This document shows positions 1 through 64,000 of a stretch of DNA of 64,000 bases, piece by piece. Position 1 is the stretch's first letter. Every line of letters begins with the position of its first letter. A program made the translations under genes and the position numbers. The notes under the pieces were generated by a model, which was not told the origin of the DNA, did no database searches, and saw nothing but the letters and a program-made list of their open reading frames with translations. This DNA is from Macrostomum lignano. Taxonomy: Eukaryota. The stretch spans positions 1-64,000 of the forward strand of contig NIVC01002950.1 in the NCBI GenBank assembly GCA_002269645.1. Direction: 5' to 3'.

Positions 1-436
1 CGAACTTGGACGGTCGCGCTTCGCATAGTACAGCCCGAACATCACTGGTCCACTGCTCGCAGTCTGTTTTCTCTCTTTTTCTGTCTCCGCCTCTGTTTAC
101 TCGGCTACGAGCGTCTCTCCTGAAAGCATTTTATTTTATTGCGTCTTCTTTTATTAACGTTTTGAGCTGCAACCCGTACGCGCTCAAAAATTGCTCGACT
201 CATTCAGCTGTCTTCAATTCAGGTTCGAATTTCTGTCGGGCAACCCCCACCCCCACGTCAAAAGAAAGAAAAAACATAGATTTGCTTAGCACAAGCTCGT
301 GGGATGCTCAAAACGCGTGAGCATATACAAGCAAGCCCTTTTCAGGTGTTACTTGTACTACAACTAATTGCTATATTAGCAGTTATTTGACTATTATTAT
401 ACTACAATAAAAACATTACATAATTTGTGTAAGCAA

Positions 437-640
437 GCCTTAAAATCTCAGCAACTCACCCCGTAAGCCTCGAAATCTCAGCAATTCATCCAGTAAGCCT
501 CGACATCTTAGCAATTCTTTCGAGCAAACATCCCCCGATAACAACCCCCCCCCCAAATAGCAAGCACCCGCCAGATAGCAAGTATCCCCCAGATAGCAAG
601 TATCCTTAGGTAACACCCCCCCAAATACCAAGCACCACCA
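437..640. repeat. Short degenerate tandem repeats (30-bp unit x2-3, then ~20-bp GCAAGTATCCCCCAGATA-like units)
   Basis: Repeated CAGCAA(C/T)TCA..CCGTAAGCCTCGA and GATAGCAAG(C/T)A motifs are visible directly. Confidence 0.6.
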
Positions 641-1413
641 GATTGCAAGCTAGTAAAACAATTTCCTCAGCTAGTGCAATAATCCTTTTCTCATTTAGTG
701 CAATAAATTATAGTCAGGGAAGCCTCTATGGTCGCTTCGCGGGTAGCTTAGCGAGCCAATAGGATTTCCTGATACAGTCAACAAGTCAAGAACAACTTAA
801 AAAGTTTCATTGCTTTAAGTACTAATCAACACCCATGCTTGGCGAATGTAGTCATTGATAATTGTACAAATATTCTTTTTGACTGCAATTTTTGCATAGC
901 TACTGGTAATTCAAATTTTCTTACATGTTGGTAAGTTGAGTGCCATTCCGGAGTACATATGTTAAAGTTTAAAATTGTAGCTCTCAATTAACGCTCGAAT
1001 TAGTAGATTCTCCTGACTAAGGCCCAAGAGGATCAACTAAGCATGTTAGTTAGCTTGTTAGTTAAGTGAAGCAAGTCGGCACGTGCAGGAAAAGATAACT
1101 TTCTGGTTGAAAATCCTCTCGATGGGTGGCCAAGTTAACAAAAAATACACCAGAACTGAGCTGTAAATTTTATCTTGGCGAAGGCTATACGCCGGATACC
1201 ATGCAATCCATTAATTTCATCCAAAGGTCCCTAAACAGGCAATAAATATTCATATGTCTATCGCGCATTTCCAGTCTAGTCTAAAATGATTTATAGACTG
1301 AATTAGTGCTTTAGCCGAAATTATGTATCAATACATGTACGTACCTTGTAATGAAGCTGAGCATCAAAACTGAAAGATATCATGGTATGTTTAGCATGTT
1401 ATGTTAGCTATGA

Positions 1414-1590
1414 GGGGCTGTAGCCTAGTGGTTGGAGCGTCGGACTCACGTCTGAAAGGTCGGGGTTCGATTCTCAACCTATACTTGGAAACAATTTGTG
1501 TACTTAATTCTGCATTGCTTCAGTTCACCCAGCTGTAAAATGGGTGCCAGCATTAGCGGGGGTAATTGAGGATGTGTATTAGGGAGGGGG
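1414..1590 (+). mobile_element. tRNA-derived SINE, family 1 (tRNA-Met-like head + CORE-like body)
   Basis: GGGGCTGTAGCCTAGTGG A-box and GGTTCGATTC B-box, followed by CAGTTCACCCAGCTGTAAAATGGG, which resembles the CORE-SINE central domain. Related copies lie at 17624, 24490 and 47970. Confidence 0.8.
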
Positions 1591-3183
1591 GTTTTTATAT
1601 TATTAATATTATTAGCATACCACTTTTTGTACACTTTATAGACAGATTCTGACTAAACTTCGGGGATAAACTTATAGATGTGTGTACTAATTGAACCATT
1701 CTTAGTACACTGTGTCTATAGGACATATCGGAAATTTCCCATGGAACCAGCTAATTTATGGTTCCCATTTCTGCCTCACTGTAAATACTGTATGTTCTAA
1801 TTTTAGCTAGCTATATATTTTGCTTTAGTTTACATGTACAGTATGTTCACTGAAATTTAGATTTTTTCAAATAAACTCGAATTTAGCAAGTCGATCGTTG
1901 TTTTAAATAAGTTCAAGCCATGCGGAGACTTAATTACATGTACGTAGTCTCTTTTTAGATAAAAAAATCGAAAGCAACCGACTTCTCGCTCATCCTTGTG
2001 ACTTTAAAAAGAGTAAAAAAGTGGTATTTTTATTTAAAGATTCGGAATGCTGAAAAAGTACACGTGTGTCTGCTCTTAATTGTGGCTTACTGCGATATAA
2101 TGGCTAGTTTAATTCTACTGTGTATAATGGTGACAGCTCTAAGAATTTAAAAAGTTTTGTACGAGCGTAATTTAATTGACCACTCAGAAATGCAGAAGAT
2201 GACATTAAGAAAGTGTTTGAAAATTGTAAAAAAGATGTACAGCCGTAGTGCTGGTAGAGCTGGTAGAACAATTCAGGGAATTGAAGCAAGTGTCGCGTAC
2301 GGCATTGTCTATTAGTTCGTGACAAACCCAATTTTGCGACTAAACCGTCCAATCTGTAGTTGCACCGTTTCCGCTACAACGATCAAAATTGTATTCATTC
2401 TATTTTTTCTGTTGCTTCAGATCAGATCGGATGAACTCAAAGGCCCTGTCTCTCCTAATACTAAAACTGACGCGATGTTTGTCTGTATCAGACTATAATT
2501 CTAAACCCGTCCTTCCTTGCAGACGGGAGAAAGGAGCTGCATGGTCAGAAATTGCAATCTAGAGTATAAAAGAAGAGGAAGCATTAGCAAAAAATCTCAG
2601 CTATAAAGGCCGCTTTGACGTTCGAACGAAGTCGCAGTGCTACATTACAGGGGCGTGGCTAGATAAGACCTTTGCACAGGCTTTAGCTTTAGCTCAAGAT
2701 CGACAGCAATTTGCCAGCTACAAATGAGAGCATTTCTTTGCTGCTTTAAAGCAGTGACAGGCGCAAGATTTAAAGCATTTCATCAGAACACTGTCATTTG
2801 TCTACATATCTTTGAGTCTTTCGGTCGAAGATTACCCATCTAGACATAGATTCAGATAGGCAATGTTCTATCATCAGCGTGATGGAACAGCCGTTGCTAG
2901 AGTACATTTAAACACGATTGAAATGTTTTTAAATGTTACGGTTTAAAAAGACGTATAAATGGCTTTCTACACCTCTGAACAATTTCGATGAGATGAGCCA
3001 ATGACCAACAGTGTTGTATCTCTTTATTGCCGTCCAATTCATTTGGGAATTTTGTCGAGAAATGTAATCCACTTTGCCCGTGCGCCTCGTCTATTCCCCC
3101 AGTGTTAAATGAGCGATGATAATCAGTAGCGTAACACTGCTACCATAGAAAAACCAACAAGATGGATAGACATGACTACTTAG

Positions 3184-3321
3184 CGGAGATAACTCATTAT
3201 CTCCGGCGGAGATAAGGCGTTATACTCGGGTCGCACTGCAAGCCGTGGATTACATACAAAGAATCGCCTGATACTAGGAGATGAGCTATAGACAGAATCT
3301 CCTCGTATCAGGCGATTCTTT
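3184..3321. repeat. Two adjacent inverted repeats (8-bp hairpin; 25-bp arms with 14-nt spacer)
   Basis: GGAGATAA-ctca-TTATCTCC at 3184-3203. AAAGAATCGCCTGATACTAGGAGAT (3258-3282) pairs with ATCTCCTCGTATCAGGCGATTCTTT (3297-3321) with one mismatch. Confidence 0.8.
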
Positions 3322-3704
3322 TTTATGTTCCCGATCATTTTGGTTTATACTAGCTAAACTGCACTCAATAAACTCTCGCCCTTGTATACAGAAAGTACAT
3401 TTAACTGGCCTGGTCCCAACACGCGGATATTTTACTCAAGCTCAGCGTCTTCCCTTTTTCCAAGCCTCTTTCCGAGCAGATCAACATGGCCATGGGTAAC
3501 TTGTATTATTAATGATATGAAGTCTCGAGCTCAAAGCAGAAATTCACCATAGCTCAAATAGCCGGGCCTTGCTAAAAGTGCACTTAGCAAGTAGTTGTTA
3601 TTTTGTATGAAGAATTCTTTTGCTGTATCAATAAGGCTTTAATACGGACTATGTAGAATGAATCAATTAAAAATCATTTCTAGATTGTTGAGCTATCGTA
3701 TCAG

Positions 3705-4335
3705 ATTGTCACAGACATTTGTCACAGTTAATGTCACTTGTCCCACTGGTGTCACTTGTCACACAATTGCGTCGCTTGTCTCACTGGTGTCACTTGTCAC
3801 ACAATTGCGTCGCTTGTCTCACTGGTGTCACTTGTCCAACTGGTGTCACTTGTCCCACTGGTGTCACTTGTCACACAATTGCGTCGCTTGTCTCACTGGT
3901 GTCACTTGTCCCACTGGTGTCACTTGTCCAACTGGTGTCACTTGTCCAACTGGTGTCACTTGTCCAACTGGTGTCACTTGTCCCACTGGTGTCACTTGCC
4001 CCACTGGTGTCACTTGTCCAACTGGTGTCACTTGTCCCACTGGTATCACTTGTCGCACTTGTGTCACTTGTTCCACTGGTGTCACTTGTCACAATAGTGT
4101 CCCTTGTCACACTAGTGTCACTTGTCACAATAGTGTCACTTGTCAAACTGGTGTCACTTGTCACAATAGTGTCCCTTGTCACACTAGTGTCACTTGTCAC
4201 AATAGTGTCACTTGTCAAACTGGTGTCACTTGTCACAATAGTGTCACTTGTCAAACTGGTGTCACTTGTCACACAATTGCGTCGCTTGTCTCACTGGTGT
4301 CTCTTGTCGAAGTTGGGGTCTCTTGTCACACCATC
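3705..4335. repeat. 18-bp minisatellite (CCACTGGTGTCACTTGTC and variants)
   Basis: Tandem units are visible; the array explains the TCPTGV/LVSLV ORFs. Confidence 0.95.
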
Positions 4336-5688
4336 TTGTCACAATATTTATATATAAACATTTAGCGCCTACAGCCAATTTGCGAAAAAAGCGGGGCCTA
4401 AGAATTCAGCTCTGAGTCACTTTTGGCGGACAAAAATCTTCTATTACCAATTAGGTTGACCTAGAAAATCGCAACCATTGTAACGATATATAATCCTTTC
4501 TTGATAGCTTTTGAGCGAACAGTACATGTATTTCATAAAGTGTAACGTACTGCTCTCTACTCTACATATATCCATATTTCTCCTCTATACTCTCCTCTCT
4601 CCTCTCTTTCACTCTCCTTTTCATTCCAGCCGTATAGTCGAACCCCAAGCCAAATCTCCGGGCATATGGGTGTACATTGAGTGTACGGACCACGACGGAG
4701 AAAGAGAGAGAGAGAGAGAACTGGAAGACAGAGATCGGAACAGCGCGGATCATCCAATGAGAGGAAATTGCTTCCCTCCTCGCTATAGAGGATGGCGGAT
4801 TTATCCACGTGCGCTGTGGGGCTTTGCATTTAATCAGCTAGCTTGGCTGCCTTTAAGGAAGCAGGTTTCCAGCGTTATTTTAATAAATTCAAATACTGAT
4901 TTCTTTGCACTTTAAGCATTTGATCCTGCACGGTAAGTATACACCTGCAGTATACTTATAGCTATTGAAATAAGCTAGTATTTGAACCTTATATAGCATA
5001 GATCAGCGGATTAATGTGTCTGATTATTGAGTCAGATTACCCCGGGTTCGATTCCGCACGTGTATCCTAGTTTGTTATAACATTAACTACTATTAGTAGT
5101 CAGATCCTAGAACTGTTATAGCAGAATCTGGAAAATTAAAACAGAGGCTTATATCTACGTGTATAAGAATTCGTTTGCCAGATATTCATTACAAAATATC
5201 AATTACCAGTTCCAGCAAAGTACGAGGTATAAGCTAAAGGGAGCTGCATATTTCTACCTCAGAAAAACAAAAAAACAGCGTCGTTTAAAACAAAGCAGAC
5301 GAGAGACTGCTGACAAAGCGTTTCAGAATTGATTATTCCAGACTGCCTCACTTTGAGTAGAGATTTTTCTCAGTTATTCTCTTCATCCCAGAGAGTTCAC
5401 TGTAAATCTCATTTTCTATACAGTTGTCTGCACAATCCTCTGGGGAAACTGCAGGCTTTCTCATTTTATTGAATTTCAACCCTGTGAGCGCCAAGCTGAC
5501 TGCAAATTTTGTATGAATACACACACACAAGCACTCCAAATATCTTATGCATCTTATGCTCTTGATTAGCAAGTAAAACGATTCGAAATATAAATTAAGG
5601 AAATTGCTGTTTTTGAAGCGACTAAAAACACATGAACTAATTATTTAAACAAACATGCAAATCAGTCTAAGAAATATTTCAGATATTT

Positions 5689-5998
5689 CCAGGCTCGATT
5701 CTAAGTGCAGTCACATTATTTTGGGGCTAAATTGGAATTTCCGCTTGGCTCTGCTCGTGCAATTAACGCCCAGCTTGAGGGCCAACCCCCAAGACACAGT
5801 GAAGTGTTCATGCCTAACGATAAATAAAGTTAGGGCCGCTGTGCACTCCTGTGTGTTTACCTGTGCGTATGACTGCGTACGTATCCGCGCGCTTGTGTGC
5901 CTGCTCAGGGTAGTCGGCGGAATGGGCGTAATGCCTCTCGCCGGTTGTGTGACAATGTCGCTTAAAGTGCGCCAGGGTGCACACAACCCCCCCTGCCT
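5689..5998 (+). mobile_element. tRNA-derived SINE, family 2, 5'-truncated copy (starts at B-box)
   Basis: About 310 bp closely similar to the reverse complement of 26425-26722; starts CCAGGCTCGATTC (B-box). Confidence 0.85.
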
Positions 5999-6272
5999 CC
6001 AATAAAAATAACTTAAACCCTAAACCAAACCAAGTCCTAATCTAACCTAAACTCTAACTCTAATCATAACGGAAACCTAACTTAACCTTAGTCGTCGGGA
6101 GGTGAGATTGGCTGGTAGTCAAATGACAATATCCTGTAGCGTCCCTTTACTTTAGTTGCCGCACGAATAATATAGATAAACTAGAAACTACTACTGACTA
6201 TTGTTAGTAGGCAGACGCAGAACTCGTATCTTTTCTATTTAGAACCATTTAAATCAACCTGTTCACAGCGAC

Positions 6273-6558
6273 ATGGCTCAAGAATACGAAGTGTCGATTA
6301 GCTGCAATAATCTGGCCGACAAAGACCTGCTCAGCCGATCAGACCCGATGGTGATTCTCCTCGTCAACGTGCCGAACACGAAACGATTCGTAGAACTGGG
6401 ACGCACCGAGCTCATTAGGAATTGCCTCAATCCACGATTCCTGCGCACCCTCCGCATCACCCAAGGAACTGGCGGCGAGGATCCGACAATGCGCGTGGCG
6501 GTGATTGACATCGACAATTTCGACGACATCGACCGACTAGCCGATCAGGACTTTATTG
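6273..6558 (+). CDS. Copine-like tandem C2 protein, exon 1 (C2A)
   Basis: MAQEYEVSISCNNLADKDLLSRSDPMVIL...ELGRTELIRNCLNPRF...DQDFIG matches the copine C2A pattern (L.DKD..SKSDP, E.GRTE.I.N.LNP.F). The exon ends at G|GCGAGT (phase 1). Confidence 0.8.
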
Positions 6559-7127
6559 GCGAGTATCATTACGCATTAGAGGTTTTAGGATTCGACCTCA
6601 TATATCTTTCCTGTTGCTCTTAAGTTGGCGATCTCGTATACATGACGAAGAATCAAACGCTACTACTTATTTGCGTTCAGTAGTATGGTAAAGATTCGAG
6701 AGTGTCGCTGTGGTTTGATGCTGGGTTTATGACTCGTCAGCTTGACAAAGCTTCAGTGACTTCGCAACAGGACAAAACATTATAAGATATTAACCATTTT
6801 CAATGACTAATAAGGAAACAGGCAATCATGGGATTTAACCTAAATTTACCTGAAGGAAGCGAACCCTTTAAGCGACGAAATAAATTATTTTTTGTAATTT
6901 AATAGAGAAAAAAATATAATTTGCCAAAATTACGCCGACTTAGCGGCCACGACGCGTGACTAAATAGCAAAGAGCGGAGGGGGAGGCTGCCCTAAGCCCC
7001 GCACACACGCAGAGCACCAGCACCCCACCAACCCACCAAAACGAGACCAGTCCGGCGCGGGGGAGGGGGTTAAAACCAGTTAGAGTCAGATACCTGCCTC
7101 AAACTGACGTAATTTTTAACGAAACAG

Positions 7128-7633
7128 GAAGAGCCGAGTTTCACCAATCACTGCTGACCAGCAACCGAACCTTCAGTGTCCTGCTGAGCGGCAACTCTGG
7201 CGAAGTTGTCTTCAAAACGCGTCCCTACGACGCAGGCCTCGATGGTCACGTGACATTGGAGCTAGCCAATCACAGCTTCCCGATAAAGGATCGCGCTATT
7301 TTCTTAGAAATTTACCGTCTAGACGAAATTGATGAGGACGCTGACGGCGTGCTGGCCTATCGCTCGGAGCAGTCCGTGTCGGGAGAATTCGAGCCAGTGA
7401 AAGTGTCTTTGTTCACGCTGGCTCTTGGTAGCCGGCAGAGCAAACTCCGGTTCGAATGCTGGCGCTTCTGCAATCGCGGCGATCACGTCTGCCTTGGAAG
7501 AAAACTAACGAGCCTGGAGGAGCTGGAGCAGCTCTATGTGCATCACAATGTTCCGCTACTATCGTTTAACTATAAAGACGAGGACAGCCGTTACTGCAGC
7601 CTGCTGGTCAAGTACGTCGACGTCCGTCAGTGA
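7128..7633 (+). CDS. Copine-like tandem C2 protein, exon 2 (linker + degenerate C2B, stop)
   Basis: Acceptor AAACAG|GA at 7127/7128. The open frame RAEFHQSLL...FLEIYR...LAYRSE...LRFECW...GDHVCLG is C2B-like. The spliced CDS is 792 nt (263 aa). Confidence 0.75.
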
Positions 7634-9712
7634 AGAAACCCATTTAGAGGATTTAACACTTCAAATTTATTGGAATTCATTCGAAGGCCCAGTTTTGCTC
7701 GAAAGTGCATTAGCAAGATAGATTTTCTGTTGAAGTGGTCGGTCCCGCAACTTCATCGACTTCTGAAAACTGTAGAAAATTTTTAGAAGGAGATCAGGAG
7801 CTAGTTTAGCTACTTCTAAAAAATAGAAATTCTCTACATTAGCATCGAGCTTTTAGGTGAAATTGGCACTTTTAGTAAAAATTTTAGTCATGTGAAGTGT
7901 AAGTCCTCAAAATAACACGACGTCCAGAAAGCTTTGAGTTTAGACTTTTTTATTTAGCTGTTTTGTCTATGCGAGTGTATTTTTTCTAAGTGTTTCTGTG
8001 CCTGTGTTTTGTCACGTAATTTTAATTTTATCTAACACCTTAATTCTTGCTGTTCGAGTGCAATAGGCTAATCAACAAACAATAGCAGTTGGTCTTGCGT
8101 GATTTCTAAAATCAACTGGTACGAGAATTACGAGCGTAGCTCAGGCTTTCGATTATTAGAAATCATACAGCTAGCTTTGAACCGGAAAATCTTTTTGCTT
8201 TAAAAACAAGAGGACAAGTTTTTTTATTGAATCAAAAGCGCTATCTGTGATAACTCTGTTGATCAGACCAAACTCTAGAGACAGCTTTTGCTTTTACGCA
8301 AGCCCCAAGTCCCATTCTTGTCGTACTTAAGACCGCGTAGTTTTGCAATGATTCTTATTAATTTATGTGCTTGTTATTATTTCGTTTTGAGTTAATATCC
8401 TTGATTGTTATTACACACTTGCATAGATTTTTTTCTTATATCGATGGTTTTTGTTGTATGTGAAGAAAATTCTAATTAGCCGGAGCAAAAATTTACTAAA
8501 TATTAGTTTTGCCAATATTTATACATTTCCTGTAAATTTTTATTCAGTGATAAGCGCCGCGTGCACCATATGCCAGCTAGGACATCAACTCGGCGTCTCT
8601 GAAAGATAATTTTACATCGCATCGATGTTTGTTATCCACCGATCGATGTACAGCATACACCATTATGGACAGCTAAGTTTGAAGGAAGCTAGTTCCGTAA
8701 ATCGTGTTGGCGAACTCTAAAAGTGAACCCAGGTTTTCAAAGCAAAATGCAATACCAGGGGAGCTTGTAGTTTGAGACTAAAATAAAGATTAACACATAT
8801 ATAGATTTTCCTTTTGGACTTTTGAACTGCAAACACAGCAATCAAGTCTCTCATGAGTTTGATTCAAAATTACAAGTTGGTTTCAATTTTGCTTCGAAAA
8901 GCGCGTAGACCTCAGAGCTAGAAATTTATAAACTACGATGAATAGCTGACTATATAGCTATAGGCCTAGTTTAAAATCAGACAAGCTATTGTCAGATTCC
9001 AAAATCTTTGCTCCTGAAGATTTAAGTAGCTGCTATAGGATATTTGTTCAACATAAATATAAGCATGTTTAACTTTATAAACAGCAATTCAGTAAAAAGA
9101 CATTCTTTAATCTCTTAATTAGAATTATATTTGTTCGGCTATTGTAGCGAGCATCTTGCTTGGTGTGTTGGCCAGTAAAAATCAATTATGTCGAATTTGT
9201 TCATCGCGTCTCAGTCATCTTGTCTTCTCTGGTCTTGCCTTTCAGTCATAGCTATATATGACTCAGTAAATAACTTGTAAAAAACTTTTGATATAGCTAG
9301 AGCTCTGTGTCTTTTAGCCATGCACGTACTGTTGCGAACTTCAGAGCTTTTTTCCTATAAGACTAGAGCATAAACCACTGCATGCTCAGCAAAGTCAGTA
9401 GCCAGCTATAGTTGCAAAAAAATTGTTTCAAGTTACAAGAGTTGGCTAAAAAGGCACGAAGTAGCTACGAGACTATTACTATGACCAAATGTCACACCAT
9501 CCGTCTATAAAACTTAAGCAGTCACCAAGAGAAGTGTAGAGTATTCTGCCTCCCTCAAAAATACATAAAAATTGTAAACATACTACTTATACATTTCATT
9601 CAGTAGTATAGCATGTAGCATGTATATAAATAAGTGTTAAACCACATATACATTAATCAATCAGAAAAGCGAAAAGTCGGTCATGCTATTTTTTAGTAAC
9701 CAATCAATCATG

Positions 9713-10592
9713 TGTGACCTACAATTGTCAGTTCAAACCCCACCTGCGATTCATCATTTGGCTTGCACCCGGTTTGCACCCTGATGAACCAATCAAAAGA
9801 AACAAAAAACTACCAGCTACGGTAACCAATCATGCGCGCTTACAGTAGACTAGTTGCGCAACTCTACCCTGTAATGCTTGACAGCAACCAAAAGTTGAAC
9901 CTTTGACATTTAGAGAAAATGCACCCAACGACCTTATGAGGGTCCGAATCTCTATAAAAACAAGTGGTCCGAAGCGGACCCGGAGCCAACAACCGGTCTC
10001 CGGAAGGAGAAGCTCCGAAGAGGAAGCCAAGGAACTTCCTACAGAAGAAGTCTCTTCGAGTTCTTGCGGTAAGCCTTACTCATTTGCGCCAGTAGTTTGA
10101 GACGTCTCATTTGTGTTGAGTTTGAGTCTGTTGAGACTCTTGAGTCTATTGAGACTCCATTGGCTGTAGTCTCCAGAAGGACTACCCTGATAGATCCTAG
10201 AGGACTATCGGTGATTACCTTAGCTATACCTAGAGTGCATTAAGTCACTGCTAGAAAGAGTAGGCTTATTTGAAACCGCAGCTTGGCGCAGGGATCCCAT
10301 TGTTAATTCGAAGCTTCCTATTGGTCCGAACAACAGATACCGGCCGGCAAGAAATTAAGGAGCGTATCAGGACCAACAAAAAAGAAAGAATCAAGGCGCC
10401 AGATCGACTGACCGATCTACTGGGAGAAGACACAGCCTCCTGAGCACGAGAACTACTCAAGGAAGAGATCAACTAATCCGGACTCAATATAAATAAGTTA
10501 CCTTCATTTGATTACTGGGTTGCCTAGCTAGGAGCTAGAAGTGATTTTCTTTGATTACCGAGAAAGGTCTCAGTAATAAGGAACACATCACA
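9713..10592 (+). mobile_element. Possible solo-LTR-like segment with promoter features
   Basis: TGTGA...TCACA ends, CCAAT boxes near 9789 and 9826, TATAAAA near 9952, splice-donor-like G|GTAAGC at 10069. No TSD found, so support is weak. Confidence 0.3.
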
Positions 10593-11110
10593 AGCAGTTG
10601 GTAAACAAGTTTGATTTTATTCTCTCTTCTATAGAAAAATTGAAGTTTAAAATATTGTGGAAATATAGCTTTGACTTTACCACGATAAGTTATCTTATTG
10701 TAATTCAGCAAGCAAAAAGTTAACACAGCTTTTAAAAACACATGCTAAAACTCTTCCAGAAAATTGCGGATGAGGGGCCAAGCAAATATTGAAACGGCAA
10801 CGTCTCGGTGTTACTGTGCGTGAAGGTACGGCGCTGCCGTTGCTACTCAACGGATCATAAATTGATATAAATATTTAGTCTAAAGTGCCTCACTATCCGG
10901 GAAAACTTGTTCTAACATCCTGATGGTAAAAGGTTTTTCTAACGCTCAAGCAAACACTTCAAGCATACACGAATTGATTGAATGCAAACTCACGGAGAGA
11001 TTTCATTTACCTGTTCAGCCTTGTTTAGTTATTTCAGTGTATTTAAGGTGCAGAAATTCTCCTGAAATTTCATGAAATTTCATTCTGAGAAGCTTCTTAA
11101 ACACGTTGAA

Positions 11111-11908
11111 ATGGGACATATCAACGGAATCTCAGTCTTCGTGTGCGCAATCGTCTTCGGGCTCAGAGAAACTGTGTTAGCAAGCTGTCCAAGGTCCTCA
11201 TTGCCACTAGTGCTGACATCCGGGCCGTCGCCTTGGTGTGTCAGCAATCGCGGCAGCACTAGGAGCTTCTGCTCGGCGGTCGCAACATGTCACGCAGCTA
11301 AGCTAGAAATTATCGGCCGCGAGGTGTACTCTGCCATCAAGTCGGGCGTCGCAAGCGCTCCAGGTGTTTTGCCTAGCCACTACTGGGTCGGTCTGACGGA
11401 CTCGCTAAACGAGCGGGGCACCAATTTCGACGGCTGGGTTTGGATTCGAGACGGGCAGAAAACCGGCTCGGGAAGCAGTCTGTTCTCCGTCGGGGAGCCG
11501 AGCGGTGGAGCCAATGAAAATTGCGCGTTGGCCTCGCCAACTGGTCTGAAAGACGTCAGCTGCAGGTCCACGACCGCCTCGCTTACACCGGCTGTGTTCT
11601 GCTACAGCAACATCAACGGGTCCGACGTTCTAGCAGCTGTTACCAACAGCGTCAGCCAGTTTGAGAGGGTAGAAATTGCGAGTTACACTCAGATGGATCC
11701 CGGCTGCTGGACTGACGCTTCACCGATCGGCCGGATGGCCTGTTCGTCCAGTTGCGCCAGGCTAGGAACGGACTGCATCGGATTCTACTGGCATTCAGTC
11801 AGACTTAGCTGCATTCTGCTGACTTACTTTGACTCCAACGTGTCGCTTAACTTTACAGACAGCGCCGACAAACTGAAATGGGAGAAATTTCTTAAAAAGA
11901 AATTCTGA
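11111..11908 (+). CDS. Secreted C-type lectin domain + C-terminal PAN/apple-like domain protein (paralog 1, single coding exon)
   Basis: Hydrophobic leader after ATG 11111. CTLD motifs FCSAVATC, YWVGLTD, GWVW, GEPSGGANENC, DVSC...FC; Cys-rich C-terminus GCW..C...C..DCIGFYW....CILL. AATAAA follows the stop. Confidence 0.85.
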   Translation: MGHINGISVFVCAIVFGLRETVLASCPRSSLPLVLTSGPSPWCVSNRGSTRSFCSAVATCHAAKLEIIGREVYSAIKSGVASAPGVLPSHYWVGLTDSLNERGTNFDGWVWIRDGQKTGSGSSLFSVGEPSGGANENCALASPTGLKDVSCRSTTASLTPAVFCYSNINGSDVLAAVTNSVSQFERVEIASYTQMDPGCWTDASPIGRMACSSSCARLGTDCIGFYWHSVRLSCILLTYFDSNVSLNFTDSADKLKWEKFLKKKF

Positions 11909-13229
11909 ACGAAATAAAAAAGAACATAATGGTGAATAAATTTCTATTTAAAAGTACGTCTCGTATACTGTTTATTAAGACTATTTATCTACGCTCGTAT
12001 TGGCTATTGTCTCGTTATAATGAACTGGATTAGCGGTATTGTTTATAACTTTTATTAATGTAATCGCATGCATGGATGAATCTTTATATATTTTATATTG
12101 TATAATGCAACTATAGTTAGAAGTTTATCGAGCCGCTTACAGTTAAAAGTATGCATATTGCGACAATTATAATCCTACTTAACATATTAACTTTTCTTTT
12201 TCAAAGACAAATTCGAGTTTTCACGCAAGTACAAAAGTACACCGATCCGAGGTTCACTTAGCAAAAGTACATTTTAGACCTTTAAACTACTCATATCTTA
12301 GGAATGCACAACTGTCATTTTTACCGTAATACGAAGACAGCACTGAATAATATTTTTGAACTCAGAGTGAGCAGAACTTATAATCTGAGCTTAATATAGC
12401 TTAGGTAGTATAGCTAGCTAGTTATGCATATTTTTCTTTAAACGACTTTCCGGCAGCTTTTGCCAAATTTTCCAAAGTTTGTCAAAACTTGAAATTGTAC
12501 ACAGGTCGAAACTGCCGCTTTTGCTAGACCGTCTGCTTCTCTGTGATGTCTGTGAAGAAAACTTTTCGACTCCTCATTCATCGAACCTCATTAGTTACTT
12601 ACAAGGTAAGTAATCTAGGCGATCATTCAGCTTCATGAGTGAGGAAAATAGACAGCTTTGTCTGCATTTTACAAACAGCTGCCGCTCTTATGTACACAAT
12701 TGCCGAACCAGAATAATGTTGTATTCGGGTAGTTGAATTTAAACAGTGCCGATCGTTGCCACATGCCCTAGCAATTTACACATCGAGTAAACTGTTTCGG
12801 TTATGTTATTACTCATGAAGGAACCAAAGACTGATACTTTGAGATGCAAAGATACTCTGAACGAAAATCTCTCATTCCGTAAGTGTCAGGTACGGTAAAG
12901 TAAAACTTAGCTTAGCTCGAATACATGATAGTACTAGGTATTAATACCAGCAATACGATGCTACGTTCGCACTCCACTAATGGACCGAGGCTTTATTACA
13001 AACGGAAGACACTTTATTTGCAATTTTTTAGTGAGAAATATTTGCGATCTGCATTAGGCAGCTTCCGGTCCATTAGCTGCTGGTATTTACTCACGATTCC
13101 AAACTGGAATATGCAAACAGTGTAGGGAAAGCGTTCGCCCATGCAGTTCTGAGGCTATATATTGGTAAAGGTATGATTATTCTTTTCTCGAAATCACTAA
13201 TCAGAAGTAGTTACTCTTAATATATAATA

Positions 13230-13596
13230 ATGAAGTCACTGTTTCTTTACCTGCTGCTACAGTTGAATCTTCTGGCCAACGCGAATGTTGACGCGAATCT
13301 CCCAATAAGTGTGCAACTGAATAACGGTTTTAACGTCTCCGCCTATGTGGGCTCATTCACCTTTTGCGAGGCGGTGAAACTGTGCCACGACGAAGGCAAA
13401 GAAATGCTTGGCAGAGAAGCGTATCTGGCTATCGAAAAGGACAAGATGCTCAGAAAAACAAAAAAGCCAAATGGCGGCAATCTCAACTCGCTGTCTTGGT
13501 GGCTTGGACTGGTGGACGCTCTGGCTGAGAGGAATAAACTGAGGAGCGGATGGGTATGGATTGAGGATGGCGAAGTCACCACGGGAAACGAAAATA
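13230..13596 (+). CDS. Secreted C-type lectin + PAN/apple-like protein (paralog 2), exon 1
   Basis: Signal peptide MKSLFLYLLLQLNLLANA; FCEAVKLC, WWLGLVD, GWVW; donor A|GTAAGT at 13597 (phase 1). Confidence 0.88.
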
Positions 13597-13715
13597 GTAA
13601 GTATACACAACGTTGTTTGTTCTTTCGATTAAAACAGCATCAATGCCTTTTTTGAATGATGCTTCTTTGCTTAACCTACATTTACGTAACTCTTTTAAAA
13701 CTTGCGATTGCATAG

Positions 13716-14140
13716 TTTTTGGGCCTGGCGAACCAAACAGTAGAGGAATTGGAGAAGACTGCGTCGCCATGGATGCAAATGCCATCTGGGACCATGGCTG
13801 CGTTGCCCGACACAATGTCCTCTGCTACACCGCCGATAGCTTTAACAGAGTGCGAAACGCCGAGACAACTGTCCGTTTTGTAAGAATGCCGATTCTGAAC
13901 TACGACCAGCCTCAAGCTGGCTGCTGGATGACCATCCCGGAGAAATCAGCTCCGGAAGATTGCACCCTGAAATGCCTGGCCATTCCTCACTCGGACTGCG
14001 TTGGATTCTACTGGAACTCGGCGAGGCGTCAGTGCATCCTGCTGCCGTACTTTGACGCGGCTGTGCAGCTGGACTACACAAGCGATGCAGAGAAGCTTAG
14101 CTGGGAAAAGTTCTATAGGCAAGAGATTCGTCTGCCGTGA
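13716..14140 (+). CDS. Secreted C-type lectin + PAN/apple-like protein (paralog 2), exon 2
   Basis: Acceptor CATAG|TT restores IFGPGEPNSRGIGEDC...WDHGC...C. The C-terminal DCVGFYWNSARRQCILLPYFD...WEKF aligns with paralog 1. Confidence 0.88.
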
Positions 14141-14551
14141 AAAGTGGATAGCTATTAGGAAAACAGCGAAGTCACGGGGTTACGGCAACCTAGATGAACG
14201 ACGAATCTAATTTTTTGATGCACTGCCTTTTTACTGAAGTATGTAACTAAATAGAATTATAGATCAGAGAATTACATATATGACGATTAGTAAGTGCAAT
14301 ATGAAAGAAAAAGAAAACTTAAGTTTCTATAATTTTTAACTCGACTCTTAGATAGAATATAAAAATATAACGTCGATGAAAAACCCCAAAAAGAAGCATT
14401 ACGTGCGGTTACGAGCATCTCTGAATTTCCTATGCGTTAATTTGTGCACTTATTTGTTAACGATTGAACAAATCGCTTTATTTATTTTTTAGGGCCCTCT
14501 GATTTTCCCATAAACGCCCTTAAGCATGGGTATTAATGTACTAATAATGTA

Positions 14552-15168
14552 TAGCTTTTTGCAGCCCATTTGGGCTTACGTATCAGAATTGTGGACCAAA
14601 TGCTGGGCTGTCGAACCATTGGCTTGCGATCAAAGCGCTCGACAGAGGTGAAAACCAAATGACATTGCAAGGCTGCTGGGAATGTAAAAGAAAAGATGGT
14701 TTACAGCATCTATCAGCGCGTTGAAACCACTGGCGGCAGAGATCGCCTGCGAAGGGGTGTCAATCGCCAAAGCAAGTTGTGAGAGCCTCAGGTCCAGCTG
14801 CTACTCGATGCAGTTGAGACGAAGCCTTTGCTTACGTTGCCGAAATGCAGCAGAAGTTAAAAGAAGTTAAAACAAGTTCCAGTTGGTTATCAGATTTTTA
14901 CTATCAGCAGAGCTCTGGAAAAGCGACTGAAAATTGTTGGTAGAGACGCTGACATTCCAGCGGTACGCAACAACCTGCAGACTGTTTCAAGAGGGCAAGA
15001 ATTTGCCGAATGGCTCACGAGCGTTTTGACCAAACTGATGCTTGTTGGACCAAATTAAGTGCCGCTGTGCCAGCCTTGCTACCATAGACAAAAGCTCCAA
15101 ATTACATTGGCAAACCTATTTGGGATTAAATTCAATGCGCATAGGCCCAAATGGGCTGCAAAAAGCTA
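14552..15168 (+). mobile_element. Internally deleted Tc1/mariner (IS630-Tc1-mariner) element 1 with transposase N-terminal remnant
   Basis: ~40-bp TIRs (TAGCTTTTTGCAGCCCATTTGGGC) flanked by TA at 14550-51 and 15169-70. The frameshifted remnant LAIKALDRGENQ/DIARLL/NVKEKMVYSIYQR...LLDAVETKPLLTL/EMQQKL...TISRALEKRL...RNN...QEFAEWL is HTH-type; no DDE domain is present. Confidence 0.8.
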
Positions 15169-15210
15169 TACTATTAACGCCCGCAAAGCATGGGTATTAC
15201 TATTATTGTT

Positions 15211-15369
15211 CCATAGACATTTGTGTCCTTGACAAAGTGGGACAGAGTAATCGGGCGTTAAATGTCAATAATCCATAGAAATAATGACTTTCCGTGACAA
15301 TTTTTTGCGTTCTCCGGGATTTTATTTGGTAATATTCAATAATATCCCGTAAAGTCTTTATGTCTATGG
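15211..15369. mobile_element. Small CCATAGAC...GTCTATGG-bounded MITE-like segment
   Basis: CCATAGACAT at 15211 and ATGTCTATGG ending at 15369 form inverted ends. Confidence 0.4.
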
Positions 15370-15409
15370 TTTTATACGAGATTACACATGCCTTTTTCGG
15401 GAGTTAGTC

Positions 15410-16267
15410 GCCACGTCAGCGCTTATGGTTTAAGCCATTGACAAAAGTTTCTAGCATCGAAATTCAGCTTACTATACCTTTTCAAGCTGGACTTTGGCAA
15501 AAGTGACTTCAATTTTGGCAGCCCATGGAAAAAGCATACGCCTGTCAGCAACATGTCTATGGTCAACTGTGGTAGAATCGGTTAAAGCGTGCATTCAACT
15601 TGGCAAAAGTGAGCGAATTTTGGCAACTCAATAAACTGAACGGAAAACGGTAACAAACGGACTAGGAAACAAGATTTAAGCACAAAGCACGATACTGTCT
15701 GATTGCCTGATTGGCTGATTGCCTGCACCGACACGCCAGATGCGCCTGGAAGTTCGGCTTCCATCTTCTCCTTCATCTCCCTCAACGTTATGGTGGGCTT
15801 CTCTTCAACAAACCGAGTCACAGCATTTAACATTGGTGGTGTAAATTTTGGCCTCACGGCTCCTCCTCGTTGCTTCAGCGCAACGCGATCTTCAGTGACA
15901 GACAGCTGTGGATAATTGTGTCGGCCGTGGTTCTCTTTATGCCGAGGTCCTTCGCCAGTCGTCTCCAGTCTCTTCCTTCTTGGTAGCTGCGCACCAGCCG
16001 TTCTCGATCCTGCAGCGAAATACGCGCGTTCGGCATCTTCTTCGGTTGAGTTGCCAAAATTCGCTCACTTTTGCCAAAGTTGAATGCACGCTTTAACCGA
16101 TTCTACCACATTTGACCATAGACATGTTGCTGGCAGGCGTATGCTTTTTCCATGGGCTGCCAAAATTGAAGTCACTTTTGCCAAAGTCCAGCTTGAAAAG
16201 GTATAGTAAGCTGAATTTCGATGCTAGAAACTTTTGTCTATGGCTTAAACCATAGCGCTGACGTGGC
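15410..16267 (-). mobile_element. Internally deleted Tc1/mariner element 2 with ~222-bp inverted arms (TA-flanked core 15477-16201)
   Basis: 15410-15631 is the near-perfect reverse complement of 16046-16267. The minus-strand remnant MPNARISLQDRERLVRSYQEGRDWRRLAKDLGIKRTTADTII / VTEDRVALKQRGGAVRPKFT...VEEKPTITLREMKEKM...VSVQAIS is a paired-like HTH with one frameshift near 15898. Confidence 0.88.
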
Positions 16268-16331
16268 AGAACAAAAATCGACAGTCTTGCGCGCTCATAT
16301 GCCCAGAAGAGAGTAGGCTATTAAGTATATA

Positions 16332-16472
16332 ATCATGGATGTTTAATGCGCATTCTAGGGTTAGAAAGTCCTCGGCCACACTTAATGGTCCTCGGCTCGC
16401 TTCGCTCGCCTCGAGACCATCAAATGCAGCCTCGGACTTTCTACCATAGAATGCGCATTAAACTACCGTGAT
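16332..16472. repeat. Long imperfect hairpin centred on GCTCGCTTCGCTCGC
   Basis: ~45-bp arms (16332-16376 vs 16429-16472) plus inner ATGGTCCTCGG/CCTCGAGACCAT arms. Confidence 0.75.
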
Positions 16473-16560
16473 CTTATATGAAATCCGAATTGCTTATTTT
16501 TGTAGCTTTCTCTTGAGCCGGGCCGAATGCGGTGCAGCCAGTCGGCAAAGACCCGATTGG

Positions 16561-17362
16561 AACCATAGACAACTTTTCCATAAATTTAAGACAGTACTAG
16601 CTAGACGAAATCCGAATTACTTTCTTTCGTAGCTTTCTCTTGAACCACACCGCGATGGAAGAAGAATTTGATAGCGACAACTTTTTTAATTTTTTCGATC
16701 CAGCCCCTGCTGGAAATGTAGTTCCGCCGCCCCTCGGAAAAGCTAAAACACTGCCGACCAAACCTAGCTCTCGTTTCGGTGAGTTGCTTGATGAGACCGC
16801 TTTGGAGCGCAGAATGCTAGAGAGCTCACCTGAGTCTACACTAGCAAGAGAAAAGTGGGCGATGAATGTGTTCCAGACGTGGAAGGAGAATCGTGTCCAA
16901 CTGCAAATGCAAGGCCGTCTGTCAGGACTCGCGGTGATTAAGCCTGTCGAAGAGCTTACAAAGAATGAGATCAACGAACTGTTGCACTTCTTCGTTTTTG
17001 AGGTGAGGAAGGAGAATGGCGAAAAATATCCGCCGGGAACTCTGAAAAACTTGGTATCGATGATCCAACACTTTTACGTGAGCCTGTCGCTTCTGGAGAT
17101 TCCAGCGCTTCTATTACTGACCACGGTGTCAAGTCTATCATCATTGATGGAGCTAAAATCGAAATTCAGTTTAAGTGAGTTGGTGAAACGTTTATTGCAT
17201 TGCCTATTATTGAAAAAACTAAATATGTTTCCTATATAACCCTACCAATTGTCCATGGCTTGGCTAGAAAATTGTTTTTTTGTTGCTTCGTTATACAGTA
17301 TATAATAACAGTTTTTTTTGTTGCATCCAAGTACACTGTCTAGTTCTGTTTAGTCTATGGTT
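16561..17362 (+). mobile_element. Crypton-type (DUF3504/ZMYM-QRICH1-KCTD1-like tyrosine recombinase) element, catalytic domain missing
   Basis: The ORF from ATG 16655, ...PESTLAREKWAMNVFQTWKENR...LTKNEINELLHFFVFEVRKENGEKYPPGTLKNLVSMIQHFY, matches the Crypton core-binding region. Homology stops at ~17077. The segment is bounded by AACCATAGAC (16561) and GTCTATGGTT (17353-62). Confidence 0.78.
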
Positions 17363-17623
17363 CAAACTGCTTTCATTTAGGGACCATCAAATCATTTGAT
17401 GGTCTCCATTTTGGAGCCCATCAAATTATTTGATGTGCCTGGAATTATAGCACTTTAAACCATAGACTAGGCTTTCCTGGCTCAGAATGAGCCCAATAAA
17501 TGTCAATAAAATAAGTAATCGGATTTTATATAAAAGCTGCCACACTTGTTCACGACTGGATTCGGAATGGAAAATTTAAGATGTTGTTGGGTGTAATACT
17601 ATACTAATACACTTGGAGGGTGA

Positions 17624-17960
17624 GGGGTTTTTAGTCATTATAGTTGCTAGTGTGTCGGACTAATGATCTGAAGGTCGGGAGTTTGATTCCCTATCCTATG
17701 GAACAACTTGTTGTGTTCTTTATAGCATGACAATTTAATTTTACTATGCATTGCTTTACAGTTCACCCTTGCTGTGTAAAATGGGTACCAGCATTATTGT
17801 CTGGGATTGTTGAGGATGTGTGTGCGTGGCGACCGGGTCTATAGCAGACTGAACAACAGCCGCCGCACGGCCCGTACGCAGCCTTCAGGTGCGCCGCGCA
17901 ATAGCTGCGGCTGAGTTGCCAGTTTCACATCATTGGGGCGGCAGGTGTAATCAGTTATAT
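17624..17960 (+). mobile_element. tRNA-derived SINE family 1, longest copy
   Basis: Degenerate tRNA head (GTCGGACTAATGATCTGAAGGTCGGGAGTTTGATTCC), CORE-like GTTCACCC..GCTGTGTAAAATGGGTACC, and a 3' tail TTGGGGCGGCAGGTGTAATCA shared with 24600-24625. Confidence 0.75.
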
Positions 17961-19771
17961 TATATGGCCTGTGTACGCTCGTACTTTCTTGCAGTCGTGT
18001 TTTTTGCGTACATATGCTGGCATTTGGGGAATGTTAAAATCAGAGTGCGTAGTTGTATGTCAATGACTTAAAATCCAGATTTATGTGAGCAGCTATAAGT
18101 CATGGAAAACTTAAGTGAATGACGCTATAAATTCGATGTTCTTAGAAATGAGTTGGAATGTATGCACATGTAAATGTGTACACATTTGTCGTATTGATAA
18201 GGATATAGCTATAGACTTTCAACATTGTTGTGATGAGACATATTGTTGGCAGGTTGGCCCCCCGAGTCTCTTCTAGTTGGAAAGCTACATGTGCCTGGGT
18301 AAAGACTGGTTTCTATCGGCGGATTAGCTTAATCTACGGATTGGCTTATTTTACATTTCATATTCTCCTTTCCAATTATCTCTCGCTGTTTTTTCTTACA
18401 TGTAGCGTAGGACCTACGTAAATGCACATATTATATTTAGATGCGGCCTCCACATGCATGTACATGTATGCACCTTTGATCGACTCGACCAATATCTGAC
18501 AGGATCGTAGGAGGCGAAAGTATTACATGTACATATATCACATGTAAGTGATTAATTTCTTTGCTTTGAGGCCCGATAAAGCCCATATCAAGGGCTTAAG
18601 AAGGCCTAACTCATCAATATTGTTAGTACATTTCGACCGAACACTTATCTGACAGTAGTAGGTTCTAGAACACATCTATGCACCCTACCGTAAAATTTAC
18701 GGGGTTTTAATTTAATTTGCCTAAGACAGATTCGGTCGAGAAAAATCTGCGAATAGATTGAGAAGAAATGAATGATTATTAATAAATATGAAACGAATAG
18801 AAAATATTTAGAATAGTGTCTTACTTTTGACAAGGACTTTTGACCGGCCTATCTAATAATGGAGCTATAAGTATTAATTCCTGTAGTCCAGTACTCTAAT
18901 AGAAAAGAATAGAAAAGTTAGTTAAATTATTTTTAACTATAAAACTAGGCACAGCTATGTATATTATTTAGGTGAAGGTAGTTTAACTAAGCTGGCATCG
19001 TTTCGTTAAAATGCGTACTCTAGACGCACGTTTTTAATATTGGCTAGATTCGTGGAAATATAACAAAGTTTCAAGAAGTGAGAAGCGACAGGACCGTTTT
19101 ACAGGGGTCTGAGTTTATGACACGAAGTTAATTTGATTGATGATGTGATATAACAAGCAATATATATTTCACTTTTTGTAGTCTTTCACTGTTTATAATT
19201 TTATTTACCATTGGCGCTTGATATTTTAGTTTTGATAATTGATAGTGGTGCTGCCGCCTGCCACTGCTGTGATGCTGTGTGTGTGTGCTGTGCATATCAT
19301 ATGTATAAACTAGGCCTAGCAGCCTAGCATAGGCTATTTATAGAAAAAATTTATTTATTTATTTCTAGTTTTATTATTAGTTTCATTATATGAAGTACTA
19401 GGCCTACTTGATAGGCCTAGTAAAACTACAAAGTTGTCTGAATTTATAGGCCTAAATATACCATCCATTATGCCTATTGATGAAAAATCTTTGCAAACTT
19501 TCTTTAGGCCTAGCTGCTTAGGCTTTATAACATAAAATTGTAACTATTTTTGTGCTTTATTTAGTCTCAAATAGGGCCTAGGGGCTAAAAGTAAAATCAT
19601 TTGAACTGAAATAGACTAAAAAATAAGAAGCTAGCCATACTTGGAGCTTGGAAGGGGGCATTGTCTGGGTTTTTTTTTTCGCCAGAGATAAGGTGCGAAA
19701 TCGCACCTTGTGCCAAATTTCAAGGTGCGATTTTAAGGCTCAGAGTGCAATTTCTCTTGAGTCTTGTTTAG

Positions 19772-22176
19772 AATGTGAGGGTTTCACGAGAGATATTCAG
19801 CCAGACATTCAAAACGATCGTCTGTAGCTTTGAACAAAATTGACCCGCTTCAACCATCTTTTTGGCGAATACTTACGCAAGTGTTGGGCGTCGAATAAGC
19901 TTTAATTTATTAACTGATGTAAAAATCCTTCTGACATACATTGATTTAAAAATTGCTTAGCAACACTCTGATTAGAAATCGCTTTACTGTTGACTAAAAT
20001 TGTTTTGATCGTAGCAGCCTAAAAGCAGATACTGGATTTAAAAATGCTTCGATTTACTCTATACGCATGTCTCAGCTTTAAAATGACACCTCAGGCGTTG
20101 CAAAAGACAGCTTTGATGCTGAGATATTCGACATTAAACAATTGCTTTGCGCAAACTCACATTCAGAAATTTCACTGATTTTTATTGATATTTCTGCAGC
20201 TGCCGTGTCCTTGTTTTTCATCAGAAACTTGTCAAATTCTAGTCATGTCCAGTTTAAACCTGGACTTCTCTTAAACTGTCTTAAGTATTTGATTTTTAAT
20301 GATTCCTGCCTTTATATTGCATAGATTGTACCTGAGTCAGTGAGTCTGTGAGTGTACATTTGTACATATGGCGACCAATCATGACTTTTTCACCGCTTTG
20401 CGGTTCAAATAAATATACGAGTGTACGAGAAACATGTTCCAACTGTTATTGAGAGAAATTGACGTCGCGTTTATTAACAGTCAGTGGCAATTAATATGAA
20501 GCAAATAGTTTATTGTTATGTTTTTACATTTTTTGCGTGGCAATTCTGCTATCCAAATTGGAATGAGGTAAGCGGTGGGATCTAATGTACTGCTAAGCTT
20601 TCCAATCCCTACGGACTACCGTAGCAGTTCTTAACTTTTTTTCTGTCTTGACTTCTAGACTCGGAATTCGGAACAACCTAAGGAGCCGCATGAAAATATT
20701 TAATTGGATAAAGATATTTTCTAAAAACAGCTCAAGTTGTGACACATCTTCTTCTTGCCTCAGTCCATCAACTGCTGCTCCTTCTGAGACTGAAGCGATC
20801 GTGAAAGTAAAACAGATCAGTTTAGATCCCATGGCCATGAATACAACCATTTCAATTGTGAACCTGCTTCGCTTACGAGTACGAGCACTAGCCTTCCATT
20901 TGATGCCATTAGCTCACTTAACTCTGAAATAGTTCAAGGACGGTTCCAAATGTTGAGATCTGACGTAGAAGCAGTCCAATTTGCGGAAATTTATCAACTG
21001 GACTCCATGAATCACTCCAATGAAAGGCGGCGAAAGCTGCAGAATGCGTAAACAAGTTTAAGTGAGTCACAAAAACCCCATTTACAGTACACTACATACA
21101 CTTGTACGTTAGCAAGGCTCCATGCGATGGTTAATAAATGGAGAAGAAGACAAGCATCTGAACAAATATTGAATAAAAATCAGTGAAGTTTCCGAATGTG
21201 AGTTTGAGCAAAGCAATGTTTAGTTTCGAATATCTCAGCATCAAAGCTGTCTTTTGCAACGCCTGAGGTGTCATTTTAAAGCTGAGACATGCGTATAGAC
21301 ATGACTAGAATTTGACGAGATTCTGATGAAAAACAAGGACACGGCAACTGCACAAATATCAACAAAAAATCAGTGAAATTTCTGAATGTGAGTTTGCGCA
21401 AAGCAATGCATGTTTAGTGTCAAATATCTCAGCATCAAAGCTGTCTTTTGCAACGCCTGAGGTGTCATTTTAAAGCTGAGACATGCGTATAGAGTAAATC
21501 GAAGCATTTTTAAATCCAGTATCTGCTTTTAGGCTGCTACGATCAAAACAATTTTAGTCAACAGTAAAGCGATTTCTAATCAGAGCTAGTGTTGCTAAGC
21601 AATTTTTAAATCAATGTATGTCAGAAGGATTTTTACATCAGTTAATAAATTAAAGCTTATTCGACGCCCAACACTTGCGTAAGTATTTGCCAAAAAGATG
21701 GTTGAAGCGGGTCAATTTTGTTTAAAGTTACAGACAATTATTTTGAATGTCTGTCTTCGGAATGGGTCTCCCTAAAACACGCCCCGCACCGCCCTGCAGC
21801 GCTACACATTAAAACAAATTGGACTATAACTAAAGACACTTCAGAATGCATTTTCTGTTAAGCTTCAAGTTTTTATTAAATTTAGTTTTTTTTCTTTGAA
21901 ATATAAAATTTGGTGAACAATAAGTGATATTAATAATAATATTAATAAAATAATAATATTATAATTTAATAATGAAAACGAGAATATAAAAAAAATAATA
22001 TTTAAAAAAATAAATAAAGATATTTATTCCATTACTATTTTAACTTTTCCTTGCAATCAAATAGGCCCCCCTACTGCATTGACAAAAAATGTTATAATGT
22101 GTAGCGGTTCGGGGCCCGGTGCGGGGCGTGTTTTAGGGAGCTTCTGTCTGAATATCTCTCGTGAAACCCTCACATT
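19772..22176. repeat. Foldback element with ~480-bp inverted arms
   Basis: 19772-20249 is the reverse complement of 21298-21756 plus 22150-22176. An extra ~135-bp copy of part of the arm lies at 21164-21297. Confidence 0.9.
21757..22142. mobile_element. MITE inserted in the right arm of the foldback element
   Basis: TIR-like CTCCCTAAAACACGCCCCGCACC..GCGCTACACATTA (21768-) vs TAATGTGTAGCG..GGTGCGGGGCGTGTTTTAGGGAG (-22140). TCTGTCT is duplicated at 21750-56 and 22143-49. The interior is AT-rich. Confidence 0.75.
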
Positions 22177-22737
22177 GCTCACATTTCAGACAACTGGGAA
22201 TGTATATTTTAATATCTTACATAAGGCTATAGCTATAGGCTATATCGCCTATATGACTTATAGGATTTAAAGAGTTATTTTGTTTTATATTTTAAGGCAG
22301 TGCATAAAAAATAGCTTAAGCATGGTTAAGCCTTTAAAGAAAAATGGTTATAAGACCGCACTTAAACCGCACCTACTTTTTTAATTTCAGGGTGCGATTT
22401 TAAAATTTAGGGTGCATACGCACACTCTGCGCACAAAAAAAAACCCTGGGGCATTGTCCTTTACACTATTAAAGTTTAGCATTAGCCATACCATACCATT
22501 AGCCATAGCAAAGGTTTGCTGCCTGTTTGCACACATAATTTGCTAAACAATTTTATTTTTAGTTGTACTTTTTTGACTTATTACCCGACATCCTATCTAG
22601 TCTATGCTACATATTATTTAAATTACATTTAGGAAAAGCCTATATAAAATAAAATGACCCCAATGACTTGGATAAATCCCTAATATAAATGACATTAAAG
22701 TAAAAAATGAGTTGAATTTTTAGCATTAATTTGAATC

Positions 22738-23018
22738 CAGGGGCAGTTTTAAGGGTAGAGGTAGCCACCCCCCTTAAATAGCTTGACAGAACATATTGCG
22801 CCCCTCAAAAACCTAAGTTTGCACCCTTTAAACTTTTTTTTTGCCCCTAAACACCTTTTTGTGCCTATAAGCTTGATTTTTCATTCCATAATAAGCATTT
22901 TTTGTGCCCCTGAGCTTGATTTTTTGCCCCCTATATTCACTTGCATCCTTTAGGTTAAAAATTGGTGCCCCCTATACTCCTATTGGTGCCCTAACTTGAA
23001 GTTCTAGATTTGCCATTG
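22738..23018. mobile_element. Degenerate hAT-like MITE (CAGGGGCGGATCTAG-type ends)
   Basis: CAGGGGCAGTTTTAAG...CTAGATTTGCCATTG, internal TGCCCC repeats, and 6/8-matching flanks TTTGAATC/TTTTATTC. Confidence 0.4.
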
Positions 23019-24248
23019 TTTTATTCATTTTGAATTCAATTTGTCTATATAATTATATTGATGTCTAGGTAATCTAGGCTATATTCAAAATATTGGTATC
23101 CAACCTAGGGCTCTTTACTTTATTTTATTTTATATCTTAGATTCTTGGCAGTTGGGAATTAATTACATAATTTGAGAATTGGGATTCAATCAGATTTAAT
23201 CAAAAAAGTCAAAATCCCCAATATCTATCATCTGTTTGATCTCTAAATTAATATGAAAACATCTATTAAGAAAAGATAAAAAATAAAACTTTATTTTTAA
23301 ACATCTAAATATTATATTTAAATAGATGACTATGGTCTCTGCTTTTTTAATTGGATACTTTTTATTATCTATAAGTTAAATGTTACTAAATGTTAATAAT
23401 CACTTATTAAATGGATGATTTTAGATTAGGCTTAAATATTATAAATTAAATACAAACAAAATTATTATTTAGGAAAATATATAAGAATTATTTTTAGATA
23501 ATTCTCTTTCTTCTAACATTAAATGTTGATTGTTACTATTATTAAAAATGAGTTGTTGTCTATCAATGGCTGTCATTTTAAACTTATAATACTGATAGGG
23601 GGCCTAGGTTATATGGTATTTAATATTTTGTGGTAGACAAAATGACTATAATAATAAAACTTATATTGGATTTAACTTATCTTTAAACATAGAGCCTATA
23701 TATTAAGTTTTGTTGTACAAATATCAAAATAGAGAAATTGTATATAAAACAATTGTAAAAGAGATATCAATTTCATTTTACATTTCCATCAATGGTAAAC
23801 TTACATATAAGGGATTGTAGACAAAAGAAAATAAAATTAAATATGGTATGTAAACTAACAAATAGTTTTACTTTTTTTTAATCATATGCTTATATGTTTT
23901 AGTTTCATTATATGATGCCTTTAGTAGAAAATAAGTATATTCCATAACAAGAGGGGATTGTAAGACAAAAGTGAAGGGTGTGTATATGTCTATACAAAAA
24001 CATGTAAAAAACTAAACATGACAGAAAGCATATATTGGATTTTACTTTAATCTCTACAAACATAGCCTATATATTTGTTTATGGCATTTTGACACTAATT
24101 GCAACTATGTGCATGTTTTATGTATATATGTCTCTAGAATGATTGAATGACATTTGTTAGTTTGCAAATTGCATGCATGTTCAATTTTATTTACTTTTAT
24201 GCTACAATCCCCTATATGTAATTTTGCATTTATGTGATTATAAAATGA

Positions 24249-24495
24249 AATTGAGTTACAATTAGTTAAATGGCTAAATAGTATATCAGGTGATTATAGG
24301 ATGAAATTAAAAAATATATATATATATATTTTATATATATATATATTATATTTATTATTATTTTATTTTATTATTTATTATTTAAAATATATATTATTAT
24401 ATATATATATATATTTTAAATATATATATTTTTTAATTTCATCCTATAATCACCTGATATACAATTTAGCCATTTTAACTAATTGTAACTCAATT
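24249..24495. repeat. Palindrome with ~75-bp arms around an (AT)-rich centre
   Basis: AATTGAGTTACAATTAGTTAAATGGCTAAATAGTATATCAGGTGATTATAGGATGAAATTAAAAAATA recurs as a near-perfect reverse complement ending at 24495. Confidence 0.85.
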
Positions 24496-24625
24496 CACCC
24501 AGTAATAAAATGGGTTCTAACGTTATCTGCGGTAATCGAGGGTGTGTGTGTTGACCTCCCAGTTCTTGGACTTAACAGCCATACTCAGCTTTCAGATTAC
24601 ACATTGGGGCAGGTGTAATCAATTA
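24490..24625 (+). mobile_element. SINE family 1, degenerate 3' fragment
   Basis: TTCACCCAGTAATAAAATGGG...TTGGGGCAGGTGTAATCA resembles 17760-17955. Confidence 0.55.
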
Positions 24626-24919
24626 ATATTGATTAGTATTTAATTGACTAGGCAATTCAAGTCCCAGAACTTAAGCTGTTGTAAAACCATATTAATAATC
24701 CTTAATTAGTAACCATCTAAAATATTTGGTTTTAAAGTTGAATTTATTCAAAGTTAGTCAAAGCATTTAGCTGAATTCCACCCAATTGCCTCATAGCATC
24801 CAACTGAAGTTGACGAGGTGACCGCAGATGGTCACGAAGATGACAATGTCAATGTTTGTCGGCGACCTGCAGGCTGTTTGGGTGCCAGGTCGCCAGGTGC
24901 CATCACTGTCAATGCCCGC

Positions 24920-25165
24920 ATGCGACCACCGCCCCGGCTGCTAACCCCTGCTGGTCTGTTGGTCTGTTTGGCAGCTTTCTGCCTTGTGGTGCTATCACTA
25001 GCCAGTGTCGTTCTCATACCGCTGATGTACTCAAATGCTACTGAGCGCTATCCCATGCGGCTGGACTATCATAATCTCTATGGCTATGGAATTTGGCTGG
25101 CCTTCCTGTTAGTTGGCTGTGGAACACTCGCTTTGAGAACTGCTCACGATGGTGCGGTTAAATCG
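24920..25165 (+). CDS. Four-TM membrane protein (MS4A/CD20-like topology), exon 1
   Basis: MRPPPRLLTPAGLLVCLAAFCLVVLSLASVVLIPLM (TM1)...YGYGIWLAFLLVGCGTLAL (TM2); donor TCG|GTAAGA at 25166 (phase 0). The frame stays open upstream to 24818, so the start codon is uncertain. Confidence 0.72.
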
Positions 25166-25289
25166 GTAAGAATACTGATGCTTTTGTTTGTGTTAGCACA
25201 TAAAAGCACAGAGTGTGTACATACATGCATGTATAAGCGCGTCTGTTGCCGCTCTGACTCTCCCTATCTGAGATTCTTAAGTTGCCTCT

Positions 25290-25885
25290 CTGAATCTTTT
25301 TGGTTGCCCTTCTGAGTCTCTTTGATATCCTGTTTGTCTTATTGTTGCCTCTCTGAGTCTCTGGTTTTTCTCTCTGTGTCTATTGGTTGCCTCTCTGAGT
25401 CTCTTTGGTTTTCCTCTTTGTGTCAATTGGTTGCCTCTCTGAGTCTCTTTGGTTTTCCTCTTTGTGTCAATTGGTTGCCTCTCTGAGTCTCTTTGGTTTT
25501 CCTATTTGTGTCAATTGGTTGCCTCTCTGAGTCTCTTTGGTTTTTCTCTCTAGGTCTATTGGTAGCCTTTCCGAGTCCGCTGCTTGCCTCTCTGAGTCTC
25601 TTTGGTTTTCCTATTTGTGTCAATTGGTTGCCTCTCTGAGTCTCTTTGGTTTTTCTCTCTAGGTCTATTGGTAGCCTTTCCGAGTCCGCTGCTTGCCTCT
25701 CTGAGTCTCTTTGGTTTTCCTATTTGTGTCAATTGGTTGCCTCTCTGAGTCCCTTTGGTTTTCCTCCTTGTGTCAATTGGTTGCCTCTCTGAGTCTCTTT
25801 GGTTTTCCTCTCTCAGTCTATTGGTTGCCTCTCTAAGTCTCTGGTTTTCCTCTCAGGGTCTATTGGTTGCCTCTCTGAGTCTCTT
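25290..25885. repeat. 44-bp intronic minisatellite (TTGGTTGCCTCTCTGAGTCTCTTTGGTTTTCCTCTTTGTGTCAA)
   Basis: Period 44 (25383, 25427, ...), with variant blocks. Confidence 0.9.
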
Positions 25886-26077
25886 GGTTAATTTGTCCTG
25901 TGTTTCTGTTGCCTTCTAGCTCCATGACTGAGCATGCTAAACTTTCCTCTCTAAGCCTCCTTTTTCAACATTCGATACCCTGTGCATTGTCAGTCTGCAA
26001 AAAAGTAATAGTTTTTTTTCAAATTAGAAGTGCATCCATGTCATGCCCATAATTTTGCACACTGCCAGTTCATTCAG

Positions 26078-26185
26078 TTCTACGTGGTCTCCTGGGTCGC
26101 CGGTCTTGCCTGCATTGGCGTCGTGATCGCTCGGATTGTGTACTACGCTGACAAAGGATATGGCGATATAGCCACTGGATTGCCT
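26078..26185 (+). CDS. Four-TM membrane protein, exon 2 (TM3)
   Basis: TTCAG|TTC FYVVSWVAGLACIGVVIARIVYY...GLP|GTAAGT; phase 0/0. An alternative in-frame acceptor lies 9 nt upstream. Confidence 0.72.
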
Positions 26186-26424
26186 GTAAGTAAACTTACT
26201 TGTTGCTACTTATGGTTGAAACATAAGTAGTATAGTATTGTTGGTTTTTAATAGTAAGTGCTAATTATAAATGTTGGGGATTACTAAATAGCTGCTCATG
26301 CTCATCTAAAGTGGCATTACGTAGTATTCGTTATTCTCAAGCTAAGCAAATTTGGTTGCGGTTAGTACCCGTCACATATTGGGCTGCTTGCGTCACCTCC
26401 CTCATAAAATCGCGACCCCTGCAT

Positions 26425-26772
26425 GCAGGCAGGGGGGTTGTGTGCACCCTGGCGCACTTTAAGCGACATCAACACACAACCGGCGAGAGGCATTACTGCC
26501 CATTCCGCCGACTACCCTGAGCAGGCACACAAGCGCGGATACGTACGCAGGCACACACTCACACAGGAGTGTACAGCGGCCCTAACTTTATTTATCGTTA
26601 GGCATGTACACTTCACTGCGCCTTGGGGGGTTGGCTCTCAAGGCCGTTAATTGCACGAGCAGAGCCAAGCCGAGATTCCAATTCAGCCCCAAATTAATGT
26701 GACTGCACTTGGAATCGAGCCTGGGTCGCTGGCACACCAGAGCAGCTGCGCTACCGCTGGGCTACGGCCCCC
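26425..26772 (-). mobile_element. tRNA-derived SINE family 2, full-length copy in intron
   Basis: The minus strand starts GGGGCCGTAGCCCAGCGGTAGCGC (A-box)...CCAGGCTCGATTCC (B-box); the body matches 5689-5998. Confidence 0.85.
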
Positions 26773-26919
26773 GCCTATAGCCCTACTTCGACTATTATTT
26801 ATTGGCTACTAACCACTGCCAAATTAGTTTAACTTGCAGCGCTGGCAGTGAATGCTCTAGTCTACTCAATACGTACTAAATTAAGTAACCGGTACGTCAT
26901 AAATGCTCACAAATTTCAG

Positions 26920-27198
26920 CATAAACTGATGCAATTTTGGGTGCAAATTGCCTGCGACAGTTGCGCACTGGCCAGCTTGCTGTTGATTTGTCCAAGTCTG
27001 CTGTTCTACCTGGGCACAGCCAGTAAGTACTGGGCCGCCATGGCAACTGGAGATCAGCCGTTACAACCTGATGAAGAAGATTCTGTTGTTACAACTATCA
27101 ATACTGATGAAGCTGAGCTCAATATTGATGGAGAACGAAGAAACGGTGAGGCTGCTAATGGAGTCGGGCGGAGCAGGGTCAGCGTGTGGAATGCATAA
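26920..27198 (+). CDS. Four-TM membrane protein, exon 3 (TM4 + acidic tail, stop)
   Basis: TTTCAG|CAT HKLMQFWVQIACDSCALASLLLICPSLLFYLG...DEEDS...*; phase 0. The spliced product is ~210 aa from ATG 24920. Confidence 0.72.
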   Translation, partial: HKLMQFWVQIACDSCALASLLLICPSLLFYLGTASKYWAAMATGDQPLQPDEEDSVVTTINTDEAELNIDGERRNGEAANGVGRSRVSVWNA

Positions 27199-27619
27199 AC
27201 TTCGAAGCCTATAAAATTCTCCAATATTTTTTGTTATATAAATGTAACAGCAGTTGATAGGCTGTCTACTGTAATTTTTTTAAACTGCTCATGTTATGTC
27301 AAACATGATTTCATATTTAATATTCAAATTATTTTGCAGTGTTGCGTTACATTATCAGCAGTCACTCCTGATATCACTACCTGATACCACCATCACTAAT
27401 CAATTAGAATGGAAATTTTCTCGGTAAAAAGTTTCATTCAATATTTTGTCCGCTGATTGCTAGGTTTACAATTATTTATTAAGTTTGTTCTAATTTTTAG
27501 AACTGTGTATTATATGCAGAAAATTTTGCTAGAAAACTGGCTTTTTACAACTCTGAGGCCAGGCCACAAATGGCCCCTGAAATTAAATTGTCATCAAGGG
27601 AAAGAATATCACCTGAACT

Positions 27620-27920
27620 CGCATTTACTTAAAGAATCGCCCCTGAAACTCTCATCATGAGGAGATAATCGCCGTGAAACTCTCAACAAGAGGAGAGAAT
27701 CGCCCTGAAACTCTCAACAAGAAGAGAGATTCGCCCTGAAACTCTCAGCAAAAAGAGAGAATCGCCCTGAAACTCTCAACGAGAGGAGAGAATCGCCCTG
27801 AAACTCTCAACAAGAGGAGATAATCGCCCTGAAACTCTCATCAAGAGGAAAGAATCGCCCTGAAACTCTCATCAAGAGGAGAGAATCGCCCTGAAACTCA
27901 ACAAAAGGAGAGAATCGCCC
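27620..27920. repeat. 31-bp minisatellite (GAGAATCGCCCTGAAACTCTCAACAAGAGGA)
   Basis: About ten tandem units are visible. Confidence 0.9.
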
Positions 27921-28719
27921 TACAATTCATCTTCCATTATATCAGAACAACAGAACTAGTGCAGTTCTTTACTCCATCTGTCACTCACACGCAATGTTAT
28001 TAATTTGCAGGTACACATTTGCACAGTGCACACCTGCGTATGTTAGTATTTCCAAAATTATTTTTTTTGTTTTGACGATACTTTTTACAAGAAACTATTT
28101 TTAGATGTTTATTTATACCAGGCACAGTAAGATATTATACAGGTTCTATATATATATTTTTTTTAAAGAAATGTTTTTACGATTCGACATATAAATACGA
28201 TTACGAACTTTTGCTGACGAAGTTTCTGCTAAGAAACTCATAAAAATTATCCAAAATTTTATTTTTTTAACTTAAAAAACACTCAAAATGCGTTTCATCT
28301 ACTACAAGTAGCGCAATTGTTCTTTGAAATGGTTGTAGCTCTTTCCGGTGTGTTTTTAGTTAAAAAAATATTTTTAAAAGTTCTAAGTTAAAAATAGTAG
28401 AGTGCACTAAAACTTCATCAGTGCACTGCTGTTATTGTAAAGCTACTCGTACATGATTATCATGTTGATGTAACATGAAGTTTCTCATGAAGTTTTGTAT
28501 TCAGTTCTTCACACAGGTAGTTTATGTAAATTTCCTGATTATTAACTTTTTATACTGTTCTTTGGTATGCGAGTTCGAGTATAGATCTCGCTTATTTTAC
28601 TCGGTAATTGTCAAGTAAACTTGTTAAAACTCTGTCATTCAGTTTTTTGCTTGTGTGCTTATCGTGAAGACGAATAGGCCTTGGTAGAATCTGAATAATT
28701 AGTATTGTGCTTTGAATAG

Positions 28720-30760
28720 TCAGTAATGAGATGTGAGTAGTCAGTATTGAGATTTGAGTAGTCAGTATTGAGATGTGAGTAGTCAGTATTGAGATATGAG
28801 TAGTCAGTATTGAAAATGAGATCTCAGTAGCTAGTATTGAGATGTGAGTAGTCAATATTGAGATGTGAGTAGTTATTCAATATTGAGATTTTAGTAGTCA
28901 CTATTGAGATGTGAGTAGTCATTATTGAGATGTGATTGAGATGTAATTGAGATCTCATTTTCATTATTGAAAATGATTCATTATTGAAATTGATCTCAGT
29001 AGTTAGTATTGGGATCTGAGTAGTCGGTATTGAAAATGAGATCTCAGTAGTCAGTAATGAGATGCCAATAGTCAGTAATGAGATGCCAGTAGTCAGTAAT
29101 GAGATCTCAGTAGTCAGTAATGAGATGCCAGTAGTCAGTAATGAGATCTCAGTAGTCAGTAATGAAAATGAGATCTCAGTAGTCAGTATTGAAAATGAGA
29201 TCTCATTAGTCAGTATTGAAAATGAGATCTCAGTAGTCAGTATTCAGATGTCAGTAGTCAGTATTCAGATGTCAGTAGTCAGTATTGAAAATGAGATCTC
29301 AGTAGTCAGTATTGAAAATGAGATGTCAGTAGTCAGTATTGAAAATGAGATCTCAGTAGTCAGTATTGAAAATGAGATGTCAGTAGTCAGTATTGAAAAT
29401 GAGATGTCAGTAGTCAGTATTGAAAATGAGATCTCAGTAGTCAGTATTGAAAATGAGATCTCAGTAGTCAGTATTGAAAATGAGATGTCAGTAGTCACTA
29501 TTGAAAATGAGATGTCAGTAGTCAGTATTGAAAATGAGATGTCAGTAGTCAGAATTCAGATCTCAGTAGTCAGTATTGAAAATGAGATGTCAGTAGTCAG
29601 TATTCAGATGTCAGTAGTCAGTATTCAGATGTCAGTAGTCAGTATTCAGATGTCAGTAGTCAGTATTCAGATGTCAGTAGTCAGTATTCAGATGTCAGTA
29701 GTCAGTATTGAAAATGAGATCTCAGTAGTCAGTATTGAAAATGAGATCTCAGTAGTCAGTATTGAAAATGAGATCTCAGTAGTCAGTATTGAAAATGAGA
29801 TCTCAGTAGTCAGTATTGAAAATGAGATGTCAGTAGTCACTATTGAAAATGAGATGTCAGTAGTCAGTATTTAGATGTCAGTAGTCAGTATTGAAAATGA
29901 GATCTCAGTAGTCAGTATTGAAAATGAGATCTCAGTAGTCAGTATTGAAAATGAGATGTCAGTAGTCAGTATTGAAAATGAGATCTCAGTAGTCAGTATT
30001 GAAAATGAGATGTCAGTAGTCAGTATTGAAAATGAGATCTCAGTAGTCAGTATTGAAAATGAGATCTCAGTAGTCAGTATTGAAAATGAGATGTCAGTAG
30101 TCAGTATTGAAAATGAGATCTCAGTAGTCAGTATTGAAAATGAGATCTCAGTAGTCAGTATTGAAAATGAGATCTCAGTAGTCAGTATTGAAAATGAGAT
30201 CTCAGTAGTCAGTCTTGAAAATGAGATCTCAGTAGTCAGTATTGAAAATGAGATCTCAGTAGTCAGTATTGAAAATGAGATCTCAGTAGTCAGTATTCAG
30301 ATGTCAGTAGTCAGTATTCAGATGTCAGTAGTCAGTATTCAGATGTCAGTAGTCAGTATTCAGATGTCAGTAGTCAGTATTCAGATGTCAGTAGTCAGTA
30401 TTGAAAATGAGATGTCAGTAGTCAGTATTCAGATGTCAGTAGTCAGTATTCAGATGTCAGTAGTCAGTATTCAGATGTCAGTAGTCAGTATTCAGATGTC
30501 AGTAGTCAGTATTGAAAATGAGATGTCAGTAGTCAGTATTCAGATGTCAGTAGTCAGTATTCAGATGTCAGTAGTCAGTATTCAGATGTCAGTAGTTAGT
30601 ATTCAGATGTCAGTAGTCAGTATTCAGATGTCAGTAGTTAGTATTCAGATGTCAGTAGTCAGTATTCAGATGTCAGTAGTCAGTATTGAAAATGAGATCT
30701 CAGTAGTCAGTATTGAGGTGTGAGTAGTCAGTATCGATATCTGAGCAGGCAGTATTGGAA
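28720..30760. repeat. Mixed 27-bp / 21-bp minisatellite upstream of MON2
   Basis: Units TCAGTAGTCAGTATTGAAAATGAGATC and TCAGTAGTCAGTATTCAGATG; the array explains the SVVSIENEI ORFs. Confidence 0.95.
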
Positions 30761-30915
30761 TCTAAGTAAAGAAATTGAAATATGAGTAACTCAATGCAAT
30801 TGAATTTAATTCAATTCATGCTTTTGCTAACATAGTTTGAAAATAAATTAACTAACAAAATCGCCACAACAATCGCTAACTGGTATAGAGCTATAGAGTC
30901 AGCCAGACTGGCACA

Positions 30916-31167
30916 ATGTCTTCGGCTCAGGCTCTGGACCAGGTGAAAGCTGACTTGCGGGCCCTATCGGTTGAATCTCGACGCAAACAGCCGCAGGTTC
31001 GCGACGCATCCGAGGCCGCCCTGGTCCGGCTGGGGCAGTTGAATGTCTCGACGACTCCTGCTGAACAGCTTCGCAGGGAGCTGCTTCAGATTAATAGCGA
31101 CTTGGTGCGGCCCGTGCTGTTGGCTTGCTCTACCAAGCATCCCAAACTGATACAACTGGCTTTGCAG
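30916..31167 (+). CDS. MON2: MON2 (ARF-GEF-like Golgi/endosome trafficking scaffold), coding exon 1
   Basis: MSSAQALDQVKADLRALSVESRRKQPQVRDASE...PVLLACSTKHPKLIQLALQ matches the MON2 N-terminus (DLRALS.E.KKK.P.VKEA.E; PFL..C.TK.PK..QL); donor CAG|GTTGGT. Confidence 0.93.
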
Positions 31168-31309
31168 GTTGGTGAATGGAGCTAACTTGCTACTGGTAGT
31201 AGTGCAGCTGGCTTTAGTACAGCTACTTGCATTGTTGATTTTTGGTTATGACTAATCCGATATCTTCTCAGATTCTTTAGTGTTTGTAGCGACCCTCCAA
31301 GCATCTTAG

Positions 31310-32560
31310 TTTATGAGTCTTTGCACCTATATCATCAGTCTTTGCACCTAAATCGTCAAGTCTTTGTTTTCACCTAAATCATCAGTCTTTGTAACTGAAT
31401 CGTCAAGTCTTTGTTTTCACCTAAATCATCAGTCTTTGTAACTGAATCGTTAGTCTTTGTTTGCACCTAAATCACCAGTCTTTGTTTGCATCTAAATCAC
31501 CAGTCTTTGTTTGCATCTAAATCACCAGTCTTTGTTTGCACCTGAATCACCAGTCTTTGTTTGCATCTAAATCACCAGTCTTTGTTTGCATCTAAATCAC
31601 CAGTCTTTGTTTGCACCTGAATCACCAGTCTTTGTTTGCATCTAAATCATCAGTCTTTGGTTGCACCTAAATCACCAGTCTTTGTTTGCATCTAAATCAC
31701 CAGTCTTTGTTTGCACCTGAATCACCAGTCTTTGTTTGCATCTAAATCACCAGTCTTTGTTTGCATCTAAATCACCAGTCTTTGTTTGCACCTGAATCAC
31801 CAGTCTTTGTTTGCATCTAAATCATCAGTCTTTGGTTGCACCTAAATCACCAGTCTTTGTTTGCACCTGAATCACCAGTCTTTGTTTGCATCTAAATCAC
31901 CAGTCTTTGTTTGCATCTAAATCACCAGTCTTTGTTTGCACCTGAATCACCAGTCTTTGTTTGCATCTAAATCATCAGTCTTTGGTTGCACCTAAATCAC
32001 CAGTCTTTGTTTGCATCTAAATCACCAGTCTTTGTTTGCACCTGAATCACCAGTCTTTGTTTGCATCTAAATCACCAGTCTTTGTTTGCATCTAAATCAC
32101 CAGTCTTTGTTTGCACCTGAATCACCAGTCTTTGTTTGCATCTAAATCATCAGTCTTTGGTTGCACCTAAATCACCAGTCTTTGTTTGCACCTGAATCAC
32201 CAGTCTTTGTTTGCATCTAAATCACCAGTCTTTGTTTGCATCTAAATCATCAGTCTTTGTTTGCACCTAAATCACCAGTCTTTGTTTGCACCTGAATCAC
32301 CAGTCTTTGTTTGCATCTAAATCATCAGTCTTTGTTTGCACCTGAATCGTCAGTGTTTGTTGTAAGCCTAAATAATCAGTCTTTGGTTGCACCTAAATCA
32401 CCAGTCTTTGCACCTGAATCACCAGTCTTTGTTTGCATCTAAATCATCAGTCTTTGTTTGCACCTGAATCGTCAGTGTTTGTTGTAAGCCTAAATAATCA
32501 GTCTTTGGTTGCACCTAAACCATAGTCTTCGTTTGTACCTGAACCGCCAGTCTTTGTTTT
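31310..32560. repeat. 25-bp minisatellite, MON2 intron 1 (CAGTCTTTGTTTGCACCTAAATCAC)
   Basis: About 50 tandem units fill most of the intron. Confidence 0.95.
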
Positions 32561-32635
32561 CACCACACCGGATCATCCCAGCAAGCCTCGAAGAGCTTAT
32601 ACAGCACGAATCCCTCCCCGTAACCTCGTCAACAG

Positions 32636-33115
32636 GCCCTCCAGCGTCTTCTAGGCGCTCGACTAATCAGCGAAGAATCCGGCGCCATGGTAGTCCAGAG
32701 CATGTGGACCCTGATGGAGGAATCAGTTGAAGAGGTTCGCCTACTCCAAACCGCCATGCTGCTAGTTAGCAATTGTCCCGGTCTAACTGGCCGACCCCTG
32801 TCCAAAGCGCTGGCTCTGGTGCTCAGACTGCATTTTAGTCGCAGCTCCATGGTGACTCAAACAGCCGCTGCCACTATTCGACAGTGCCTCACGGCCGTGA
32901 TGGACCGCGTGATGGTTGAAGACGCGGCGGCTCCGCCGCCAACTGGAAGCTCCTCGGAGGAGATTCAACCGGCCGCGGAGGACGCCAAGAATCTGCTGAC
33001 AGACCTGTGCCTGCTGGTTAACGGAGAGCAGCCGCACTGGTTGCACGGCCTCACTACGATGACTCGGTCGCTGGGCTTGGAGCTGCTGCACGCTGCTTTG
33101 GCCGACTTTCCTAAG
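32636..33115 (+). CDS. MON2: MON2 coding exon 2
   Basis: AACAG|GCC ALQRLL...MWTLMEESVEEVRLLQT...LSKALALVLRLHF...TAAATIRQ...DLCLLVNGEQPHWLHGLTTMTRSLGLELL...DFPK|GTCTGT; phase 0/0. Confidence 0.95.
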
Positions 33116-33159
33116 GTCTGTGAACTCGGCAGCTGCTTTCTAAGAAACACTTTGGCATA

Positions 33160-33665
33160 TCTGGATTTTGGCGCCACCGTTTTAGCATACGAGCGTATCC
33201 GGGTTTTGGCGCCAGTCTCTGGCTTATTCGAGTTTTCGCGCCGTCCTTTTAACATATTCGGGTTTTGGCGCCAACCTCTTATCATATTCGGATTTTGGCG
33301 CCAACCTCTGGCTTATTCGAGTTTTGGCGCCAATCTCTGGCTTATTCGAGTTTTGGCGCCGCCCTCTTATCATATTCGGGTTTTGGCGCCGCCCTTTGAG
33401 CATATTCGGATTTTGGCGCCAACCTCTGGCTTATTCATGTTTTGGCGCCGCCCTCTTATCATATTCGGGTTTTGGCGCCGCCCTTTGAGCATATTTTGGT
33501 TTTGGCGCCAACCTCTGCCTTATTCGAGTTTTGGCGCCGCCCTCTTATCATATTCGGGTTTTGGCGCCGCCCTTTGAGCATATTTGGGTTTTGGCGCCAA
33601 CCTCTGGCTTATTCGAGTTTTGGCGCCGCCCTTTTAGCATACATGGATCTGGGTTTTGGCGCCGG
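33160..33665. repeat. ~30-bp GGCGCC-containing minisatellite, MON2 intron 2
   Basis: TTTTGGCGCC(AACCTCTGGCTTATTCGAG / GCCCTCTTATCATATTCGGG) units. Confidence 0.9.
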
Positions 33666-33853
33666 TTACCTGGCATGGCCGAGGTTTGCTTCCCATTGCA
33701 ACCAAGTTGTAGATTCCTAAAGGAATCCAATTTAATACACTTCTGGCGCCCAGTATTGGCAGCGCCGCATGTGACTCAATTCTAGCGCCTCTGTTTCAGC
33801 ACTTCTGATTACGCAATTCAACTCCCACCGCACCCCAACCCTACCTGCCGCAG

Positions 33854-34436
33854 GTGTTCTCCGGCAATCCGCACTTCACTCGCCTACTAAAAGAGCAAGT
33901 CTGCCCGTTAATTATTCGCCTGTTTGGGCCAACACACAAGCACTCGCAGGCTGCTAATAGTGCTTTGTCATCGACCGGAATCTCGTCTGGCGGCGGTGCC
34001 TCGTCCTACCCGGCGCCGCCGGCGGCTCCTATCGGCGATTTGCCGCCAACTGCTGCATCGATGGCTTCGTCAGTGTCGACGCAAGCGTCGGCTAATTTTG
34101 CTATTCACGTCCGACTGCACAGGCTGGTGGGAGTGCTGCTGAATTCTTACTTTGGTCTGGTCAGCACAGAGTGCGAGATTTTCCTCACGCTACTGATTCG
34201 TTTAGTAGACTCGGATAAATGGCCCTGGCAACGAATTCTAGCCTTGGAAGTGCTGCACAAGCTGGTGCAACGGCCTGGCTTGGTGGCCGCAATCTGTTGC
34301 GCCTACGATATGAAACGGCACGCGTCGAAAATCTTTGCCGTCCTAGTCGGCGCTCTGGCTGGCTACGTTCAGGGCGTGTTCACCGCGCCCAGGGAGGTTG
34401 GCGTTGGCGCTGCGGGCTCGTCTGGTTCTGCCGCTA
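33854..34436 (+). CDS. MON2: MON2 coding exon 3
   Basis: CGCAG|GTG VFSGNPHFTRLLKEQVCPLIIRLF...TECEIFLTLLIRLVDSDKWPWQRILALE...YDMKRHASKIF; donor A|GTGAGT (phase 1). Confidence 0.95.
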
Positions 34437-34467
34437 GTGAGTGCTTAGCGGCTGTCGGTTGAGCTCT

Positions 34468-34925
34468 TCTGGCTACCCTCCTGGCTACCCTCCTCGCTAC
34501 CCTCCTGTCTACCCTCCTGGCTACCCTCCTGGCTACCCTCCTGGCTACCCTCCTGGCTACCCTTCTGGCTACCCTCCTGGCTACCCTCCTGGCTACCCTT
34601 CTGGCTACCCTTTTAACTACCCTCCTGGCTACCTTTTAGCTACCCTCTTGGCTACCCTCCTGGCTACCCTCCTTGCTACCCGATCTTTGCTACCCTCCTG
34701 GCTACCCTCCTGCCTACCCTCCAGGCTACCTTCCTGGCTACCCTCCTGGCTACCTTTTAGCTACCCTCTTGGCTACCCTCCTGGCTACCCTCCTGCCTAC
34801 CCTCCAGGCTACCTTCCTGGCTACCTTCCTGGCTACCCTCCTATCTAACCTCCTCGCTACCCTCCCGGCTACCCTCCTGGCTACCCTCCTTGCTGCTCTC
34901 CTTGCTACCCGACCTCTTCTACCCT
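34468..34925. repeat. 12-bp minisatellite (CTCCTGGCTACC), MON2 intron 3
   Basis: Tandem units; the array explains the GYPP/LLAT ORFs. Confidence 0.92.
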
Positions 34926-35062
34926 CAGACTCTTACTTTTAACCTTTAAGAATGATTGTCTTTCTTTTTGAAACTTACGCAATTAATCAGTACTCGTAAA
35001 AAACAAAATGCTTTCTTTGCTACTGACATAGTAGTCTAAGTATATTTTTTATCAATTTTCAG

Positions 35063-35183
35063 TGAAAGAGCAACCGCCTGCTATGTTAGGCGGCATGCAA
35101 GTCGGTCCGGGCAGCAGTCCAAGCCCTTGCTTTGTGTACAAGGGCTTGATTGTGCCGCTTCACACCAGTCCCAAGGCTGTGTA
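35063..35183 (+). CDS. MON2: MON2 coding exon 4
   Basis: TTTCAG|TG ...PSPCFVYKGLIVPLHTSPKAV-TA|GTAAGT corresponds to MON2 PAFEYRG.WIP....AKATY; phase 1/2 fits both neighbours. Confidence 0.88.
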
Positions 35184-35343
35184 GTAAGTGTCTGTTCATT
35201 CTTAGTATTGCTACTATACAAATCTTTACATTTGCTAGGATTCCCGGAAGGTATTTTTTGCTACGATCTCGCTGGGGAAAGAAATCGGATTTCAACACAA
35301 TCCCCGAAAAAAAGATTTTCCTGCCGCAGGGGATTTTTTTTAA

Positions 35344-35885
35344 AAACCTCATTCACTGCTTAGAGCATACTAAATGCGTTGGCGGAATTTGTCTATGGCG
35401 AAACCTCATTCACTGCTTAGAGCATACTAAATGCGTTGGCGGAATTTGTCTATGGCGAAACCTCATTCACTGCTTAGAGCATACTAAATGCGTTGGCGGA
35501 ATTTGTCTATGGCGAAACCTCATTCACTGCTTAGAGCATACTAAATGCGTTAGCGAAATTTGTCTATGGCGAAACCTCATTCACTGCTTAGAGCATACTA
35601 AATGCGTTGGCGGAATTTGTCTATGGCGAAACCTCATTCACTGCTTAGAGCATACTAAATGCGTTGGCGGAATCTGTCTATGGCGAAACCTCATTCACTG
35701 CTTAGAGCATACTAAATGCGTTGGCGAAATTTGTCTATGGCGAAACCTCATTCACTGCTTAGAGCATACTAAATGCGCTGGCGGAATTTGTCTATGGCGA
35801 AACCTCATTCACTGCTTAGAGCATACTAAATGCGTTGGCGAAATTTGTCTATGGCCTCATTTAGTGCTTAGAGCATACTAAATGC
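35344..35885. repeat. 57-bp tandem repeat x~9, MON2 intron 4
   Basis: AAACCTCATTCACTGCTTAGAGCATACTAAATGCGTTGGCGGAATTTGTCTATGGCG repeated head to tail with no spacers. Confidence 0.95.
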
Positions 35886-36039
35886 GCCAGCAATACGTAA
35901 AACATGCGCTCCTTACTTCAGTGGTCATGGTAATCGTTTCATGAAATGCTACGAGCGTACTAGAGACCGGGGCAAGAAGTCAAAGTTCAGGCAAAATTCC
36001 AATTATTCATATCTTCGTAACTTGAAAACGTTGCCGTCA

Positions 36040-36565
36040 CAAGAATCGCTAAAGTCACTAGAGTTAACCACTCACTAGTGACTCTAGCGACTCAGGGACG
36101 ACACTTTTTGACTTTTTACCGACTGAAACGACTGAGAGGCGACTGTTGATTCACGTCACGCATCAAGTGAGTTGTACGAAGAGTTGCAAAAAGTAGTTTA
36201 AGAGTCGTTGTCTTAGCGCTCAATTTTCCACTAACTCAAGTGGACTGAATAGAGTTTTTTAAATGCAAAATTCGATTAAAATTCATAAATTGACGATTTA
36301 GACGCAGTTCTACAGCGACTAGAGCACGCCTCTCAAATACGACTCTACGACGCCAGAGTCACTACAGAGTCTCAGACAATAAAACGCCTCAAAGTGACTC
36401 TTCGGCGACTCTTTGACGACTTGTTTGCAACTTGTACCGTGACATCTTATCGTTTTAGAGTCGTCTAGAGTCAGCTTCAATTCTATTTTAGCCGTGTTAC
36501 CTAAAACAAATTTGAAACGATACTGAAGCTCTTCTAGGCCTGGGTAACTGTTTTCATCGGGCGGC
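36040..36565 (+). mobile_element. Dispersed GAGTC/GACTC-rich repeat, copy A
   Basis: Colinear and diverged relative to 37680-38183 (e.g. GGCGACTCTTTGACGACTTGTTTG, TCGTTTTAGAGTCGTCTAGAGTCA, GTTTTCA.CGGG/GTGGG end). Confidence 0.7.
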
Positions 36566-36809
36566 TCTTTCTACGGAAAAAAACCATAAATCTTCAAAAA
36601 ATCGTTTTAGATGAAAAAACGTATTTTTAAAGTGAAGTGAATGGAAACAACAGTAATGAGATTAACGAAATATAGTTTTTATAATAATTTTGGTATCTTC
36701 CATTTATTTATATAGCTGTTACTCCGTATGTCTTCTAGTGCGTATCTGTACAGAGAAACTAAAGCAATAACTATGAGGAGTATCATAAATTATAAATAAA
36801 AACCTCATA

Positions 36810-37451
36810 CTACAGCTCGTCCATCTGTCTGTAAATCTGTTTTAACTGTTGGACATTGTCTCTCAGCAATTCGGCATTCACTTTCCAATTGGCTGTCTTG
36901 TGTGGCATGGCGTGCATTGAGGCCATCCTGCCCGAAGCGGTAGCCGTTACTAGCATGTCTCTTAGTTGTGTCAGCGCTTTATGCGCCCCGGATAATTGCT
37001 TGTTGAAGCCCGCCATTATTGGTATCGATCGGTGTCGATTATTTGTTCGCTCGTCCTCTTCAGCATCCTCATTGGCGTCTAAGTGCTCTTGATCCAGATA
37101 GGTTGCCAGATCCTTTAGCATGGCGTCTAAGCGTTCGAGGCTGGCTTCGGCTTCCCTCTCCCGGCCCCAAGTGTCATCGTCTTCGTCGGGCTCTTTGCCA
37201 ATGTCGGCATCGTTCAAGTAGCTTCTTTTACTTCTTCGGTTGATTTTTTCTTCCATGAATCGTAGATTAATTCCCGCTTGAATGATATCACCCTGCGGAC
37301 CGTCGTTCAGGTGATCCAGTAGTTCTGTCAGGCTTTCAAAGTTGGGTAAATCTTCTTCTATGGTGAAGAAATCTATTGTTGAGGAATCCTTTTTGGTATT
37401 GTCCGTGGATCGACGCTGCCGATTGTGATGCTCTTTGGCGCGCGACTGGTA
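36810..37451 (-). CDS. Nested antisense secreted multibasic precursor-like protein, exon 2 (stop at 36810)
   Basis: Acceptor TTAACTGTACAG|TAC on the minus strand; 213-codon frame with RQRR, RRSKR and acidic/helical segments; AATAAA on the minus strand at 36708-36703. Confidence 0.78.
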   Translation of the reverse strand, partial: YQSRAKEHHNRQRRSTDNTKKDSSTIDFFTIEEDLPNFESLTELLDHLNDGPQGDIIQAGINLRFMEEKINRRSKRSYLNDADIGKEPDEDDDTWGREREAEASLERLDAMLKDLATYLDQEHLDANEDAEEDERTNNRHRSIPIMAGFNKQLSGAHKALTQLRDMLVTATASGRMASMHAMPHKTANWKVNAELLRDNVQQLKQIYRQMDEL

Positions 37452-37679
37452 CTGTACAGTTAAAGAGATAACGCGGAATCGTCTGATAAACGCATATTGA
37501 ATATTGTTATTCTCAGATGTATGCGACTTTTCCAAGGGAATATGCAAATACAATAACACTTTAATCGAATGACTTAAAGGCAAGGTGGCCGGAGTGACGG
37601 CTAAGGCCGGTTCACATTACATTCAGTAACTCCGCGGGTCATACCCGTTAATAACGTTACCATTACATTACGATACATT

Positions 37680-38183
37680 TTAACGACTCAACGACTGTAA
37701 TGCGACGAATAGGAGACGACTGTTGAGTCACTAACACATCACGTGAGCTGCAGAATCGTAAGAGTCGCGAAAAAGTCGCTCAGGAATCGTTGTGGTAGCG
37801 CTTAACTTTATACTAACCTTAAGTATACTAAATAGTGTTGTTATGAATGCGAAATGCGATTATAATTCATAAAGTGACACAGATGTACTTTAAACGCAAC
37901 TCAGTAATTCTACAGTGCCTCTAGAACGCCTCAGCTACGACTCTACGGTCCCAGAGTCACTATAGAAGCGTCACTTGCGTCGTTTCAGAGTCGCAGACAA
38001 TAAAACGATTAAAATTGACTTTTAGGCGACTCTTTGACGACTTGTTTGGCGACTTGTACCAGGACATCTCGTCGTTTTAGAGTCGTCTAGAGTCAACTTC
38101 TTTCCTATTTTACTTGTGTTACCAGCAAAAAAAATTGAAACAAATCTGGGACGCTTCTTAGCCTAAATACCGTTTTCAGTGGG
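37680..38183 (+). mobile_element. Dispersed GAGTC/GACTC-rich repeat, copy B (within nested gene intron)
   Basis: Colinear with 36040-36565; preceded by the Harbinger-like end TAA|GGCCGGTTCACA near 37604. Confidence 0.65.
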
Positions 38184-38586
38184 AAAGAAGATTGCTCAAA
38201 TCAATGTTAAAATAGGTCTAAAGGAACTTTACATACCTTTAAGTAATGTTTGACCTGCAAAGCTATTATCGGTAATGTGACAACAACATACATAGCAAGG
38301 GTAATTTTGCTGCAAATCCGAGGTCTGTTTACTGCAGTGGTGGCATGTACTGTCGCAACTCCTGCCATCAGCACAGCTCCGATGTGCTGCCCTTTTACAT
38401 CAGGGTTGAACTGCATAGCTCAGCTTATGTCTTTTGTTCAATGTGGCTGCCTTGAAGAGTAAAAGTAGCCTATTAGCTGTGTACTAACCACGACCAACTC
38501 TGCTGAACTTGCTCTTAGCATGTTAAGGACAAATTAAGAGATACACAATTCAAATAAAAATACTAAATGGTGAAATAGTACATCAC

Positions 38587-39093
38587 CTGTCTCAGCTCCT
38601 CCATGTGATCCAGCAAATAGCCAGAACCGTCAAACAGATCTGCGTATCGTCTCGATCGTTTGATTCGCTCGCCGTGTTGACTGGCGAATTCGCGCATTAG
38701 GTCAGACTTTATTCCGGCTATATGCTTGTCTTGCTTGGCTTTGTCATGGTTGGCCTTGTTTTTTTGATGCCTCCTTTTTGATGCTCTCCGATTTGTCTGC
38801 CTTTTGCTGGTAAATCCGCCGATTTTCTCGTTCGACTTGATACTTTCGGTAAAATTTTCTGCACTTTTCCGTAGCTGCAATAAATCGCTGTTTGGTACAG
38901 CTGAAGCTGGTGTAGTCCAAAACCAAGTGATATTGTATACCTGTCGGCTATAGCGGCTTTGTTTACCAACGGAGGCTTCAAATGTTTTAGACTGGTCGTC
39001 ATGGTGTTGACATCTTGCTGATTGTACTAGCACCAGCAATATTAACAGCAGTGGCGGCAGCAAAAGCGATCGCGTCAACTTTTTTGTCGGCAT
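38587..39093 (-). CDS. Nested antisense secreted multibasic precursor-like protein, exon 1
   Basis: ATG at 39093; signal peptide MPTKKLTRSLLLPPLLLILLVLVQSARC; RYSR, SKRR, RIKRSRR; donor CAG|GTGATG at 38586 (phase 0) joins in frame to exon 2, giving 382 aa. Confidence 0.8.
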
Positions 39094-40758
39094 TCCGACA
39101 CTCGTGTAGAATGATTCGTTTAGTTTTGTTTCTCTGCTTAAAAAAGCAATTTTGTCAACGCAGTAAGGTCTTATAATTCTGGTGTGTTGATGCGTTTTGC
39201 GGCTCGACTTCAACCGGATTTGTAAGGTCTCTAACAGACAGGCTTTGCAAGATAAATTGCTTTAGCCTGCGCGTGTTTTAACCTCAGTTGAATTGCACTT
39301 TAGTCCAACCACTGTCGATATCTCTATGGTCAAAAGATCGACAAATGATTTAGTGTCAAGCGTGGAAATCGTGTTTGTTAGTAAAATTTATATAATTCTA
39401 GATCTAGTCTCAGAATTAAATACGCATTAAGTAATAGCTAGAAGATGGAACACCAGATCACCTGTTTTTGTTGTCTTTATTGTTGCTTTATTGAAAAATG
39501 ACCAGATAAAATGCGACACTATATGTCGTAAATCAGATCATAAGCAAAGTCCCATTATGCTCGTAGTTTGTGAATGAAAAACAGATGTGTTGCTCTTCTC
39601 AAACAAGAAAGCTTCACAAATAAAGATCTAAGATCTTGTTTCTTTGACGCCTGACCCTCGTAGTGATTTAGTGCTGCGTATAGCTCGTAATAAACCTATA
39701 TTCCTTATGAGTGTACAACGCTCTATTAAAAAACTACAAACACATGTAAGTCGAAACATTCAAAGGTGTACTTTCATCACCAAAATAGTTATACTAAATA
39801 GCCTGCGGATTCGAGAACGTCAAGAAAATTTCAAATGAAAAGTCACTGTCTAATAGTATAACCTCAGACAGTAGCTAGTCCAAAATGACTGTCTGTAGCA
39901 TGAAACGCCAATCTAAATAATTCAGTTACAAATGTCCAAATTTAGGGTCTGCTAGTTGTCAAAGCTGTGCAATAAGCGCCAGATTTTACATGTAGCAAAA
40001 TGCATTTCCAATCGTACTGTCATTCCGTTGCTGCTCAAACAGATGGTGTGGAAACGAATTGCATCAGTCAACGTCTGTCAAGCACTTTTTATTCTCAAAG
40101 TCAATTCAGAATGGAATAAACATATTGGAAAATAATGCTAGAACACTTTTGTAAACAGCATTTACAAGCCAGACCTTTTCAATTGGTCATTTTCAATAAA
40201 ACAGCTATTTTTATCCGAGAGTGAACTCAAGTTCAGAATCTTCGCATCACTGATGTAACTATCAAAGCATCGGAATAGCAAGGTCTTTGAAACAATCCAA
40301 TACTTCCTTTCGTTTCTAAGACTGTCTCATTAATTTTGAAAAAATCATCTAGTTGCTAGGTATTAAAATATTTCAATATTTCCTTTCATTGTATTCATTT
40401 TGACTTTGTTTACGAGTTATTTTCTTCATTGACCATTGACGGCCTTCGCTTTAAGCTCTTATTGACTGACCATCTGCCGATATAATTAGAACTGATGGCG
40501 CATGACTTGGATTAAAAAAATAGGATTTCTAGTTAGCTGTACTTTACTTTTTTTTTTCTTTTACAGTCAAAATATTTCTAGCATAGCGCTATTGAATTCA
40601 GATAAAAAATTAATTTCTGAATTCAATTTTAGTCAGTTAAAACTGTCAGTTCAACAAATCTACTAGAGCGAGTTTGATCAACTGCGATCTAACATTCCAG
40701 CGAAGTTAAGCAGTTGCTAAGCAACTCTGTTTCCCACCCCATTTCGCCCTTCAAACAG

Positions 40759-41055
40759 CCTGGACATGCTGGACAAACAGGAGCCGCCGCCCCCGCCAGA
40801 AGGCCAGGCCCTGTCGCTGGCGTTCTACACCTTAGTGGAGGTGATTCGCTCCGTCCAAGCCATCCTTGAGGATCGCTGCCAGCCGCCCAGCATGTGCGAG
40901 AGTCTCCTGCCGCCTCCCGCGGGCTCAGCCAACTCCGACCAATCCACCACAGACAGCGGCGCAGGTGATGGGAGACGCGAGCAGCTGCACAATACTCTGG
41001 TGTCCTCTCTGTGGTGCGCCGCGCTTGCCGCCCTGTCTCTGCTGCTGGAGACCAG
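40759..41055 (+). CDS. MON2: MON2 coding exon 5
   Basis: AAACAG|C completes TAC: YLDMLDKQEPPPPPEGQALSLAF...LWCAALAALSLLLET; donor AG|GTTAGG (phase 2). Confidence 0.95.
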
Positions 41056-41074
41056 GTTAGGCTCTTGATGGTTG

Positions 41075-41152
41075 GTTTGTCTGTGTCTGTCTGTCTGTCT
41101 GTCCGTCTGTCTGTCCGTCTGTCTGTCTGTCTGTCTGTCCGTCTGTCTGTCC

Positions 41153-41230
<78 letters not shown>

Positions 41231-41267
41231 CTGTCCGTCTGTCTGTCCGTCTGTCTGTCTGTCTGTC

Positions 41268-41302
<35 letters not shown>

Positions 41303-41311
41303 CTGTCTGTG

Positions 41312-41371
<60 letters not shown>

Positions 41372-41372
41372 C
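41075..41372. repeat. (GTCY)n tetranucleotide microsatellite
   Basis: CTGT/CCGT tandem run. Confidence 0.97.
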
Positions 41373-42269
41373 ATATCGTAAGTCCCGTTTATTCTCTTTG
41401 CGTGTCTGTCTTTTTGGCCTCGCTTTCCTGTAGGTTGCATTTTGTCCAAAAAATTCATCTGCCAGTATTTGACCACCTCGGGTTATTATACAAAATTGTT
41501 TTGCTTCCTTCTGTTGGAATTTTCACCCTCTTGCCACGACGCGATGAGGTCACACCTTGTTCTGATGGGGTACTTTAAGGATGAAGCCGTAACTTCCAGC
41601 CTCTCGTTTGCACTGATTAGCACGCTTAGCGAAATTACGCGTGCTAACCTCTTTCCTAGAAACTGTTTCTTAGCGCATGCTGCACTTACTGCCTGGCGCG
41701 TGCGTTTTCCTCCTATAAACAGGCCCGTTTCATCTTTGTTTTTTATTCTTAGTTCAACTTTTTTCGGCCTAGGCTTGTGATTTAGGGCTTCTGCTTTTAT
41801 GCTTTAACATTTTACTGTTTTTTACTTGCCGGGTGAAATCCATTTTAGCCTGAAGGTAGTTTGAAGACAAGAAATTATTTGACGGAAAGGTTGACCAGGT
41901 AAATACGTTTCTCGTCTATATCAATTGCTTAGAAGAATATCAGTCTTATTTTCCGTCTGAGTCCATATTTTGCGTCCCTGCCCGGCTGAAGTGCTCCGTT
42001 GTTTGTCCTTTAATCAATGGCCCCGTCGTTGTTACACCTGCTTCTTGTGCCAGGTGATGAGTTGAGCACTATAGTTTTGCGACAGGAATGTTTTGTTGCT
42101 TCGATTGGATCTGTGCTACTTATTTCTTAACCTTTACTTTCTGGATTCCCGTGCCATAACTTACTGCGTCGGGATTTGTACAGTATGGATTGCAGTGCGG
42201 ACACACTTTGATCGATAGGTGCAACTTTTTTAATCAATACCCATGTGTTTGCCTGAGTTCTGGCTTTCG

Positions 42270-42820
<551 letters not shown>

Positions 42821-43984
42821 GCTTCCGTCAGACTAAAAGAAACAAAATCAGATGCAGGAAAAAGGCAATTTAAGACTTCATTTCGCCGGAGACAGGCAGA
42901 CACTCGATCGTTTTGCCCATGGCTGTCCTCATTCGGAATTTCTATCCTCTCTCAAATAGTGGAAGATGATGACCGCGTGGTTGGGAAGTGAAATCCGACC
43001 TACCTTCCCCCCGACTAGGCCCCTCCGCTGTCGAAGTCTATCTCCGCAGGCCCATTGCTCTCGCACGCTGATGCTAGTTTTGTTATCGCTTCCGCTGTTG
43101 CACTGGGCTAGGGTTACCGCTTGATTAGTGATGGCGTGCTCCGCTACCGTAACTGTAATATTACTAACATTATAGCCTACTATAGATTACTTATTGTACT
43201 TCTTAACTGTACTTGCCACTGCCGGTCTCGGTTTTATTTGTGAGAATGAGGCGGCCCTCTCAATCTGCAGACTCTTACTATCCGTATAGCTATAGTTATT
43301 CGTGCGCGTGTCTCTCCTCCCCTCTTTGGGAGTTTCTGCTATCGATCTACAGGGCTGCCTGTTTTTCGCCCACTCTCTCTCTCTCTCATTCTTCCACCGT
43401 CCTGCTTCTCCCCGCAGGCAAAAGTTGTTTTCGATTCTGTGTGCTTCTTTATTTTCCGCGGCGCCATTGGAATCTATAATTAAAATATTGTGACGAGCAT
43501 GTAGCTGGAAGGCGCAAGTTTTGAGGGAAATGAGGGTGGGCGGGGGGAGGGGTGAAGATGTTCAGTTCTGGCCTCTGTCCGGCTCAGTAGCTTGCGTACT
43601 TTTTTAATGTTTAATCGATTCTGTTTTAGCATATTTAATTATTTTGACCCAATGACCCAGTGGGAGCGCTGAAATTGTTCTTTCCATGTTAGCCATCCAG
43701 ACTTTGTCATTTTTAATTAGACATGAAAGTTGTAACCTTCGAATATGTCATTTTTATCATGAAACATAGAAGATGTGTCATTTGATATGTCATGTTTGAC
43801 ATTAGATAGATATAAGATAAGGCATGATAATTTACGTGTCATTTTTAACAATAGAAATTTAGGGAGTGACATTGGAAATGTCACACCATCTACTTCCAAT
43901 TTCAGACATTCCATTTCTAAAGTCACTTTTTATTTCTAATTTATTTCTCGTAATATCACACCCTCAGTTTCTAATTTCATGAAT

Positions 43985-44325
43985 TCCATTTCTAATGCCA
44001 CACATTCCATGTCTAATGCCACACATTCCATTTCGAATGTCACACATTCCATTTCGAATGTCACACATTCCATTTCGAATGTCACACATTCCATTTCGAA
44101 TGTCACACATTCCATTTCGAATGTCACACATTCCATTTCGAATGTCACACATTCCATTCCGAATGTCACACATTCCATTTCGAATGTCACACATTCCATT
44201 TCGAATGTCACATTCCATTTCGAATGTCACACATTCCATTCCGAATGTCACACATTCCATTTCGAATGTCACACATTCCATTTCGAATGTCACACATTCC
44301 ATTCCGAATGTCACACATTCCATTA
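43985..44325. repeat. 21-bp minisatellite (CACATTCCATTTCGAATGTCA)
   Basis: Tandem units with an internal ACATTC...GAATGT inverted motif. Confidence 0.95.
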
Positions 44326-45054
44326 GAAACAAAAAACGTGACATTTTGAATGTACTGTTGGACATTTGAAGTGGTAAGTTATCTAATAAATAAAACAATT
44401 ACAATTAGTAATGACAATAAATTATGATTATAATACGCGTCTGTATTAACGAATGTATACATGCCTAGCTTTGAACCTTGAGTCGTCTGCAGCAATGCTT
44501 TTTCGTTGAACTTTGCCAAAAAGCCTTCGGGAGCTTTTAGCTAACAATATTGAGGTGAATTGGCTATAGGCTAGTTAATAAGAGTCGTACACGCTATCGG
44601 CTAGTTTTTTTAAAGGCCTCTTGCCTCTTAACTAGATTGTTCCTGATAATCTGGCCATGGTTGCTAGCACAAATTTAATATGATTTATGGCTTCCTTGAG
44701 TGCAGTAGTGCCGGTCACTAAGCGACTGAGATCTTATTAATTAACCTTTGCCTTGTCCCTATCTTATTTGAGGTGGTTTTTCTTGTGTTAAAGTCGAACA
44801 TCCGAGAACCACTATTCTGTAGTGTAAACCTCGGATTCTAGCGCTTATACTTACTGTTTTAACCTGTTCGTGCGATCAAAGACTGCGTTAATTATAATTA
44901 TTAGGTTTCATTGTGTCTGTGTAGCAATAAATATATATGCGTTATTCATAAGCAACTGGTGGGCTATTTACCATATTCATGTGGCCTCCAGAAATGTATT
45001 TCCCTAATTAGTATTAGAACTAGCTAATTCCCTTAACAACAGAGATAATTCCCT

Positions 45055-45842
45055 TAGCAACCGAACTAGCTACCCTAGCAACCGTACAATTAGCTTTAGC
45101 AACCGAACTAGCTACCCTAGCAACCGTACAATTAGCTTTAGCAACCGAACTAGCTACCCTAGCAACCGTACAATTAGCTTTAGCAACCGAACTAGCTACC
45201 CTAGCAACCGTACAATTAGCTTTAGCAACCGAACTAGCTACCCTAGCAACCGTACAATTAGTATTAGCAACCGAACTAGCTACCCTAGCAACCGTACAAT
45301 TAGCTAGCTACCCTAGCAACCGTACAATTAGCTTTAGCAACCGAACTAGCTACCCTAGCAACCGTACAATTAGCTTTAGCAACCGAACTAGCTACCCTAG
45401 CAACCGTACAATTAGCTTTAGCAAGCGAACTAGCTACCCTAGCAACCGTACAATTAGTATTAGCAACCGAACTAGCTACCCTAGCAACCGTACAATTAGC
45501 TTTAGCAACCGAACTAGCTACCCTAGCAACCGTACAATTAGCTTTAGCAAGCGAACTAGCTACCCTAGCAACCGTACAATTAGCTTTAGCAACCGAACTA
45601 GCTACCCTAGCAACCGTACAATTAGCTTTAGCAAGCGAACTAGCTACCCTAGCAACCGTACAATTAGCTTTAGCAAGCGAACTAGCTACCCTAGCAACCG
45701 TACAATTAGTATTAGCAACCGAACTAGCTACCCTAGCAACCGTACAATTAGTATTAGCAACCGAACTAGCTACCCTAGCAACCGTACAATTAGTATTAGC
45801 AACCGAACTAGCTACCCTAGCAACCCACAATTAGTATTAGCA
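45055..45842. repeat. 42-bp minisatellite built from two diverged 21-mers
   Basis: TAGCAACCGAACTAGCTACCC + TAGCAACCGTACAATTAGCTT alternate strictly. Confidence 0.95.
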
Positions 45843-46249
45843 ATCGATTATCAAACTAGATTTAATAGTTCAGCCCTCTACGAGTATATGTAATGGAAAT
45901 CGAACAATCCATTGAAATCGGCTTATAAATGAAACTTGATCTTTCTGTTGAATTTTATTCAAGCCAGTTTCTCGCTATTCTCTCCAGCTATTCACTGCAC
46001 TTAAAATATTCCGTTCCTTTAATATTTCCCAGCGAATATATTTATCCCTAAGAGGAGTTGCATTTCGCTTTCTAGATCTGTCGATCTGAGAATTCAACTG
46101 GAATTGTAAACAGATCCCGATGGAAATATTTTCACTGCTAAGTCGTTGGGGTTGTTCTGGTATTGGCTTTTTATATGATCCTTGTGTGGATGTGGCTCTT
46201 AATTCTAAGCTAAATTTTATATTGTATATCCGCATTTTCTACTTGCTAA

Positions 46250-47580
46250 CTTGTTTGTCTGACTCATTTTCTCTGAAACTGTCTTTGTCTGACTCATTTT
46301 ATTTGAAACTGTCTGACTCATTTTCTTGGAAACTAACTGTCTTTGTCTAACTCATTTTCTTGGAAACCGGCTTTGTCTGACTCATTTTATCTGAAACTGA
46401 TTTCGTCTGACTCATTTTCTTTGAAACTTTTTTGTCTGACTCATTTTTTCTAAAACTGTCTTTGACTCATTTTCTCTGAAACTGTCTTTGACTCATTTTC
46501 TCTGAAACTGTGTCTTTGTCTGTCTCATTTTCTCTAAAACTGGCTTTGTCTGACTCATTTTTTGAAACTTTTTTTTCTGTCTTATTTTCTCTAAAACTGT
46601 CTTTGTCTGACTCATTTTCTCTGAAACTGTGTTTCTCTGACTCATTTTCTCTGAAACTGTCTTTGTCTGACTCATTTTCTTGGAAACTGGCTTTGTCTGA
46701 CTCATTTTCTTGGAAACTGGGTTTGTCTGACTCATTTTCTCTGAAACTGATTTTGTCTGACTTGTTTTCTTCTAAACTGTCTTTGTCTGACTCATTTTCT
46801 TCGAAACTGTCTGACTCATTTTATTTGAAACTGTCTGACTCATTTTCTTGGAAACTAACTGTCTTTGTCTAACTCATTTTCTCTGAAACTGTCTTTGTCT
46901 GACTCATTTTCTTGGAAACTGGGTTTGTCTGACTCATTTTCTCTGAAACTGATTTTGTCTGACTTGTTTTCTTCTAAACTGTCTTTGTCTGACTCATTTT
47001 CTTCGAAACTGTCTGACTCATTTTCTTCTAAACTGACTTTGTCTGACTCATTTTATTTGAAACTGTCTGACTCATTTTATTTGAAACTGTCTGACTCATT
47101 TTCTTGGAAACTAACTGTCTTTGTCTAACTCATTTTCTCTGAAACTGTCTTTGTCTGACTCATTTTCTTGGAAACTGGCTTTGTCTGACTCATTTTCTTG
47201 GAAACTGGGTTTGTCTGACTCATTTTCTCTGAAACTGATTTTGTCTGACTCATTTTATCTGAATCTGTCTTTGACTCATTTTATCTGAAACTGTTTTGAC
47301 TCATTTTCTCTGAAACTGATTTTGTCTGACTCATTTTCTTCTAAACTGTCTTTGTCTGACTCATTTTCTTCGAAACTGTCTGACTCATTTTCTTCGAAAC
47401 TGTCTGACTCATTTTCTTCGAAACTGTCTGACTCATTTTCTTCTAAACTGTCTTTGTCTGACTCATTTTCTTTGAAACTGTGTGTGTCTGACTCATTTTC
47501 TTGGAAACTGTGTGTGTCTGACTCATTTTCTTGGAAACTGTGTGTGTCTGACTCATTTTCTCTAAAATGGTGTGTGTCTG
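46250..47580. repeat. 24/30-bp minisatellite (TGTCTGACTCATTTTCTCTGAAACTGTCTT)
   Basis: Tandem units run up to the exon 6 acceptor region. Confidence 0.95.
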
Positions 47581-47623
47581 TCTGTCGCCCTTCAATCACC
47601 CCCTTCCCTGCTATTCAATTCAG

Positions 47624-47805
47624 CACCGACGAGTCAGCCACAGAATCAATTCTAAAGAGTCTGGAGACGATGGTGTCTCTATGCGGCCGCTTGGGCCTGA
47701 CAACGCCTCGGGACGCTTTCATCACCGCCATGTGCAAAGCTTCTTTGCCTGCGGCCTACGCCCTGGCCGTGCTGAGCAGCGCCTCCGTTAGTCAGCATCA
47801 TAAAG
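47624..47805 (+). CDS. MON2: MON2 coding exon 6
   Basis: TTCAG|C: [48 protein letters not shown]; donor G|GTGAGA (phase 1). Confidence 0.96.
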
Positions 47806-47969
47806 GTGAGAGTATATCTTCATCATTATTGTGGTGTACTTGTTGAGCTCATGTAGAATTTGTTGATTCCGGGCCGCTTTACATCCTGCCTGCGTGAGTG
47901 CGTGCTCAGGGATCAGCGGAATGGGCTTAACTGCTCGGCTCCCATTTGGCTGCCTAACTCTCTAGCTAA

Positions 47970-48080
47970 GGGGTTTTAGCCTAGTGCTAGAGCGTCAGAT
48001 TCACGACTTGAAGGTCAGGGGTTCGATTCCCGATCCTACTGGAACAATATTTGTCCTTGATCAAGGATAGCTTACCTACT
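47970..48080 (+). mobile_element. SINE family 1, 5' part, in MON2 intron 6
   Basis: GGGGTTTTAGCCTAGTGCTAGAGCGTCAGATTCACGACTTGAAGGTCAGGGGTTCGATTCC followed by CORE-like GTCCTTGATCAAG. Confidence 0.75.
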
Positions 48081-48179
48081 AGGTAGAGATTAGGTAGAGA
48101 GGTTGACTCAACTGACTAACTGAATAACTAACCGCCGGCATTGCTAATCTACTCTCTGCCTTGTCCAACTCCACATCAG

Positions 48180-48742
48180 GCTCTTCAGCCGGCCAGTCGT
48201 CGTCTTCCACGTTTGCTGCGGCAAATATTCAAGCAGCCACGGCGGGAGCCGCAGCCACAGCTTCGTCTGCGGCATTGGCTGCGGCTGATTTAACGCCGTC
48301 TCGCGAGTTCAACCAGGTTGTGGTGGTCGGCCCGGCCCTGCCCACGCCCGGCCTGAGCTCCGGTTCGGCCGCGGTCGAGCTCGGCAAAGTGCACCTGACT
48401 GCTAAGAATATGCAGTGCATGAGGGCCATATTGAGCGTGGCGCATTGTCATGGCGCTATACTGGGCACAGCTTGGCACCTGTTGCTGACCACACTGCAGC
48501 ACCTGACCTGGGTTCTGGGCTTGAAACCGGTCTCTGGTGGCAGCCTGGTGCACGCTAAAGGTTCAGGCGAGAGCGGCACGGTGGTCACTACCGCTGTGGT
48601 AGCTGATCTCGCAGTGCTTTCTAGCATGCTGAGCAGGCTGTTTGAGAGCTCACAATTCCTGGACGATGTGGCTCTGCATCACCTGATATCGGCTCTGTGC
48701 AAGCTGTCTATGGAGGCTATGCAATTGGCCTCTGCTAATAAG
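48180..48742 (+). CDS. MON2: MON2 coding exon 7
   Basis: CATCAG|GC ...[45 protein letters not shown]...[30 protein letters not shown]|GTATTT. Confidence 0.96.
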
Positions 48743-48884
48743 GTATTTCAAGCTTTGTAATGTCTTGTTAAAAAAGTCGCATTTGTTGTGTATGTTGCGT
48801 CTGGCATATTTATCGCCTGTAGTGTTTGTTTGTTCTGAAAGCTCTTTTGCTGACTTATTTTCTCTGTAAGACTCTGGTGATATT

Positions 48885-51290
48885 ATCTAGAATAGTCTAT
48901 GGACTGGCTCAGGCCTCAAATTGTCCAGAATAGTCTATGGACTGACTCAAGCCTCAAATTGTCCAGAATACTCTATGGACTGACTCAAGCCTCAAATTGT
49001 CCAGAATACTCTATGGACTGGCCCAAGCCTCAAATTGTCCAGAATACTCTATGGACTGGCTCAAGCCTCAAATTGTCCAGAATGCTCTATGGACTGACTC
49101 AAGCCTCAAATTGTCCAGAATAGTCTATGGACTGACTCAAGCCTCAAATTGTCCAGAATAGTCTATGGACTGACTCAAGCCTCAAATTGTCCAGAATGCT
49201 CTATGGACTGGCTCAAGCCTCAAATTGTCCAGAATAGTCTATGGACTGACTCAAGCCTCAAATTGTCCAGAATAGTCTATGGACTGACTCAAGCCTCAAA
49301 TTGTCCAGAATAGTCCATGGACTGACTAAAGCCTCAAATTGTCCAGAATAGTCTATGGACTGACTCAAGCCTCAAATTGTCCAGAATAGTCTATGGACTG
49401 ACTCAAGCCTCAAATTGTCCAGAATGCTCTATGGACTGGCTCAAGCCTCAAATTGTCCAGAATAGTCTATGGACTGACTCAAGCCTCAAATTGTCCAGAA
49501 TAGTCTATGGACTGACTCAAGCCTCAAATTGTCCAGAATGCTCTATGGACTGGCTCAAGCCTCAAATTGTCCAGAATAGTCCATGGACTGACTCAAGCCT
49601 CAAATTGTCCAGAATGCTCTATGGACTGACTCAAGCCTCATATTGTCCAGAATAGTCCATGGACTGGCCCAAGCCTCAAATTGTCCAGAATGCTCTATGG
49701 ACTGGCCCAAGCCTCAAATTGTCCAGAATACTCTGGCTGACTCAAGCCTCAAATTGTCTAGAATGCTCTATGGTTGACTCAAGCCTCAAATTGTCCAGAA
49801 TAGTCTATGGACTGACTCAAGCCTCAAATTGTCCAGAATGCTCTATGGACTGGCTCAAGCCTCAAATTGTCCAGAATAGTCCATGGACTGACTCAAGCCT
49901 CAAATTGTCCAGAATGCTCTATGGACTGACTCAAGCCTCATATTGTCCAGAATACTCTATGGCTGACTCAAGCCTCAAATTGTCCAGAATGCTCTATGGT
50001 TGACTCAAGCCTCAAATTGTCCAGAATAGTCCATGGACTGACTCAAGCCTCAAATTGTCCAGAATGCTCTATGGTTGACTCAAGCCTCAAATTGTCCAGA
50101 ATAGTCCATGGACTGACTCAAGCCCAAATTGTCCAGAATGCTCTATGGACTGACTCAAGCCTCATATTGTCCAGAATACTCTATGGACTGGCCCAAGCCT
50201 CAAATTGTCCAGAATACTCTGGCTGACTCAAGCCTCAAATTGTCTAGAATGCTCTATGGTTGACTCAAGCCTCAAATTGTCCAGAATACTCTATGGACTG
50301 GCCCAAGCCTCAAATTGTCCAGAATACTCTATGGACTGGCCCAAGCCTCAAATTGTCCAGAATACTCTATGGACTGGCCCAAGCCTCAAATTGTCCAGAA
50401 TACTCTATGGCTGACTCAAGCTTCAAATAGTCTAGAATGCTCTATGGTTGACTCAAGCTTCAAATAGTCTAGAATGCTCTATGGTTGACTCAAGCCTCAT
50501 ATTGTCCAGAATACTCTATGGACTGGCCCAAGCCTCAAATTGTCCAGAATACTCTATGGCTGACTCAAGCTTCAAATAGTCTAGAATGCTCTATGGTTGA
50601 CTCAAGCTTCAAATAGTCTAGAATGCTCTATGGTTGACTCAAGCCTCATATTGTCCAGAATACTCTATGGACTGGCCCAAGCCTCAAATTGTCCAGAATA
50701 CTCTATGGCTGACTCAAGCCTCAAATTGTCCAGAATGCTCTATGGTTGACTCAAGCCTCAAATTGTCCAGAATAGTCCATGGACTGACTCAAGCCCCAAA
50801 TTGTCCAGAATGCTCTATGGACTGACTCAAGCCTCATATTGTCCAGAATACTCTATGGACTGGCCCAAGCCTCAAATTGTCCAGAATACTCTGGCTGACT
50901 CAAGCCTCAAATTGTCTAGAATGCTCTATGGTTGACTCAAGCCTCAAATTGTCCAGAATACTCTATGGACTGGCCCAAGCCTCAAATTGTCCAGAATACT
51001 CTATGGACTGGCCCAAGCCTCAAATTGTCCAGAATACTCTATGGCTGACTCAAGCTTCAAATAGTCTAGAATGCTCTATGGTTGACTCAAGCTTCAAATA
51101 GTCTAGAATGCTCTATGGTTGACTCAAGCTTCAAATAGTCTAGAATGCTCTATGGTTGACTCAAGCCTCATATTGTCCAGAATACTCTATGGACTGGCCC
51201 AAGCCTCAAATTGTCCAGAATACTCTATGGCTGACTCAAGCCTCAAATTGTCTAGAATGCTCTATGGTTGACTCAAGCCTCATACTGCCT
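48885..51290. repeat. 38-bp minisatellite, MON2 intron 7 (CTATGGACTGACTCAAGCCTCAAATTGTCCAGAATAGT)
   Basis: Period 38 at the start (48897, 48935, 48973), with shorter variants later; ~2.4 kb. Confidence 0.96.
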
Positions 51291-52519
51291 ATAGTACTAG
51301 CTTTTCTAACTTTAATTGCCACATGAAATATTGCCACACGGAAAGCAATTAGAAAATTTATGGCATCAAAATCGGATCATAAATAATCATGGTTTTACCG
51401 ATTCGGCGCTAAGTGTGTGCGATGTGGGACTCTACGTAAATGCCATCACGTGAATTGATAAATTTTCCATTTAGATTAATCTCCAACTGCCTAGTGATAG
51501 ACGTAGCTTACAGCAGTTCCGCAAATTGAGCAAGAGCAATCCACTTATTTCCATTTGTAAAATATAATGCAGCGAAATTCAATTCCTACCTACGGGCTAT
51601 ATATGGTTCGTTGCCTTTTCAGATATTTGTTTTTGATTTTTAATTGCCAATTTCTCCTGTTATCGAATTAAATAGAAATTTGCTCTAGCTGCACGTCAAC
51701 AGTAAATTGTTCCTTTTAATGCTGTTTATCTGAGGTTTTAACTTAATAAAATCCAATGTCACTGCATCACTTGTATGCGCCTGTGTGGCTATTCGCAAAG
51801 ATTTTTTCCAATATTTTATACGCTATATGTGTTCCGTTCGACCATAGACTACGTAACGGCAATTCTCCAGCTTATATACAAAATACCATCTGATTCCCTA
51901 CCCTTAATGTACATGTACACCCTAGAGTTTTCTGCCCCCTCCTAATGTACACCCTAATTCTCTACCCCCAATCTACAGTCTTGAATTCTCTTCCCTCCCC
52001 CAATGTACAGACCCTTATATTTTCTGCCCCTAATGTACACCCTTAAATTGTCTCTCCCCAGTGTACATCCTTAGATTCTCTACCTTAAATGTACACTTCT
52101 AGCTGGGCATTTTATCAAGCAACTTAAATCCCAAACATCCAAAAATCTTTTAAAAGTCCAAGGAAGCTTAAGCATCGAATAGAATGCGTGGGCCGATTAA
52201 TTGCCAGAGCATTGATGTAACTACAGCAGCACAAAGAACAGGCTTTGTGTAGCAAAATCACTTTTGTTTCTATCCAGCCCTTTTTCCTCACTGCCCCCAA
52301 ATTTATTCAAATTTGTCAATCCGATTTTGTAAAACCAAATATAGATGAGGAGGAAATTCTAATGACACTTCTGTTTCTCAAAAAGCTGCTTTTTAAAATT
52401 GAAATTAATTGGACAAACTACTATAGATTGAATGCGTATGTCCTAAGAATGAACCTAAAATGTGGTGTGTCCACAAAAGCTTAAAGCAAATATCTAGGAA
52501 TATAAAACACATTCCGTGT

Positions 52520-52985
52520 TCAGAGATATAAAACACACGTGTCCAGAGATATAAAACACACGTGTCCAGAGATATAAAACACACGTGTCCAGAGAAATAA
52601 AACACACGTGTCCAGAGAAATATAACACACGTGTCCAGAGATATAAAACACACGTGTCCAGAGATATAAAACACACGTGTCCAGAGAAATATAACACACG
52701 TGTCCAGAGATATAGAACACACGTGTCCAGAAATATAAAACACACGTGTCCAGATATATAAAACACACGTGTCCAGATATATAAAACACACGTGTCCAGA
52801 GATATAAAACACGCGTGTCCAGAGATATAAAGCACACGTGTCCAAAGATTTAAAATACGCGTGTCCAGAGATATAAAGCACACGTGTCTAGAGATATAAA
52901 ACAAACATGTCCAGAGGTATAAAAAACACGTGTCCAGAGATTTAAAATACGCGTGTCCAGAGATATAAAACACGTGTCCAGAACA
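52520..52985. repeat. 23-bp minisatellite containing ACACGTGT
   Basis: CACGTG recurs at 52536, 52559, 52582 and onward. Confidence 0.93.
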
Positions 52986-53504
52986 GTGTTTCGTAGTTCT
53001 GGAAAAGTAAAACACACGTTTGCAGACATACACAACAAACGTGTCCAGTGATCTAGAACACATGTGTCCGGAGATCTAAGACGTGTTCAGAACTCTCAAA
53101 GTCTTGTCCGGGGACCTAAGCCATTAGGAAATATGTGTCCTGATTTTTCGCTTTTTTATTTTGCTCATCAGTTTTTATGTATGATCAGCAGGATTCGGAT
53201 GGAATGATGAGAAAACATAAGGATCATAAAGCTAATAAAAGCGGATGTCGCATATCCCTTCTTTACAGTGTAATTGCAGATGTGCATAGGGAATCAGCAA
53301 AATTTTATCTTTGGCGTGTTGTCATGCGGGACTCAAATGTTTTCCCCACATCTGGATTCCTTTCTGGATAATATACAAGCGTAATAAAAACATAACTAAA
53401 AGTAAAAAACCTTATATATAAATGAATGAGTTCATATTTACCTTTATTTGCGCCATTTTATTTGAGATAGGGTTTCTGCTTTTTGAGTTGGGAATCTATT
53501 TCAT

Positions 53505-53685
53505 TTAAGATGGGTGCCATTTCATTTGAGTTGGGCTGCCGTTTCATTTAAGATAGGGTGCCATTTCATTTGAGTTGGGCTGCCGTTTCATTTAAGATGG
53601 GGTGCCATTTCATTTAAGTTGGGCTGCCGTTTCATTTGAGTTGGGCTGCCGTTTTATTTGAGATGGGGCGCCATTTTATTTGAGA
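53505..53685. repeat. ~37-bp degenerate tandem repeat (GGGTGCCATTTCATTTGAGTTGGGCTGCCGTTTCATTTAAGAT-like)
   Basis: Four to five units are visible. Confidence 0.75.
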
Positions 53686-53741
53686 GGATCATTATTATTT
53701 TCAATAACAATGCTTAGCTTCTGTGCGGCGTGTGACAAAAG

Positions 53742-54110
53742 TCAAGGTCAGTCAAGGTCAGACTAGGTCAGTCAAGGTCAGACTAGGGCAGTCAAGGTCA
53801 GACTAGGTCAGTCAAGGTCAGACTAGGGCAGTCAAGGTCAGACTAGGTCAGTCAAGGTCAGACTAGGGCAGTCAAGGTCAGACTAGGTCAGTCAAGGTCA
53901 GACTAGGGCAGTCAAGGTCAGACTAGGGCAGTCAAGGTCAGACTAGGTCAGTCAAGGTCAGACTAGGTAAGTCAAGGTCAGACTAGGGCAGTCAAGGTCA
54001 GACTAGGTCAGTCAAGGTCAGACTAGGTCAGTCAAGGTCAGACTAAGCCAGTCAAGGTCAGACTAGGGCAGTCAAGGTCAGACTAGGTCAGTCAAGGTCA
54101 AAGTCAAGGT
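53742..54110. repeat. 20-bp minisatellite (GTCAAGGTCAGACTAGG(G/T)CA)
   Basis: About 18 near-identical units. Confidence 0.96.
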
Positions 54111-54574
54111 CTTGATAACAGCTGGAACAGAGTCTCAGGAGTCACAAGGTGCGCCTCTGGACTGCGCCGCTGACCAAATCTGGCAGTTTGTCGAAACAAA
54201 ATGGCGCTACAAGTCTCTTAGACGGTCGAAATGAAATCTTTCTAGAAAAATAATAAATGGTCTGTCCGGCAATGATGGGTGAACAGTTAATATTAATAAC
54301 TGATAACAAATAATAGCAGAACAACAAAACTGCTCTCCCCGTAGAAGACCTTTTGCGTCAGCAAAGCCTCTAATTCGAGAAAAAAACAAAGAAAATGAAA
54401 AAAGGCAACAAAATTAGCTGTGGAAACAAGTAGAAGCCAATACGCCTATCTGCTATCAGCTCTAGTTGATTTTGTTTGTGCTGTCTTGCCACATAGCCGA
54501 CACAGCGGCGTCATCTCTAGGATATCGAATGACTCAAAGAATTTCTACTGCAGCTATGCACTTTCAGCCTGACT

Positions 54575-54900
54575 TTCCCTCCCCATCTACCTTTCCCTCC
54601 CCTCTCACCCTTCATCTCTCAACCCCCTTTAATCTCTTTCTCCCATCTCATCTCTCTGCTTTATTCAATCTTCTAATTTCTCTCCCTCTCTTATCTCCGT
54701 CTCTGCCTCTCCCTCTGATCTATCTCCCTCTCCTCCTCCCCTTCTCCCCCCATCTCTCTGCCTCTAATCTCTCTCTCTCTCTTTTCCCTTAAACAGCTGT
54801 GTTACCGCGCCAGTGCTCGTGATTTGGATTTGTGGACTCTTCCCTTTCTCTCTCTCCCTCTGTCCCTCTCTGTCTGTCTCTACTTCTTTACTTTTCGCCC
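54575..54900 (+). repeat. Polypyrimidine (CT-rich) low-complexity tract
   Basis: The + strand is almost exclusively C/T. Confidence 0.8.
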
Positions 54901-55174
54901 TTAGGAAGCATTTTGTAATCTGAAAGTTTGGCAAGCATAGCTTAATTTATAGTGACTCTTCTCTCTTTGGTTGTCTTCGCACATTTACCGCGTCAGAAGC
55001 GCTTTTTGGATTAGGGAGTAGAGTGATGCGTCCTGTCTGTCTCTTCCTTGATTTTTTTTCTCTTTTTTGTTCTGTTTAATACCGCGTGTCTCTGTGTTTG
55101 AAGTATAATGTCATAGTGTACAGTACCTGCAGTTATGCTACATAGTATGCAACCGGCATCCCCCTCTAACACAG

Positions 55175-55276
55175 GAGCCTTCACTATTCGCCGTGGCCAA
55201 ACTGCAAGAGACCGGCTTAGTGAATTTGAAACGCATGGAAGTACTGTGGAAGCCTGTAACGCATCACCTGCTTGAG
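55175..55276 (+). CDS. MON2: MON2 coding exon 8 (last exon found; gene continues beyond window)
   Basis: ACAG|[37 protein letters not shown]|GTAAGC. Exons 1-8 total 2580 nt in one frame. Confidence 0.96.
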
Positions 55277-55789
55277 GTAAGCAAATTTATTAATAATGTA
55301 TGTACACATGTACTAGCTTTTTGTACTGTCAACAATTTGACTATAGTTTATACAGTCTCTCTCTCTGTTGCTTAAAGCTTTACATGGATATACATGCTCA
55401 TGCAAAGTGTGCTCAGCTTAGTAAATAGCTAGCCAAACAATTGCTATGTCAGGCGGGCAGATGGCACTCAGTCGCCTATTCAGCAGCTGTATGAGTTAGG
55501 CCCATTATTTTGAAAAAAATGCATTCTTAAAACAGTCTGCAGTCTGCTTGTCAGTTTGTTGTTGACCCATTGATGGATAGAGTGCTGGGTCAACCATCTG
55601 TGAGCGATTTTGCGTCTTCAATATTTAACAGAGTCACTTTAAAGATTTGAAGAGACATTTTAAGTGGCACTAAATTACTTGCAGTGACTATAAGACGTTG
55701 AACTGTTACGAGAATTACCTCGTATAATTGGTACTGGAGTTCATGTAATATAGCAGTTCCAGACTTTAAGTGACAATAAAGCTCGGTAG

Positions 55790-56575
55790 GGTGACAACAT
55801 AGTCTCGGAGATCGGAGTGACAAAAAGAGTCTCAGAGTGACATAAAAGGCCTTAGAGTGACATAATGAATCTCGGAGTGAAAAAAAGAGCTCGGGTGACA
55901 CTAATAGGCTTGGGGTGATAGAAAGAGTTTCGAAGTGACACTAATAGTCATGGAGTGACACTAATAGTCTCGGAGTGACACTAATAGTCTCGGAGTGACA
56001 CTAATAGTCTTGGAGTGACACTAATAGTCTCGGAGTGACACTAATAGTCTCGGAGTGACACTCATAGTCTCGGAGTGACACTAATAGTCTCAGAGTGACA
56101 CTAGTAGTCTCTAAATGCCAAAAAAGTCTCGGAGTGACACTAATGGTCTTTGAGTGACAGAATGAGTCTCGGAGTGACACTAATGGTCTTTGAGTGACAG
56201 AAAGAGTTTTAGGGTGAGATGAAAGAGTCTCAGACAGACAGAAGAAAAAGTCTTAGAGTGACAGAATAAGTTTCAGAGTGACACTAACGTATTGGAGTGA
56301 CACTAATCGTCTTGGAGTGATAGAAAAATGGTCGGAGTGACACTAATAGTCTCAGAGTAACATAAAGAGCTCGGGAGTGACATTAATACTCTTGGAGTGA
56401 CAGAAAAAAGTCTTAAAGTGACAGAATGAGTCTCGGGGTGTCAGAAATAATTCGGAGTGACACTTACTAGTCTCAGAGTGCTAAAAGGAGTCTTAGAAAT
56501 GTCTCGGAGTGATACTAATCGCTTCGTAGCGACAGAGTTTTAGACATGGCAAAAATAGTCTACGAAGTGACAGAA
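55790..56575. repeat. 20-bp minisatellite (GGAGTGACACTAATAGTCTC), degenerate at edges
   Basis: Clean units at 55960-56100, diverged units either side. Confidence 0.88.
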
Positions 56576-57114
56576 TAAGCCATAGTTGGATATTTAGAAT
56601 GAGAGGGACACTCGTATAGTTTTATTTGAGTTTTAGCTGGTAACCAAAACTGCTGTAATATAAACTTTAAAGTGTAAATTATGCTAGTTCTAGCGTAACT
56701 TTATTAGATATGGGCAAGTTGGCTCTCGGCCTAATCAGCATATCCCTGAGCAGTCTTTGAGCTAATCGAGTTAAACTCTGAGAGATTTTAGCTAGCTATA
56801 TTGCCTACAACCGCCGATAAGATCCGGTATCTCGTGACTTTAAAAATCTTCTCCCGCGATCCTATACGAGTTTGCCCTTTTCCGTGTCACGCATCTGTCT
56901 AAAGCTTTTTTTACCGCTTGCCGATGGTTTGTGTCTCTCTGACTATGTCCCATGCTTACCTGGTATATTTGTGTTTATTATCACAGCTAAATATCCAATT
57001 TAAGACTATATTTTGTCTCCTAGTGTCTCTTAGATCTTATTCCAATTATTAAGACTTTTTATGTTTTAGATGCTTTTAGATGCTATTTGCTTATTGATCG
57101 CTGCTTTCTTTCCC

Positions 57115-57690
57115 ATCAGCTCTCTTCTGTTCTCTCCCATCTCCTCCTCTCTTCCCCTTCTCTCTCCTCTCCACTCTCCTCTCTCCCCTTTATCTTCTCT
57201 CCTCTCTCATCTCTCCCCTATTATCTCCTCTTATCTACTCTCTCCTCTCCCCTATTATCTCCTCTTATCTACTCTCTCCTCTCCCACACTTTATCTCCTC
57301 TCTCTCTATTTATCTCCTCTCCTCCTTTATCTCCTCTCTCCCCTTCTATCTCCTCTCTCCCCTCTCCTCTCTCTCTTTTATCTCCTCTCATCTCCTCTCT
57401 TCTCTCCCACGCTTTATCTCTCTACCCTTTTATCTCCTCTGTCCCCTCTCCCCTCTCCCATTTTATCTCTCTCTCCTTTTATCTCCTCTCCCCATTTATC
57501 CCCTCTCATCTGTCCCCTCTCCCCTTTTATCTCCTCTCTCTCACCTTTCCGTTTTCCCCATTTCTCCTCTCCGTCTCCCCTCTCCTCTTCCCTTATGTCT
57601 CCTCTCCTCTCTCCCCCCTTTTCCCTAGCCTCTCCTCATTTTCTCCTATCTCCCACATCTCCTCTGTCCTCCTCTCCTCTCTTCTCTTTT
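57115..57690 (+). repeat. Polypyrimidine (CTCT/CTCC) low-complexity tract
   Basis: Extreme pyrimidine skew; explains the Leu/Ser/Pro ORFs. Confidence 0.9.
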
Positions 57691-58784
57691 AAACTGTATG
57701 CATACTTTATTATGAATGTTGCATTAGAAGCAGTTAAAATATGTGCAGCACTTTGGAATCTTCTCCTCTCCGGTGAAATACATACGCTCGTGTATTGTAA
57801 TATTTGCTGTATAGTATGAATAAGGAATGTTTTTATATTAACAGCAATGTCGAGTGCCAACCGTGCTGTTTCTGCATCGCACCTAGTCCATCAGGGGCCG
57901 GACCAGCATAGCAGAGCACTAAAAGCGCGCCCAGATGATCTTCTTTAGCATCCGTCACCAATTTTCCTTTCCCTAATTGATGTGGATGGCATTTATGTGT
58001 GCGCGCGAAGGGCAATGCGGGGTGAGTTCCAGTTGAGGTTTGTGGTGGTAAACGAAAGGCCGACCCGTTTTAGAGGCCGATCTTGTGTGTTATAAACAAT
58101 CTGTGTATGGCATGCGTGCTCCTAGTTGTTAGGAAACAAAGTGCACCCGCCATGAGAGAAGAGTGGCTTGCTTTCTCTCTTCTGTGCCTTCTCTTCCCCC
58201 CCCCACTCTCCCACTACCCCCCCCCCAGTTTCCGGCATTAATCTGTGTCGCAACGATCAGTTACTAACCTCTAGAGGCCCTCCGTCTCCGCCAGAGGCAG
58301 AGGCTGAGCAGAAATAAATAACGGAGAGCGATCCTTTTTAGACGAATCACTCTATTTATCTATCTATCTGTTAGATAAGAGATTTATAGTCATGCATCAA
58401 GCCCTATATAACTATCGATCTTGCTCAGCAATGATAGTCCCATTGGCTTGTGTCGTTTATTCTACTCGTTATTCAATCTTCGATTTTCTGTTCAATCTGT
58501 TTTTGGCTCTGCAATGGTGATTCCATCTAGTCGAAGTTAAATGGTCAGGCGCAAAATTTGTGCCAAATTTGTGCAAAAATATTGCGGTCAAGGTCTGATA
58601 TCTCGTGGGGGGGGGGGTTAGATTAGTTAGATTAGTTAGATTAGACAGTCAGGACCGCCGTACAACCTGTCGCTTGTATTGATATGTTCTCAGGTGTCAG
58701 CGGAATGGGATGCCAGGATGCCCGCAACCCTCCTGCGAATATTTGTTTGTTTATATGCTGGGATATGTCTCTTTCCTGTTTGCA

Positions 58785-58840
58785 TGTCTGCCTGTCTGCA
58801 TGTCTGCATGTCTGTCTGTCTGTATGTCTGTCTGTCTGCA

Positions 58841-58873
<33 letters not shown>

Positions 58874-58874
58874 T

Positions 58875-58909
<35 letters not shown>

Positions 58910-58944
58910 TTCTGTCTGTCTGTCTGTCTGTCTGTCTGCCTGCC

Positions 58945-58977
<33 letters not shown>

Positions 58978-59040
58978 TTCTGTCTGTCTGTCTGTCTGTC
59001 TTTCTGTCTGTCTGTCTTTCTGTCTGTCTGTTCTACTGTC
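58785..59040. repeat. (CTGT)n microsatellite
   Basis: Tandem CTGT with CATG/CTTT variants. Confidence 0.96.
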
Positions 59041-60776
59041 TGTGTGTTTACGTGGACTTTTTGGAAGTTTAGTAGCCTCGTTAGCTGGACCACCCGGTGT
59101 AGGTAGACCACTTAGGTGGACCACCAAATAATTTTGTCTCTGGTGGGGTTAAGACGTTGATGAGGATCTCACATTAATGTCAGGCGGGTCAAGAAAGGCT
59201 TAAGCAATTTTGGGATGTCTAGCATGGTTTTTTCCAAAGTTATTTGCATTTCAGTTTAGCTGGACCTCCAGCCTGGTCTACCTAAACTGAGCGAGTCTGG
59301 TCCACGTAAACCGAAAAATTTTAGAAAATTTTTCGAAAATCGTCTGTTTGTGTCTGTTTGTGTCTGTTTGTGTCTGTTTGTGTAGAGCAGTTATTAAGCA
59401 TAGATTCGATGCAAAACTGAATTTTTTACAGATCATTACCTTACGAACAAATGGCTATGTTAACATCATATTATGACCGCCACTGGCTTTAAAACAATAT
59501 GCGTTCAACATCTTTGACATTCAAGTAGGTACGCAGGTTAAATTCTGAAACCTCGTATGCGAAATGAATTTGATACAGTAAACTTTAAACTCCATTTAAT
59601 TAGCTCAGTTCCAGCAATTTCGGTATCGTACTCTGAGCACAGACTCACAGAGTAAGACACCAACGTAAAGAAATCCAATTCGCTAACCAGATCAAACGAT
59701 AAAGACTCCGAGACAAGAAAGATATTTAAGTGAAGCCTAAATAGTATTCTTCAATGACTTCTCAAGAACTCCCAGTGGTCCTTGATAGCCACACTGTGTA
59801 AATGCGAATTTCTGAGGCTCTACCATTACACAAGAAGAAAATAGCAACTTCATGAATTAAGTGCTTGCCAATTCTATCCTAAACACTATGGGATATCCTG
59901 TTCTATCCTCCTCCAATGTTGGAAGAAGAAGATCCTAAGCTGCAGCCTTTCAAGTGCAAAGTTGAAGATGCAATTTACCTAATTGAAAAGGACAATTCAT
60001 ACATGTACATGCAAAAGATTTGATCAAGAGGACGCAATTAAGAAGGGCCTTTTAGCTAGCGATTGGGTCTCTGACTCTCTAGCAAAAGGTCGACTTGATT
60101 GCGGTCCCAGTAAAACTAAGAACGCATTAACAGTCAGCCTAACACTCACTGTCTGTTTGGTCCACGTAAACACATGTGCAGGAGTATAGGGTTGGAACAG
60201 ACAGACAGACAGACCTCCCTTTCTATAATTGGCTGGTTAACACTTAGGAGGATAGATCCACCCCAACAATGGGACCGACCGCAGCCAATAGGAAACCCGC
60301 AAGCGTTCTGAAGGTAAGACAGTGGAGAGAGGGATATATAATGTCTAAGCGGGTGGTCCACGTAAACCATGGCGTAGTGAGACCAGACACAGACAGTTTA
60401 AAAGAAAGTACTTATAATCCATACTATACAACTCTAAAGGATTGCAATTGTATAAATTAGAACGGTTTTTTATACTTAATAGGTCTAATGTTAATCATTA
60501 CTCCAAGTTTCATCCATATATAAATTTATTGTGCCAAAAACTGTAATCTACAACCAAGATATGATGACCCGCAAAAAAGGACGCCAAGCCTAAAATAAAA
60601 ACTAAAAAAACACCGTCGCAAAAAGCCACTGCGAAATCGAAGAAGCCGCATCGCCTGGTGAAAATCATCAGTCTGCTCGCAAATCCGTCGACACCGAGTC
60701 CAGAAAAGTGAGTTTCGTTTGATGATCTCAAAGTAGCTAGCTGCAAGGCCTGCAACTCAATTGCTGTAGAGAAGCT

Positions 60777-63700
60777 GGTCCACCTAACCTACAGACTCAA
60801 CTCGAACAGATTTCTCTGTCTGTTTGAGGCTCTGGCTCTCAGAGCCGCTGAGAAAGTTTAGTGCCGAGAATGCTTCAGTTTGTTAGAATGCAATCAGAAC
60901 ATATTCCTAGAAAGTGAGCTAGTCCAGCATCAAGGCAGAACATCTGGATGTGTAACGAGAGGCTCTCGGAGATTCCTGGCTCAGATTATCGCCTAGAAGT
61001 GCTGTGGAGTAGCTGGTCCACCTAACCTACAGACACAACTCGAACAGATTTCTCTGTCTGTTTAGGCTCTGGCTCTCAGAGCCGCCGAGAAAGTTTAGTG
61101 CCGAGAATGCTTCAGTTTGTTAGAATGCAATCAGAACAGATTCCTAGAAAGTGAGCTAGTCCAGCATCAAGGCAGAACATCTGGATGTGTAACGAGAGGC
61201 TCTCGGAGATTCCTGGCTCAGATTATCGCCTAGAAGTGCTGTAGAATAGCTGGTCCACCTAACCTACAGACACAACTCGAACAGATTTCTCTGTCTGTTT
61301 GAGGCTCTGGCTCTTAAATGGTCCACATAACCTACAGACAGAACTGAAGCAGCTCTCTCAGTCTGTTTGAGGCTTTGTCTCTCAGAAGGTGGTCCACCTA
61401 ACCTACAGACACAACTCGAGCAGATTTCTCTGTCTGTTTAGGCTCTGGCTCTTAGAGCCGCCGAGAAAGTTTAGTGCAGAAAATGCTTCAGTTTGTTAGA
61501 ATGCAATCAGAACAGATTCCTAGAAAGTGAGCTAGTCCAGCATCAAGGCAGAACATCTGGATGTGTAACGAAAGTCTCTCGAAGACTCCTGGCTCAGATT
61601 ATCGCCTAGAAGTGCTGTGGAGTAGCTGGTCCACCTAACCTACAGACACAACTCGAACAGATTTCTGTCTGTTTGAGGCTCTGGCTCTCAGAGCCGCCGA
61701 GAAAGTTTAGTGCCGAGAATGCTTCAGTTTGTTAGAATGTAATCAGAACAGATTCCTAGAAAGTAAGCTAGTCCAGCATCAAGGCAGAACATCTGGATGT
61801 GTAACGAGAGGCTCTCGGAGATTCCTGGCTCAGATTATCGCCTAGAAGTGCTGTAGAATAGCTGGTCCACCTAACCTACAGACACAACTCGAACAGATTT
61901 CTCTGTCTGTTTGAGGCTCTGGCTCTCAGAGCCGCCGAGAAAATTTAGTGCCGAGAATGCTTCAGTTTGTTAGAATGCAATCAGAACAGATTCCTAGAAA
62001 GTGAGCTAGTCCAGCATCAAGGCAGAACATCTGGATGTGTAACGAGAGGCTCTTGGAGATTCCTGGCTCAGATTATCGCCTAGAAGTGCTGTAGAATAGC
62101 TGGTCCACCTAACCTAAAGACACAACTCGAACAGATTTCTCTGTCTGTTTGAGGCTCTGGCTCTTAAATGGTCCACATAACCTACAGACAGAACTGAAGC
62201 AGCTCTCTCAGTCTGTTTGAGGCTTTGTCTCTCAGAAGGTGGTCCACCTAACCTACAGACACAACTCGAGCAGATTTCTCTGTCTGTTTAGGCTCTGGCT
62301 CTTAGAGCCACCGAGAAAGTTTAGTGCAGAAAATGCTTCAGTTTGTTAGAATGCAATCAGAACAGATTCCTAGAAAGTGAGCTAGTCCAGCATCAAGGCA
62401 GAACATCTGGATGTGTAACGAGAGGCTCTCGGAGATTCCTGGCTCGGATTATCGCCTAGAAGTGCTGTAGAATAGCTGGTCCACCTAACCTACAGACACA
62501 ACTCGAACAGATTTCTCTGTCTGTTTGAGGCTCTGGCTCTTAAATGGTCCACATAACCTACAAACAGAACTGAAGCAGCTCTCTCAGTCTGTTTGAGGCT
62601 TTGTTTCTCAGAAGGTGGTCCACCTAACCTACAGACACAACTCGAGCAGATTTCTCTGTCTGTTTAGGCTCTGGCTCTTAGAGCCGCCGAGAAAGTTTAG
62701 TGCAGAAAATTCTTCAGTTTGTTAGAATGCAATCAGAACAGATTCCTAGAACGTGAGCTAGTCCAGCATCAAGGCAGAACATCTGGATGTGTAACGAAAG
62801 TCTCTCGAAGACTCCTGGCTCAGATTATCGCCTAGAAGTGCTGTGGAGTAGCTGGTCCACCTAACCTACAGACACAACTCGAACAGATTTCTGTCTGTTT
62901 GAGGCTCTGGATCTCAGAGCCGCTGAGAAAGTTTAGTGCCGAGAATTCTTCAGTTTGTTAGAATGTAATCAGAACAGATTCCTAGAAAGTGAGCTAGTCC
63001 AGCATCAAGGCAGAACATCTGGATGTGTAACGAGAGGCTCTCGGAGATTCCTGGCTCAGATTATCGCCTAGAAGTGCTGTAGAATAGCTGGTCCATCTAA
63101 CCTACAGACACAACTCGAACAGATTTCTCTGTCTGTTTGAGGCTCTGGCTCTTAAATGGTCCACATAACCTACAAACAGAACTGAAGCAGCTCTCTCAGT
63201 CTGTTTGAGGCTTTGTCTCTCAGAAGGTGGTCCACCTAACCTACAGACACAACTCGAGCAGATTTCTCTGTCTGTTTAGGCTCTGGCTCTTAGAGCCACC
63301 GAGAAAGTTTAGTGCAGAAAATGCTTCAGTTTGTTAGAATGCAATCAGAACAGATTCCTAGAAAGTGAGCTAGTCCAGCATCAAGGCAGAACATCTGGAT
63401 GTGTAACGAGAGGCTCTCGGAGATTCCTGGCTCGGATTATCGCCTAGAAGTGCTGTGGAGTAGCTGGTCCACCTAACCTACAGACACAACTCGAACAGAT
63501 TTCTGTCTGTTTGAGGCTCTGGATCTCAGAGCCGCTGAGAAAGTTTAGTGCCGAGAATGCTTCAGTTTGTTAGAATGTAATCAGAACAGATTCCTAGAAA
63601 GTGAGCTAGTCCAGCATCAAGGCAGAACATCTGGATGTGTAACGAGAGGCTCTCGGAGATTCCTGGCTCAGATTATCGCCTAGAAGTGCTGTAGAATAGC

Positions 63701-64000
63701 TGGTCCACCTAACCTACAGACACAACTCGAACAGATTTCTCTGTCTGTTTGAGGCTCTGGCTCTCAGAGCCGCCGAGAAAGTTTAGTCCCGAGAATGCTT
63801 CAGTTTGTTAGAATGCAATCAGAACAGATTCCTAGAAAGTGAGCTAGTCCAGCATCAAGGCAGAACATCTGGATGTGTAACGAGAGGCTCTTGGAGATTC
63901 CTGGCTCAGATTATCGCCTAGAAGTGCTGTAGAATAGCTGGTCCATCTAACCTACAGACACAACTCGAACAGATTTCTGTCTGTTTAAGGCTCTGGCTCT
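60777..64000. repeat. Composite satellite: ~237-bp monomers interspersed with a 68+71-bp doublet
   Basis: GGTCCAC unit starts at 60777, 61015, 61252, 61320, 61391, 61628, 61864, 62102, 62170, 62241, 62478, 62546, 62617, 62854, 63090, 63158, 63229, 63466, 63702 and 63940. Confidence 0.95.

What the first reader, a model, noticed from the sequence alone, without database searches (positions are those of the whole stretch)
36810..39093. Nested antisense gene in MON2 intron 4 encoding an unrecognised secreted, multi-furin-site precursor
Seen: two exons join in phase 0 (ELRQ|YQSR) into 382 aa with a signal peptide, predicted mature N-terminal Gln, two N-glycosylation sequons (NIT, NFT), no Cys beyond the leader, and a minus-strand AATAAA. 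Basic clusters RYSR, SKRR, RIKRSRR, RQRR, RRSKR and RHR divide it into segments, two of which share LLDH(M/L). Established: R-X-K/R-R is the furin/PC consensus, and acidic dibasic-rich Cys-free precursors are typical of granins and prohormones. No Gly-basic amidation signal is present, so classic amidated neuropeptides are unlikely. Inference: a lineage-specific polyprotein yielding several helical peptides (secretory-granule, gland or seminal-fluid type). I recognise no family.
Basis: partly seen in the sequence, partly recalled or inferred. Interest (0 to 1): 0.75.

Follow-up and report, generated by a model that had tools for sequence, protein, structure and literature searches.

The report
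Annotated orphan secretory gene, flatworm
This is a real two-exon gene of the flatworm Macrostomum lignano, nested backwards inside the MON2 gene and already in GenBank as a "hypothetical protein"; it encodes a species-restricted, signal-peptide-bearing helical protein with three furin-type cleavage clusters, and its function is still unknown.

Summary
On the minus strand, exon 1 (39093..38587) and exon 2 (37451..36810) join across a GT..AG intron in phase 0. The product is 382 aa, with a textbook signal peptide, one Cys (in the leader), two N-glycosylation sequons and a downstream AATAAA.

It is not "unrecognised". The protein is 100% identical to GenBank PAA54206.1 (BOX15_Mlig017689g2, Macrostomum lignano), a model from an RNA-seq-based annotation. 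The assembly holds three copies; the two whose contigs I fetched also lie antisense inside the MON2 homologue.

No homologue outside this species was found with Pfam, PDB sequences, a 5.8-billion-protein search or phmmer over 1.84 billion representatives. That is ordinary here: about 35% of M. lignano ORF genes are species-specific.

R-X-K/R-R motifs are enriched (4 against 0.45 expected, P about 0.001). Total dibasic pairs are not (P 0.32). The LLDH "repeat" is at chance level, and the mature protein is neutral (pI 7.0), not acidic.

Its Met at -4 is not among residues reported as efficient in human cells. A RAP/LRPAP1-like reading was tested and not supported.

Best reading: a lineage-restricted secretory proprotein cut by furin-type convertases. 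Function and tissue remain unknown. Interest is low to moderate.

The parts
38587..39093 (-). Exon 1 coding part (aa 1-169), ATG at 39093..39091, followed by donor GT at 38586..38585
   Evidence: The start and junction are the same as in GenBank PAA54206.1.
39010..39093 (-). Signal peptide codons (aa 1-28): n-region MPTKKLTRS, h-region LLLPPLLLILLVLV, c-region QSARC
   Evidence: Read from the sequence. It is the only hydrophobic segment. UniProt names the identical protein 'Signal peptide-containing protein'. The exact cleavage site (after S25 or C28) is inferred.
37452..38586 (-). Intron (1135 nt, GT..AG, phase 0); contains a TE-like dispersed repeat at 37705-38132
   Evidence: Divergence from copy g1 is 3.3% in the intron against 0.6% in the exons.
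36810..37451 (-). Exon 2 coding part (aa 170-382 plus stop TAG at 36812..36810)
38647..38667 (-). Furin-type cluster 1: R143-I-K-R-S-R-R149 (two overlapping R-X-K/R-R matches)
   Evidence: Enrichment test. Cleavage not shown.
37410..37421 (-). Furin-type cluster 2: R180-Q-R-R183, followed by Ser
   Evidence: Cleavage not shown.
37224..37235 (-). Furin-type cluster 3: R242-S-K-R245, followed by Ser-Tyr
   Evidence: Cleavage not shown.
38848..38934 (-). Stretch carrying the two N-glycosylation sequons N54-I-T and N80-F-T
   Evidence: Occupancy not testable here.
36813..36824 (-). C-terminal M379-D-E-L382, a KDEL-like ending with a non-canonical Met at -4
   Evidence: Conserved in all full-length copies. 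Chance of a -DEL ending from this composition is about 6e-4 (my arithmetic on the counts). Function as a retrieval signal is doubtful (PMC2140024; PMC8248988).
36703..36708 (-). Poly(A) signal AATAAA, 101 nt after the stop
39170..39175 (-). TATAAG, a possible TATA-like element 77-82 nt upstream of the ATG. A T-rich tract ending in AG at about 39141 could instead be a trans-splice acceptor.
   Evidence: Read from the sequence. Inference only.
30901..34462 (+). Host gene: 5' exons of the MON2 homologue (DCB positions 4-80 in 30901-31182; DCB 99-177 and HUS start in 32687-33577; HUS 77-161 in 33854-34462)
   Evidence: Pfam hits. MON2 models spanning the nested gene on paralogous contigs.

Best explanation
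The feature is a bona fide, transcribed, two-exon gene of Macrostomum lignano (Mlig017689; this window holds copy g2). It lies antisense inside an intron of the MON2 homologue. It encodes a taxonomically restricted, soluble, Cys-free and probably largely helical secretory-pathway protein of about 41 kDa.

Shown: the gene structure; identity with an RNA-seq-derived GenBank model; three genomic copies whose exons are more conserved than the intron; signal-peptide architecture; enrichment of furin-type motifs.

Inferred: the protein enters the ER through a cleavable signal peptide and is N-glycosylated near its N-terminus. On its way out it is cut by a furin/kexin-type proprotein convertase at RIKRSRR(149), RQRR(183) and RSKR(245). 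Cutting would release four products:
- a glycosylated N-terminal piece ending in a very basic stretch (residues 109-149);
- a peptide of about 30 residues (YADLFDGSGYLLDHMEELRQYQSRAKEHHN..);
- an acidic piece of about 58 residues;
- a 137-residue helical C-terminal domain.

The products would not be amidated, and no peptide copies are repeated. It therefore looks like a lineage-specific proprotein of a gland or neurosecretory cell rather than a classical multi-copy neuropeptide precursor. Tissue and biological role are unknown.
For: - Gene structure and ORF.
- 100% identity to PAA54206.1 and 99% to the g3 copy.
- The GenBank annotation of this assembly comes from stranded RNA-seq transcript assembly and excludes repeat-overlapping and non-coding transcripts: PMC5730564.
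- The two other copies, on the contigs I fetched, are also nested in MON2.
- Exon divergence is 0.6% against 3.3% for the intron, with 52 indel columns in the intron.
- pN/pS is 0.18 and 0.37, on very few changes.
- There is a single N-terminal hydrophobic segment. UniProt's name for the protein is 'Signal peptide-containing protein'.
- R-X-[KR]-R occurs 4 times against 0.45 expected, P = 0.0011 (whole shuffle) and 0.0012 (60-aa block shuffle).
- P1' residues are Ser, Tyr, Ser and Ser. From my own knowledge, these are compatible with furin, and RSKR|S is also the proNGF site.
- No TM segment or other retention feature apart from -MDEL.
Against: - Cleavage is unproven.
- Total dibasic and [KR]R counts are not significantly above composition (P 0.32 and 0.05).
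- One basic cluster (SKRR) is lost in the g1-type copy.
- No orthologue exists to show that the sites or the intervening peptides are conserved.
- The C-terminal -MDEL could mean retrieval to the ER, upstream of where furin acts.
- No expression, localisation or peptidomic data for this gene were found in the supplements I could search.
- The AF2 single-sequence model is of low confidence (pLDDT 48), so the 'helical' description is weak.
Confidence: 0.45

Rival explanations
1. A secreted or gland-stored lineage-specific protein that is not processed. The R-X-K/R-R matches would then be a by-product of its Arg/Lys-rich charge blocks. The protein would act full-length, for example as a component of mucus, rhabdites, egg shell or cement, or seminal fluid.
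For: - The protein is 16% K+R, and total dibasic pairs are at the shuffled expectation.
- A strongly basic block (residues 96-149) is followed by a strongly acidic block (180-310). This suggests electrostatic self-association or binding rather than peptide release.
- One basic cluster is not conserved between copies.
- Species-specific secreted proteins are very common in this animal (PMC5816591).
Against: Four strict furin-consensus matches remain improbable even under block shuffling that preserves local composition (P 0.0012). All of them have favourable P1' residues.
Confidence: 0.25
2. A soluble resident of the ER or early Golgi, retrieved by the KDEL receptor through its C-terminal -MDEL. 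It would act as a helical, Cys-free escort or chaperone, working like RAP/LRPAP1 (ends HNEL) or MESD. The furin motifs would be unused, or used only on escaped molecules.
For: - Signal peptide plus a C-terminal x-D-E-L. The chance of -DEL is about 6e-4 from this composition (counts).
- The motif is kept in all full-length copies.
- About 41 kDa mature, Cys-free, predicted all-helical. From my own knowledge, this resembles RAP.
- A weak pairwise BLASTP match to the end of human RAP domain 3 (E 0.014 for that single comparison).
- KDEL-receptor specificity at -4 differs between organisms (PMC8248988).
Against: - Met at -4 is outside the PROSITE pattern [KRHQSA]-[DENQ]-E-L. It is also not among the residues reported as efficient in human cells (K, R, H, N, F, W, Y; S and Q weaker; PMC2140024).
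- Uncharged ADEL is not retrieved by human receptors (PMC8248988).
- A profile comparison with 13 vertebrate RAPs gives probability 0.4%.
- No RAP Pfam domain is detected.
- From general knowledge, ER-resident chaperones are usually deeply conserved, whereas this protein is an orphan.
Confidence: 0.12
3. A classical neuropeptide or granin-type precursor yielding bioactive neurosecretory peptides.
For: Signal peptide, several convertase motifs, Cys-free. From general knowledge, flatworms have prohormone convertases and many lineage-specific prohormones.
Against: - No Gly-dibasic amidation site.
- No repeated peptide copies.
- Neutral rather than acidic.
- No granin, 7B2 or proSAAS hit, or any other Pfam hit.
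- At 382 aa, with a 137-residue uncut C-terminal domain, it is atypical.
- No neural expression evidence was found.
Confidence: 0.1
4. A young, effectively neutral orphan gene, possibly born de novo in the MON2 intron, that is transcribed and annotated but has no selected function.
For: No homologue anywhere. Nested in an intron rich in TE and tandem-repeat sequence. One assembly copy is frame-shifted.
Against: - A 382-codon spliced ORF is kept in at least three sequences.
- Exons are five-fold less diverged than the intron.
- pN/pS is below 1.
- The frameshift is a GGGG-to-GGG homopolymer change. A second database entry with the same g1-type substitutions (A0A1I8JEZ8) is full-length, so an assembly error is likely.
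- The signal peptide is well formed.
Confidence: 0.08

Closest known systems
GenBank PAA54206.1 / PAA83450.1 / PAA70651.1 (BOX15_Mlig017689g2, g3, g1), UniProt A0A1I8GX33, A0A267GBM5, A0A267FA28, A0A1I8JEZ8: 'hypothetical protein' / 'Signal peptide-containing protein' of Macrostomum lignano
   Same: The window's protein is 100% identical to the g2 entry and 97-99% identical to the others. Exon junction, start and stop are the same. Where context is available, the gene has the same antisense position inside MON2.
   Different: Nothing differs. This is the same gene. None of these entries carries a function, a domain or a publication that I could find.
Furin/PC-processed, non-amidated secretory proproteins without Cys (proSAAS, 7B2, secretogranin-type proteins)
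   Same: Signal peptide, no disulfides, helical or disordered character, several R-X-K/R-R sites that would split the chain into a few unique, non-repeated fragments, and no amidation signals.
   Different: No sequence relationship is detectable (Pfam; phmmer). The protein is neutral, not acidic. It lacks the conserved motifs of those families (for example, the Cys-containing PPNPCP motif of 7B2, recalled from memory, is impossible in a Cys-free protein). It ends in -MDEL. Sorting to granules is unknown.
RAP / LRPAP1 (alpha-2-macroglobulin receptor-associated protein; Pfam PF06400 + PF06401)
   Same: Similar size. Signal peptide, no Cys in the mature chain, predicted all-helical, charged, and a C-terminal KDEL-like tetrapeptide (HNEL in RAP, MDEL here).
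   Different: No RAP Pfam domains. hhalign probability is 0.4% against a 13-sequence vertebrate RAP profile. The only similarity is a 44-residue BLASTP match at E 0.014, and it falls in the middle of the flatworm protein, not at its C-terminus. Met at -4 is a doubtful retrieval signal.
Intron-nested antisense genes of metazoans
   Same: A complete gene with its own putative promoter, intron and poly(A) signal lies on the opposite strand inside an intron of a larger conserved host gene.
   Different: Nothing unusual. From general knowledge, this arrangement is common in animal genomes.

Membership tests
Cleavable-signal-peptide secretory protein | N-terminal positively charged n-region, hydrophobic h-region of 7-15 residues, polar c-region with small residues at -3 and -1, and no later TM segment | tested here: met
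   n-region MPTKKLTRS, h-region LLLPPLLLILLVLV, c-region QSARC (A at -3, C at -1; alternatively V and S for cleavage after S25). No other hydrophobic window. UniProt's name for the protein agrees. SignalP itself was not available.
Furin / proprotein-convertase substrate | R-X-K/R-R consensus present beyond chance | tested here: met
   Four matches in three clusters against 0.45 expected, P about 0.001 under whole and block shuffles.
Furin / proprotein-convertase substrate | Actual endoproteolysis at those sites in vivo | not testable with these tools
   Needs Western blotting or peptidomics. No proteomic data for this protein were found.
Amidated neuropeptide precursor | Gly immediately before a dibasic or furin site (amidation donor) | tested here: not met
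   Only G-K or G-R followed by non-basic residues (G43K-Q, G254K-E, G265R-E, G343R-M). G254 is Asp in copy g3.
Multi-copy peptide polyprotein | Repeated related peptide units between cleavage sites | tested here: not met
   The best inter-segment similarity (the LLDH motif) has z 2.3 and P about 0.04 among 21 comparisons.
Granins / 7B2 / proSAAS | Match to the family profile; overall acidic composition (granins) | tested here: not met
   No Pfam-A family at E <= 1 for the whole protein or E <= 10 for the segments, apart from two irrelevant sub-threshold hits. Mature pI is 7.0.
RAP / LRPAP1 | Alpha-2-MRAP N- and C-terminal domains (PF06400, PF06401) | tested here: not met
   No Pfam hit. hhalign probability 0.4%. 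Pairwise BLASTP E 0.014 only. The RAP profile was vertebrate-only, so very remote homology is not strictly excluded.
KDEL-type soluble ER resident | C-terminal tetrapeptide matching [KRHQSA]-[DENQ]-E-L or an experimentally efficient variant | tested here: inconclusive
   Positions -3 to -1 (D-E-L) match. Met at -4 is outside the pattern and not among the residues named as efficient (PMC2140024). ADEL fails in human cells, but specificity differs between species (PMC8248988). The M. lignano receptor was not examined.
Nested (intronic, antisense) gene | Whole transcription unit inside an intron of a host gene on the other strand | tested here: met
   MON2 gene models span the locus on both fetched paralogous contigs. 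MON2 DCB/HUS exons lie upstream in the window. The intron number (4) was not verified.
Transposable-element or repeat-derived ORF | Similarity of the coding sequence to TE proteins or to dispersed or tandem repeats | tested here: not met
   No Pfam TE domain. The repeats found lie in the intron and the 3' flank, not in the exons. The GenBank annotation excluded repeat-overlapping transcripts (PMC5730564).

The most novel reading that the evidence does not exclude
The gene arose recently, within the Macrostomum lineage and possibly de novo from intronic sequence of MON2. It has already acquired a signal peptide, convertase sites and a KDEL-like tail. On this reading it acts either as the source of new non-amidated signalling or secretory peptides, or as a 7B2/RAP-style escort that is retrieved through -MDEL until furin cleavage in the trans-Golgi releases its N-terminal parts. 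Nothing here excludes this, because no outgroup Macrostomum genome or transcriptome could be searched and no localisation data exist.
Probability: 0.1. Interest if true: 0.55.

Novelty: new member of a known kind. Interest (0 to 1): 0.22.

Why it matters
If the convertase-processing reading is right, this is one more lineage-specific secretory proprotein in a model flatworm in which a third of genes are orphans. It could serve as a candidate for gland, neurosecretory or reproductive biology, and M. lignano transgenesis and RNAi make it testable. It does not bear on a long-standing open question. The gene model is already public, the nested arrangement is commonplace, and absence of homologues is the norm for this genome. 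The signal peptide and the strict furin motifs are solid. The acidity, the overall dibasic richness and the LLDH repeat are not. It also adds the overlooked -MDEL terminus, which must be considered before the protein is called secreted.

Tried and rejected
1. RAP/LRPAP1 homology. This was my own lead, based on the Cys-free helical ~40 kDa chain plus a KDEL-like end. A 13-species RAP profile against the Mlig017689 alignment gave hhalign probability 0.4%. Rejected as homology.
2. Pfam on the whole protein and on three segments, up to E 10: only DUF4650 (E 0.023) and RRN3 (E 0.16), both far below threshold.
3. PDB sequence search: only a ribosomal eL43 match at E 1.5.
4. Homologue searches: the 5.8-billion-protein word-indexed search and phmmer over 1.84 billion representatives both returned only the M. 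lignano cluster.
5. AlphaFold2 single-sequence model: pLDDT 48, pTM 0.21, all helices. This is too poor for a fold search, so none was run.
6. Expression or annotation of Mlig017689 in the literature. There were no full-text hits. There were no hits in the held supplements of PMC5816591 (file truncated), PMC7336406, PMC8662610, PMC5946080, PMC5977470 and PMC12896417. No supplements are held for PMC10786194 or PMC2140024.
7. Whether MDEL was tested as a retrieval signal. All 20 AXDEL variants were made by Raykhel et al., but the result for Met is only in a figure that I cannot read.
8. Rfam scan of 35-41 kb at E <= 0.1: nothing.
9. Recovering the M. lignano MON2 protein to count introns. A search with the 32687-33577 ORF returned nothing at E <= 1e-20, probably because the tandem-repeat-encoded tail of that ORF swamped the word index. 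The intron ordinal therefore remains unverified.
10. Internal repeats between putative fragments: not significant.
Full report
1. What is in the sequence.

On the minus strand, an ATG at 39093 opens a 507-nt exon that ends at 38587 (...CTG AGA CAG|GTGATG). After an 1135-nt intron, a 642-nt exon runs from 37451 (...TTAACTGTACAG|TAC CAG TCG) to the stop at 36812..36810. The two parts join in phase 0 and translate to 382 residues.

- a basic n-region, a Leu-rich h-region and a QSARC c-region;
- a single Cys (C28);
- NIT at 54 and NFT at 80;
- the basic clusters RYSR, SKRR, RIKRSRR, RQRR, RRSKR and RHR;
- two LLDH motifs;
- a minus-strand AATAAA, 101 nt after the stop.

There is no second hydrophobic segment.

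2. Identity.

[quoted passage not shown] It is 99% identical to copy g3 (PAA83450.1) and 97% to copy g1 (PAA70651.1).

The GenBank annotation of that assembly was built from RNA-seq (StringTie/TACO with unstranded assemblies excluded, plus trans-splice and poly(A) evidence). It was filtered to remove non-coding and repeat-overlapping transcripts (PMC5730564). The gene is deposited but uncharacterised, not 'unrecognised'.

3. Context.

On the contigs carrying g3 and g1, the same gene lies on the opposite strand inside a 1697-aa gene model. That model has DCB, Sec7-like HUS/HDS and Mon2_C domains, so it is the MON2 homologue.

In the window, MON2 exons on the plus strand are recognisable at three places:
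- 30901-31182 (DCB positions 4-80, E 1e-17);
- 32687-33577 (DCB 99-177 plus the start of HUS);
- 33854-34462 (HUS 77-161).

The nesting is confirmed. I could not verify that the host intron is number 4. Three upstream exons are demonstrated, and a fourth near 35.0-35.2 kb is only plausible.

The MON2 introns here are full of tandem-repeat arrays. A TE-like element of about 400 bp occurs both in the nested gene's intron and just 3' of the gene.

4. Is it a constrained coding gene?

Against copy g1:
- the exons differ at 7 of 1148 aligned positions (0.6%);
- the intron differs at 36 of 1087 positions (3.3%), plus 52 indel columns.

Nei-Gojobori-type counts give pN/pS of 0.37 against g1 (4 non-synonymous, 3 synonymous). 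Against g3 the value is 0.18 (2 non-synonymous, 3 synonymous). Both are in the direction of purifying selection, but the counts are tiny.

The shortened 276-aa g1 protein results from a GGGG-to-GGG change in a homopolymer. A UniProt entry with the same g1-type substitutions (A0A1I8JEZ8) is full-length. I read the frameshift as a probable long-read assembly error, not as evidence of decay.

5. Homology.

Nothing was found outside M. lignano:
- Pfam-A returned no family at E <= 1 for the whole protein. At E <= 10 on three segments it returned only two irrelevant sub-threshold hits.
- The PDB sequence search returned nothing meaningful.
- The word-indexed search of 5.8 billion proteins returned only the protein's own cluster.
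- Full phmmer over 1.84 billion 50%-identity representatives also returned only the protein's own cluster.

For this organism that is ordinary. Grudniewska et al. classify 35% of ORF-bearing M. lignano gene clusters as species-specific (PMC5816591). The databases searched probably lack other Macrostomum species, so 'genus-restricted' and 'species-restricted' cannot be told apart.

- Strict furin consensus. R-X-[KR]-R occurs four times in three clusters (RIKR/RSRR at 143-149, RQRR at 180-183, RSKR at 242-245). Residue shuffles give 0.45 expected, P = 0.0011. Shuffling within 60-residue blocks gives P = 0.0012. This cue survives.
- Dibasic richness. There are 11 adjacent basic pairs against 9.3 expected (P 0.32). 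[KR]R occurs 9 times against 5.2 expected (P 0.05). This is a consequence of 16% K+R, not a signal.
- Acidity. The mature protein has pI 7.0. A very basic block (about 96-149) is followed by a very acidic one (about 180-310). It is not granin-like in composition.
- LLDH(M/L). The best similarity among 21 segment pairs has z 2.3 and P about 0.04, which is chance level after multiple testing. There are no repeated peptide units.
- Amidation. There is no Gly-dibasic site. The four Gly-monobasic positions are not in a cleavage context, and G254 is Asp in g3.
- Conservation of sites. Two of the four amino-acid differences in the g1-type copy turn ASKRR into ALKSR, so that cluster is not constrained.

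The protein ends in -Q-M-D-E-L. With this composition, the chance of ending in D-E-L is about 6e-4 (from the residue counts), and the motif is present in every full-length copy. In a protein with a signal peptide, this raises KDEL-receptor retrieval to the ER as an alternative.

Three things count against it:
- Met at -4 lies outside the PROSITE pattern [KRHQSA]-[DENQ]-E-L.
- In the systematic AXDEL screen of Raykhel et al., the residues named as efficient at -4 are K, R, H, N, F, W and Y, with S and Q weaker (PMC2140024). The value for Met is only in a figure that I could not read.
- Gerondopoulos et al. show that uncharged ADEL is not retrieved by human receptors. They also show that receptor specificity at -4 differs between organisms (PMC8248988).

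I therefore treat -MDEL as a possible but doubtful retrieval signal.

8. The RAP idea.

The protein is Cys-free, helical and about 40 kDa, with a signal peptide and a KDEL-like end. That recalled RAP/LRPAP1 (HNEL), so I tested it.
- Pairwise BLASTP gave one 44-residue match (GERIKRSRR...HHN against GERVSRSRE...RHN) at E 0.014 for the single comparison. The match lies mid-protein, not at the C-terminus.
- A profile of 13 vertebrate RAPs compared by hhalign with the Mlig017689 alignment gave probability 0.4%.
- No RAP Pfam domain is detected.

Membership is not supported. A functional analogy remains a low-probability rival.

9. Structure.

The single-sequence AlphaFold2 model has mean pLDDT 48 and pTM 0.21. 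It is predicted as a string of helices, with only residues about 100-130 above pLDDT 75. It is not usable for a fold search.

10. Most likely mechanism.

Shown: the locus is a real, expressed, conserved-in-copy gene whose product enters the secretory pathway.

Inferred:
- signal-peptide removal after S25 or C28;
- N-glycosylation at N54 and/or N80;
- transit to the trans-Golgi, where a furin/kexin-type convertase cuts after R146/R149, R183 and R245.

The predicted products are a glycosylated N-terminal fragment with a basic tail, a peptide of about 30 residues, an acidic fragment of about 58 residues, and a 137-residue helical C-terminal domain. None is amidated or repeated.

I give this reading about 0.45. 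The rivals are:
- the same protein secreted without processing (0.25);
- an ER or early-Golgi resident retrieved through -MDEL (0.12);
- a true neuropeptide or granin precursor (0.10);
- a functionless young orphan (0.08).

No expression, localisation or proteomic information for Mlig017689 could be found in the literature or the supplements available to me. The tissue and the role are open.

11. Verdict.

It is oversold on the granin-like, polyprotein and 'unrecognised' claims. The nested arrangement and the orphan status are common in this genome. Interest is low to moderate. The most informative next steps are searches in other Macrostomum genomes and transcriptomes, in situ hybridisation, and a tagged construct with and without -MDEL and with mutated furin sites.

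Noticed in passing
window 36128-36510 and 37705-38132: Two same-orientation copies, 80-86% identical, of a dispersed element of about 400 bp rich in GAGTC/GACTC. One lies just 3' of the nested gene and one inside its intron. It is probably a non-autonomous transposable element.
   Followed up: partly
window 28701-30757, 31320-32564, 33192-33641, 34469-34910, 35344-35886, 41084-41371, 42270-42820, 43983-44324, 45054-45847, 46254-47567: Dense tandem-repeat arrays (periods 3, 4, 12, 21, 25, 27, 30, 42 and 57 bp, among others) fill the MON2 introns and the upstream region. They generate many long spurious ORFs on both strands, for example 41072-41578, 42243-42662 and 45300-45830.
   Followed up: partly
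window 37165-37168 (GGGG run) compared with L002 (copy g1): Copy g1 has GGG instead of GGGG, which truncates its annotated protein to 276 aa. A UniProt entry with the same g1-type substitutions is full-length, so this is probably a homopolymer assembly error.
   Followed up: yes
window 36400-39500 compared with L001 (copy g3): The divergence is mosaic. There are 0 substitutions in 2042 aligned bases across the 5' flank, exon 1 and the intron, then 5 in 642 bases of exon 2 and 21 in 407 bases of the 3' flank. Three of the exon-2 differences are shared by g3 and g1. This suggests gene conversion or recombination between copies of this neopolyploid genome, or an assembly chimera.
   Followed up: no
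window 38773-38780 (codons 105 and 107): Two of the four amino-acid differences in the g1-type copy fall within three residues of each other and destroy a basic cluster (ASKRR becomes ALKSR).
   Followed up: partly
window 16640-17239 (+): An ORF with a QRICH1-domain match (PF25561, E 1e-6, 29.1 bits, just under the 30.8-bit cut-off). It is probably an exon of an unrelated upstream gene.
   Followed up: no
window 48896-51323 (+): A long run of repeated units encoding LKPQIVQN(S/T)LWTDSSLKLSRI(V/L)YGLTQASNCPE-type peptides in several frames. It is another large tandem array downstream in the MON2 region.
   Followed up: no
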